64,000 bases of DNA from Epithemia pelagica (taxonomy: Eukaryota; Protista; Bacillariophyta). The translations under genes and the position numbers were made by a program. Location of the stretch: contig OX337228.1 of NCBI GenBank assembly GCA_946965045.2, positions 1,054,001-1,118,000 of the forward strand. The letters run 5' to 3'. Positions 1 through 64,000 of the stretch are shown in pieces. Within the stretch, counting starts at the first letter, position 1. Every line of letters begins with the position of its first letter. The notes beneath the pieces were generated by a model. The model did not search any database and was not told the origin of the DNA. It saw nothing but the letters and a program-made list of their open reading frames with translations.

Positions 1-50
1 CGGCCTACACCAGATGGACCGTCCAAAGACGCCACCCAGCGGCCACCCCA

Positions 51-1793
51 TCAGGAGAAATGCTCCACGAGACTGCGGAGCGACTGGTCGACGGAGCGAG
101 CCACGTTTGCGACTGCAGCATCGAACTCAGCGCGATTGACAGTAGAACCAGCCACAGTACCAGTCGCTCCGGTGAGCGTGCTGGTCGTGCTGGCGCCGTC
201 GGCTCGCGCGGCATGAGCACTCGCGTCTTGGTTGGAAGAATGCGTCCGATCCGGAACCCAGCGATGCGTGCGATGGTTGTAGAACATATGTTTTCCATCA
301 ATCACGCGTCGATTTCGCTCGTCCGACTTTGGAGGCGCCCACTTTCCGGATGCACCACCTGCTCCAGAATTTGAGGAACTCGTCCCATTGGCTGCCTTCT
401 TAGAACCAAACTTGTCTTTGTTCGCAGCAATCTTCTGTTCGTTGCGGGGTTCCGTGCACTTCGGTGCTGTATGTCCCGGCTTTCCACAATTCCAACAAAT
501 TGGTTGGGACTTGCCATTGCCCGAAGAGGCAGTATTGGCAGCTTTCTTGGCATCTTCTTGGGCATTGAACACGGAGTTCTTTCCCTTCGTTTTAGAACCG
601 TGCCAGTCATTACTGCTGCATAATTCATTATACTTAGTTTCGGCTAAGCGAAGCAAAACATCAACTTCCAATCCACCAGTGTCATGAGGATCACCTTGAA
701 GTTTACCAATGTCCCGTGCCATTGTGTAAGTTTGCTCGATATAGCGGAAATAGGAGTTAAATTTGCCAACGGATGAAGTTTGCATGACCTTTAGCACTTG
801 CTGATTAAAACGCTCTGGAACTTTCTTGACCCATTTCAAGCGCTTGTGTGCACCACGGATTAAACTTACAACACGAAGAACATTTTCACCTTGAAACTCA
901 TTGATCTTCAAATTCTTAACCAAGTCTTTCAAATGATCAATAGCGGCTTCCGAACTTGAAACCAGAATGTTCATCATAATGACAAAGAGCAGCAGACCCC
1001 CTTGTTGAATGGTAGGGTAAGTCTCAAACTGTTCGTAGCATTTTTCAAACAGACTTTGAGTCATGTTATTTTCCAGATGCTTGTAGGTTAGTACCAAATT
1101 CTCCCGGTACCAATCCTTCTTGGTCCAGCGGCGATACCATTCACAACTGGCTGCAACTTCATCGGGAGTAACTTCCTCATAATTTAAATATAGATCTACA
1201 GTACGAGACTCAATACTCCGGGATCCCTTCGACTTGGGGAACACAATCGTGAACACGTCATGCATATCGTAAACCATATGCGTGTCCTTGGTCTTGGAAA
1301 TCATGATGGCAGTGTTATAACACTCATCCAACTTCTTTTCATCGGTCAAACTCATACTCGTGAAAGTATATTTCGTTTGCGATGTCTTCACGGCTTCCTT
1401 GAAGAGATCTTGTTTCTTCTCCGAGGACATCTTCTCCCTGTTCTCTTTCCGATATAGAGGTCCTTGATCCGCGACACCATATCCCCTTGAACCTGGTTCC
1501 ACCAGCTCAACTGCCAGTCCCCCAACCATGAATTGGGTATCTGTATCTAACGGGTAGTCATCGCTCTTTGAACTCTTATCCGAATTGTTTTCATCGCTTT
1601 TTCTTCTTTGTCTTCTCTCATTAAGACCCTGAAGCGTTTTGTCGAGTGTTCGGAATCCAAAGTCGGACTCCCGATTGCCGGTTCCAGTCTGGTCTTCCGC
1701 TGAGGCGTCTTGATAGTCCTCATCGTCTCCCGTGTTAGCCGGTGCAGCACCTGAAGCGGGTGAAACATTTGCCGAGTCTTCTGCTCGCGCCAT
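51..1793 (-). CDS. Gag of copia element A
   Basis: ATG at 1793, open to TGA at 51-53. Zinc knuckle CWNCGKPGHTAPKC. Shares YDMHDVFTIV, VAAS.EWY..W..K.WYRENL, QQGG.LLF and GENV with the second element. Confidence 0.88.
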   Translation of the reverse strand: MARAEDSANVSPASGAAPANTGDDEDYQDASAEDQTGTGNRESDFGFRTLDKTLQGLNERRQRRKSDENNSDKSSKSDDYPLDTDTQFMVGGLAVELVEPGSRGYGVADQGPLYRKENREKMSSEKKQDLFKEAVKTSQTKYTFTSMSLTDEKKLDECYNTAIMISKTKDTHMVYDMHDVFTIVFPKSKGSRSIESRTVDLYLNYEEVTPDEVAASCEWYRRWTKKDWYRENLVLTYKHLENNMTQSLFEKCYEQFETYPTIQQGGLLLFVIMMNILVSSSEAAIDHLKDLVKNLKINEFQGENVLRVVSLIRGAHKRLKWVKKVPERFNQQVLKVMQTSSVGKFNSYFRYIEQTYTMARDIGKLQGDPHDTGGLEVDVLLRLAETKYNELCSSNDWHGSKTKGKNSVFNAQEDAKKAANTASSGNGKSQPICWNCGKPGHTAPKCTEPRNEQKIAANKDKFGSKKAANGTSSSNSGAGGASGKWAPPKSDERNRRVIDGKHMFYNHRTHRWVPDRTHSSNQDASAHAARADGASTTSTLTGATGTVAGSTVNRAEFDAAVANVARSVDQSLRSLVEHFS

Positions 1794-1872
1794 TGTTCTC
1801 ACCTTCTCTCTGTCCTATCTTGCCAGAGCACTCACTTCCTTGACACCGTACGACCTTGGGAAACCTTCTACA

Positions 1873-1895
1873 GCGTAATACTTGGGCTCAGAACC
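1873..1895 (-). promoter_or_regulatory. Primer-binding site of element A
   Basis: Minus strand GGTTCTGAGCCCAAGTATTACGC immediately after the LTR CA end. Resembles the Drosophila copia half-tRNAiMet PBS (GGTTATGGGCCCAG); 21/23 identical to 59211-59233. Confidence 0.8.
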
Positions 1896-2130
1896 TGCGA
1901 GTAGTGGAAAAGAACGGCGGTCTCTTTCCCATTGAGCAATCCGTAAAAGGATACTTGTTCTGATAATCACTATTATGTTAGGCCTAAATTCTCACTAAAC
2001 TCACTACGATCTTTTCTTCAATATCTTGGATGAGTCATTCCATCCATTCGTTCACATCTACGTCGCTCATCATTCGTGATTGATGAGTCTTGTTGCCGAG
2101 TATAAGCTTGCTACCCTAGCTATACTCGCA
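1896..2130 (-). repeat. 5' LTR of element A (235 bp)
   Basis: Bounded by the perfect 8-bp inverted repeat TGCGAGTA..TACTCGCA and abuts the PBS. Confidence 0.8.
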
Positions 2131-2236
2131 CACCTACTTTTCTCTCTGAAAAGGCGAACTGTTTGAAGCAAAAAGAGAGGATTGGCACGGAACTTTCTCT
2201 GAAAATCCGGGTTATTTATCCGAACTACCTAGTGCA

Positions 2237-2726
2237 GCTATGGGTCCCAACGCCGTGCTTTACACGTGGAATTTCAACCATTGCACTGGTGCAAATGTAC
2301 GTTACCATCAGACTAATTTGACCATGGCGGATTTTTCTGGACGATTTTCATCTCTCCATTTCTATTACAACGGTAGATCTAGGTTAGTCACTAGCGCTAG
2401 GGACTCTGTTCGCTCGATTGGTGGTGTTGCGCGCTCCTTGCGCTTTTGTTGCGCTTCTGAGAGCAACGACGAGGGGACCTTTTACGATCAGGCTTTGTGG
2501 CACAAGGACAAGGAGTTTTTATGGACACTCGTAGCAATCAACCAAATGGAACAAATAGAATGGATATCTGCGAGGGCCCACAAAACGAAGATGGTTACGA
2601 CCCAAAACAGATTGACGGAAGGTATGCCATTGTGAAGCCACGATACACCGCGACAAACTTGATGCCAAACGTGACGTCATGTACTAGAAAAATTTACGTA
2701 GGCTCTACTGCGTTGGGACCCATAGC
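2237..2726. mobile_element. MITE-like element (~490 bp)
   Basis: Perfect 17-bp inverted repeats GCTATGGGTCCCAACGC (2237-2253) and GCGTTGGGACCCATAGC (2710-2726); no convincing coding interior; TSD unclear. Confidence 0.55.
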
Positions 2727-2811
2727 AGCGTGCAGCTACGGATACCATCGCAGACGCCGACAACCAAAGTCGTTGAGCGGTCTACCTATTTTATATACTC
2801 CTGTGGTATTC

Positions 2812-2916
2812 ATTCCTAAAATGGTTGTAAAGGATCTCTCCCTCTAGCAGTGAGAGGGGATCCATTGCGTATATAGACGTTCGTTGGAAGGTCCATCCTT
2901 AGTAGAGAGGAGAAAT
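2812..2916. repeat. Dispersed ~105-bp repeat, copy 1
   Basis: Aligns with 7294-7411; identical 26-nt core GTTCGTTGGAAGGTCCATCCTTAGTA at 2879-2904 and 7374-7399. Confidence 0.8.
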
Positions 2917-3596
2917 GAGACTTGGGGGTGGGGGTGGCACAGTGTCGGGACTCTCGCTCTCTCTTTCTCTCTCTCTCGTCACAAAAAAAACACAGCCTTT
3001 GTCGTCCAGAGCTCTCGAATACTACCTAGGGAACGCACACACACACAAGTCGACAACAGCAGCGGGACGTGTGTGTTCTCGAGGACGACACGAGAATCCT
3101 CCTCCTTTATAGGACGGATCCACAAGCACATGCTCCAGGATTGTGGCTCGGTAGGCGCATCTGCGGCTCACCGAGTCTCCTGCAATGGGTGTCTCCCTCG
3201 TTCGTCGCGTGTCTTTTTCATGACCATGGCTGATTTTGCGGTCCATTGATGTGTCCCCCTCTTTTGGATTGTGCGTTCCAGTGTTCCTCTCAAACGAAGA
3301 AGAAATCACCAGCATGTTCTGTGGTTCTATTGTTGGTGCCAAGAGAGTGTGACGGCCCTCCACAAAAGTGCCGTCCAGGCAACAAAAGGCCGTACCATCC
3401 ATTTCTATAGTATGGTCCGGAGCAACCAGGTAGGTGAGTCCCCGTCCCATCCCCTGAACTGTTTCAACATGGAACCTTGTCATCATTTATGGTTTGTGTG
3501 TCACATTCGATGGAGCCACACACACGACACACTCATATAGTCTTGGACCACACGAAGCAACCTGCCACCAGTCGATTGTGTACGACTGTGTGGCTC

Positions 3597-5390
3597 TTAC
3601 AAACGCTTTTTCTTTTCATTCTGGACCACCGGATCTCGAGTCGACGACCCAGTAGGACTCTTGGTAGTAGTCGTCGTTGTCGTCGTCTTTGTGGAAAACA
3701 ACAAGGTCAAGAGGATTGCGACACACAACCAGTGAATGCCACTGCACATGAGCCAGGATTGAGGATCGGGTTCCTCCGCAGTCTGCTTCGGGTCGTCGTC
3801 CACCACACCAGTTGAGGGGGAGGAGGACGACAACCACTGAACCAAAAGGGTTCGATACAAGGGAACGGAAATTCCCACGAGATTGGACAAAATGTCCAAT
3901 CCCGCCAAGACGGAAAAGAGTGCCGTAGGAGGTGCCACGGCCGTCGTCCAGGTTTCCAAACACACCTTGAGCATGGCCAAACACAGAGAGGCCACAGGAC
4001 TGACCAACAGGAGGTAAAACATCAAGGAGGGTACCATGGATTGGACCAATCGCGCAGCGGCCAAACCAAAACACAGCAACGAAATGCTTCTCGGTAAGGA
4101 CGCATTCGTGGGGCCTTCCTGTGGTGATGGTGGTTGGCCTCCTCCAACAAGACGGAGAATGGGACGGACACCAAAGGCTTGGACCAGAAATGCTACCATG
4201 GCTTCATAGGAGGCAATGTACCCACGGTAATGCGGAGATTCCAATTGATACAGGTCTTCGTAAAAGGATCCCAATTGACTGAAGGTGGTTGTTTTCATCA
4301 CGATTACAAACAAGAGACGGGAAATCACGACCGTCCCCAATTCCCACGAGCCAAACACAACTCGTAGATTGGAAACAACGATGCGTGTCCAAGCATCGCA
4401 GCGCTGGTCCCAGCTTCTTGGTTTGGATGGACAATGGTTGTTGCGGGGTTGCACGACACTAGGAGTCCGTGTTGTGCCTGTGGAGGATGGTGATGGTAAT
4501 TCTGGAAGAAGGAGCAACCTCAGGAGCACCATGTTTAGGACAAAGAGCAAACTTGCCAACAAGGCCGGTGTCTGAGGATGCACATATTTGTACAGGAGTG
4601 CACCGACCGATGGTCCAGCAATCCAAGCCATGGTGGACGATGCCTTGAGTCGTCCCATGTACTTGGCACGATCCTGGTGTTGCTGGTCCTCCTCATCTTC
4701 CTCGTGGGTCCTTGACAAACTATTGGAAGAAGAAGAAGAAATGGCCTTGGTCAAGAGTGTCGTTGCCACAGTCATGGTTTGTTTCACAAAACCAACCAGC
4801 ACTCGACTGGCCATTAAGATTGCCAACCCCCACGATACAGCTGTGGAGGAGGATGAGGATGATTCATTCAGACTGCTGCTGTAGGCAATCATGGCATAGG
4901 ACACAGCCGAACCACCAAAACTAATCAAGAGGAGAAAGTGACTGGACACTCCCATGGCATCATTGACAATGCCCATAGAGACACCGCCTGCCACTTGGGC
5001 GATACTAAAGAGCGAACTCAACAACTCGCGATGGGCGGCACTTGTTACGCCGGCTTGCTTGTAGTATTGCTGCAGCATGGGAATAACCAAGGAGACGGAA
5101 AGCATGTCCACAAATACCAGAACTGGTAATGTCCACGTGACGGGAGGTCTTCGTCTTGTGGTCCAGGAGGAGGGAGAGCCAGTACTCTTGTTGCTGCCAT
5201 CAACACCAACAAGGTCGGTGGACGCCAAGGACGTTCCATCCTCTAGAGAAGACGTATCAGAACCTTGGCTACGGGTGCTGCTGCTGGACGATGGAAAGGA
5301 TGCAGATGTGTCGCTTCGTAAGAACAAACAAGCCGACGACGACGAACCCGACGAGTGATTCGATGTTTCTTTGGCAGAGGTCAACACCAT
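3597..5390 (-). CDS. Major facilitator superfamily transporter (TetA/SLC22A18-like)
   Basis: 597-aa intronless ORF with many hydrophobic helices; MFS-type segments FVDMLSVSLVIPMLQQY, LLSSLFSIAQ, RAKYMGRL and WIAGPSVG. Confidence 0.85.
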   Translation of the reverse strand: MVLTSAKETSNHSSGSSSSACLFLRSDTSASFPSSSSSTRSQGSDTSSLEDGTSLASTDLVGVDGSNKSTGSPSSWTTRRRPPVTWTLPVLVFVDMLSVSLVIPMLQQYYKQAGVTSAAHRELLSSLFSIAQVAGGVSMGIVNDAMGVSSHFLLLISFGGSAVSYAMIAYSSSLNESSSSSSTAVSWGLAILMASRVLVGFVKQTMTVATTLLTKAISSSSSNSLSRTHEEDEEDQQHQDRAKYMGRLKASSTMAWIAGPSVGALLYKYVHPQTPALLASLLFVLNMVLLRLLLLPELPSPSSTGTTRTPSVVQPRNNHCPSKPRSWDQRCDAWTRIVVSNLRVVFGSWELGTVVISRLLFVIVMKTTTFSQLGSFYEDLYQLESPHYRGYIASYEAMVAFLVQAFGVRPILRLVGGGQPPSPQEGPTNASLPRSISLLCFGLAAARLVQSMVPSLMFYLLLVSPVASLCLAMLKVCLETWTTAVAPPTALFSVLAGLDILSNLVGISVPLYRTLLVQWLSSSSPSTGVVDDDPKQTAEEPDPQSWLMCSGIHWLCVAILLTLLFSTKTTTTTTTTKSPTGSSTRDPVVQNEKKKRL

Positions 5391-5783
5391 TTTTGCCGCG
5401 ATGGATTCTTGTCGTTGTGCTGCCAGTGAAAGTAGGTAGAACGACCTTCTTCGTAGTCATTCATGGAAAAGAACAAAGCAACAGTCTGATTTTCACGATA
5501 AAACTCGTTTGGACGAAGCTGGCTGACACGTATTTGCGTTGGCGCAGTTTGATTCTTCCCGCGACCGACGAACCGTACCTCTTAGCGGAAGGGTTACTCC
5601 TGAGTGTGTGAACGAAAGAGGATGCATTATAAGTTACAGATGTTATTCCAACCCACAAGTCATTCACGAGCACGACTCCTTCTCCCGTTAGGGAGTAATT
5701 GGAACCGTTCTTTTGCATACACACACTACTCCTACACACAATTCATTGGAGCTATCTTCCTTTTCTCGCGTTGTGAATTGTGG

Positions 5784-6036
5784 ACAACAGCAACAACCAC
5801 AACAACAGCTGGCAAACGAAATCAGTCGGCCCCATGGATTTTGCTCTCAATACTCTGAAAGAAAGCGTTACTGCAATTTCTGAAGCAACGGTCATCCCAC
5901 CCCTTCGCCGCACCTCTCAGTTTCGCTGTGAACAACAGCAACAACCACAACAACAGCTGGCAAACGAAATCAGTCGGCCCCATGGATTTTGCTCTCAATA
6001 CTCTGAAAGAAAGCGTTACTGCAATTTCTGAAGCAA
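5784..6036 (+). repeat. Direct duplication of 105 bp (5784-5888 and 5932-6036)
   Basis: Two identical 105-bp blocks with a 148-bp period, each covering the leader and first codons (MDFALNTLKESVTAISEA) of the ATPase gene. Confidence 0.92.
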
Positions 6037-6866
6037 AGGTTGACGCAGGGTTAAGAGACTCCATCGCTCGTATGGCGAATCAACACAAGGTCTTACCTGA
6101 GCTGCAAGACATCCCTTTCGTGCGCTCTCCTCTCCTCGAAATCCTCGAAAAGAGCTACTCAGCTCACTCAACTGGCATGACGCATGTCTTGTACGCTGAA
6201 CCCTCCACTGGGAAGACCTCTGCATGCCGTATTTTTGTCGAAAACGTAATGAGAAAGAACAAGGGACCCGCTTTGATGGTATCTGGTCAAGCTGTCGACC
6301 ATGATTACTTTAGTCACGTCGCCACGCTTCTGGGAGCGAAGAAGGCAGGATGGGATTGGGTTGCTAGCCTTGTCGCGGCATTGATACCGTCACCAACATC
6401 CTTGGACAGGCCTCATGCTGTGCTGATCTTGGATGAATTCAACGACGAAGGTCCTGATTGCATTAATATGAAAATTGCTGAGGCACTTTTCCGACAGATT
6501 TACAACAACCATTTTGGTTTCACTACGATATTCGTCACGCAGAATAAGAAAATTGCCGATACTTTGTGTGCCATGAACAAATGGCAAAAGATTGGACCCC
6601 TACCTGGGCTGACACGGCCCAACCGATGGGAAGCTGCTGCTTCTACCCCACCGGACCCCGTCCCCTGGATACCCGTAACCTGGACTGCTGAGCGATTAAC
6701 TATCATGATTTTGCTGCGATTTCCAGGGAAGTTTGATGGTGAAGTTGTAGATAAAGTATTGCCTTGGCTTGCTGGCACACCAACGCCAACAATAGCCATC
6801 GAGAAAGCGATCCAAAATCTTGATAAGCGTTTTGGACCACCAGCAAGCGCCAACGACCTGCCTTAG
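5982..6866 (+). CDS. P-loop NTPase (AAA+/STAND-like, Crinkler-island type) without evident effector domain
   Basis: Walker A variant YAEPSTGKT and Walker B VLILDEF; ATG at 5982. Confidence 0.7.
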   Translation: MDFALNTLKESVTAISEAKVDAGLRDSIARMANQHKVLPELQDIPFVRSPLLEILEKSYSAHSTGMTHVLYAEPSTGKTSACRIFVENVMRKNKGPALMVSGQAVDHDYFSHVATLLGAKKAGWDWVASLVAALIPSPTSLDRPHAVLILDEFNDEGPDCINMKIAEALFRQIYNNHFGFTTIFVTQNKKIADTLCAMNKWQKIGPLPGLTRPNRWEAAASTPPDPVPWIPVTWTAERLTIMILLRFPGKFDGEVVDKVLPWLAGTPTPTIAIEKAIQNLDKRFGPPASANDLP

Positions 6867-7293
6867 GGCTTTCTTCGCCATCCAGGGGTACAATGAGGTA
6901 GTAGCCCAAAATCTCACAAAGTTGAGGTCACCCCCACACTTTGACTGACCCTGGATTCAAACGTGGCAGGATTTCCAGGACGTGAGATTTTCACTCCCAG
7001 GTGTCAACGAGGAGGCGTGTCGACGAGGAACTGTTCGCGGAGGAGACGCGTTGTTCGAGGAGAAAAGGCCCGAACCGATTAATGTCGAAAAAATACTAAA
7101 AAAGAACCGAGTGCATGGATTGCGACGAGCCAAAAAAAACCGAAGCTCATTCAGTGGTTTCTAGTTGCTTGCATCTCTCTCGGTTCATACCGTGATAATT
7201 GCCGCTGTGAGTCTGTGCTAACATCATTAGATGGTGCCTGAACGGGTTCATAAAGAACATCTTTCGTGGGATTGTTATTAAGTATCACAAGAT

Positions 7294-7411
7294 TCCTAAT
7301 AATGGTTGTTAAGCATCTCTCTCCACCAGCAGTGAGACGGGATCCATCCTCTGCGCACAAGAGTATATAGTTAGTTCGTTGGAAGGTCCATCCTTAGTAT
7401 AGAGGAAAAAT
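7294..7411. repeat. Dispersed ~105-bp repeat, copy 2
   Basis: See copy 1; this copy carries an extra ~12-nt insert (CCTCTGCGCACAAGAG region). Confidence 0.8.
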
Positions 7412-7467
7412 GAAAAGGAGGTTTATTGGTTCTCCCCGTGGAGAAGAAGAAGATGATGACCATATTT

Positions 7468-9198
7468 TCACAGACCATCACACTCTTTAAGAGCAGAGCG
7501 TTTGCGTTTTGTTGTTAGTTTCCACATTGGAATCTCTTTCAGCGCAGTCATGGTGGGCACAAATTGATTGCCCTTAAAACGATCACTTTTTGTCTTCAGG
7601 GGTGGCGAAGCATGAGAATGGATAGTGAATTCGGAGTCAGTCGCATCACGTTGTCGACCGGTACCCTCTGATCCCACTTCAAATTCCAACGTCCCAGTTG
7701 GTGTAACCCCGACGTGGACAACTGTATCAAGCTCAAGCGAAGAGTCCTTTTTCAGCAAGGCATCACGAAGCCGCCTAATGTATACGGGTTTGAGGGAATG
7801 ACTTGGAGAGACTGTGAACTGCAGCGTTAGAAGAGTGGAATTGAAGAGGAAAGCAACATCAAAGCAGTCTTGATTCCACTTCTGACACCAGATTACAGTG
7901 CCAGCTTGACTGACGTTTGCGTCATCTTCAAATTTAGTTTCGTCGAAAGAAACTTGTTCAATTGGACGGAACGATAATCCTTGGTCATTCGAGACAAATT
8001 CTGAACATGACTCTAAGCTGAGGCGGATCAAATCAATCTGCGCAAGCGCAAACGCCCATCCGTTGATTGCTGGAATTCTGCTCTCTTTCCCAAGCGCTCC
8101 CATTGAGCCTACGAGTTTACTCTTGCATCGCTCGTACGCTTTGAAGAGAATGTATTTGCTCACTGGCATGGCCTTTCTTTCAAATTGCTGCATCAAAGTG
8201 TTGACTGCCCACGGGGTCGAGGAAGCAACACACCCCTGCGCAAAGTACTCCCATTGGTCCTTAAAAACTTCTTGGCATCTGCAGTCTAGCAACGTCTTCA
8301 GTTCTTCAAGAGAGAATTCGAACATAAAACGCGCAGATCCTCCAGCGTAATAATGCTTGGCAGTGACAAGTTCCTTCATCGATCTGGGACGATCACCCTC
8401 GAGGTTGGTATTTTCGGCTTCCATGCCCTGCTCTTCGTCGTCACTGTAGCCATCCAAATAATCGTTGACAAATAGTCTCTTGTCCGCGTCGAGAACAGGC
8501 GACTTCGACGTAGCCAATCGCTCGACAAAGGCGCTGCATTTGATGGCGTCAATGTAGTCTTCCAGAATCCACGAATCAACAGTCCCTTCCACAATATCAC
8601 CTTCGTCGTCAAGTCTTTGACCACCAGTAGTAAGATTAAAAGAAAATGACGTAACATGGACGGCTTTCACAATCTTCCCCTCGAATAACTCTGTGTTTAG
8701 CATTCCAGTCAAATTAAGAGAAATATCGTCGCCGATCACAACACCATCGTGGATACACAAATTAAATCGTTGACCACTTTTCTCCAAGATGTCCTCCACC
8801 GTAGTACATAGATTTGCTCGAGCTATTGGTCGCTTCCATCGCCAAAGCGTTCCGCCGGGCTCACGGATCCAAACAAAACATGTGGCTGTCCTCTGATATT
8901 GGATGATCAGAACACGAGCGTTTTCTTTGACAGACAAAAGTCGTGCCCAAAGATAAAAGAAGCACGTCTTTCCACAGCCCGGAGGGCCCTTTATGTACAG
9001 CGTAAATTTTTTATTGTTCTTCCAAAACTTCGTCGTGACCATCTGTTCAAACTCGGCCAAGTAGCGCCGGACGTACAAATTTGATTCGAAAGCCTTTGTA
9101 CCCTCGCGTCGAAACACACCATACACTTTCCCGTGTGCAAAGTCTCCATCTTCTGCTAGAACCGTCTCATTCTCCTGTACAAATCCTTCGGTGACCAT
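7468..9198 (-). CDS. Crinkler (CRN)-like NTPase + restriction-endonuclease-fold protein
   Basis: Walker A GPPGCGKT; CRN-typical YYAGGSARFMF; C-terminal WCQKWNQDCFD...LQFTVSPSHSLK, resembling the CRN REase motif KWNQGGYD...QVT...H.FK. Confidence 0.78.
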   Translation of the reverse strand: MVTEGFVQENETVLAEDGDFAHGKVYGVFRREGTKAFESNLYVRRYLAEFEQMVTTKFWKNNKKFTLYIKGPPGCGKTCFFYLWARLLSVKENARVLIIQYQRTATCFVWIREPGGTLWRWKRPIARANLCTTVEDILEKSGQRFNLCIHDGVVIGDDISLNLTGMLNTELFEGKIVKAVHVTSFSFNLTTGGQRLDDEGDIVEGTVDSWILEDYIDAIKCSAFVERLATSKSPVLDADKRLFVNDYLDGYSDDEEQGMEAENTNLEGDRPRSMKELVTAKHYYAGGSARFMFEFSLEELKTLLDCRCQEVFKDQWEYFAQGCVASSTPWAVNTLMQQFERKAMPVSKYILFKAYERCKSKLVGSMGALGKESRIPAINGWAFALAQIDLIRLSLESCSEFVSNDQGLSFRPIEQVSFDETKFEDDANVSQAGTVIWCQKWNQDCFDVAFLFNSTLLTLQFTVSPSHSLKPVYIRRLRDALLKKDSSLELDTVVHVGVTPTGTLEFEVGSEGTGRQRDATDSEFTIHSHASPPLKTKSDRFKGNQFVPTMTALKEIPMWKLTTKRKRSALKECDGL

Positions 9199-9469
9199 GT
9201 TGTCTGAACTAGTTATGTGCTCTTTTGTCTGCGGTAGTAATTCAGAGGGTCCAGATGGGCATCAATCAGGGATGCTCAAGCGAAATTGTAACGTCTGCGC
9301 TCTGCGCTGCAATACTCGTAGGTACCATCGTCGTTTGTCCTCTTACTGCAGTTCACTCGAAAACGCGCCTCTGGGTCTGATAAACTGCTTGTCTGTGAAT
9401 TTCCCTTGATGGGATGATGACCTTGTAATCGCGTCGTCAAGACTCGAATGATACTCCTCCCTAGGATTA

Positions 9470-9588
9470 CCCCCAAGCGGATGGATGAGTCGTGCAGATT
9501 CGTGAATGAGAGCTGGACTACATTCCTCTCTATGAACGAAAAAAAGAGACAGTCACGATATCTCATGACTCACCCTTCCGCTAGGGAC
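9470..9588. mobile_element. Small palindromic MITE-like element, copy 1
   Basis: Imperfect ~37-bp terminal inverted arms (CCCCAAGCGGATGGATGAGTCGTG.. / ..CATGACTCACCCTTCCGCTAGGG), flanked by TA on both sides; homologous to 16162-16286. Confidence 0.6.
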
Positions 9589-9813
9589 TACTCCCAAGAT
9601 TATTGAACTCCCATAGCTACTCTTGAATCATCCTCACATTCATTTTCTCCAGGCGATTGTCACACAGTTGATTCAACCTAGTAAGGTCTTGCTTATGTGA
9701 TTTTAGCTTAGAATAGGATGTCCAGACTTGCTTTTAACACGGACACATTTCAATGTCGATTGGACTGTGACCAGTGCAAACACAAACAAGACGTCGTCGT
9801 CATCATCGTCCTC

Positions 9814-12027
9814 CTATGAAAAAACAAAGCCAGCATCAACTAAGGACTCCTGATCAGCATCAATATCTTGCCGAATAGCCGTCATTAGCGATTCATGGAT
9901 TTGTGTTTCCAATTCTTCCATTTTTCCACATGTTTCGCGCCAACAACGAAGGGTTGGATCAACTGGATCTGAACTCGATGCCCTTTGGGGGGGACCAGTT
10001 GCGGCTGTCAATGCTTCCGAGAAAGCAACCTGAATTTCACCCTGCTTTTTGTCCAGGGTTGTGACAGCCGTCTTAGTATCAATCTGAACGATTCCGATGT
10101 ACTGCGGCAACGACCGCACATACTCGTGCCAATAGGTCTCATCATCATTTGACTGCATTTTCTCATTGGGAGCGTTCTGGAGGCAGGGGACAGAATTTGG
10201 GCCCGATTGCCTCCGTGGTTTCTTGCGCACTCCGTTGATTTGTCCATCGGGGGACGTAAGAGCCTTGAATTCCATTGCCTGCAACTTTACAAATGCAAAG
10301 TAGGGCAGACATTCCTTAGGTTGGAGAAACCAAAGCTGTGGCATCGCATGACTGTCGACCAACTTGCATGTTTCCACAAACTCAACAATCATCGATTGCT
10401 TGACAGGATGGTGTTTCTCAGCGACAGTCAGTTGAAGAGCTGCAATGGTCAACCTTCCGCTCCTTTTGATCATGATAATAGCGTCAATCGCAGCAAAAGT
10501 TTCATTCTTGGCTTTTGCAAACACAGTAAAATCTTCATTATTATTCCGTACAATCTCCTTGGCCTTTTCCAAGAAATCCGCCATTGCCGTAAACTCGATG
10601 AATTCCATTTTGGATGCCGATTCCTGAAGCAACACTTCAACAAAAGCTTCCGTGGAATCTACGGGAAGCTCAGAACCGACGATGGTTATGTCCGCTTGAC
10701 GCTTCTTTATTGCCATCGTCAGCAGAGGCTCCCAAATGCAGCCACCAAAGCTGCGTGCCTTCGGCTCTACAAGCAGGCCTTTCATTAGTTTCTGAAGCTT
10801 ATCATATGAACGGGAATCCTCCTTTTTCATTAGCAATCGCCAAATGTATGGCGAGGGGATCTGGAGCTTGAATCTTTTTCGGAAGCTGTCTGTAGGGATA
10901 ATGTGTCCAACAAGGCCGGGATACATATTACCAAGCGCGGCGGTACTCCCCTCATTTCTTGGAGGAGAATCGTCCAAGAGAAAAAGATGTTTCACTAGCA
11001 TTTCCATTCCGTATTTCGAAATAGCTCCATCCACCATCTGCTTCGCTCTATCTGGATTTTGAAGGCAGAGGCGTGGGACACCTCCCACATACTCGAATGC
11101 GTTTTTCGCTGCGGCAACTGCATCATGGCCCTTGTTGGCTGCCATTTGCTCTACCTCACGTTCGCTTGCTGAATCAATGAAACAAAAATTACCATCAGTT
11201 TCACTCCAAGTTTGTTGCTTCCGAAGCCTTCTCCATCGTTCGCTGTTCGCTGAGCTAACAATGAGAAGGAATCCGATGGGGAAAGATCCAACATCTCCTC
11301 CGCTGAGATCCACAATGTGAAGGGTCTTATATTCGTTCCTCTGGTTGCCAGCCCAAATCTCGTTGCCGTTGCACATATAATGGACTTCCCAACCAAAAAG
11401 CTTTGCCATGAATAAACCAATGATAGCGCCAAGAATTGACTTGCCGGTTCCCCGGACTCCAGTCAGTACCATTGTATTCTTTTTCCGGTCCTCGTCTGGC
11501 TGTGCCTGGGCGTACTCTTTATGAACTTGCTCGAAGAACGCAATCGTTGAGCAAAGAATGTAGGAATAGCACTGGCGCCAATAAACTGAGCTGATTTCAA
11601 CGTCAAACCATGACATGCGCTCCACTTAAATGAACCGCTGCTCGTTGACCCTCAAATTTGAAACATCTTGATCAAAGAATTTCTTCATCGATTTGATATT
11701 GGGCGGCAGTTGCGGAGGATCATGCTCCTGTTGCAGATCGTTAGGTGGACCCACCACAGTCAGCGCACTTCTACTCGTCGTACCTTCTGGGACAGGATCA
11801 CCAGGATCAATGAATTCCACTCCATCCGGAATCGGCACCGTTGTTCCTGGAGGGTACACGTTCAGTCTAGACGCGGGGAAACGTAGTTGCTCTTTCTCCT
11901 GGATTTGGTCTTTCAAATCAGCGACATTGTCCCCTGTAAAATTTTTGATTTCGATGACAGAAGGGTTGGTATCATTCGTGTCGTCGTGGTAAAGGCGGAT
12001 TCAAACGTCGTTGTTGGTTGCTGCCAT
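9814..12027 (-). pseudogene. Crinkler/RHS-like gene (ubiquitin-like header + NTPase + REase) with two in-frame stops
   Basis: ATG at 12027. One frame throughout, interrupted by TGA (12001-12003) and TAA (11626-11628). Header NVADLKDQIQEK..LNVYPPGT; Walker A TGVRGTGKS; YVGGVPR; G..WE; FAAIDAI..LQLTVAEKHH. Confidence 0.75.
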
Positions 12028-12588
12028 GGCTTTTTTTTTGCGCCGTGGGTTTACAGGAGAAAATATGAGTCTTGAGTTGTGGTTCGATGGTTACCAGCTA
12101 CCAGCATGATGCGCCTAGAAAATCCAGCTGAAGACTACTGATGCCAATGATCCTGTTGTTTGCTGCCGTATCAACATCGTCCTCGTCAACATTTCTCTTT
12201 CTCAACCAGTCTTTCAAGTCGTGGACTGAATCAAACTTCACGTTGTGAATGCTCTAACTCTCCAACCCCACATCTCGTTTTTTCCTGTGGAGATAGAACC
12301 ATCCGTTGAATCTTTCAAGCCATTTTACTATAGAGCTTAATAGTGGGCCCCAACGGACTTGCGGTTACAGTTTTAAATCAATTAAAGATAACTTCTGAAA
12401 AAAACCACGGGTGTGGAATGCCCCGCGTGACAACGCGCGGCGAGTCTGCATATGTTATGTCGCGGCCAACTGTCCCATATTTTCAGACTTTTTCACGAGA
12501 ATGGTGTAAACCACCTTAGAAGCCCCCTTAGTTTTTCTATACTGAGCACCGATGGCTCTGATGTTAACTTTCCAGAACCCTTCCTTAT

Positions 12589-13160
12589 AAAGCAATCGAT
12601 GATTATTGAGTTTTTGGAAACATGCAATTTGGTCGACAGTCGTGCAATGCCACAGCTTTGGTTTCTCCAACCTAAGGAATATCTGTCCCCCTGTGCATTT
12701 GTAAGTTGTAGGCAATGGAATTCAAGGCTCTTACGTACCCCGATGTACAAATCAACCGAGCGCGCAAGGAACCACGGAGGCAATTGGACCCCAATTCTGT
12801 CCCCTTCCTCCAGAACGCTCCCCAAGGGAAAATACAGTCGAACGATAAGACCTATTGGCACGAGTATGTGCGCAGTACATCAGAATCTTTCAGATTGATA
12901 GTAAGACGGCCGTGACAACCTAGGACCCAGGACAGAGACAGGGTGAAATTCAGGTTGCTTTCTCGGAAGTATTGACAACCGCAATCGAGTTCAGATCAGT
13001 TGATCCGGCTCTTCGTTGGTGGTGCGCAACGTGTAGAAAAATGCAAGAATTGGAAACACAAATCCGGCTATTCGGCAAGATATTGATGCTGACCCGCAGT
13101 CCTTAGTTGATGCTGGCTTTGTTTTTCCATAGGAGGAAGATGGCGACGACGTCGTCGATG
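12589..13160 (+). pseudogene. Inverted, degenerate copy of the 3' end of the 9814-12027 gene
   Basis: Encodes KQSMIIEFLETCNLVDSRAMPQLWFLQPKE and MEFKALTYPDVQIN..TYWHEYVRS, and includes the stop and 3' flank (GTTGATGCTGGCTTTGTTTT..ATAGGAGGA). Matches the reverse complement of ~9790-10401 with frameshifts and deletions. Confidence 0.88.
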
Positions 13161-14170
13161 ATGACCTTATGACTTTGGGTTGACAATTATTTGTTGTTGT
13201 CAACCTTTGAGTTGGGGACAGCAATTTCTTCTCCGGTGCTGTTTACAAAAGAAAAGGCGGCAGCTTTATGCGGAATGGCTGAAGATTACAAAGCAAAGAT
13301 TCACACCATTGTTTTCTCTGATGCTACTTCAAGATCCAAGCGGGCTTTGATGAGCATGTTCATGGGTGCACCACGAAAGGGGGCGACTTGGTCCACGATT
13401 CCGCTTATCGTTCCTGCATTCATGTGGAAGAGTAGCTCAGAAAATTCTCTTGAGAACCGTACCAGCTACATGAAGTATCTACGGGAAAATGTGCGATTAC
13501 CTGGCAAATATTGTATATGTTCCAGGGCGTTCATTTGGATCGCCAATTCTTGGATGTCGATGGGATTCCGATATCAGACAAGTTCGTGTAACAATCGATG
13601 TTGTCATCATGACTCGAAATGACGCGAGACAGAAAGCTATCCGGAATTCATTTGTGCTCAGATGGAGGTAACCTATAATGAACAAGGATTACAGTCCACA
13701 AGTCGTTGCGGTGCATTTCGCGACGGCGTTTCTTCACCAAATGCGTGGAATCGTTTGACAGACCTTGACTTGTCCTGGACGTTTTCTGGTCCGCCCGTTA
13801 CGACGACGCCCACGGGGTTTTGCTCTTTACAAGATTCCTACTACCCTCCCCAATAGACTCTCCGACAATGATGTCTTTGAGACACTTTCCCAGGCGAAAC
13901 GCTCCCAAACCGGTCCCACAACAGACGACATGAGTGTGGATGAAAGTTGCAGACGAATCAGGAGGAGGAGGATGTCGACGGAGCACAGGGAGGCAACCAC
14001 GGAGCATCGCCACACTCATTTGGGGGGATGGAGGGCAGCCATCCATGAATCAAAAAGACTTCCCGACAAGTAGAGACATTGTTCTTTTGGAGGCAAATTC
14101 CCCTTTTCCCGATTTCATGGATACTCCAGCACAGAAGAAAACTATAAATTGGGCTCCGACACTTCTCACA

Positions 14171-15463
14171 TCAAAAACCCGTGTCATATTCAAAGCTACC
14201 TGTCTCAACCTTCAGCAGGACCTTGTTGAGACACTCTTCGAAACCGGTGCAGGATAGAGCAAACACTTCCAGCTCAACACCATCATCCTCAGTCGAAACA
14301 AACAACTGAGAATTTTCGTCTTGTTCCAAATACACATGACGCAGCATATATTCAAAAGGACCCATCATCTGTGATATCTTTTTCCAAACCATTGGAGTGT
14401 TCTGAGGAGGAGGAGTCCCAGCGTGGATTGGATTCGATCTGTGCCACTGCTGCTGCACCCAAGCCACCAGGAACGCCACCATCTCTTGCGCTACAGCCTC
14501 TTGTGATTCGTGCAATTTGGCAGGTCGCTCGGTGGTGGTGAGAAACCATTCCGACTGGCGCTGAAATAGTTCGCAATGGAAGGCCTCCTCGTGGATCCTT
14601 ACGTGTTCTTTGTCCAGGAGTGCCTCAAGCTTGGACAGATCGCAGTACGGCTTGAGTGTATGGCCCTTGGGCGCATATTGCAATTTCAAATTGTGGGTGT
14701 ACTTGTGGAGGAATACCTTGTTTAGCGACCCCTTCCGACCACCCTGGACATAGTCCCACACGGAGGCCAGTAAACAAGCGGATACAGCGTTACCCAGCGG
14801 TACCGACATGGTTGGAAGGTCCTCTTCCAACTCGAATTGTGGCCCGAGGTGTTGGCCGTCTGTTCCGACGCGAAACGCCATGCGCAAATTGGTCGCATCA
14901 CACGCAATAGGTAACATGGGTGGATCCACCAACACTGTAGTCTTCTTGTAGTTGGGAGTGAACTGGGACGGACTCCGCGATGGATACGTGTCCGTGAACG
15001 AGGCGACCGCGAAAGCGGCATTGCCAATGTCCAAAACAGTGAGAACCGAAGCCACGGGCTGGATACTTTGAAACGTGACTGTGGATCGGCCCAAACGGAT
15101 GCCACCTCCGTCCACGCCGCTGAAACCGTAACCGGAGATGATTCGGACGTCGCACTCGACTTGGAGACTCTTGTCGCTCACTGGAGTCGACTTGCCATAG
15201 ACCCGTTTCAAGTATGTGAAATAGTCTTTCGGCAAGTACTCCACAACTCCTTCGATTTGGTTTTCGTTGATTACCCTCTCGGCGGTGGCGATTACTTCCT
15301 CGTTGGTATTTAAGAGTTTTGGAGCAACCAACAGCTGGACCTGTTCGGGGGGAATGTTCAAGGCATAGGGTACAAGAGCAATGGGACAGAGCTCCCAGAA
15401 AGCTTCTCCGCCGCCACCGCCACCACCATCACTGAATATAAGCTGAAAGGACAAGGGAGCCAT
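14171..15463 (-). CDS. Hypothetical protein (430 aa, no recognised domain)
   Basis: Long ATG-initiated intronless ORF with normal globular composition. Confidence 0.55.
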   Translation of the reverse strand: MAPLSFQLIFSDGGGGGGGEAFWELCPIALVPYALNIPPEQVQLLVAPKLLNTNEEVIATAERVINENQIEGVVEYLPKDYFTYLKRVYGKSTPVSDKSLQVECDVRIISGYGFSGVDGGGIRLGRSTVTFQSIQPVASVLTVLDIGNAAFAVASFTDTYPSRSPSQFTPNYKKTTVLVDPPMLPIACDATNLRMAFRVGTDGQHLGPQFELEEDLPTMSVPLGNAVSACLLASVWDYVQGGRKGSLNKVFLHKYTHNLKLQYAPKGHTLKPYCDLSKLEALLDKEHVRIHEEAFHCELFQRQSEWFLTTTERPAKLHESQEAVAQEMVAFLVAWVQQQWHRSNPIHAGTPPPQNTPMVWKKISQMMGPFEYMLRHVYLEQDENSQLFVSTEDDGVELEVFALSCTGFEECLNKVLLKVETGSFEYDTGF

Positions 15464-15563
15464 TTCACAGAAAATAGGTAACCTTATTCGGTTGATCGAA
15501 AAGACAGAAGTGGGATCGAGTCCATCGTTATTGGTTTGAGGTTTACCTGTAGAGAGGTTCTTG

Positions 15564-16161
15564 TAAGGGCTGGGTAAGCCGATCCATGTTCGGCTAAGTA
15601 GGCTCAGTACATTAAGCTACGTAGTACTGTTTTCATCACTGTAACAAGTGGGGCGAATGGTCACAAATCGAAAACTTGCTGCCACGAGAAACAATGCAAT
15701 CCGGAAACCATCACTCGACAATGGTCGAAGAAATCATCCCCATGGCAATAACTTCATGGATAATTGAGCCTAACTGAATCACTTTTAGAATAATACTCTT
15801 GAATACTAGAGCAACTATGGTTTCAATTTGATTCAGTCACCGTTGAGAAATGAATGAGTTAGGAAGGTTTTTGGATTACATCACCAGTATACCTTTTGAT
15901 CCAACGCGACAAATCTTCTGTAGCTGCAGAACACAGTAATACTAGCAAACTCAAACAACTTACAGTAGTAGGATGTTGATGCGATGCATCGGTAAATGCA
16001 TGCGGCATCAACGGATCTCGCCGTCATCGTGGAGTGTTTTTGCATTTTTTCGGACTTCCCACCATTTCAGGTATGACGTGTACTATGGGATTTTATGTAC
16101 GCTACGTAGCTTTTGTACTGAACCTACTTAGCCGAACATGGATCGGCTTACCCAGCCCTTA
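15564..16161. mobile_element. MITE (~600 bp) with ~60-bp TIRs
   Basis: Outer 39 bp (TAAGGGCTGGGTAAGCCGATCCATGTTCGGCTAAGTAGG, including the flanking TA) are a perfect inverted repeat; similarity continues to ~60 bp; AT-rich non-coding interior. Confidence 0.88.
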
Positions 16162-16286
16162 CCCCCTAGTAGCGGATAGTGAGTCGTAAAGATTCGTGAC
16201 TAAGATCTTGTGTCCATTCCTATACTCACGAATCCACACAAAGAGGGGAGTCACGGAATCTCATGATTCACCCTCCGCTTGGGGAG
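16162..16286. mobile_element. Small palindromic MITE-like element, copy 2
   Basis: Homologous to 9470-9588 in both arms and part of the interior; flanked by TA. Confidence 0.6.
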
Positions 16287-16893
16287 TAGAGGTTCTTTGA
16301 GAATCTCGCGCCGCCGCGGGCCTGTGCTTTGCCTCTCGCGTTTGTCACTGCGACATCGCCACGCGTCCCAGTTCCTCGACGACGACGACGACCCACACCG
16401 TCGCTCATTTTTGTTTCTCTTCTTCCCTGGGCGAAAATAGGGGGGGAGAAGGCAGAGGAGAGGGGGAGAGGAGGGGGAGAGAGAAGGAGAGAAGAAGGAG
16501 ATTCCGTAAGTCAGATTCCTTCATGAAATCGATCCGCGTATTGCTCGCAGTCTCACGTTTGTTTCCTCTGACGTATGAAATGTTCTAGGAAGCTCCAAGC
16601 TTCCCTCAGAGGGGAGAAGGCACTTCCCCTCCAAAACGATTAAGCCCTTCATGTCGTTTCAGCACCTTTTTGTTATTGAAGCGACATTCTACACTGGTAC
16701 AATCCTCCCGACCATCCGATGACCTTTCACGTGGTTCTACGTAGCATGTGATGAGGCGTATCCAGTCTGTGCTTCGCATCACGATCGGAACTGCTTGCAC
16801 CTCGCACAAGATCTTGTCATAATTTTTTTTGCTACGATGTTACCCACTACGAATTTTTCTTTTTGTTGTTTGTCATGCAGGTATTCAGGTCAA

Positions 16894-19800
16894 TCAAGAG
16901 AATGAAGATGGTGCCTTGTTCAAGGCTTGTTTGGGGCAGCGTCGGTCATGGGGTGGACGTCCTTTCCCTCGTTCTACGCAGTACTTCATGTACTTGACGC
17001 AACAGAACTGGGTTTGGACACGAGGTGGTGGTCCGAAGGGAGGAAAGGTGGGCATGCATCTCGGGACGGATTGAAGACCACCCCAGCCATGGGGATTGCT
17101 GTGGAATGCAAAGGGGTATTGCTGTTGATCGGGGAGTGTTGTTGGCCGTTGCTGATTTTGCTTGTACGGGTTGACAGGTTGGTTTTTCTGTCTTGTTGTC
17201 GTTGTTGTTGTTGCCGATTGCAGTACCACCAACCCATTTGCTGTTGTTGCCATTGCAGGTGTGCTGTTTGCTGCATTTTGAGGCTCTTTGTGTTGTTGTT
17301 GTTGATCCTGCACTGTCGCTGCTGATTGATTTGTTGCTGCCATCGTTGTTGTTGGTAAGGCTTTGCTGTTGTTTGTAACCTTTTGCTTTTTGTTGCTGGT
17401 GTTGTTCTCATCCAAATCGTCGCTCTCTTTTTCTTCTCCCTCTCTTTCCTTTCTCTTATTGCTACTGATTGCCTGTGCTTGTGCTGTTTCTTGTTGTTGT
17501 GTCTGTTGTTGTGTTTCTTGCCGTGTCTGTTGTTGTGTTTCTGGCTGTGTCTGTGGTTGTTGTATTTGTTGGATTTCATCTTCGACCTCTGACTCCTCCT
17601 CTGCCAAACCCAACAATGGAATGGACGTGTCATGCGGCAACCTCTTCTTGTTGCTCGCACATTTTCGGCACTGGCATCGATCGTTGAGTGGATGCTTTGG
17701 AACTTGTTGCGTGATTTCTTTTCTCGTTTCCAGGTACTCGGAGAAAAACCGTTCTCCCGTATCTTCTGGAAGCTTCTCAACCTCTGGAAAGGGAGGACGA
17801 GAAGCTCCAGACATCGAGGCAAGTATATTGATCATGTTTGTTTTGCATGCGTTACCAAAACTCACCACCATTTCCCATCCTGCAGGCACCACTGAACGTT
17901 CTTCTTGAGACTTCGTCATGATTCTCATCTTGTGACGAATTGCCCTGTTATACTGGGCCGTGCCTGCCAAATTCAACGCATCTGCGAGAGTTTCTCGCAT
18001 GCCACAGTTGGCAAAATGCGTCAAATTATCATGAAAGCTCTTGAGCTTACTCTCTCCTCTCAAAGGTACGTACTCCACTAGCTGGTTGCTTGATCTTGGT
18101 GATGGAGGTATCTCACGATACATTTTCTCCACGGGCAAGGGATCAGCAAGGAACTTTGCCTTCTCTTTACAGTTTTCCAGTGCTTGATGTGTTTCGGCCG
18201 TAAAAAGAGGTTGATTGGAGTGTGGATCCAATCGGCCTTGTGCTGGTGGCTTGCCAGGAGTGGAAGTGCACTTGTATTTGCACTTCCACTCCTCCAACTT
18301 GAGGACAATCGTATCGCCACCCCGAATAATCTTCCGTAAGTTCTTTGAGTACCTCTGTCGAAAGGTCTTGGTTCCCATCATTTCACTGATCTCTTCGTCT
18401 GTGTATTGTTTCTTGGAGCTTGACATGGTGCCATTTTTCAAACAGCCAACAAGTTTCTCCAAGTCTTCAGGATGGTACTCGTAGATCGCATCCAACAAAT
18501 CCTTCATGGCTATCCCAAAGTCAATGTGCCGTTGTCTGAGCGTCTTGGTTATCCTCTGTATGAAATGGAAAAGGCCAAGACGGCCCTCCAAGTCATCAAC
18601 CAACAACAACCAAAAATCCTTGCCACAAGGCCATGTGTCAGAGTACATGGCCTTGGGGCAAAACCCGGTACGTCTCAGCACTTGTTCCGCAGCATGTGCA
18701 AACTCGAGTGCTGATGTGTCGTGCACTAACACTGCACAAGCAATTTCTCCTGCCTCTGTTGCCATGGTCCACATTGCAGCTGCATTGAGGCGTCTTGGAT
18801 AATTTTTCACTACCTGGTGGGTGTGGTCGTGAGCAAACATGTGCTGGCATCTAACCCCTTGAATCTCTCTTGTGTTTCTCTCATTGTCAGACACCATCCA
18901 GGGTTGCCATTCGGAGCTTGCTCCATCATCATATAGCTGGCGGATTGTCTCGCCTAAAGGTGGGTAGCAAACCAGAAACTCACCATCCTTTTGCACGTAG
19001 TCTTCTGATTCTTTTCCTGTAGCAGCACAATAAGAATAGTATCTCATTGTCTTGTCTTCATAATAGGTGTTGATTCCTTCATATAGCATCCGACTGATGT
19101 AATCCCCATTGCCATAGGTTACCATTGATGCTTCCATTATCCTCGTAGCATCTTTAGCTAGATGCGATGTTCCTCTAGCATACTTGGGTTCCACTGGGTA
19201 ACACATAGCCATGTAGGGAGGCAGTCGTGCGAGCAATTCTCCATCATTCGCATAGAAGGCAGCCGAGCACCCGGCACACTTGTATCCCATAAGTATTGCA
19301 TACTTTGGGGGACCAGACATGGCGAAAATGGGGAAAAGGGACTTGTTTTTTGAAAAGTTCGATCGCGTACGCTGGAGATTACCCCGGCAACGAGGACAAC
19401 GCAAGTGGTGACTGGGGAAAAACAGCTCCCAATCAACAACCAGGAGTTCCTGTCCCACAATCGAGTCGTACAAAGCACTCGTGTTGTCGGCAATGGGGGG
19501 TACAGTAACGGTAATATTAGTGAAGAAAGGTTTCAAATTCTCAACACAACGCTTAGAACCAAGGCACGTGTCGGTCACATAACTCGCCAACGCATGCACA
19601 GCACGTGGGACATGCACCTCCGTAGGTACTGCTGTCACACGCATAATAACCTCAAACTTGAAATCTTCGGCTGTTGGAACATACGCGCCTTCCTCGCCAC
19701 CAACGGTAGAACTTTCCGTTGCCATAGTCACACTAGTAGATTCTGTGTTTTCATTTTCAGCCCCTCTCTTTGCGTTTTTCGACGTGCAATTGGGACGAGG

Positions 19801-20196
19801 TCGCATGAAAACATCCACTGCCTCCTTCGTAACATTGGAGGCGGACAGTTTCTCACCACTGGTAAGTGGTTTGCGAATTGCTGCTGCATGGACAGCCTGG
19901 GCCTTTTCTGAGGCCACCACCTCTGCTCCTCTTCCATCGTTCATTCCCTTGCCCGTTGTTGTTGTGTTTTTGCTGCATCTGGGGTGGTGAGGGCGATGAG
20001 GGATGGCCATTCCTCTTGCCTTGGCCCTGCAGATGGGGCAGTCGATGTCGGACTCAAAGATGACCGAAAGGTCCATCTTTCTCCAACCTGAACGCTTCTT
20101 CCAACTCTTCTTTGGCCAACGAGAGTACTGATTTCCGTATCGTTGCGACTGTGGCCCCATGGCCTTGGCCGCTGTGAATTGTGCTGCAGAACTCAT
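16894..20196 (-). CDS. MULE-like DDE transposase-derived protein (DUF6729-type N-terminal region), possibly inactive
   Basis: CPRC..YKCAGC zinc motif; AHDHTHQV (D1), MYSDTW (D2), RLGLFHF (DxxH position), RGESKLKSFH (E position). Motif order matches, from memory, the DHTFK/YVD/LDIWHF/LESFH transposase family. No TIRs found by eye. Confidence 0.65.
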   Translation of the reverse strand: MSSAAQFTAAKAMGPQSQRYGNQYSRWPKKSWKKRSGWRKMDLSVIFESDIDCPICRAKARGMAIPHRPHHPRCSKNTTTTGKGMNDGRGAEVVASEKAQAVHAAAIRKPLTSGEKLSASNVTKEAVDVFMRPRPNCTSKNAKRGAENENTESTSVTMATESSTVGGEEGAYVPTAEDFKFEVIMRVTAVPTEVHVPRAVHALASYVTDTCLGSKRCVENLKPFFTNITVTVPPIADNTSALYDSIVGQELLVVDWELFFPSHHLRCPRCRGNLQRTRSNFSKNKSLFPIFAMSGPPKYAILMGYKCAGCSAAFYANDGELLARLPPYMAMCYPVEPKYARGTSHLAKDATRIMEASMVTYGNGDYISRMLYEGINTYYEDKTMRYYSYCAATGKESEDYVQKDGEFLVCYPPLGETIRQLYDDGASSEWQPWMVSDNERNTREIQGVRCQHMFAHDHTHQVVKNYPRRLNAAAMWTMATEAGEIACAVLVHDTSALEFAHAAEQVLRRTGFCPKAMYSDTWPCGKDFWLLLVDDLEGRLGLFHFIQRITKTLRQRHIDFGIAMKDLLDAIYEYHPEDLEKLVGCLKNGTMSSSKKQYTDEEISEMMGTKTFRQRYSKNLRKIIRGGDTIVLKLEEWKCKYKCTSTPGKPPAQGRLDPHSNQPLFTAETHQALENCKEKAKFLADPLPVEKMYREIPPSPRSSNQLVEYVPLRGESKLKSFHDNLTHFANCGMRETLADALNLAGTAQYNRAIRHKMRIMTKSQEERSVVPAGWEMVVSFGNACKTNMINILASMSGASRPPFPEVEKLPEDTGERFFSEYLETRKEITQQVPKHPLNDRCQCRKCASNKKRLPHDTSIPLLGLAEEESEVEDEIQQIQQPQTQPETQQQTRQETQQQTQQQETAQAQAISSNKRKEREGEEKESDDLDENNTSNKKQKVTNNSKALPTTTMAATNQSAATVQDQQQQHKEPQNAANSTPAMATTANGLVVLQSATTTTTTRQKNQPVNPYKQNQQRPTTLPDQQQYPFAFHSNPHGWGGLQSVPRCMPTFPPFGPPPRVQTQFCCVKYMKYCVERGKGRPPHDRRCPKQALNKAPSSFS

Positions 20197-20808
20197 GATC
20201 TCTATTTGTTATTCTAACTTATTGAAGTGTATCCTCTTTTCCAGGCTTCTGACCATGCTCAAAAGGGTCATGAGATGGTCAGAAGAGGACTTGTCGCAAT
20301 GGTCGGCTTGGCCATGCCATGGGCGACCGTGAAGGACCGACCGGATCGGCTGATGGAATCTTCCCTCCATGTTTTTTGTCCGTGATTCGATGGGTTCCCG
20401 GGACACGGTAAGACACTTGTAACGACATTTGTTTCCTAAGTGATTTTTTGTGAAACGACATTTCTAACCCAATCATATTGCTGCCTTTTGAAACTAACAC
20501 CCCCTTTTCTTCTCTTTGTGGTTCTTGCGTTGAGAGTGTTGAGAGAGAGCACGTCCTCACTACACCACACCCTCTTGACAAGGAACATACAACAGCACCG
20601 CAACCGATCCAGGCAACGGTATAGAGCAAGGCGCTTCTTGGTGTGCGACGGGAAGAAAAAAGAATTGGAGGTGACGTTGGGGGCACCCAAGACGAATTGT
20701 GTCATTGACGACAACGACAACGACAAGTGAAACTGTTGTGGGAATCTTGCCGTGTGGAATCGTGGAACCTGTTTCAAGGACGGACCATCATCATCAATAC
20801 ACAACAAC

Positions 20809-23800
20809 ATGAATCCCTTTGACGATCCTCCTCCCTCGTCCAACACGGACGGTCCAGCGACCACGAGGAGCAACAGCAGCAGTACCAATCCCTTTGACGA
20901 TCCACCAACACCACCGTCGGGATCGTCCACTACCACCACCACAGCGACGACAACAACAACAACGACAACAAACTCTAAGCCATTCCCCAAAGTGACAACT
21001 GCCACAGCAACACCACCACCACCCCAACGACCTTCCATAACCGTGCGACCTGCCGACAAGACTCCTCCTCCTCGACCGCCCAGTTCGACTTTGGTCGTCT
21101 CGACAACGACCACCACCAGCACAACCAATGTTGCTCCTCCGTTGTCGTCGTCGTCTTCCAAACCCGAATCGGTCTCACGAATCTTGGCCCGATTGTTGGC
21201 CTTACCAGCCAATCGATCGTGTGCCGAATGTCGCATGACCTTGATTGATTCCTCCCAAGTCTATGCATCCTACAGTCCACCGCACCCTCATAACCAAAAC
21301 CACAACCACAACACTGGTTCCGATCCGGACGACAATGACCACACTATGGAACCGCGCAAATCACGAGACGAAGAAGAGGGCTTTGAAGTGTCTTCGTCGT
21401 CGTCGACGATTCATTATACCAACTTTGCGCGCAATCATGCCCAATTGGCACCACCCGGGTACCAACCCTCGTCGGAACGCCACCATGGTAGCAGTCGTTC
21501 CTTGGTGCCGGAACCCAACAACGACCCTGACCACACGAATGACACCACCAATCCGAATGGCAAACTGACTCGCGCCGAGTCGGATGAGGCTTCTACCATT
21601 ACGACCACCTCGTCCTTGTCGAAACAACCCAACCACCCATCAAGAGTCGTTGTAGTCGACCCAGTCCAATGGATCAATCGACGCGGCCTGGGACATGGCG
21701 TCTTTGTGTGTGCCATGTGTGGAGCGGCGCACAAATTGTTGGGCACCGATACCGCCCAGGTGCATTCGGTGCAAGACGGTGCGGCTTGGAACCTGCACAA
21801 TGTGCAGCAATTGAATGCCCATGGCAATGCGCACAGTCGCCGGGTGTTGGAACGCTTTGTTCCACCGCAGTATTGGACTCGCGTGCACCATGGAGGTCGG
21901 TTGCGATCGACCGATTCCATTGCCGAAAGGTTAATTTTTGTGCGCGCCAAGTATCAAGCCTTGGCCTTTTGTTTGCCGTCGCCCACGCATGGGGCCACCT
22001 GGACCGAAGAGGCCTGGACACGACTCTTGACACATCATCATCATTATGGATGGAACAATTATTTTCAAATCCATTCAGTATCCAAATCGTTACCAACGGC
22101 CGCAACACTCACCAAAGCGTCCTCCTCGTCGTCTTCCTCGTCGAGCAAATCCAAACGCAAAAAATCCAAACGATCCAAATCGCAACAACAACCACAACTG
22201 TATTATACCTTGACCGATTTGACCTTGTACGATCCTCATCGAGAACGATCCTTGCCACTACCGGTGGATGATACTCGGAGTAGTATCGTCTCCTCGTCAT
22301 CTCATCCTCATGGATTCACGTCCGAGGCCACCACCACCACCACAATGGGAGGTGCGATCTTGCCCAATCGATTGGTGGATTTCTTTTGTGTCGTGTCCGC
22401 GGGTACGACGGTGGATCCCAAACAACATGCGGCCGCTCCCTGGAATACTACCACAACCACAACACCTGTGGGTGGAACCACCAACGCCAACCTCAACACT
22501 GTTCCAGAAGACGTGTTGTTGGTTCCCAAAGTGACCAATTGTTATCCCGCACCAACCACATATACCGATATGGAATTCCCCGAACATGTCGGCTACTTTT
22601 GTTTCCCCGAAGGCTGTCGTCCCAGTCGGACCGCCTTGTCGCCCACCTTTTTTACCCTCGTACTAACCTGTTCGGATGGTCGGCGGTTATATGGGGGAGC
22701 CTTGCAATTGCACGATCACAACAACACGGTCGAAGTCTCGTCCTTACAGCAACCACAGCAACCACAATCCTCGTCTCCCACGGCCACCACAGGTCCTCCC
22801 CAATCATCATCGTCATCGTCTACGGAACCATCCGACATTGTGTACTTGCCCAAATGCTTGGTTCTCTTATCGCACTATCCCTTTTTTGACTTGTGGCGCA
22901 AATTCTTGTTGCAAATTTATCGCATTGCCTTGGTGGAAGCTCCCTTGCCCTTGGAACGCTTTATTGCCAATTTTGTCTCCGAGGTTCCCTTACCGCCTCC
23001 CGGACAATGGTCGGTGCGATATGGCTTGACCGCGCACGAAATTTGGACCATTCAACGACCACCCGACAATGAATTGCCCTTGGCGGATTTTTCCTTTCAA
23101 CCCTTGTTTCAAACCTTGAGTACTCCCAATGTCTTGGTCGTGTTGGCCTGTTTGTTGCAAGAAACACGACTCGTCCTCTTGTCCAAACACTATGCCACCT
23201 TGACGCCCGTCGCCGAAGCCTTGCTCAGTTTACTCTTTCCCTTGCATTGGGTACGTATCTGTGTATCGCAAAGGAGTCGTCCTTGTCGTTCCATGAGGGG
23301 GAAGAAGAGCACTTGTCTCTCATGTTTTTTTGCGTGTTTGTCTGCTATTCTCTTTTATTCTTCATATTCAGCACGGAATGTACATTCCCATCATGCCGTA
23401 TTCCATGTTGGACATTTTGGATGCGCCCATGCCGTTTCTGGTGGGGTTGCATTCGCGGTATCTTCAACAGGTTCCTCCCAATCGAAGGCCAGTGGGTGTT
23501 GTTTTTGTCGATTTAGATCAGGACATTATTCATTTGGGATGGAGCGATGAAGATGGACCGACACCGGCGGCCTCTATGAACAAGGGGGAACCACGACGAA
23601 CACCGGCACTGCCCGAAAAGGAGGCAAGTAAACTCAAACAGCGGCTCGCCAGTTGTGCGGCGGCTGTCTATCTCTTGCCCGATTCCGGCAAGGCCGGATG
23701 TATCACGTATGGGGATGAAAAACCCTTGCCCTTTGGCGAACGAGACTTGTATTCGCGCATCACCAGTGCCGAAGTACCAACGCAACAACAGGGACGTCGC

Positions 23801-26473
23801 AAAGAATATTTTGCCACGGTCGATCGGGCCTATGACGATGACGGGGAAATTTATACCTCCCCCGACGACTTTTTGTCGGGTCAGGGTCTCTTTCACGAAA
23901 AACAAGAACGTGTCACTACGACGCCATCGCCCTCCAACAAACGCAATCTACGCTTGGTCCGACGATTGTTGCCCACACGATCGCCTTCCCCGGCCTCGCC
24001 CACCACGGGAGACGAACTGGAAACGGCCGATTCTTCCGATTTGCCAGGAGGAGTCTCCCGAACTACAGGTGCACAAAACCGATCTTCCTTGTCCTCGGAG
24101 GGCGACGATTTCAAGGGGTTTTCGGTACCGGATATCCGCAATGCATTCTTGCGGTTTTTTGTCGGTTTGTTCAAGGGATATCGTGATTTTATTCAAGAAG
24201 AGGACGGGACCTTTCGGTCCGAAGACTTTATTGCTCGCATGAACTTGTCGTCGTCGCCTCGTTCTCGTGATTATATGGAGTCGGTCACTCGGACGCAAAT
24301 GTTTGAACGATTCATTCAAGAGCGTTTGGAAGATCCCGATGACCCTGAGGTCATGTTCTTTGACGAATCCATTGATGTGAAACAAAGCCGGTTTCGAAAA
24401 GCTCCCTTTACACGAATTCGCAACGCTGGTAAAAAGGGGGATTCCTTTTCCTTTTTGGAGGACAAGTCGAAGCAAGTAACGGAAAAATATACCCCTCCCC
24501 CACCATCGCATTTGGGACTACCCGATGATGGCCGAACCTACCATTATGGATCCTTTCCCGATTTGGATCCAGCACTGTTTGGCAAGGTACGACCGCCCAT
24601 GATGTGGAAAGAATATCACAGTAAGAGTGCAGCGTCGTCCATGCGATTGCGAGCGAGCTCCGAGATTGTCAAGAAACAACAATCGCTCGTCAATGGCATT
24701 TTGGGTGCAGCAAATACTCGCGGAAATGGCGTTGCTCCCACCGCCTCGGCCTTGGCAGGTGGAGGTCCCAATGCCTTGGAAATTGCTCTGGTGACATTGG
24801 CACGTCCTTTTATGGAATCGACACAACAAGAGCAAAAGAATGGTGCGGATGGCAATGGTGTTCCAACGTCTTTGAAACACAAAAAATCCTCGTCGCAACA
24901 ACGACTAGGGTCCTCTACCTCCAAGGACGACGGTTCTCCAGAAGAGGTTGTTCTGGCTTCACGACGATTGTCATCAGTTCTCGTACAATTATTTGTTGCG
25001 TTTCAGGCACAAGTACGGGGATATCTGGTACGGACCCGTCCAACTCGCGCCGCTACAGTGACCAACACCACCCCTGTAACGACGACTGTGGGCGATTCCA
25101 AGCCTGTAACGATTGAAGAGGCGTCCCCGGACCTCTCGGCCGCTCCAAGCAAGGAGGAAATGGAAAAACACGAATATGCGTTTTCCGTGTTGCAACAAGC
25201 TTTTCGATGGCGACAATCGCAAGAAGTACTACGTCGCAAATCGGAAGCGGCTACCAAAATGCAGTCCTTGATACGCAAGTACATGAAACAGTGTGAATTC
25301 GCCAAGGTACGAAGAGGTGTGGTGCACCTTCAAGCAACAGTGAGGGGGAGACGCATCTGTCTGACGTACCAGTTGGTACTAGATGCCATGGCCCGGGCAC
25401 AGGCCCGGTATCGAGGATACAAAGTTCGGCATGGCCTTCACCAGGTTTTTCAATCTCGTTTGGTATTGTACCGCCGTCAAATCTTTATTTTGTGGAAACG
25501 AGCACACACGTCACTGGCGTATCGGACAAAGTTTTGGACAGCCATTGAATCGCAATCATTCCTTCGACATAACTTGGCCGAATATGAACTGAAGCGACTG
25601 TGGAAGGAACTCAATCTCATTGAAGGAATGGGATTACTACTTGACGAACCGGCGGATGAGCTGGCAATCCTGGCGTCCAAATTAGGCCTCTCGAATACAA
25701 CCTACATTGCCAGTTTGACGCTGGACGAGTCACTGGATGTTGATCGAGACGATGATCTATCCTTTGTGGGTAGCATTGGGTCAACAACGTATTCGTCGAA
25801 ATCTCAATCAGCGGCGTCAAGTAGCGCCAAGTCATATTCGGTTACATCTAGCATGGATGGGACCAACCACGGTGGAAATGGCGGCAACGGTATATCCTTC
25901 TTACTGAATAGCGAACGAACGCAAATCTACGAACGACTTTCTCAGTCGTCGCATATTGGGAACGATCAGCAAGCGAAACGGCTGTTTGAAACCTTTAAGA
26001 TTGGTCCCAGGGTCAAGAAACGCAAAAAGTCGTTGGCCGAAGCAGTCTGGAGAAATTTGGATCAAGCTTCTGAATCCGCAGCGTTAATGTATGAACTGTT
26101 TCCGGAGCTTCGGAATTCGGATACCCTTCGGTTTGTCGAACCTTCCCGCAAGGGCATTCGTCGATTCCGGTACGATATGAAACCCGTGGCCGACTTTGAG
26201 ACGACCACCTTGAGAGCTCAAAAGTTGGTGGATGATCGTATCCGGAACAATGTTAGTTTGGTGGCATCGGCCGGTTTGTGTCGTATTCCGGTTCTAATGC
26301 ATCATCCTTCATCCTCGCAGGTAGTAGAGGTGAAGAACCACAGTCATGCCAAACGAGAGAGACGATCGGATCAACGACGACGACAACAAGCTTTGATGCA
26401 GGTGGGTGGATACAAATCATGGAGCCAGTGTCGGTTGCATTGGATGCAAGCGCTCGTCTCCAATTCCCTGTAG
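20809..26473 (+). CDS. ArfGAP-like + uDENN/cDENN/dDENN + IQ-repeat protein (putative Rab GEF); intron 23251-23371
   Basis: NPF motifs; CAEC...GVFVCAMC..AH..LG and ERLIFVRAKY (ArfGAP); LVDFFCVV, YP..TYTDMEFP, FCFPEG, LPKCLVLLSHYPFF, LLQETRLVLLS, YIPIMP..LDAPMPFLVGL, IRNAFLRFF, TQMFERFI (DENN); about five IQ-like motifs. GT-AG intron joins both ORFs in phase 0. Confidence 0.9.
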
Positions 26474-27372
26474 AAGAAGAAATAACAAGCAAGAAACAAA
26501 GGAACCACCCGCCCGAACAAGGTCGACAACGTGGACGTGGTGAAGCAACGCTCGATTGTGGTCTTGTCCTGCCTTTGCTGGTTTAGACAGGAGGAGAGAT
26601 TGCACTGGGAAGCACCTCCGGCTCCGGAGCCATTGGTTCTCGTACGTTTCCACATTGGATCGCCCTCCTTGCACAATGTTGGGATCGTATCGTGTGTTCC
26701 ATAGAAACTTTTTTGATAGATCTAGAGTTATTGTTGTGCCAATCTGAATACTCCTACTTCTATCCCATTATGTAATGTAATGCCTAGGAAGTGCATGGAG
26801 TGGTAGCTCAATCAAACCCTCGACTTGGACTTGGAAAAGAGTACATCATGACGGTGTGCAGTCGCCATCTGTTGGGGCTGTGGGACTGCGACAATGACAA
26901 ATGACAACTGACATCCTGTGTCCTTTGAGTACCGGTGCGATGCAATGGCATTCCAACTTCCGAACTACAAGTGGGATTTTCTTGGATTCCGCCGCCGGTG
27001 GGTGTCACGGGAAAACACCCATGAGTATGTAAACTCCAGCGAGGTATATATGGAAAAGAGAGGGGGAGTATATCAATAATGTTGTTCGTCAAGTCATCCG
27101 ACCCCAACTCCTACAATAGTGACCGCTGGGGATACAAGGCAGACGGAGACAGCCGCAGAGAGTGCGAACGAAAATCTGCTCGTGCTGCACGCAAGCGCTG
27201 CGCTACTGCTGCCGCACCTGTACACCCAATAAATATAATCGTGTGTGTTCCCCAAACGGGGAATCTGTGAGAAATTTGTTGTTTCTTTGGGAGGATCAAG
27301 AACCTGGACAACAAGAGTGAGAGCGAATTGATCCTCTTTCCAGAGGATCTAATACATTCTCTCTCTTTGGAT

Positions 27373-30299
27373 ATGGCAGCTCATGAAACTGTGAGTAGGA
27401 AGAGGGGGGCGAAAGAAAGAGTCATTCGTTCGATAGAAAGATTCGAGGTTGCAATAGAGTTCCATGTTTTGTTTCTCGCTTGCTTGTCTTTTGTCGTTGC
27501 TCCTACGGCCTGGAAATGGTACATACCGAGAAATCCAACTCACAAAGAGGACTTGAAGGAGGGAGAATTGCGTGGTCCAGAGTTTTTTGTTTCGGTGGAA
27601 GCAACCGTTGAATTTTATGTGGTCTCGGATTTCTTTGTTTTCAAAGAACAAATACGAACCGAGTGTTGTTCTTTTACCGGATATTGCCACCTTGGTGACT
27701 AAAAGTCTTTCGTTCCTACATTCTTTGCTTTCTATAACTCTGACTCTCATGATGATGATATGATATGGGTTTTTGCTGTGATGCATATGACACTGACTCT
27801 TGCAGTCCTCCTCAGCAGCGGTCGCTGCAGCTGGCGGAGGAGGGGAAACCAGTACGGGTGGATTTTCAGTTTTGATTGTGGCATGGGGCCCTTTGCCTCT
27901 TACAGCAGCAGCGCCTGGCGGTGGTAGTGCGTCAAATGGTGGTGGTGTGGGTGGAGGTGTTGTCTACGCCGTGGCAGTGGCACAACCGGTGCAATCCTGG
28001 ACGGTCGTACGAAGTCACCATGATTTTCATGCCCTTTCGCAAGCCTTGTCCCCGGTTCTTCGAATGCTCTTGTTGCGAATGGACGAACATGGTAGTGGTG
28101 GAGAGACCAAGGATGAAACTAATGCCGAAAGTCGAGGTCTGGTTTTGCCACCCTTTCCCTCTCCTCCCCAACATGTCAATGCTCTGCTGAGTGTCAGGAA
28201 TGAATTGCAACAGTGGCTATCCTCCATGCTAATGCACGCTAGTGTTCGAGAATCGACAGCTATTCAACAATTTTTGACGCTGGGTGCCAATACTATACCA
28301 CATCAATACGATGGTGTCGTCTGGACACAACTCAATACGCTCATATCCCCATCGTCTCCGGAACAGGGACGAGGCCATGTGGAAGTGGATGCATCGGTAG
28401 CCATCCGGACTGCTCATGCTCACACAAATCAAAGCAGCAGCAACAATAACAACAATACAGGCAGTAGCAGCAGTCAGCTCGATATGGATATGGATTACAT
28501 GTTTTTGGGAGAAGATGATGGTTCCACACCTCATCATGAGGATGAAGAAGATGATGACGACGAAGATAACCAGGGTGGTCACCATGCGCATCACCTTCAT
28601 CCTCATGGAAATGGCGAAGAGGATGATGACGACGATGAAGATTACGTACCGGCGGCATCCATGCGGTACAAACCCACGGAAGAAGATGTGGCCGATGAAG
28701 ATGAAATGGATATCATGCAATATGCGGGAGAAGTAGAAATGATTGAAGATATTGGATCCTTGGCGCAAAGTTTGGGAGCCTCTCATTTGGGACGATCTCT
28801 GCAACTCCAAGCTGAACGGAACCATCCCTTTCATGGAACCTCCGTGGTGCGTGAGGAACCCGCAACCCACCAACCACCACAACAACAGGGTATCAAAATG
28901 GGAGCCGTGCCACCTCCTTCATTGAGAGGATCTGGCAGTGGTGGAGGGGTCGGAGGAGGAGGAATTGGAAGTGCCATGGCCAATGCCATGAATCAATCCT
29001 TGTACAATACCAATTCTGCACAGCAACACAGACCACTGGCACAATCTGCACCACGATTGGACTCATTCAAAATGTTAAAAGTAATTGGAAAAGGATCGTT
29101 TGGTAAGAATCACGGCAGATGGCTTTGTGGCAGCTTCCTCCGCTCGTTTCTGACGCATTGTCTCTCTCATTGCCTTCTTCTATTCTTTCATCATCTGAAA
29201 CATTTGATTGGTGGCTGTCCTCTCTCATGAACACATTACAGGAAAAGTGTTTCTGGTCCGGGAAATCAAAACGGGTGAAATTTATGCTCTCAAGGTACTG
29301 CGGAAAGACAATATCATCAAGCGCAACCAAGTTGAACATACCAAAACCGAACGGAATGTATTGGGCTATGTGAAGCATCCATTTATTGTGGGAATGAACA
29401 TGGCCTTCCAGTCCAAGGATAAATTGTACTTTGTGTTGGATTATTGTGCGGGTGGCGAACTCTTTTACCATTTGGGCCGATTGGGACGGTTTCCCGAACC
29501 CCGAGCCCGATTCTATGCGGCAGAGATTGTGTTGGCTATTTCCTATGTTCATAGTCTGGATATTGTCTATCGGGATTTGAAACCAGAAAATGTCTTGTTG
29601 GACGACAAGGGACACATTCGGCTCACGGATTTTGGCTTGTCCAAGGAGGGCATCAGTAACAGTATCAGCGGAGCCAATAGTTTTTGTGGAACACCGGAAT
29701 ACCTGGCCCCTGAAATTTTGAATCGACAAGGTCACGGTCGTGCCGTCGATTGGTGGAGTTTGGGCGCTCTCTTGTACGAAATGTTGACGGGCCTCCCTCC
29801 CTTTTATTGTCAGGATCGGGAACGTTTGTTTGACAAGATTCGTCGAAGTGAATTGAATTATCCAGCCACGGTCCAACTGGCCGCTCGGAGTTTACTCAAG
29901 GGTTTGTTAACGAAGGACCCAAAGCATCGATTGGGGAGTGGCCCAAACGATGCCCAAGACATTCAACAACACGAATTTTTTGCCCCCATTGATTGGGACA
30001 AGTTAGTCCGGGGTGAAATCCAACCGGAATGGGTACCAAAAATCAAATCTCGTTTGGATACCAGTCAATTTGATAAGGAGTTTACGAACATGCCCATTTT
30101 TAGTCCGCAAAGTATGCCTCGAGGAGGTGCCTATGCGAATATGGTTGCCAACAGCAGTACGAATACCAGCGGCAACAACACCTCCAACAACCCTATTCTC
30201 AACAGCAACAATAATCCATTTGAAGGCTTTACCTTTACCGATCATGCCTTTTATGGACCTGCTCCTGTGACCAGTGGGGCCGGTGGTACTACGGAGTAA
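27373..30299 (+). CDS. PX-domain AGC Ser/Thr kinase (SGK3/Akt/RSK-like); introns 27391-27805 (tentative) and 29103-29241
   Basis: PX-like WTVVRSHHDFHAL..LQQWL..AIQQFLT; GKGSFG split by an intron, YALKVL, YRDLKPEN, TDFG, SFCGTPEYLAPE, hydrophobic motif FEGFTF. The 18-nt first exon (MAAHET + GTGAGT) is inferred. Confidence 0.88.
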
Positions 30300-31584
30300 C
30301 CAACGCACGACTACGCCAACAACAACACTGTGAACCTTCTTTTTTCCATAGACCAATGTACAATTCCCAAACCGTGACCTGCACCCGTACATATATCCGC
30401 GACTTCACCCGAGACTGTTATTCCCACCATGCCCTCAATCCTATTCTGTCTAAACATGCGCAGGAGGAACAGTCTTGGTTTTCTTTGTATGTGTTTGTAG
30501 ACCTTTCCAAGTAGAGAACGTAACGCCCTGTGGTTCCTTTTGTAGGCTGGTATCCTCTAGATTGGTCGACCAGATCAATAGTTCTGCAAAGTGAAGGACA
30601 TGAATGGTGGACCAGACACAGAGGACATTAGCGTTCTATCGCATGGTGAGTTTCATGACAGACTCGATAACCGACAACTGTCACGATTGGAAATAAAGGT
30701 TTCAACGAATCCATTCGTCACTCTAGGTAGGGGAAGATAGCAACATTCATGTCGGCAGGACGACTAGGGCAATGTAGATACGTTGTCACAGAGGATCAAA
30801 AGCAAATGCATTGAAAACATAACTCTATTGACACAATCTGTCAAGGTTCAAAAGAAAAGCAACCGAGTCTTCCGCTAATAGGGGAGTCCTATGCTTCATC
30901 CATAGAGGATCACATAGCAAAGCTAGCTTATTCAGTTGGGTGACATACTTGTCCTTTGAATCCAGGCTTTACACAGCACGACATCAACCAGACGCCACGT
31001 CAACCAATCAGAGGTATCCAAAGTGCAGATTGTTGCACCAGCTGCCTCCGACGGCTCTCAAAGTGAGTGACCACAACCACAAAGACATTCCCTTGCGAAA
31101 ACAATTGGACCGTAATAACACAACAACAACCGCATATACATTCATGCACGACATTTCGTTTTTGTGGTGGTCTCTCCGCTCCCTGTGCAAGAACAACAAG
31201 AAACCAAGAGGGTAGAGCGAAAGAACGAGTCAGGGGCGAGCAATATACCCGAACAGAAAGAGTGAAGAAAGCAAAGACCAGCCAGTGAGCTGTAGCCCAA
31301 GGACTTGTGCGTATGCACCCGAATACGCGCCAATAGATTGGCACACTGAGAGGAGGAGAAGGCAGAGAGTGAGAAACAATCCTGTATCTCCTCAAGTAAC
31401 GAGTTCGAATTGAAAGCTCAAGACGTCTTTAGATTGTCCAGAGAGAGCCAAAGTCTCAAAGGGGAGCGCTTTGTCTATCACATTGTCGTGTAGTAGTATT
31501 CCATGTCTGGAATCTGGGGTACCACTTTCTCGCTGCTTGTTTGCATACGTACAAATACAAACAACCTAAAGTGGTTGTATAATC

Positions 31585-34500
31585 ATGAAGACCTCAGAAA
31601 AAGCAACCTCAACAAGTTCTTCCTCCCATCAGTGTCCGAAACCCAAGAAAAGTCCAGCCTCCACACCACCTCCTCCATCTTCGAGTGCTCCTGCACTTTC
31701 CAGAGGAGGAGGAGGAGCCGTGAAACTACCTGGTAGTTCCTTCCCACTCAAAAAGCTTGGTACAACTAATGGGCCCTCGACCCGAATGATTCTTCCAAAA
31801 CAACCCACACCTATACCAATCGTGGCTGCTCCTCTCCCTCCCTCCGCTTGCAACAGTAGCAAGGCTATCCTTCCCACATCCAGGATTGTTCCTATTACCG
31901 CTACAGCTATTACCGCCAGCAATACTACAGCTACAGCTCCGACCATTGTTTCCTCTGCTACTTCAACTACCAATACAGCTGCTGCGCCACAAGTCATTCA
32001 TCCTTCGACTGCTACGGCGGCAACAGCAGCTTCGGTTCCCACTCTGGCCGTTGCAGCCGCTGCAACCACTCTCGCACCCTCTCTCCCCTTTGCTGCTCCG
32101 TTGCCTCCGGGAGCGACAGCCGTGGCACAGCAAATTCCTGCCGCGTCCCATTCCTTGACTGTGTTGGCCTATCTGTTACAACAACAACAACAAAATGGTC
32201 AACCACCACAGCAGCAACAACAACAACAACATGCCACATCACCACCCTTTCCAGCCCTACCACAGGCTCATCCAATGGCCTCTCCAGCTACTTCCACTGC
32301 TACCAGCACCAACCCTTCTGCTACTGCTACTACTACGGCTTCGTCCTCCACGCCGTGCGCTTCGTCCTCGGCCGCTACAGCTACTGCCGCTGCCTCCATG
32401 GCGGCGGCCGCCCACTTTTATCATCAAAACCATCACTTTCTTTCGAATAGCAGCATCAATCCAAACCACAACAAGAAATTACGAAGTGGGAAATGGACCA
32501 GGGAAGAAGAAGTCTATGCCGATCGACTGATTGAATTGTTTGGCAAGGGATGTTGTTTGGATTGCAGTGTTGGTGTCACCTTACGGAGTTATCTTTCCCA
32601 AAAATTGCATTGTGCCCCCATGCGGATTTCCAAAAAGTTTGCCGGACAAGGCATTGGGAAAATGGTCTACAAGGGCAACGCGACGACCGCATGTACTACC
32701 AGCACGACAACAAATCCTCCTTCTTCCACTCTGACCGTACCAACGACAGTTCCCTCGGCGACTGGTGCCACCACTCCGGTGGCTTCCACTGCCTCCCCTA
32801 TCATCCCTACAACACCCGTCTCGTCTTCTCTGGGTCCCATTCCCACGGCTACCAATCCATTTCTGACCTCTTCGGCATCCTCTTCACCGACTATGGTATT
32901 GGATCCGGACCAAATTCGCAAATTACGAGAAGCGGCACAAAAGGCCGAATGGGATTTTTATCGAGCCTTGTCTGTGGAAATGGACTTTATGGGGGTAAGT
33001 TGTTTCGTCAACAAGTGGGAGAGGTTTGATGAAGCGGATCTGGTTTGTTCTCAATGACTCTTGCTTTGTTCTTTCCTTGTTTGACATGACTACAAATGTT
33101 GAAAAATGGCCACAGCAAGCACCTCCTTGGATGATGATCAAAGCACCTCCTCCAGGTACTGTACCAGCGACCCCTGCTCCATGGATGACTGGTCCCTCAG
33201 CAGCCTCCCAGTTGCAACTCATGATCCCTGCATCCACAACAACTTCCGCCACCAATCCATCCACTTCCGCCGTTGGTCCACCGATACCAACTCCTCCTAC
33301 TCCAAGTTCCAGCGAAACATCCAACATCAGGGTCACGTCCAAGAACAACAAAGGCATCCACCAAACAATACCCTCTCAAGTCCTTCCGCAACATGCTCCC
33401 TTATTGCCCTCGACTATGCTGCATCCACAAGCTCCATCCATACCCTTTCTGCCAGTCCAGCAACAACTTCCCACTCCTCCTCCTCCATCTTTGCCACCAC
33501 CGCAGCTACCGCCTTCCTCATCATCATCAACAGCACCAACATCCGCACCGGCTTTCCCTGTGCGATCCACACAGGATGGTGCCTGGGTGCCACCGCCACC
33601 CCCTTCCACGGAAACGCCAGTAGTACCTCCGCCACAAACAAAACCTGTCAAAGAAGAGCTGGCCGCGGCAACGATTGCCACCTCACAACTCGATCCACCC
33701 TCGTCGTCGTCTGTGGCGGAGCCATTGGCCGAAACAAGTACACGGAACGAGGATGGAGAGCGGCTTCGTGAAAACTATTTGCATGCAATGTCGACGGCGT
33801 CCAACCAAATTCCTGCTCCTGTTGAACCAGCCAAAGACTCTAAAAAGGTAGTATCCGTTCCGACGGCAACCAACTGTGCCGCTATGACTAAGAAGAGCAA
33901 TGAAGGAGCACTGGTTCCATTCAAGTCCACCATGACCAACCCACTGGCAATAGCAGTGGTACCCACGAAACCACTTGCTGTCGCCCCTGCGTGGAATGAC
34001 GCAGCACGCCCCATGCCGCCTTTGACCACCACCATCGTCAAGCCAGGTCCTCTAGCCGCTCCGCCTTACCAGCTTCTTCGCATTACCAATGGCCAAGTCG
34101 TTACTACCAATAGGAACCACAAGAAGAAAAGGACGCAAGAGGATGTTCCGTCGAACAACGTAAAGCCGACTCCATGTAGGAGTACCACGGCACCATTTCA
34201 TCCACCTCTCCCACCAATACAGTCCAAGCGATTGACAGAAATGGATGCCGTTGCGACTACGGCCAAGGAAGGTCCCCGAAATTCTCTTGCGCTTACCACC
34301 ATGACGCTGCTCAAGTCCTCAACATCTCTGGCGACTCTGAATGTACCTCCTGTAGTAGCAAGTCATGCTCACAAACAAGAGGCGAAACAAGACGACGATG
34401 AGGATGATGATATGCCAGACTTTTTGGTTGGTTTTGACCGTGCTGTATCCAAACTGAAAGCAGAACAACAAGAGGCTGAGACGAGGAACAGCAAGACGAG

Positions 34501-35602
34501 TGGACAGGATGGAGGTGAGGCCACTAGGCTGTCGGTGGATATCAATATATCGAACAACAGTGGCAATCATTACATGGATCAAAATTTGACAGTGTCGACT
34601 CCACCTATCACCAGCAGTCGTTCGTTCGACGATTTTCATCAGCTTTTGGGGGATCATCCCGACCTAGTGCCCCTAGATGAGACTACTACAAACACGACAG
34701 CACCTGTTCTGGGAGATACCGTTCCGTCAATGACAACATCCGAGCCATTAAACCAAGCTGCTACTAAAACTAGCCGTGGGGTGCTTTCCGATAATAACAG
34801 TTGCAGTAGAACGCAGAGCGCACTGGACAAGACGTCAATTTTCTCAGCCGAAGTTTATGCCATGTTCGCCCGCGAATCTGCTATTGCTGTGAGTCTTCAT
34901 GAAGCATATCTTGCTTCGACCGAGTCCTCTGGTCAAAATCATCCAGAGACGTCGGGTCAGCAAGGCCGGGTTCAAGGTGTCCTTGCGGGGCAGAGAGAGG
35001 GACCTGAAGCATCGCATGCGCAACATCAAACACTATTATCGTCCACAGACTACCGAAAGTCTCCGGTTCCTCCTGAAGTGACGTCGTATAGCGCCATGGA
35101 AAGTTCTATTTTACAGGATGGTGCAACCTTTCATGGTCCTGCACGAGCTCCTCAAGAACAGCAACAAGGCAAGAACAGGCGAACCAGTCGATTCGTCGAC
35201 CAGTCGACCTCTTCACCTCATCCAGATCGACCAATATCATCCTCAGCGTCACATTTTGTTAAGAGTGATGGGTTGTTGAAAAAGAGCGGTAGCAAAAGGA
35301 AGCGGGCAAACATGACGGACTTTGGTAATACACGGATTGCACCTCCACCAGTGTCCTCGGCGATTGGTGATTCTACGGTCGTTGTGAGTGAAACATCTGC
35401 TACAGAACGGGCAAGTAGCGAGGGATCCTCAGAAGATCAAAGTGCAAGCTCTAATAGTAGCGTGGAAGACAATGATATCAATGGCGATATTGGAGAGTTC
35501 GAGTCGTTGCCATCGTCATCATCCAACCGGTCGGTTGGGTACAACACCAATCTATTCCTGGGAGAGCACCATGCTGGCGGTTCGTCACAGTCGATGTGGT
35601 AG
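31585..35602 (+). CDS. Low-complexity protein with a stramenopile Myb/SANT-like domain; intron 32995-33115 (acceptor tentative)
   Basis: LRSGKWTREEEVYADRLIELF..GVTLRSYLSQKLHCAPMRISKKF embedded in P/S/T/Q-rich sequence; donor GTAAGT in phase 0. Confidence 0.7.
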
Positions 35603-35997
35603 ATTTGCGGGTGACTAATTCCAAGAGGGGTAAAAACGAGGTGGATCTGACATCCAGATTGATGGGGCTATAAATTGGTGAACGTAGAAGCTACAGCTAT
35701 AAGAAACGAATTGATTCAATTGGTCAACATTCGCGGCTTTTAACGTATGTTATCCGTGCAGTTCCACAAAGACGCAACCGATAACTAGGTGTCCATTGTC
35801 CACTGTGGAGGCAAAACACACATGGGTGTGTCCAAAACGCTTATTGCGAGCTTCCCATCAAACGAATTTGATGATCATCGGCAGAAGGATTCGAGCTGCG
35901 GGTTAGCCTCCAGGGCATGACCAAAGACTCGAGCTACATGTTTCATTTTGGTCGAGAGAAATTCAAATTCTGGATAACGCGAACGGCAGGGAACTCA

Positions 35998-38900
35998 TCA
36001 GGCTGCGAATCGTCGAATGAACCTAGCAGTTACATCGCTTTCTGGTAGGGTTGACACATCATCGGTTTGTCTGTGCAGATCCCAAAGTTGCTCGAGAAAT
36101 TCACCCAATTCTTTAACGGACCACCGTGGTTCCTCTTGGTCTGACTTACTACAATTGCGACGCAAACAGATAAGAACACGCTCTCTGGCATCGTCACCCA
36201 AGTGAAAGAATCGGTCTTGTTCTTGTTGTTGGTGGAAAGCCGATGAGATATCGAGCATCAATGGCTCAGTGGGATAAAAGCGAAAGAAACTGTACAGAAG
36301 CTCCGTTGCTTGTGACAAAAGCGAGTGCTCGAATCTGCCGCAACATCCTATAAACAATCGCCTCAACAAACCTGTCCGCGAAATCGATACTCTGTCTCTC
36401 AACTTGCTACGAACCATCTCACTGTCTACTTCTCGGGGTCGAATCTAGGCCAAAAGCATTCGTGGTCACGTTGAGATACGACACAACATTATTTCGCAAG
36501 AACACATGCGATAGCATACGACTTACCAGGACTTCAAGAAACTCAATGGCACTTAGGACCACTTCTGAATCGTCTGCATTGAGGGCATGGACAGCAGAAT
36601 GAGCTGCTCTTGCGATCAGAAAGTCCTGCTTTTCCCCATGCCGCTTCCCTGGACAATTCAGCAGAAAGGTTGGGCAAGTTTGTCGCAGTTCTCGAAGCAA
36701 TGATAGAACTGGGCCAAGACAGTGGCAGTCGCTTTCACCAAATTTCCTCAAAGCAGGAGCTCGACTCTCAAATGCCTGCTGGCCTTGACCTTGTGTTTGC
36801 TCCATGTTTGTGTTTTCACCTGGATCGATCCATGTTGACCCCAGACAGGGCTCGGCGCTTGCGAGCGTTTGAAGGAGTATTTCTTGAAAGTTTTCACTCA
36901 CTTCTCTTCTGCTGTTATCTGATTGGATCATTCCGTTCGAAATGCTCTCCGATGCCGCCAGTTCTAGCGTTTCACATCCGTGAATGGAGACCCATACTTC
37001 CATGTACTGACAAATATGTTCAATATGCCTGGTGCTGCCTGAAGATGGTTTGCGAAGCATCGACATTATGATTTTGGAGGAATTAGTGATTCCTTCCATG
37101 TCAAATTCATGGGAGATAGACTCTGACAAAAACTCGCACACTGAAGAACAAACGCTCTACCGAAACGCAATGAAACGGATAAGACATGTGCACTTTCTGT
37201 TGTCCACTGTCCACGGGAACAAAACTGGCTTACCACATTGTCATTGTACTCGGATGCGATGACTTCAATACTTGGCAAACAACGTCGAACAACTGCAAGT
37301 GCGTACGCAGGCACATCCGCACGGCGGGAAGGTCTGCGTGATCTATTGCCTGCAACATGGCCATTTTCATCCTCCTCCATCTGTTCGTCCCCTGACTCGT
37401 GAGAACTGCTAGATAATGTCCTTATCAGGCAAGATAAGAGCCTGAGTTCTTCACCTATGCTTTCAAGAAGCTTTGTAGGACTAGACTCATCACTTGTTAT
37501 CTTGACCAACGCAAACAGCTGCTCGATAGAATCAATCACCGGCGAGGCTAGAGATTCAAAAGCTCCCAACTGTATGCTTTCATTGGAATGCATTATCGCA
37601 GTGCAGATTCCATTCCCCAATGGCTCGATGGAATCCAGTGATACGGGCATGCCACGTTTTCGTTCCGAATAGAGCGAGTGCCAGACGACTGCAGCATGAT
37701 CAAACGTGAGACATCCCATTGTAGAAAATAACAAACATCACAGACAAAACTTACCAATCAGAGCATTGAGGTTACCTTCTGTGCAAAAGTGGTCCGGTTC
37801 CACTGATATGATCTTTTTCAATGCCAGACAAGCCTCAAGCACGGGTGATGCCTGAGTGTCGCGGACCATTGCCTGTGCATAGGATTGACTGGATAGAACA
37901 AGCGAGTACGAAAGCGCAGCCACAGCAAGGTCTCCGGCACTGGCAATTTTCCCGCTACGATGAAACCAGACGGCCCACTGGAATATGAGACATGGAACAT
38001 GTCACCATGAGTTTCCATGTTCAAAAGTGTCTGCATTCCTTTTCTATCGCACGTACCTTTTGTAAGAATGATGCCAAGCGAGCAATCGCCAAAGGGTTTG
38101 ATGTTATGCAGTTGGTTTTCTTGGATAGTGATGCCATACACCGGGATAATTGATCCGCAAAAGAAACCAAATCGGACCCATGGAGTTGCGAGCCGACCGA
38201 TTCCACGCAAAAAAGAGCCGCTTCCAAGTGAAACGAAAGATTGGCCCCCGCGTCGCCCGAACAAAACTCTTCAATGGCCGATGTGCACGAGTTCAGATAG
38301 GTTTCACTGTCAAACTTCCAGCAAGCACACAACGCATCGGCAATCACATGTTCACGAAAATGAAGAAACTCGTCGATCGTCACTCCGTACTGGTCTGTTT
38401 GAAGCAACGACAGGATTCCTGCCTCGTTTGTATGATGTGGAATGATCACTTTGCGCTGTAGCAAGGGAAGGAGTTCTCGGCCAAGTGATGTTTGGGCTGA
38501 CACAAATTCGGATGTAACACCCAACGTTACGCCATGTATCTTAATGGATGGGTGGGACAACGTTTTAAACAGAAACTCAATAAGTCCATGTTCTGGTTGC
38601 TGTTGACCATCGTTCCGATACACTTCCAGCCATGCAGAGGCAACCCCACGTCCCATTCTCGCCAAGTTGCGACATACTTCCAAATTCCCTGCAGAGCGAT
38701 ATCATTTTATCTGAGAAACGAGGGGACTGATACGGCAGTACATACCAAACAAATCGACGACGTACCTTGCTTTTGGAGGTCGACAAAACGGATTCTTTGA
38801 AGGCCAATCGCCGAGGAGACCTCTTCCAGTATGGAAGCCATTTCCTTATTTTCAATGACGCGTAAATGTTCCGCACTAAAATTAGCTTTGAATGCGGACT

Positions 38901-40093
38901 CGCTCACATTAATAATGTGTCGTACTTGGTTCATACGGTCCTCCGATGTCTCTGTTTCCAGAGGAGATTCCATTGCTCGGTCAATAAAGTCGGCCATTGC
39001 CCCGACCACTTCGGGCGAATCGGAGTACATGATATCATTCAGAATGTCTACAATGTTGAGCTGTAGCCCGGCCGGATCAAACACAGTAAGTCGTAACATA
39101 TCCATGGGGAGATGCAACTCGTAGAATGGCACTTACATTCACCTTGCTCGATATATGTCTCAATTGCGGAAGTGTCAAGGTAGTTGCCCCGCACCATACG
39201 TCCAAAGCCATGAGAGTCTTTGCGAGGATTCTCGAGTTGTTGGCGTGTACAAAGGATGCACTCTGTTCCCCATTGCTTTCCAATTCTTCATTGCTGTCGG
39301 AAGCAGCCTCGGCCATGGCGGGGACCAGGACCATGGAGCAGATGGGGACCGAAAGCTGCTGCAGCATGTCCATGATCCCCGCTGGTGCCGTGGGTCGCAT
39401 TCCCTCCAACGCCAGGTGATGTGTCACCGACACCAAGGCCAGCACAGGAATGTTTCGGGAGGATGGTATGATCCATTCCGTGGCAAAATGGCGGACGGCC
39501 GCCGGTCCTGTCGCAACGGCATTGGCGGCAAGGACTGCACTGAATGTGTCCATGACAACCGCGTCGGCAAAGGCCGACGTGGGTGACGAAGACCCCTGCT
39601 GCTGTGGCGTCTTGTCGTTCTCCGAGGCCGCACTGCTCCGATGAAAGGAGAAATCAAAGGCAATGGCCGCAATTCGCCCCATGACAATTTCGCGCAACTC
39701 CAAGTTCAAATCAAAGAGCCACTGAGCCTGACTAGCACTGCAGTTGTAGTCCGAGGCGTTGGAAATGCAGGTTCGTACAATGGCTCGGTCCCCCTTGTGC
39801 GATCGCCTCGCCACCTTGAGCGCCATGCTGGCGAGCAATCGCACGTGAGGAACCAGATTGGCAAAGGCATTGTGCGTGCCGTTCTTGTCGACAATGCCAT
39901 TGCCATTCAAAGTCGCCTCGTATCGCTCTACCTCATTGAGCGCTTGATGGATGAAATTCCAGCATCCATAGGTCTTGGGGTTTTGAGGATCCATGACATC
40001 GAGCACATAGATCGAACTAGTACGTTCCAGGAATGCACGAGCTCCATTGTCTCCATGCAATGTCCTTCCTATGACATCTAATGCAGGCTCCAT
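35998..40093 (-). CDS. Karyopherin-beta family protein (transportin-3/importin-13-like), multi-exon
   Basis: Chain of same-strand ORFs with helical HEAT-like content (LFKTLSHPS, EFLHFREHVIADAL, LEAALFCVESVG) and GT-AG sites between them; ATG at 40093; exact exon borders not all resolved. Confidence 0.6.
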
Positions 40094-41015
40094 GTAGCGA
40101 TGATGATGATGATGATGACGAGCGCTATAGCCACCTGATCCAGTTCTCAACCGAGTCCAGCAACATACACCAAACAAGAACACCACAAACTGTAGAAGAA
40201 ATCCTCCACCTCTGTTGTTGCCGTAGACAAAAGATGTTGCTTTACGTTGCTCCGAAAAGATTCCTGTTGTCCTAGTCAATGGACCCAAGGTTTAGCAGAC
40301 ACAATTGGTGGGGTGTGGTGTAAACTTGGCTTTGTGTGAGGGATGATGTCTCTGTCTGACCCAATGGTTCTGCAGCTTTTGCGTCCATGTTTCGCACTTC
40401 GCACTGTGGTGACACCTCTCTTCATATTCCCCAGATTTGTGATGGTGTCACGGATCGAGACGATCATCGTGCGACGTCATCCATCTATATTTCTGCGACT
40501 AAAATAGAGTTAAGCCCAGCCTTCGCAGGGGACCGTCTTTTGTTAAGCACAGGGTCTGGCAGGCGTTGAGGGCATATTCACCATACAATACAATAGATTC
40601 CACAATCGATGGCAAGGATTCCCCCTCACAAGATCTGTCGCCTCAAAAATTGCTTCTCAGCGGCTGCAAAAGTCGTCACTCCAGAGGAGTATTGAGACGC
40701 TTTTCTAAACTTAAACACGACTCATGAGAGACTAATACCTACCGCTGAGGATAATGCCTTCAAACAACCCAGAAATGGCAACTTCCCTCCTCTGGTTGAC
40801 CACAAAGTTTTGTTCCATGATACATATAATCGTTCCAGCCTTTTCGGGTGGGACTTTAGTGCGTACGACCGTCTTACCCCTGGGACAAACAACAGACCAT
40901 CTTGACCGGGCGTACTAGGGTGATCAGACCACCATGACACCAAGATCAGAGTCCATAATAATTCAAGATAAAATTCATTTGTTGGATTCTTCGTGGCAAC
41001 GGAATTCTCCCGAAT

Positions 41016-42377
41016 TTGCTTCCCATCTGGTGGGGGGGTGGTCGTCGAGGCCATGCGACGGTTGTGGTGCCACTGCACGAGGATGAGGATGAGGACGACA
41101 CAAATGATGGAAGCCGTCCAGCAGGCTCCATGGTGGTGGTTGTGGGTGGGTATCTAACGAGACGACAATTTACCGATACTACTCTTGTAGGGACGCACAC
41201 CACATCCACCCATACGACGGATGATGGGTCACCTCCCGCCTGGCACTGTGGACCGAGCCTCACCAATCCGCGATTTCAATTGGCGGCCGTTGCATGTCAA
41301 GACTTTATTTATGCCATTGGAGGCTACGATGGACGTGTCGAATTGGATACGGTGGAACGGATTCCAATCGCCGCCTTGAAGAAGAAGACGAATACCACAC
41401 CCGAAACGACTAGGAGTACTACGAGTGGTGGTTGGTCTCGACTCACGGTTCGATTGTCGGAACGACGAGAGGCGTGTGCCGCAGTTACGGTTCACAATCG
41501 GTTCCTGGTAGTGTTGGGAGGATGCAATGGTTGACAGAAATTGGCGTCGGTCGATGTCCTGGATACCCAGCAGGAATCCTGGGTGACCCGGCTGGGTCCT
41601 CCTCTCACTGTACCACGCATCTGGCATGGAGCGGCCGTTTGGAACGACTGTCTGTGGGTGGTGGGAGGACAAGGTTTACATCACGGTGAATTGGATTCCA
41701 TGGAGTGTCTTTCACTTTCCTCATCATCTGTGGGAACCAACAACAACAATGCGTCGTCCATCTTTGCTTCGAATACCTGGACCGTACGGACTGACGTGTC
41801 CTTGGCCACGGCTCGGTGTGGTCATTCCGTCCTTGCCATACCCACCCACCGACACGGACACCATCGAAAAGGAGGACTGTTGGTGGTGGCGGGCGGTCGA
41901 CACCAATTGAATTGGTTATCTTCGATTGAAGTCTTTGAGGTCCAACCGCAGAGTAGTACAACAATTGCCGTTGTGGAATCCTTTCCTCCATTGACGATGC
42001 CTCGATTCGGTGCATCGCTGGTACTGGTTCCAGATTGCGACTGCTCCAATCTACATCATGTCTTGGCCGTGGGCGGCTGGACGGGTTTGCGGGAAGAGGA
42101 GAGTGTGGAAGTCTTATCCTTGCTCCTTCCACATTCGTTCCAGACTCTCCAGATGACCCGGACCAAACTCGAGCGGCAAATCATGAGGAATCGACCACCA
42201 ACCATTCCAATCACCACGACAAGCCGTGAAATGACACCACACAAGACAACAAACAAGGATTCGTTGGAATGCCTGCAACGGCGGAAATTGCAAGTGGAAC
42301 GCCTGGCCCAAACATGGTTGTTTCAGTTTCTGATGGAACACTACTACCCTGGCGGGGCTGGCAACAGTTCCAGTTGA
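41016..42377 (+). pseudogene. Kelch-repeat protein (six blades) with one in-frame UGA at 41532-41534
   Basis: Repeated GG-Y/x...W kelch units (IYAIGGYDG..LDTVERI, LWVVGGQG, VAGGR, LAVGGW). The two ORFs are in one frame, separated only by TGA. Start codon not identified. Confidence 0.7.
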
Positions 42378-43040
42378 ACGTGCCACCAGGAGCTGTAGTA
42401 GTAAAAGTGACGGAGGACGCCCTTGGTAGGCAGGTACGGTTCCGACTGCAACAGTGGACCCGGAGTCCATTCCAAACCAAGGGCAGCAGGAAGGGTATCG
42501 ACACTACCACACGGACCAGGTACCTGCATAGAACCACCAGGATCTTCCCAAGTGAACGTTTGAACGTTGAACGGTTGGCCTTTGTGAGGCCTAGGTTTGG
42601 AAGGGCCGTCCCTTCTAGCACCCTTCTTGAATAGGCGAATGGTTTTGACGGTTGCCTATTCATATGGTAGGAGTAGGAAGGGAGACCATGGTGAATAAAC
42701 TATAATGTCTTCTGCTATATTGAGGCTGGTTCTCCTCTCGTCTTCCATTCTCATCATTGTTCCGTTTCTACTTTCTTGACACTACGTAGGTAAGTTTCAT
42801 CTGCTCATGAGGTAGTCTACTCTACTTTGACAGACCTAGGTTTTAGCGGACTGCACGCGACGGCATGCGACATCCGCGACCGATCTGTCTGACCCAGCGG
42901 GGTGACGTGTGACGTACCACATCTATCCGACATACGAGAAGGGCAACGCAATGATACAGCAAGGCGACCACGGTGGAGGAGTGGACATAACGACAATTCA
43001 CAAACTATTCTCTCGTTCCGGACACCCTGAAACCACAAGA

Positions 43041-44148
43041 ATGACGATGAAGTCGGTGTTCGTTCTGATAGTGGCGGCCTGTGTAAGCCAAAGTCTTACA
43101 GATGCGTTCCAGATATCCTCGCCGTCGGTCCCACAACGACGATCGATTCCCTCGAGAAGGGCCATTCGAATGAGCAAGGAGGACAAGGAACCAAACGCGC
43201 TCGTCAAATCCGTCTTGAACAAGCAGATTGCCTACGATGAGAAAACGGGTCGTTTCTTTGAATCAAAAATTAACGAAGAGGATTGCGTTCCCGATGAGGA
43301 GTTTTGTGTGATTGATAAGGAATCGGGAGAGATGGTTCGTTTGACGCAAGAAGAAAAGGAACGCATTTTCTTGGACGCACTTCAGGTAAGCCGACAGGTA
43401 GTCAGGAATATGCGACTGCCTAAGATGTCCTGAAGGTCCCGGTGTGAGACTATGCTCAATGCATGGATTGCTCAAAACCCATATTTTGTTTTGTTGCTAG
43501 GCTTACTACACCACCGGTCGCAAGGTCTTGGAGGATAATGAATTTGATTTGCTCAAGGAGGATTTGACATGGAGCGGTTCATCGGTGGTTGTCATGAACC
43601 GTAAAGAAACTGCTTACATGACGGCTGTTCAAGACTACCTGAAAGGAACACCATCAATGTCTGACAGCGAATTTGACCAACTCAAGAAAGAGTTGGAAGA
43701 GGATGGCTCCAAGATTGCGGTTCAGACAGAACCCAAATGCTACATTGACACTGGAATTTGCAAGGTGACTCTGCAAGAAGACTTTTTCAAAACTAACCTC
43801 TTGTATCTCCCCTCCGTCTTGGCCATTCTCACTGTTTGGCTGGGACTTGCTTACGAACTCTTTGTCCCTATTTTGGGATTCTCTCGAATCAATCCCTTGC
43901 TCCTGTTGGTGGTGGGATCTCCCATTATCTACGCCGGAAGCAAGGCAATTACAGAAAACTTGTTGTTTGAGAATTTCAAAGTTGCGCGGGGTCCTTGTCC
44001 GAGCTGCAACTATGAAAACACGGTGTTCTTTGGAAACATTTTGGGTGTGGAAGGATTTGACGACCTGGCACAAGTCAAATGTCCGAATTGCAAGACGGTC
44101 TTCAACGTACAAAGAAACTCCTTGCGTGCCTCGACCCTTCCAAAGTAG
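43041..44148 (+). CDS. PGRL1: PGR5-like protein 1 (thylakoid); intron 43386-43500
   Basis: Signal peptide plus AF-type cleavage motif (SLTDAF-QISS); EKERIFLDALQ-AYY..EDNEFDLLKEDL.WSGS; MSDSEFDQLK.ELEEDGS; two TM helices; GPCPSC and CPNC cysteines. Confidence 0.92.
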
Positions 44149-44655
44149 AATGAATCCCAAGAGAGAAGGTTTTCACCAAGACAGGGAACTTTCATGTGCC
44201 ACATTTTCTCCCCTTACTTTTGTCACGAGCCGTTTGGTGGCGGCGCGAACGAACCCTCACCGTTGTTGCACCATATCTCATTGATATAAAAGAAAGCTGT
44301 TAGCCGAATAAAACTCTATAGAACATGTCTATTGCTAGCTGGTGATTAACAAGCCCAATCCATGCTTTCTATTGTGGGATAACAAGCTTGAGACATGAGA
44401 AAGTGAGGTACCTGTTGATGTTGGAAATGATTCACAATGGTACATCATAGAATGAAGTATACATGCTATCATCAATTAAAATTACAACAACAAAACTGGG
44501 TTCGGATCCTTCATGGCAAACCACCGAGAGAAAGATGCGCAGACACTATCTTTGCGGCCAGAAAGGGCGTCGTCCACGTGCTTCCACTCCAGATGTATGC
44601 CACGATGCAGGATGCAACACCAAAAGAGGCAAAGGGGTGCTCTCGTCGAGTCCTG

Positions 44656-45716
44656 TCAGGTATATAGTACCAGCAAAAGAAGGACAATGGCGGTGATAAA
44701 GAGAATGGCAATCGTACATAATTGAAATCGATCCTTGGTACCCAAAAAGTCGGACAACTTCCCCATGACAACGCCCAATTGTTCCTCGGCTTCTATCAGA
44801 TCCGATTCCATCTCATCCAACATTTTCCCCTGCTGACCAATTTCTTCATGAATATTTTCGGCCATGGTTCCCACGCGCGAGACGGCAGCATCCAACTGAT
44901 CCAGTGTCTCGTCTTGATGTTGACGATGTTGATGCAACAAGAGAGACTCTCGTTGGTGATTGGTATAGCTGTTGTTGTGTTGATTGGATCCATTGCTTAA
45001 ATGGCTGTTGTTGGTATTGCTACCCGGTCCATCGGCTTCTCCATTTGTCGACAACATGTTGTAATGGCTTTTGGGAGAGGCTGTGGCGGATGAGGATAAT
45101 GTGGTGGTCGCAGTCGAGGTTACTCTTTGTTTGGCTTGATTCAGTCTATCTTGACATGCTTTGGAAAAACATTGTCGTTCATACAGTTCATTTGGTGGTA
45201 ATTGTGATGACCCACTGCTCAGTTGCACACAGGTATCCAAGTCATTGTAGGTTAACGAGGCATCTTTGATGCTCTTTTTCAAACTCTTTTTCACATTTCT
45301 CAGTTTGGTATTGTCCTGTACAAAAGAAGAAACAATTAGGTCTCTTGATATTCGCAAACAGATTCGACGCTCGAAGACAACGCAGTATCCGACACCAAGA
45401 TAGACCCAAGAAAAGCAAAAAGCATCCACACCTTCCTCTCTTCCGTTTTCCGGAATTCTAAGATCCACACTCCTTGTTGTTGTATGCGGGGAAGCNNNNN
45501 NNNNNNNNNNNNNNNNNNNNNNNNNNNNNNNNNNNNNNNNNNNNNNNNNNNNNNNNNNNNNNNNNNNNNNNNNNNNNNNNNNNNNNNNNNNNNNNNNNNN
45601 NNNNNNNNNNNNNNNNNNNNNNNNNNNNNNNNNNNNNNNNNNNNNNNNNNNNNNNNNNNNNNNNNNNNNNNNNNNNNNNNNNNNNNNNNNNNNNNCGTCA
45701 AGGGTGCACCAGACAT
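44656..45716 (-). CDS. Syntaxin-6/SYP61-like Qc-SNARE; spans assembly gap; probable intron 45316-45431
   Basis: SNARE motif QDETLDQLDAAVSRVGTMAENIHEEIGQQGKMLDEM, C-terminal TM anchor QLCTIAILF..LLVLYT, Syntaxin-6_N-like helices; probable ATG at 45716. Confidence 0.82.
45496..45695. other. Assembly gap (200 N)
   Basis: Run of N. Confidence 1.
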
Positions 45717-46332
45717 TGGTTTGTGCGTTTGTGAAATGGCCTGGTCTTGTTTGAGAATTGGCACCACTCGCTTTATCGTAATAATCTGATAGAGATGCTT
45801 TGTTGTTGTTGTTGTCGGCCCAAAACAAAGAGAAGCCTTCCGTCCGTTTTTGCCGCCGTTGAAAGATGCACGTCACAACAGACACCTCGTACCTCGTACT
45901 CGTACCTCGTGGGCGCGTGTGTCGTGCGGCCGTTTCCCGTTTCAGTCTTGGTCACGTGTCGTTGGCACATTGAGGGAAAAGTACTGAAAATACCGGGAAA
46001 AGCTTTATCCAGTGTTTTCACCGGACATGAGGAGGAGTACTCTCGAGTGTCAAGACATAACTATCGTCGTTTAGTGGTTTAAGTATTAACATACCATTAA
46101 AGATGAGATGTAATACCAGTAGTACGTGCACTCGAGCGACAGGATGCGACACACCGGAGACGCCCATCTTCGCCACGGGTTGTTCGAGAGAGAAAAACCG
46201 ACGAGAACGGTGTGGAAGAACCAAAAAAACCAAAAGAGCGCACACCGAAGAGGTTCCAGAGGAGCAGAAAGGACAACCCTTTAGCAACAACGGGTGTGTG
46301 TGGTCCATCTGTTGGAGTGTGAAGAAGAAACC

Positions 46333-49300
46333 ATGACACGCCCCATGCCAATTCACTATCCGGGACGTGACCTTCGAACCGAGCCTCATGAATCGGAACC
46401 AACTCATGGTTCGTACGATCCCAGCACGTACGATGCCGCTCACAACAGCAACAACCCACTCTTGTGGGAAGACGCCGAAGATCAATTCCATCAACGGTTG
46501 GCGAGACGGAGTGGGGGAAATAGTAATGGGGGTGGTACTTCCAATAGTGGAAACAGCTTTTGGCGGACTTCAAGAGGCCTTGGTTCCAACAACACTAACA
46601 ACAACAACGCGGCATTGAGTACTCCGAGAAACAACAACAATAATGCACCGACCTCAAATGACAATCCCACTCCAATGACTCCGACATTTAGCAGCATGAG
46701 TCTTCACACAGGCAGTGGGCCCTCGCTGGGAGGAGGAGGAGGTGGAGGTCTTTTGGGTGCTGCTCTACAATCCCACAATTCACAACACTATATGGACACG
46801 GTAAGGCCCCTGGAACCTCATTTCTGCAAAATGCTGTGAAAACGCTGAGACTTACCTCTGGTACGGCGTCTTGTTTGATTTTTTATGGAATCCTCGTCAA
46901 CAGCAACAACAGTGGAGTGATGAAGATGCACATCCCCCGATCAACAGTGGTCGTCGGCGGAGGGATGTCCCGGACCATAATCGAAGCGCTGGTAGCCGTG
47001 ATTCCCTAAATGGGACCGATCGCGATTCGGCAAAGAAACAACGAGATCAGCAGAGACGGGCAGAAGCACGGTTGAAACGAGAAAGCTTTGCAAATCAAGT
47101 GGAAGCAGGTCACCTAGCGGGCGGCGATGATCATTTGGTGGACTCGGTTCCACCCGCCGGCGTCTTTGCGGATCTCATGCGGCACAACTCCAGTGGCGGC
47201 ACGGCATTGGAACGTTCCACTAGTGATCAATCTACTGGATCTATCCTTTATGGGAAAGCGCCCAATCCAGCATTGTTGGCCAAAACGGCATCCCTCATTT
47301 TCCCCACAGGCGTGGAGGCATCTTCGGGCGATTGTTCCGGTAGTAGCGTTGTGTTCCCCACGGCCAGTGGCGGTGGTGGGTATCAACACAGCAACAGTAC
47401 CGGCAGTATGAGTCATGAATCCAGTGATGCCAAACTACGCAAAATCAATTTACTCTTGGATCAATGTGAATCGGTCCGTTTCCCCTTTAAGAAAAAGTTG
47501 ATGCTTTGCAATTTGGACATTACCACGTTCGATATTCCGCTCAACTACCTGTGTGGGACACCCTTGGGGAAAACATTGCACAAATTGTCCTTGTCGGGGA
47601 ATCCTTTGGGGTCCATACCGGATATGCTCGTACAATCCCTACCGAGTCTACAGCATTTGGATCTTTCTCAGTGTCGTTTGCACAGTTTACCAAAAGAATG
47701 GAACTTGCCACAGCTCAAGAAGCTTGTGCTCTCGAATAATTCATTAAGAGATTTTCCAGAAGAGGTAAGCAAGAATGGACCGGTGGTCGCCCGTTTCATC
47801 ACTCCAGTCCTTCTCACGCCTTGTTTGAACAAACGTTTGTAGGGAATGCTGGCTGGACTTAGAGAGCTCAAAGATTTGGACATGTTTGGAAACAAGATAT
47901 CGGTCATTGTTGTTCCTCACAACCATTCGCTATTGTCCAAATTGGAAATTTTGAACCTTGGCTACAATGACATTTCGTACCTGCCGGATGAATTGGATCA
48001 ATTGCGTTCCCTTCGTGTTCTGAAGGTCCGCAACAATTTTCTCTCAAAAGTTCCGATGCGAGTTTGTGATATGGATCTCAAGTCCATTGAGGTTTCTTCC
48101 AATCCAATCAGCGTCCCACCCCTGGAGACCTGTGAACGAGGCATTGGCAGTATGAAACGTTATTATCAGCAAGTCCGTTTGGAAGACCAATCCAAAAACA
48201 GGACGGTTGAAGAATCCCATCGTCGAGGTGACCGCGGAAAAGGAAAAAAAGATTCCAAGAAAAAGTACAGTGGTTTTATGAAAAATCTCACTCTCTCCAA
48301 GTCGCCCGCAGCAGGAATCAAGAAGCAATCTTCTTCTCCCAGTGTTCTTCCTTCGTCAGCTTCAGCAATCCCCCTGACACAAACCAAAGCGAACCTCACT
48401 GTGGGTGCCAAGCAGCCAGAGACTCCCGATGACATTCCTCGTGAAGCGATTGTGAAAGCAACGCCGGCAACCGAATGGTCGGATGAACATGGTGTCATTG
48501 CTACCGATGCGGATGTGACAGACATTATGGTGGACAAACCACAAGAAATCACCGTGAACGATACTCTCAAGGTTATATTTGTGGGTATGGCAATGGTAGG
48601 AAAGACCAGCATGATCAAGAGATTGATTGAAGGCCGGAATGCCGTTATTCCTACACTTGACGAAAGAACGGTGGGTGTTGATATCTACGCATGGGACCCC
48701 AAACAGGACAAGCGGTTTGAGCATATTGATTCACGCATCCAATTTGAGGACAAGGAATTGGCACAAACCTGCGGTGATGTAGACGTAAAGTTCAGTGTGT
48801 GGGACTTTGCTGGTCAGCATGTGTACCATGCGACGCATGAGCTGTTCTTTTCTTCCAATGCTCTCTATGTTCTTGTTTGGGATATGGGTGCGACGAACAA
48901 AGACACCCTAAAACGGAAACCGTCCCATTTGGACGAACAGGGTGATTTCAAACTAAGTTACGATTCCGAGTCAGACAATGAAGGCGATGAACGTGATGGC
49001 GAAGATCGCAGTAGTGACGGGTTTTGTGCCGAGGAAGATGCACGGCGTGCGGATCGTGCGCTAGAACGCGACATTGACGAAAAGATTCAGTTTTGGGTGG
49101 ATTGCATTCAAAGCAGTGCACCCGGTGCTGCGATTTTACCAGTCGCGTCGCATGCTGACTACTTTGAAAGCAACGGAGGGCAAACTGAGGCGAAACGTAG
49201 ATGCAACATGCTGAAAGATCGACTGAATAGGCACGAGCAACAGCGCATTCAAGGAATCCAGCGTCGATTGCAGGAGTACAAAGACCAGAATCGCGCCGGT

Positions 49301-52045
49301 GACCCGGCAGCGCACCGATTACGCAATTTACTGTGCCCTGCCGCGAGGCCGAAACTTGTTTTTGGCGAGGGAGCAGAAGATTGCGTTGTTCGAGTGAGTG
49401 GTACTCAATATTCTGGTTTTGATCTTTTAACGGAGAAAATTGTGAATATCGCAACTGGACGATATCGAGGTCGCTGGATGTATCCCATCTTCCATGGACA
49501 TGTTGGTACACGTATTCCACGGATGCGGTTACAAGTGCGAGACGCTGTACGAGGAATGCGTGATCGTTTCAAGGTGGTCGAATGGGGTTACTTTATCAAT
49601 AAGATTCGAGAGAGTTTCAATCTTAGCTCTGTGGAAGACATATCGGATGCATTGCATTTCTTGACCAGCATTGGAGAACTCTCATATTTTGGAAGTGTGA
49701 TGGCGATGAATAATAGTCGAGTAGGAAAATGCAATATGGAAGTTGAAGAAAAAGCAATGCTCGACAACAGTGCCGGAGTAGAACCAGATATGGAACATGC
49801 TCAGGAAAAGATGGCAGACGAAGATGATGATGACCTCGATGACGAGGCCGTTCTTTCCATGGACGAAACAAGCATCACAGCACCGGGTACCGAGGATGGT
49901 TCACTCTCAACCGTTGAAGATTTCATGGCTAGTGGCTTATCTCAGTTTGTTTTCCTGAATCCCCGTTGGCTTGTCGCGGCTGTGGCATGTATATTACGAC
50001 ATGATTTGGATAGAGAAATTAAAGAAACTCGTCGTGTCTTGGAAGGAAAACAACCACTGGATCGGGCCGGTAGCTTTCAGGAAGCTTCGCTGAACTGCCC
50101 AGTCATTACGGCAGATGATGCAATGATGCTTTGGCAAGCCAAGAAAATAACGAAGAAGGCTGCTGAGCGTGCACAAGCCCATTCCAACAACATGACTGTG
50201 ACACCATTCGAATTCCTCCAACTTCTCTTGATTCGGTTTGGTGTCTTTGTTCCAATCGATTTAAGTATTGAGAAGGCCCTTCTTGGTGGGAAGGAATACG
50301 CTAGATTGGTCGATAGCATCAAAGGCTCTTCGTCGAAAGAAACAGATCTACCCCCCGAAGATGTGACAGTGGAACTCACTAACGAAGAGCTTGCGTTGAA
50401 GGCAAAATTCTTCTTCTTGCCCAGTTTACTTGGGCCTGGAGAACCAAGTGAGGTGTGGACCTACAAAAACTCGGAATCATGGAAGACAACATTGTGCCAC
50501 TCGGTGCTCTTCCCAGATGGTGTTCCACCGGGGTTGATGGAAAGACTGACAGCGAGCGTTCTAAGCTCTGTTTACGCTGTGTCGAGTCGACAAACAGAAA
50601 CACCAGGAAATGCGAGTAGTGACTCTGCAACATATGAAGGGCGGCTCACTGTGCGTGAGGTCCTTTGCTGGAGGACAGCTTTCTTCTTGAAGCTTGGGAC
50701 TGTTGTCGTTGGCGAGGATGGTTCACAAAGAGAAAGCATCGTCGAAATCTTCTGTCACTTAGCAGAACGTGAATCTCATCTCTGCGTCGGATCCGATTAC
50801 ATGGCAGTTGGGACGCGAAGGATCATTGTGAGTGGTAGAGGCCAGGTTGGCGATGGCGGACGAAAAATATGGAAGGGTGGCTACCTTTTGGTGTGCAAAT
50901 GTGTTACACGAGTGATGGAGGGGTATGGTGGTCTCGAATACGAAATTCAGGCGTTCTGTCCAGATTGCCTTGCCAAGAAATCGGTGAGCGAAGCGAGCTG
51001 GTGGGAATTCACAACAATACGAGCAGCTGTTAGGAATGCGGAACCCACTTTAAGATGTCAACACCACGGGCATGTAGTCGACACGCGATTTGTGGCTGGT
51101 CCAGTTGATTCCTTGCAAAAGCAAAGAGAAACTCTTCCCGCTTCTCCAGAACCGGACCCGGTATCCGTCCAAGAAATGCTAGGAGCGGTGGTTTTGGTCG
51201 GTCTTTGGGACGGCAAGTCAAGGAAGGTAATCAGGGCGGGGTCCGGTGTTATTGTAGATAGGAAACGTGGATTGATCGTAACGGCAGGACACACACTCAT
51301 GAATATTTGGGGTGACAATAAGTATCCCTTTGGTGAGAACTACTACGGCCTTCCTCAAGGCAAGGTTGTCATTGGTGTTATACCCGAACACGAAGATGTC
51401 CGGTCGAAGAAGAAGGGTATGGCAGTTTTTCGATATTTCGCCAAGATCGTTGCTAAAGATTCGAGCTTCGAAAAGGGGGAATGTCAGTTAGATGCCTGCG
51501 TATTGCGTATAACTACAAAAATGGAAAATGATGTTGGTGGCAATGGAGAAGAGTGCGGAGATCAACCAGAGATCATTCTTCTCAACAATGAGAAAGCCTT
51601 CCGGGAAGAGAACCTGAAAGTCTTGAAGATCTCCGCGAATGAATGTGAACTAGATGATCAAGTGAGAATACTTGGATTCAATCAAGGTGGAGAGGGTTTA
51701 TTGGGCCCAGGTGAAAGTCTGAATCGATTTGTAGATTTTGCCCGTGGTTATGTTTGCAAAAAGTTTGTGAGTTCAGGAGAAAAAGAAGCACAACCGATTG
51801 TGATGCCTGGGAGAACCGCAGGTCGTGATTTCTTCAATCCTCGAGAAGAAATTGCGGTTATTTGTCCAACGATTGGCGGTCACAGTGGCGGACCTTGTGT
51901 AAACCAACAAGGCGAAGTGATTGGCATTTTGAGTCGCGCCGATCCAGCCGACAGTCAACGCTGTTACTTGTCACCCGCTTCGGAATGGAAACCTCTGATC
52001 AAGCTGGCCAAAAAGTCGGACCGGAATTGGACAGGTGGTCTTTGA
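46333..52045 (+). CDS. Roco protein: LRR-ROC-COR, zinc ribbon, C-terminal trypsin-like peptidase; introns 46801-~46903 and 47765-47842
   Basis: LRRs (LHKLSLSGNPL, LEILNLGYNDI); ROC GMAMVGKTS, RTVGVDI, WDFAGQHVYHATH; COR FLNPRWL, LPSLL, PPGLMERL; CPDC..CQHH; protease IVTAGH, LDAC, GGHSGGP. Confidence 0.92.
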
Positions 52046-52441
52046 GTGCATCACCAAACGAGTCAAGGGAGATGGTATTCAAACTCCGGGTATTTGTAGA
52101 ATAGATTATTCATTACCCTTTCCTAGTGGACATAATCTTTGTGATTTAACCACAATATTATGAAACTAAAGAGGTACAAACAAAGTCATGTTCATAGCAT
52201 AGGGGTTTGGTTGTCAGGGTAATCGCTAGAGATTGAGAACCTCCATGTTGCATCTTGGACCGCTATACATTACAGTCATAATCTACACTAAGCTATACAC
52301 AGCGTTTTTCAAGAATGACAAGTGGCACATGGAACAGGGAATACTATTGAGAGTCCATGTTCCATGCAAAAAGGTAGGAGTACTCCGAAACGACCCAAAA
52401 TGTGTTTCAAGGTAGTTCCGGCCCAGACAATTCTCCTTCAT

Positions 52442-55400
52442 TTACAGAGCCTCGCTGTGGTCCATTGCGGATCCGGAACGAGTTGCTCCATCGGCCATGG
52501 GAGCAAAATGATAAAACATCCAAGGTCGTGTGCTCACCACACGGACTCGGCCTTGTTTGGTTCCATACACAAATCCATGCCCCGAATCTGGATGAAACCG
52601 TGCAATGTTGACGTCATCTTCTTTCGACAACATGGTGGATACTTGGCACATGTTGTGGTTGGAATGTGTGTGTCCACCATTGCCCACCAAACGAGCACTG
52701 TCCGCAGCACCACCACCACCATTCCTGGGAATGGTGGGTGTCGTGGCACGCAACCGATAAATGGAAGTTACGGGATGAAAAGTATCTCGTCCGTTGAGCG
52801 GTTCCCGAACACCATATCCAATCAAACAAAAGTTGGTGGATGGTGAAAATTTGACACAAGTTACAGCCGAGGCCTTGCCTCCATCCAAGGGACAGGCATC
52901 GAGCAATTGACCCAAACGTGGTTGATATCCCACAGCGACGGCCGGTAAGGGCAAGGACACGGGGGATATTTTTGTTGTATTGTTGTTGTTGTTTCGGAGT
53001 GGATCCTCATGTCCAGACAATCGCGTCCAAATCGAATCATCCAAGGGACTGGTATCCAAACTAATGGTCACGACGTGGGGTACATAACGCCCTTTTCGTG
53101 TTTGTAGTGGTACCGTAGACGATGTAATGGTCGAAAGAGGATGGGGTGGACGATAGGTGGTTGTAGTGGTTTGGTGGTGTACCACTGCCGTTTGCCTAGG
53201 GTGTTGGTTGGGAGGTGGATTGGCTCCTCCTCCCGGTGGAAGAGGAGGAGGGGAGGTTGCAGCTGCTTGGGCATTGCCATTATTATTTTGGGCTGTGGTT
53301 GTCGCTCGAATCGCCTCAGGGGTGGTAGTAGTGGTGGTGGCCACACCAAAGGAAAAGGATGGTTGACCAAACAACAAACTCGTACCAGCAGCAGCAGCAC
53401 CACCACCGGGCAAAAATCGACGACCCGGAGGAGGTGGAGGAGACAAGAGCATGGACGGTGATGAAATGGTGGGTTCGGGTGTGCGCGGCGCCACCTCTGG
53501 ATACAGGGCCGTGGGCGTCGTTGAACAAGCGGCCGACGATGATGACAAGCGCAACAAAGATCGTGGTGTGCCACTCTGGTGGCGTCCCATAGAACCATCC
53601 ATTGTGGGAGCCGCGAAATCCCCACCAAGCTCCTCCTCCTCTTGGCTATTGTTGGAATGTTGTTGTTGTACCAGAAACTGTTGGTACAATCGTTGCTGTT
53701 GTTCTTGTTGCTCTTCCAGTTTGGATTTTTGTTCGTACAAGACTTCTTCGTTGTGAACCAACTCCATGGCATTGTCGACACCATCGGGAAGCCAATATTC
53801 CACACAGGCACACAAGACTTTTCCATCGGGCGATACATCAAAACCTCCATCATTGTACAAGAGTGCTCGAGGAACAAACACTCGAGGCTATCGAATACAC
53901 CACACAGCAACAACCACACACAACGCAATAGAGGTTAGGGCTATCCACGTCACGACATGCACACACACAAGCCTCTCGTCTCTCGTCGTTTTGGTACGTA
54001 CATTACTGATTGGATACACTCGTGGTTGTTGTTGGGCCAGTGACCGTAACAAGGATGATGCATGGTTGGTAGAAGTACTACAATTGGGGGGTTTCACGGC
54101 CAGGTCCAACTGGAAATCCCACAAGCGCAAATAAAACGACGTCCCACCCGGTCGATTTCCTCGTCGAGCTTCTTCGGCGGAAGGAGGATTGACACCCCCA
54201 ATAATGAGTGTTTTGCCATTGGGTGGGAAATGAACACATCGTAACATGTGCCGTTGATCCATTTCCACCAACGTGGTAGTACTAGTGTTGGTCGAAGAGA
54301 GAGGATTGGAGGATGAACGGCTGTTCGTATGACTTTGTGTTGTTGTCGCACTCGTATCGGAATAGGACCGCGAAAAGTGCGGTCGAGACCCATTTCGTCG
54401 TCCCTGAAGCGTTTGGTTCTTGTTGCTGTGGTTGTGAGGTTCCGCATTTAGGTGTGGCACACTCCAAAAATGCAGTCGTGTGCCATTGGCAATGGCCAAC
54501 ACGGTCCCCGACGGATGAAAGGATAAACTAATAATGGCAAATTCCAATCGTACCATATGCAAACAAGTTCGTTCGGGCCAATTCCAAATGCGCACTTGAT
54601 GTCCCAAACAACCCGAGGCCACCAGGTTGGACCGGGTGGGATGAAATTTGACGGTCCACGGTGTGCGGGGATGACCCTCGAGGGATTGCAACAATCGTCC
54701 CGTAAGACAGGAGGCAATTTTGACGGAATGATCTCCATGCGTACTGGCCACGGCTTGACCGTCGGGAGAAAAGGCAATGGAAATGGTCGAGACGGCCCGA
54801 CTGCTGACGGGTCGGTGTCCGTGTTCGTCACGTTCGTCGTTGCCTCCTAAATGCGGTAAAAAGGCTGAATGGTATCCAACCGAGGAAATGTATTCGACAT
54901 AGTACACCAATTCGGAATGGATGGTGCACGGTCCCATTTCGCGATACGAAGAGGACGATGAGAGGGTGCTCAAGTTTTGTGGTTGTTGTGGTGGTGCTTG
55001 CAGTGGCGGTTTGGTGAGTTTGGGTTGCTCTTGTGACGACGACGTGTTGGGTTCGACGACGGTGGAGGATGTTGATCCTTCTCTCATTCGCGACTCCTCC
55101 TCCACATCATCATCATTGGGAGGCTGTGATGATGGTGGTGCTTGTGATTGTTGCTGTGGTGGTCGCGACGATGAAAAAGAGGAGGAGGGAGCGTTGGTAT
55201 GCAGAGAGACTGTATCAAAGACAGTCGAGGGCGATTCCACGTGACGCTCTTCTTCTTCTCCCGTCGCCGCCAATTCGGGTTCGGGTGTGGGAGGAAGCTG
55301 CTGATGCTTGCCCGTTGGATGCCATGGCCGACAAAAGGGCGCCACGGCTCGGACTCCTCGACATTGCCGATCGTACAAGGTTTCCAAAATAGATCGGGTC

Positions 55401-55768
55401 ATACCATTCGAATGAGGAATGCACCGTCGATGATCCAAAGATGCTTTCAAGATAGTGTGTCGAAAGGCGGCACCGGCTGGTCGGGGAGAAAGAGGAGAGG
55501 ACGATGATGATGATGAAAGAGATGTTCCTCCCGAGGAAGGAAGCGATGGGTTTTGGTTGTGGTAGGTTCTTCGTGTTCGTAGAGATGTCGCAGATCTTTG
55601 TCCCAGTACTAATCGAGGCGCCGCCGCCGCATTCGACGGAAGGTTACTGGTGACTCGTTGTCCATTATTATTCGAACTGGAAGATGGTTCGTCGGGTGGT
55701 CGAGAGGTCGAAGAAGCCGGCCCGTTGTTGTTTCGATTCGGTTGGTGGTCCATCACAAAGTTGTCCAT
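52442..55768 (-). CDS. AMBRA1: AMBRA1/DCAF3-like WD40 protein; intron 53888-54001
   Basis: STISIAFSPDG..ASTHGDHSVKI, GHPRTPWTVKFHP, ASGCLGHQVRIW, DVSPDGKVLCAC, NIARFHP..GFVYGTKQG; phase-0 GT-AG intron. Confidence 0.8.
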
Positions 55769-56408
55769 TATTGCAGGCTAATGTCTCGAGGAATGGCGGT
55801 TGTTGTATTGATATCTTGTTACTTCGTCGTCGGGGAGATGAGAGATTTCTACCCAAACAAAAAGGCCGTCGTTTTCAATTCGCCATGGTCGGCTCTCCCA
55901 TTAAATGGCACGGTGCGGAAGAGAAAGTAAGTACAATAGTATTGGGTTAGGTCACGCTGCTCTAAATTGTAGTGTATACATCGTGCCATGCCGGCGCCGT
56001 AAACAGTCTTGGTCCGTCTCGAGTCTACGAAGCACAAAGAGTATCCCCGCCGCACGAGCCGTCGGCCTTTGTGCATGTCTCGTACGAATCGGGCGTGCTC
56101 CTACACGGACGCGCGTGTCACCGAATGTCTCACCTGCGAGACATGAGCATCCCGGCTCTCGGAAGGCGCGCACAGAGCAAAGCTATGCCCATAGCTCACA
56201 CACTGGACAACCAGAAACAAGACCTCTAATACAGGAATACTCCTACTCCTACCTAGAAGTAGATCAAACGAAAAGTATCAGGACTGTAAAGTTTTATGTG
56301 CGGGAATATACTTCTACGATAGCAAGCATCTAGTTTCAAGGTATCTTGGTTTACCATTGTCTGTCAGAGTTGGGTTTTGTCGTGGCGAATCCTCCTCCCT
56401 TCTACACT

Positions 56409-58699
56409 CTAGAGCTGTTCGGTGATGGTTGGTTCCGAGACGGACTCTGTTTCTTCTTGTTCTTGTTGTTGTCGTCGCCAGGGGAGGCGTGGAAGCAGCT
56501 TTCGACGAATCCACGATTGTCGCGACGGTTTTCCAGTTTCGGTGGTTGTTGTCGTCGTTGTTTCGGATGCTGCGACAATGGCACTCGCCACCATGGCCTC
56601 GACCTGCTCTTGACTGGACCTGGATACAAGAGGCGGCGCGACGGTCACAACCACCGCATCCGCCGTTTCTTCTTCTTCTTCTTCTTCTTCTTTGAGTGGA
56701 ACCTTGGTTTGGTCCTCTTGTACTTGGACTGCAGGTTGTTCCAGTTCAACCTCCTCCTGGTCGTCATCTTGCTCATTACTGTCGGATTGGACTTGTTGTT
56801 GTTGTTGTTCCATTGCAACTTGTCCTGGTACTGCCTCGTCCATTTCATTTTCCTCGTACGGGGGAACCTCACAGAGTCCATCCAACAAACAGGCATCGGT
56901 CAAGACAGGAGCCGAGACCAAGGTTTCAATGCTGGTCACCAAGGAATAATCCAAAAAGGTTTTGGGTACAAGCCACAAGAGTCCCACCGCCAATCCACAA
57001 TACAAGCCATAGAGGGCCAATTCCGTCTGGACCAAGTCGGGACGACCCACTTGTTCCCAAATCATGTCGTCCTGGGACTGGAGGACAAGGGGGAGGGCGG
57101 CAAGATCGCGAGCCACAATTTGACTGGAATAAAACACCAATGGAGCCACGACAAACCAAGTATGTACTTTGATGGAATTCCGGTACAAGTCCGGTCCGTG
57201 TCGTCCAGCTGCACCAAACAAGGCTTCTTGATTTTCACGCGAGAGCGAGGGTGGCGAGGGACCCTCGGTGTTGTTGCCATTATCCTCCTGCTTACCTCCC
57301 ATGAGTGCCGTCGTGAAAAAGCTTTCCACGACATTGAACGGAAAGGGAGAGGACTGAAACTTGGCCAGTTGTTGCTCGTCTTGGTACCGTGGTGGCAAGA
57401 GCACGGCACTGCCTCGCGCGGCCGTGTCACGGACCAAGGTGGGGACCAACATGTGCTTGATTTGCACCATTTTCCAAAAATTCCAGACGCCCCAAATGGT
57501 GGCCATGGCCACAAAAAAGGAGGACGCCGTTACATAGCCGGTTGAAGAGAGAAATTCGCCACGCGATCCAAAGGCATTCGGTGAGGAGGCACTGACAATG
57601 TTGCGAGACAAATCAATGGACCGGCCTTGTGCCACAACCGGGATCAAAGGCAACCAGGTAAGCGGAGAAAGCTCCACCATTTCTTCCAAATTGTGCCCAA
57701 AGATTTTGACAAAGTAGTTTTCCAATTTAAAGGACTCTTCATTGACGATTCCAAACGTTTGAACCAAGCGTTCCCGGACCACCAAGGCTTCGGCCTTGGC
57801 GATTTCCTCTGTTCGTGTCAATTCTTCCCATAAGGAAGGCGGCTGTACCAAATCCAAGGCCAATTCAATTTCTTCTTCGCTCAAATGACCATCACCATCC
57901 AAATCCACCACGACACTGTCCACGTTTAATACTTCGGCAATTTCACCCAATTCGACCACACCGTCTCCATTCAAATCAAAGGCAGCCCGGGAAACCATCT
58001 CAATCGACTCCACTTGTTTGACAACGCTGGCCACGGTGACACCGGCAATGATAAAAAGGCAATGGCCACTTCGAAAAAGGCGGAATCTAAGAATTGATAG
58101 CTCTGCCATAGCAGTTTGAAATCGCCCAAAAACCGTTCACTGAATTGGCCAATGATAACACCCAAGGGTCCGTCCACTACCACAATGCCCAACAAGAGAC
58201 CGACAAAGCCCAGTCCACCCATTTCGACCAACATGGAATTGACGACGGGTTGCAAGGTTTCCGGCAACGAACTTCGAGCCGAGGTGATTGTCTTCTCCCA
58301 GCTGTAGAGCAAGGCCACAATGGACATCATAATGGACATGGACCAAAATACGGGATTTTGCAGTATGGGATCCAGAAAAGACATGGTGCGGATTCCATCA
58401 TCAGCCATGGACATGAGCCAGGAGTAGTCCACGAGAGAAGCTGGTGGACCAAGCAGTAAATCACTGGCCCCACTCACCACCATTTGGGGAACTATAATGG
58501 AAGAAATGATGGGCCTTCCTGTCGTTCTTCTTCTTGTTCCTGCATTGGAAAGGTGCGTCGACGAGGCGCTGAATCCATGGACCAACATGGCATTCTTCGA
58601 ACAAGAACTGGGCCACTCTTTCGATATGAAGATGAGACAAAGGAGAGAGAGGACGCCATACCTTTGTATCGCACGGAACATGTGCGGGCGGATCCTCAT
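56409..58699 (-). CDS. MLO-like multi-pass membrane protein with two EF-hands and a plastid-type presequence; one frameshift at ~58053-58057
   Basis: MLVEMGGLGFVGLLL resembles MLO ELMLLGFISLLL; FKLENYFVKIFGHNLEEMVELSPLTW resembles MLO F.F..Y...LE.DF..VVGIS..LW; EF loops DLNGDGVVELGE and DLDGDGHLSEEE. One extra base in an A5 run joins the two ORFs. Confidence 0.65.
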
Positions 58700-59041
58700 C
58701 ACACAATCTCTATCCAAGGCGAAGCAGTTGGCAGTGGAAGCGTTTGTGACAAGGTAGTCAGCGTTCAACCGCGGCGTCTCTTCACCCTTCAGCAATATGG
58801 ATGGTTAAGAGTCGTTGGAGTTGTTGCTCCTAGTAGAGAATGACAAGCCTTTCAATTTCAATGCGACATGAGACAGCAGACATCATGCATTGCACAAGTG
58901 CAATTACTACATTCAGCAATTAGAGTTGCATCTCTCGCTTTTTTCTATTTTGCGTTTCTCTCGTTCCGCTGTCCACCAATAAAAATCCCGTCGATGTTGG
59001 TCGTCATCCGGATTCGTGGTTCGTGGTTCGTGATGGGCTTG

Positions 59042-59210
59042 TGAAAAGGGTGCGACCTAATGGAGACTAGCCTAGAGCTGACTCAAAAGGTCCTACGTCA
59101 CCTTGCCCAACCAGCCTCACACTTGGACTGACGCACTACTTGCATATCTTTTAGGAACGTACGAACTAGTTAACCTTCTATCATAATTTTTCCAATTCAT
59201 CCCCTTTTCA
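59042..59210 (+). repeat. 5' LTR of element B (169 bp)
   Basis: TGAAAAGGG..CCCTTTTCA perfect 9-bp terminal inverted repeat, directly followed by the PBS. Confidence 0.85.
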
Positions 59211-59233
59211 GGTTATGAGCCCAAGTATCACGC
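59211..59233 (+). promoter_or_regulatory. Primer-binding site of element B (half-tRNAiMet type)
   Basis: GGTTATGAGCCCAAGTATCACGC; resembles the copia PBS GGTTATGGGCCCAG. Confidence 0.85.
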
Positions 59234-59404
59234 AATAAAGCCTGTTGCGATAAGACCATAACGATTTCGGTGGACCAGTTCAAGCGTTCGACGTTGAGGA
59301 AATCCGTCTGAACGGCCGTTGAAGTCCAAGACCTACCAGTTTCGATAGCCAGTGTTGCATCGAAGAAGCAAGAACCAGGTGGTTTCGTTGCGATTTTCCA
59401 GTGA

Positions 59405-60980
59405 ATGGAAACGATAGCTGACTTCCTCAGACTCGGAGCAGCTGCTAACAAAGAAGACTCTGACTCTTCAAGAATTCCAGGCTGGTCCTCTGACGAATCA
59501 AGCTTAAGTAGTATTGAAACAATGAGTACTAAGGTCGTTATAAACGGAGAAGAGGTTGAAGTGAATACCAGTGCCACTCCGTCCCAAGATGTGGAAACAG
59601 CCCTGTTCAAGAAAGAAGACCGTGAAGGAATGGGCGCAGAGAAGCGCCAAGAACTGTTCTCGAAGGCTGCCGCTTCGACCCCTGCCAAATTCGATCTGCT
59701 CTCAGCCAATATCACAGACGTGAAACAGCTGGAAGAGTGTTATAATCTTAATTTGATGGTTTCCCGTCTTAAGAGTCAACATATCATCTATGACATGCAC
59801 GACGTGTTCACGATTGTTACACCCGATGGTACAGGACCAGACACCAGACCTCAAGACAGACGCTCCTCCGAAAGACTTATATACGTACTATGGAGAGCTT
59901 TCTGAAGAAGACGTTGCTGCCAGTAATGAGTGGTACTCAACTTGGCCAAGAAAGTCCTGGTATCGTGAAAATTTGATGCTCACGGCGAAGCAACTTGAAG
60001 CAAGCATGAAAAATGCCCTTTGGACGAAAGTCTATGAACGGTATAAACGGTATAAGACCGAGCAACAAGGAGGTCCCTTACTTTTCGTCATCATGATGAA
60101 ACTACTTGTTACCCATACGGAACAAGCTACGAAGACGCTAGTAGACACTGTTGAGAATCTTAAGATCTCTAAAGTTCGCGGTGAGAACGTCTCGAAAATT
60201 GTGAGCCTTATCCTTGGCGCACATGAGCGATTGGAAGCTATTGCGAATGTCCCCGACGACTTCTCTAAAACTGTTCTAAAAGTTCTACAGACTAGTTCTG
60301 TGGATCAGTTCAACAAAGTCTTTGAACTAATCGAGAGTCAAGCACGAATCGCCGGTGCTCTGTCACGATCTACACCCTCTACCCAAGCTCAATTCGAGAT
60401 CCCTTCTGTTGAAGCCTTGTTGGATCTAGCCGAACAAGAGTACCTCTCATTGTGCCGTTCCAACGACTGGACGGGCATCAAGACACGAGGAAGTCCCTCG
60501 ACCTTCACAGCTGGTGGTACCAAGACCGATTCTAGTGGCCGTAAGTGGAAGCCCGTCTGCTGGAACTGCGGTGGCGAGCATACGATAAAGGATTGTCCCA
60601 AGCCCAAAAATGAAGCCTTGATCGAAGCCAACCGCCAAAAGTACAATGCCAAGAAGAAAGCTCGCGAAAATGGATCGGGTGATCGTTCTCGCACCTCCAC
60701 CAAATGGCGTCCCCCATCGTCTGACGAGCACGGCAAGCGAGTCATTGATGGCAAGACCATGTACTGGGATGCCTCTTCCAAGCGTTGGAACAAGACTCAA
60801 GGGAATGTCGCGACTGATGACGACACCACTCCAACCGACAAGACCACCCAAGTGCAAATTGCTGGCGCTACTGCCAATGTTGCCTCCACTGGAACCACCG
60901 GAACGACGAATGCCCAATCTCGTCGCGTACTTGAACGCACCCTGGAGTCTTTGATGACCCAGGTGCAAAACCTCTCTTGA
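59405..60980 (+). pseudogene. Gag of element B, frameshifted by a 7-bp tandem duplication
   Basis: ACCAGAC duplicated at 59836-59842 and 59843-59849; removing one copy gives a continuous ORF collinear with Gag A. Knuckle CWNCGGEHTIKDC. Confidence 0.88.
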
Positions 60981-63900
60981 TGGTGTGGCCGTCGACGTCC
61001 TGTCGATGTAGGCCTCCTTTTCCCGATAACCTCATTTCCCAGGAGGGATACCTGGGTTGATTTAGTTTGGTTGTTGCTTTGTGTTTTTTTGAGCGTGTTT
61101 TTCTCCTTGCATTTCTGTTCAATGATGCCCTGGGCCTTATCTTTCGTCACAATCTGGTTGCGAGAGGGAGGTCCGCGTGGTGGCTATTCTTCGTTCCCTT
61201 ATGCCACCTTTGGTCCCAACCAGATGCAACGACGACAACGGCGTTACAAGACTCGAATTTATCACGTGCGACGCCGGTTTACTACTAATATAATGGCCTT
61301 TGACTGCACAACGGATTCAACGGTTACATGGGCTGGTACGATTGACTGTCAACGGACCCCTTTTACTAAGGCCCGAGTGCCCTCTGTCCGAAGACGCGCG
61401 AGGCGAGATAAGAAACGAGCGCGAAGGCGACACAAGAAAACTACCAGACCAAAGAAAACTACGCATGACACCTATGATTTCAACTACCAAGGCATCTATG
61501 TCCCTACAACATGGACAATACAAGACGAGCCGCCTCTAGATCCAACATCAGAGCGACTATCTCGTTGGTTTGGGTCAGCTGAGGAGCTTCAGTCTGCAAT
61601 TTGGAAGCCATGGCTGAGCAAGGGGCCGGATCCATTGGCCCAGTTTCGTGCCATTCGAGCATTGAGTGGCTCAACATTCTCAAGATCTCGGTCACCCAAG
61701 CAACAAATGCAGCAAGCAATGATTGCCGCTGCCAAGTTAACCGGAAAATTGTCTCCTCGAACTGATCCTGAGTCCTTGTTGCCACCAGCATTGCAGCATT
61801 GCATGTCTGTCTATCTCAATGCAGCAGACGATGCAGACCTGCCCGTGGTGATCGATACAGGAGCATCCACATCGTTGACTCCTCGACTAGAAGACTTTGA
61901 TGGACCACTCAAAGATTGTGAGACCACTGAGCTGAATGGATTATCCAGCACAACAGCCGTGGTTGGAGTAGGAATGGCTGCCTGGACGTTAAGGGACGTG
62001 TTTGGTGTGGTCCGAACCATCCGAACACGGGCCTACTACGTTCCAGAGGCGCAGATACGCCTGTTTAGCCCCCAAACCTACTTCCAAGAGCAAGCTAAAG
62101 GCGAATTGTTGGTAAATGCCTTTCGTTCTCGATTGACTCTTCACGATGGGAGCGAACTGGAGTTCCCCTTTCATCCCAACAGTAACCTCCCTTTGATGCT
62201 CTCTGGACGACAAACCAAGATGGGCCTTGCCTTCGAAGACGTCATGGCCTTATCCAAAGAGTTTGATTGTCGTGGTCTTATGTCAGTGGCGGATGAAACA
62301 AATCAGAATGTCACCCAGGCGCAGAGAGAGCTATTGACCTGGCACTGGAAGTTAGGTCACGCTAATTTTGAATGGATCCAGGATTTGTGTCGCGATCCTA
62401 AAACGGATCGACGTCGAATTCTCCACACGAAGCATCGACAAGTGTCAAGTTGTCCTGTCAATGGTTTGCGCTGCGCAGCTTGTCAATTGGGCAAACAGAG
62501 GCGTCGTGGTGCTAATACCCAACATACGAACACGAAGGATGGTCGTCACATGGTCACTCGGTCAGAAAATCTTCGACCAGGTGACTGCGTTAGCCTTGAC
62601 CAGTATGACTCGACGCTAACTGGCCGTCTCCCTCACACAAGAGGAAAGGAACCCAAGAAAGATCAGTACACTGGCGGTACATTGTTTATAGATCATGCTA
62701 CAGGATTGATGCATTGTGTACATCAAGTCTCCCTAAACACTGGTGAAACCATCGAAGCCAAACTTCAATTCGAACGGTTTGCACAGGACCATGGAGTTAC
62801 AGTCAAATCGTATCTGGCGGATAATGCCCCTTTTGGCAATACCAAGTTTGTGGACGCAGTGAAAAATGCTGGTCAGTCCCTGTCGTTTTCTGGTGTGGGG
62901 GCCCATCACCAAAATGGTGTGGCCGAGCGTGGCGTCCGTACGGTAACCTCTTGGGCCCGTACTATGATGTTGCACGCAGTATTGCATTGGCCGGAGCACG
63001 CCCATGACCTAAGTCTATGGCCCTTCGCTCTCAATCATGCTATCTGGTTGTGGAATAATCTTCCCAAGCGAGGTTCCTTTATTGCCCCGCTGGAATTATT
63101 TTCCGGAACAGTTTTCCCTACCTTGGCCCATCTACATAGGATCCATGTTTGGGGTTGCCCAGTGTACGTTTTGGACCCTAAGATCCAAGACGGGAAGAAA
63201 CTTCCCAAGTGGTCGCCTCGTGCCCGTCGAGGGCAATATCTCGGAGTCTCTCCCGACCATTCTAGCACGGTGGGCTTAATTCTCAATATTTCTACCGGCT
63301 ATGTGAGTCCGCAATATCACGTCGTCTACGACGACCTCTTTTCAAGTGTCCCTAACGCCGAAACTGGCGGGGTCCTACAACAAGACATGTTCACAGGGTC
63401 CTTTTGGGACCATCTTGTGGCCTCTGGTCTGGAGCGGATTGACGATGGCGATTTTGACGACGAACAGCCTCAGCCACTACCCCTTCACCACGATTGGCTG
63501 ACCCCTGAGGAAGCCGATGCTCTTCGCCATCAACAAAATGACGCAGCTCGAATCAATCCCTTACCTTTGCCTCCTCCTCCCATCCCTGTTCCAGAGGGAG
63601 CTGCTGCTCCAGAGGAAGCTCTGGTGCCCTTGGCTCCAGAGGGAGATGACGACAGTGAGATTCAAGCGGATGGAGACCCCATTTTCCCTCACCTTTTTCC
63701 TTTGGATCACGTGGAGCCAAATCCACCAGCCGCTCCTCCAGATGACTTGATTCAACCTGTGGTGGATGGAATGTGGGACGGTCCCAACAACTCCACCATC
63801 GACTCTGGAGACGAAATTGTAATCTTCGAGCACGAGGAACAGGATGAGGAAGACCCAGTTCGCGCACAAGAGAAGTCAAGACGTGCGCAACATTTGGAAC

Positions 63901-64000
63901 AACCGGACGAGATGCACTTTGGTCGTGGAAAGCGCGCACGCAAACCTAATCCTAAGTACGCCTCGTACTCGCGTGAACGTTGGAAGGAGCACGCGCTCTT
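60981..64000 (+). CDS. Pol of element B (spacer, aspartic protease, integrase; RT beyond window), in frame with gag after a single UGA; absent from the ORF track because it runs off the window
   Basis: Hand translation is open from 60981 to 64000: VIDTGAS (PR); WHWKLGH..CAAC (HHCC); SLDQYD, LADN, NGVAER (DDE); RGQYLG..TGYVSPQYHVVYDD. Confidence 0.92.

Follow-up and report, generated by a model that had tools for sequence, protein, structure and literature searches.

The closest described counterparts of the junction considered here come from fungal Ty1/copia retrotransposons, in which a gag-UGA-pol arrangement is already known for Tca2 (PMC2194720) and VdLTRE5 (PMC3441728). In Tca2 (pCal) of Candida albicans, as here, gag and pol are in frame and split by UGA with an RNA structure just downstream, but the available account describes a purine-rich spacer of 8 nt and, for a single species, a pseudoknot that is predicted (PMC2194720), whereas the diatom elements have a 6-nt spacer of free sequence and a covarying bulged hairpin in 10 deep lineages. 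The Tca2 junction showed weak promoter activity and, in a yeast reporter, did not bring about readthrough (PMC2194720), and how copia elements of the gag-UGA-pol type bypass the stop has been an open question since then. For VdLTRE5 of Verticillium dahliae, which has the same organization and is described from two copies, readthrough is presumed, and the accessible part of that report identifies no signal there (PMC3441728). Tj1, Tcry1 and Tosmo1-3, the Ty3/gypsy elements of fission yeasts, likewise have a conserved TGA separating gag from pol in one frame, and transposition of Tj1 was reported to require the stop; the signal in that group is the primary-sequence context GAA-TGA-CT (bioRxiv 10.1101/2022.12.06.519325), whereas in the diatom elements it is the structure that is kept, with a variable context.

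Stems located 6-12 nt after UGA have been described to raise readthrough (PMC3159437). MuLV and the alphaviruses carry a 3′ structure at a fixed distance from the stop, and the structure described below is similarly predicted to lower termination, although MuLV has UAG with an 8-nt spacer and a pseudoknot, and the alphaviruses have UGA-C with a spacer of 8-12 nt and a stem with a loop of 100-150 nt (PMC3159437, PMC8310308), in contrast to the compact hairpin with a 3′ bulge found here. The 8-nt purine-rich spacer of the MuLV/Tca2 type is absent here, its place being taken by 6 nt of free sequence. The SEPN1 element resembles the diatom junction in its UGA, 6-nt spacer and compact stem-loop and stimulates readthrough in cells even without SECIS, but it has a 16-bp stem and belongs to a selenoprotein mRNA with SECIS (PMC3159437), whereas no SECIS and no Rfam match were found in the stretches searched here. 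In the main text of the paper on CoDi elements of P. tricornutum and T. pseudonana (PMC2806351) neither “readthrough” nor “read-through” occurs, and the accessible part of PMC5009743 makes no mention of diatom, copia or Tca2. No publication on this diatom signal was found in a search which did not cover Gao et al. 2003, the supplement of Maumus 2009 and Repbase/GyDB, any of which could already note the UGA.

The readthrough principle is not new, and it is reasonable to regard the diatom junction as a variant of a known recoding strategy with a putative function that can be tested directly. The initial annotation, in which this arrangement was set against copia elements that usually rely on a single ORF, splicing or frameshifting, overstated both the contrast and the novelty, since gag-UGA-pol was already known in Tca2 and VdLTRE5. 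At the same time, the candidate signal of this clade is compact (34 nt) and comes with compensatory variants of natural origin, so that it lends itself to a direct test, and diatoms are transformable.

The window (the whole analyzed stretch of DNA, 64,000 nt from Epithemia pelagica) cuts two retrotransposons, one at each end. The right-hand element lies on the plus strand and begins with a 5′ LTR of 169 bp (59042..59210) with TG...CA ends and a 9-bp terminal inverted repeat; upstream of 59041 other contigs diverge from the window. Directly 3′ of the LTR there is a likely primer-binding site (59211..59222), which we take to be similar to the half-tRNA-iMet primer site of copia elements, and a near-identical 12-mer is located 3′ of the LTR of the left-hand element as well. 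The gag gene (59405..60980), coding for a protein with a single CCHC knuckle, ends with TCT-TGA (60975-60980, with the UGA itself at 60978..60980) and is followed by a 6-nt spacer of fixed length and free sequence (60981..60986) and by hairpin 1 (60987..61014), all on the plus strand, with the stop, spacer and hairpin as initially described. The pol frame (60981..64000, plus strand) is open for 1006 codons up to the window end and continues beyond it, in agreement with the more than 1000 codons noted before. It contains the protease motif at codon 290 (61848-61865) and then the integrase region, the Pfam matches to gag_pre-integrase and SH3 being weak and under the curated cut-offs. Reverse transcriptase is located outside the window, but full-length Pol homologues with an identity of 96-98%, including P0186 which is 98% identical to the right-hand pol, carry RVT_2 (PF07727). 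As a side observation left unmentioned in the initial annotation, gag is frameshifted in this copy and split into two ORFs (59405-59905 and 59757-60980), with the window having 7 nt absent from other contigs of the family at about 59836.

The left-hand element lies on the minus strand and possesses a 5′ LTR (1896..2130) with TG...CA ends and an 8-bp terminal inverted repeat, an intact gag coding for 580 aa (51..1793) and ending with TCC-TGA (TGA at 53-51), and its own hairpin 1 (2..44) 6 nt after the UGA. Within the 50 nt that the window holds 3′ of this stop, the hairpin shares with the right-hand one the spacer length, the GGCC/GGCC base, the G-U pair and the GUA bulge, so that the resemblance reported earlier was confirmed, and its upper stem is longer. 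Judging from the LTR ends and the adjoining primer-binding site (5′ LTR only in both elements) and from the Pol order, with the protease motif and gag_pre-integrase within the first 1006 codons, the elements are assigned to a diatom-type Ty1/copia family, the nearest named Pol homologues being those of Nitzschia inconspicua and Cylindrotheca closterium (49-56% identity). A profile search with E up to 0.001 returned 4171 Gag-like clusters, and the family is judged to be recently active because at 90% identity it counts 39 members for Gag and 18 for Pol. Given this size and activity, an annotation treating the UGA as damage, or choosing an AUG arbitrarily as the start of Pol, would give a false picture of many elements.

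Metagenome loci were retrieved by a Gag-motif pattern about 90 codons upstream of the junction, which is blind to the stop. The scan resulted in 15 matches including 12 Gag loci; L001, L002 and L005 were judged from their translations not to be Gag and were left out (a long ORF with an RGG-like tail and no pol behind), and model R1, described below, matched none of them. The metagenome Gag loci and both window elements represent 10 lineages, with L006 not counted as independent because its gag frame is broken and its junction was located via the motif itself. In L011, where an earlier TGA is present, the stop chosen, by judgement, is the one that follows the conserved C-terminal helix. Over the terminal 150 Gag codons most of the lineages share an identity of 20-35%, except for two closer pairs (49% and 68%), and silent sites among the lineages are saturated (28% identical at fourfold and 55% at A/G twofold sites).

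In all 10 lineages gag is closed by UGA, compared with 12 of the 22 long ORFs in the window. Because those 12 terminate in TGA, a host-wide code with UGA read as Trp was rejected. The +4 base is C in five lineages, A in three and U in two, leaving half of them without the leaky C, and no conserved motif of the CARYYA or UGA-CUAG type was detected directly 3′ of the stop across the lineages. At the protein level, none of the 185 Gag homologues (38, and a further 147 among the top 150 of the 4171 hits) is fused to Pol, and 104 of the 109 which reach the profile end stop at -9 to +6 residues from it, although protein ends show a stop and not which stop codon. The sense codon in most relatives, named initially as the finding that would speak against recoding, is thus not what these homologues have. 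Among other searches, a weak one looked for Gag as long as 1072-3060 aa without any match, and the Gag profile matched none of the 120 Pol homologues at lengths of up to 1761 aa, at which a full fusion could not show. P0040 (1782 aa) was rejected as Gag-Pol, being Gag plus repeats; the viral contigs scanned gave no relative, and L016, the sole match of the genome-contig scan, is unrelated.

Hairpin 1 consists of a 4-bp GG-rooted basal helix, a 3′ bulge of 2-3 nt, an upper helix and a variable loop, and it is predicted to be a readthrough stimulator; the right-hand copy has 10 bp, a 5-nt loop and a GUA bulge. With boundaries chosen by the analyst, the bare hairpins fold at z -3.28 (right-hand, 1/200 shuffles) and z -2.89 (left-hand). 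Wider folding windows are unremarkable (z -0.5 to -2.0, and -0.5 to -1.1 for those of 83-140 nt), so folding energy alone is weak evidence, and it is conservation and covariation which show that the hairpin is not due to chance. The GG-rooted helix starts exactly at +7 in 10/10 lineages, while at each of the offsets +1 to +6 it does so in 0-2 of 10, and the same +7 helix test is passed by 19 of 1198 sampled control TGAs.

From a sequence-only alignment of 12 junctions, with L010 and L015 excluded as near-copies of L004, RNAalifold returned unprompted the same nine pairs, namely a 4-pair basal helix, the 3′ bulge and a 5-pair upper helix. Six of the nine pairs change on both sides, including the basal GGGC/GCCC to GGCC/GGCC, and covariation equals 0.439 vs 0.181 in shuffled alignments (0/500) and 0.109 or less when slid; as relatedness is not taken into account in the shuffle and the alignment includes three almost identical rows (L006, L008, L014), this result is not a p-value. 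The best-covered sister subfamily, known from contigs of the host organism that were obtained in one study and may be the origin of the window, has four changes across 60981-61014, all of them in the spacer, loop or bulge, with the 20 paired positions unchanged (about 0.02 by the analyst’s arithmetic), with changes within about 30 nt of the alignment ends omitted from the comparison.

The structure is not uniform over the clade. The L004/L010/L015 lineage has a stem of just 4-5 bp with a pairing probability in context of 0.2-0.7 and other partners competing, and the helix register of L011 differs. Besides, part of the stem conservation could be protein-level because the codon frame of the 5′ arm is constant, with Gly first and often Arg next. 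Of the 14 junctions that model R1 found, 12 follow from its construction, and L010 and L015 came up only at E 0.11; two further matches are likely due to chance. Rfam gave no meaningful match in the window element or the 12 loci. Altogether, these comparisons argue for a real conserved and covarying RNA element at the in-frame UGA. Of the family-wide UGA recoding element proposed in the initial annotation, the UGA and the conserved 3′ stem-loop are supported for this Gag clade, as distinct from all CoDi groups, by their presence in 10/10 lineages and by covariation; recoding at the UGA is putative.

The reading frame is kept past the stop. In eight of the nine loci that extend to the protease motif, this motif and the UGA share one frame, the ninth being a decayed copy, and the 3′ arm of hairpin 1 is located at a multiple of three in 9/10 lineages (15, 27, 27, 30, 33, 33, 33, 39 and 45 nt); in sister subfamilies from the host-organism contigs the net indels between the stop and 61058 are 0, -3 and -6. 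The first AUG is found at codon 1, 9, 26, 28, 30, 43, 48 or 60 depending on the lineage. Because the hairpin length shifts by whole codons and the first AUG is unconserved, the stretch after the UGA is likely translated from Gag, and such frame keeping fits ribosomes crossing the stop, while separate initiation or splicing appears to fit poorly. In L003, where the pol frame is otherwise open for 676 codons, a second in-frame TGA is present at codon 27 before the first AUG, which either marks this copy as dead or hints that translation of the stretch is not required.

It is therefore quite probable, at roughly 0.72 by our estimate, that the junction is a structure-stimulated programmed UGA readthrough signal, in which we infer both translation through the stop and a stimulatory role of the hairpin. 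Most ribosomes would stop at the UGA and release Gag, while the hairpin, lying six bases ahead near the mRNA entry channel, would likely hinder termination, and a minority of ribosomes would insert an ordinary amino acid and produce Gag-Pol. A near-cognate tRNA (Trp, Cys or Arg) would be expected to decode the UGA, and, by analogy with MuLV, the readthrough rate may be a few percent. The predicted product carries a hydrophobic segment between Gag and the protease. A signal based on ribosome geometry predicts a fixed distance with a free spacer sequence, and the spacer pattern agrees with this. If the signal works, it could serve as a fixed-ratio expression part for algal engineering.

It is unlikely, although worth considering, that the UGA is passed by leakiness or owing to a distant signal and that the hairpins serve packaging, dimerisation or protection from nonsense-mediated decay. 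One lineage is almost stemless, and the local structure of Tca2 was insufficient. A further point concerns hairpin 2 (61038..61056, plus strand), which has a 6-bp stem and a 7-nt AGGGAUA loop and is present in part of the family only, being based on two sequences and on a peptide motif seen in 7 of the 120 Pol predictions, with several lineages lacking it. Purine-rich loops like this one are of the sort bound by Gag knuckles. L011 has the same AGGGAUA loop with the two arms swapped, which was predicted from the peptide difference before the DNA was inspected. Packaging, however, gives no reason for a signal exactly 6 nt past the stop in 10/10 lineages, whereas hairpin 2 does shift, starting at +58 in the window and at +85 in L011. 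A loop-loop contact between the two hairpins was considered and dropped: by eye, the loops vary in length and sequence, and the pairing seen in the window is lost in a sister subfamily.

Somewhat less probable still is the separate production of Pol from a downstream AUG by an internal promoter, re-initiation or internal entry, with the hydrophobic segment acting as a signal-like leader. The weak promoter activity at the Tca2 junction, the extra stop of L003 preceding its first AUG, and the overlapping UGAUG in both window elements would suit such a scheme, but the first AUG varies from codon 1 to codon 60, and the indels upstream of it are codon-sized. Stop-start re-initiation at the UGAUG was rejected because its AUG is out of the pol frame, and it is absent in other lineages.

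Removal of the stop in RNA, either by a minor splice or by hairpin-guided A-to-I editing of the UGA to a Trp codon, seems very unlikely. Splicing does set the Gag:Pol ratio in copia elements according to the available account (PMC2194720), but donor-like sites within 90 nt upstream of the stop share no position among the lineages and are lacking in L013, and a splice would require neither an in-frame stop nor one that is always UGA. As for editing, no duplex consistently includes the stop. To our knowledge, ADAR-type editing is not known in diatoms.

Selenocysteine, initially listed among the possible inserted residues, is hardly credible; the hairpin would then be a counterpart of the SEPN1 redefinition element, and SECIS would lie in another part of the retrotransposon. 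Only the invariable UGA and the 6-nt spacer equal to that of SEPN1 support this reading, UGA is described as the leakiest stop as well (bioRxiv 10.1101/2022.12.06.519325), the codon falls in an unconserved linker and not in a redox motif, and, in line with the earlier remark that no SECIS core is visible, no SECIS/Rfam match was found in the window element or the 12 loci (sequence searched up to but not including the element 3′ ends). Equally far-fetched would be the elaboration that a SEPN1-like hairpin and decoding by the selenium machinery tie the output of a membrane-anchored Gag-Pol to diatom selenium status, with hairpin 2 adding Gag-binding feedback.

Under programmed readthrough, Gag-Pol may be membrane-anchored since the hairpins are followed by a hydrophobic, membrane-like segment of 19 residues and then by an Arg-rich stretch (61062..61118, plus strand), situated between the UGA and the protease. 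Neither this segment nor hairpin 2 was noticed in the initial annotation; the segment is present in eight of the nine lineages with sequence there.

The UGA separating gag and pol, at which readthrough into Gag-Pol has been proposed, is accompanied in eight of the nine lineages with sequence in this region by a hydrophobic segment located 18-36 codons 3′ of it (61062-61118 in the right-hand window element), with a mean hydropathy of 1.8-2.5 over 19 residues in the window element and its relatives. The next feature is an Arg-rich stretch, suggesting that Gag-Pol may be membrane-anchored.

A second hairpin is present at 61038-61056 of the right-hand window element and at 3120-3138 of L011, a metagenome locus of a related element, with an identical 7-nt loop (AGGGAUA) and with the stem arms swapped between the two lineages, which share only 27% Gag identity. 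Its peptide counterpart, PGR[DE]T, was found in 7 of the 120 Pol predictions, the majority of which begin too far downstream to include it.

The right-hand window element has 7 extra nt at about 59836 compared to other contigs of the family, leading to a gag frameshift, and this copy is probably non-autonomous. Single additional TGA codons interrupt otherwise open frames in L011 (at 2955 in gag, 26 codons upstream of the junction) and in the metagenome locus L003 (in pol, codon 27 past the junction and ahead of the first AUG).

Among the Gag homologues, the 1782-aa protein P0040 has an N-terminal portion of Gag type and also carries the Gag knuckle and C-terminal motif repeated about ten times. 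It contains no Pol and is possibly a domesticated gag.

Elsewhere in the window, divergent P-loop and crinkler-like ORFs, recognized by eye, are clustered at 5859-11625 and 14171-15616, and an intronless 1104-codon ORF at 16894-20208 (-) looks transposon-derived, likewise by eye. An assembly gap of 200 N lies within 44656-45951. In the region 46805-52045 (+), inspection by eye picks out motifs of LRR and ROCO-type GTPase kind and, at the C-terminal end, those of a trypsin-like protease; two same-frame ORFs adjoin there at a stop, probably across an intron.
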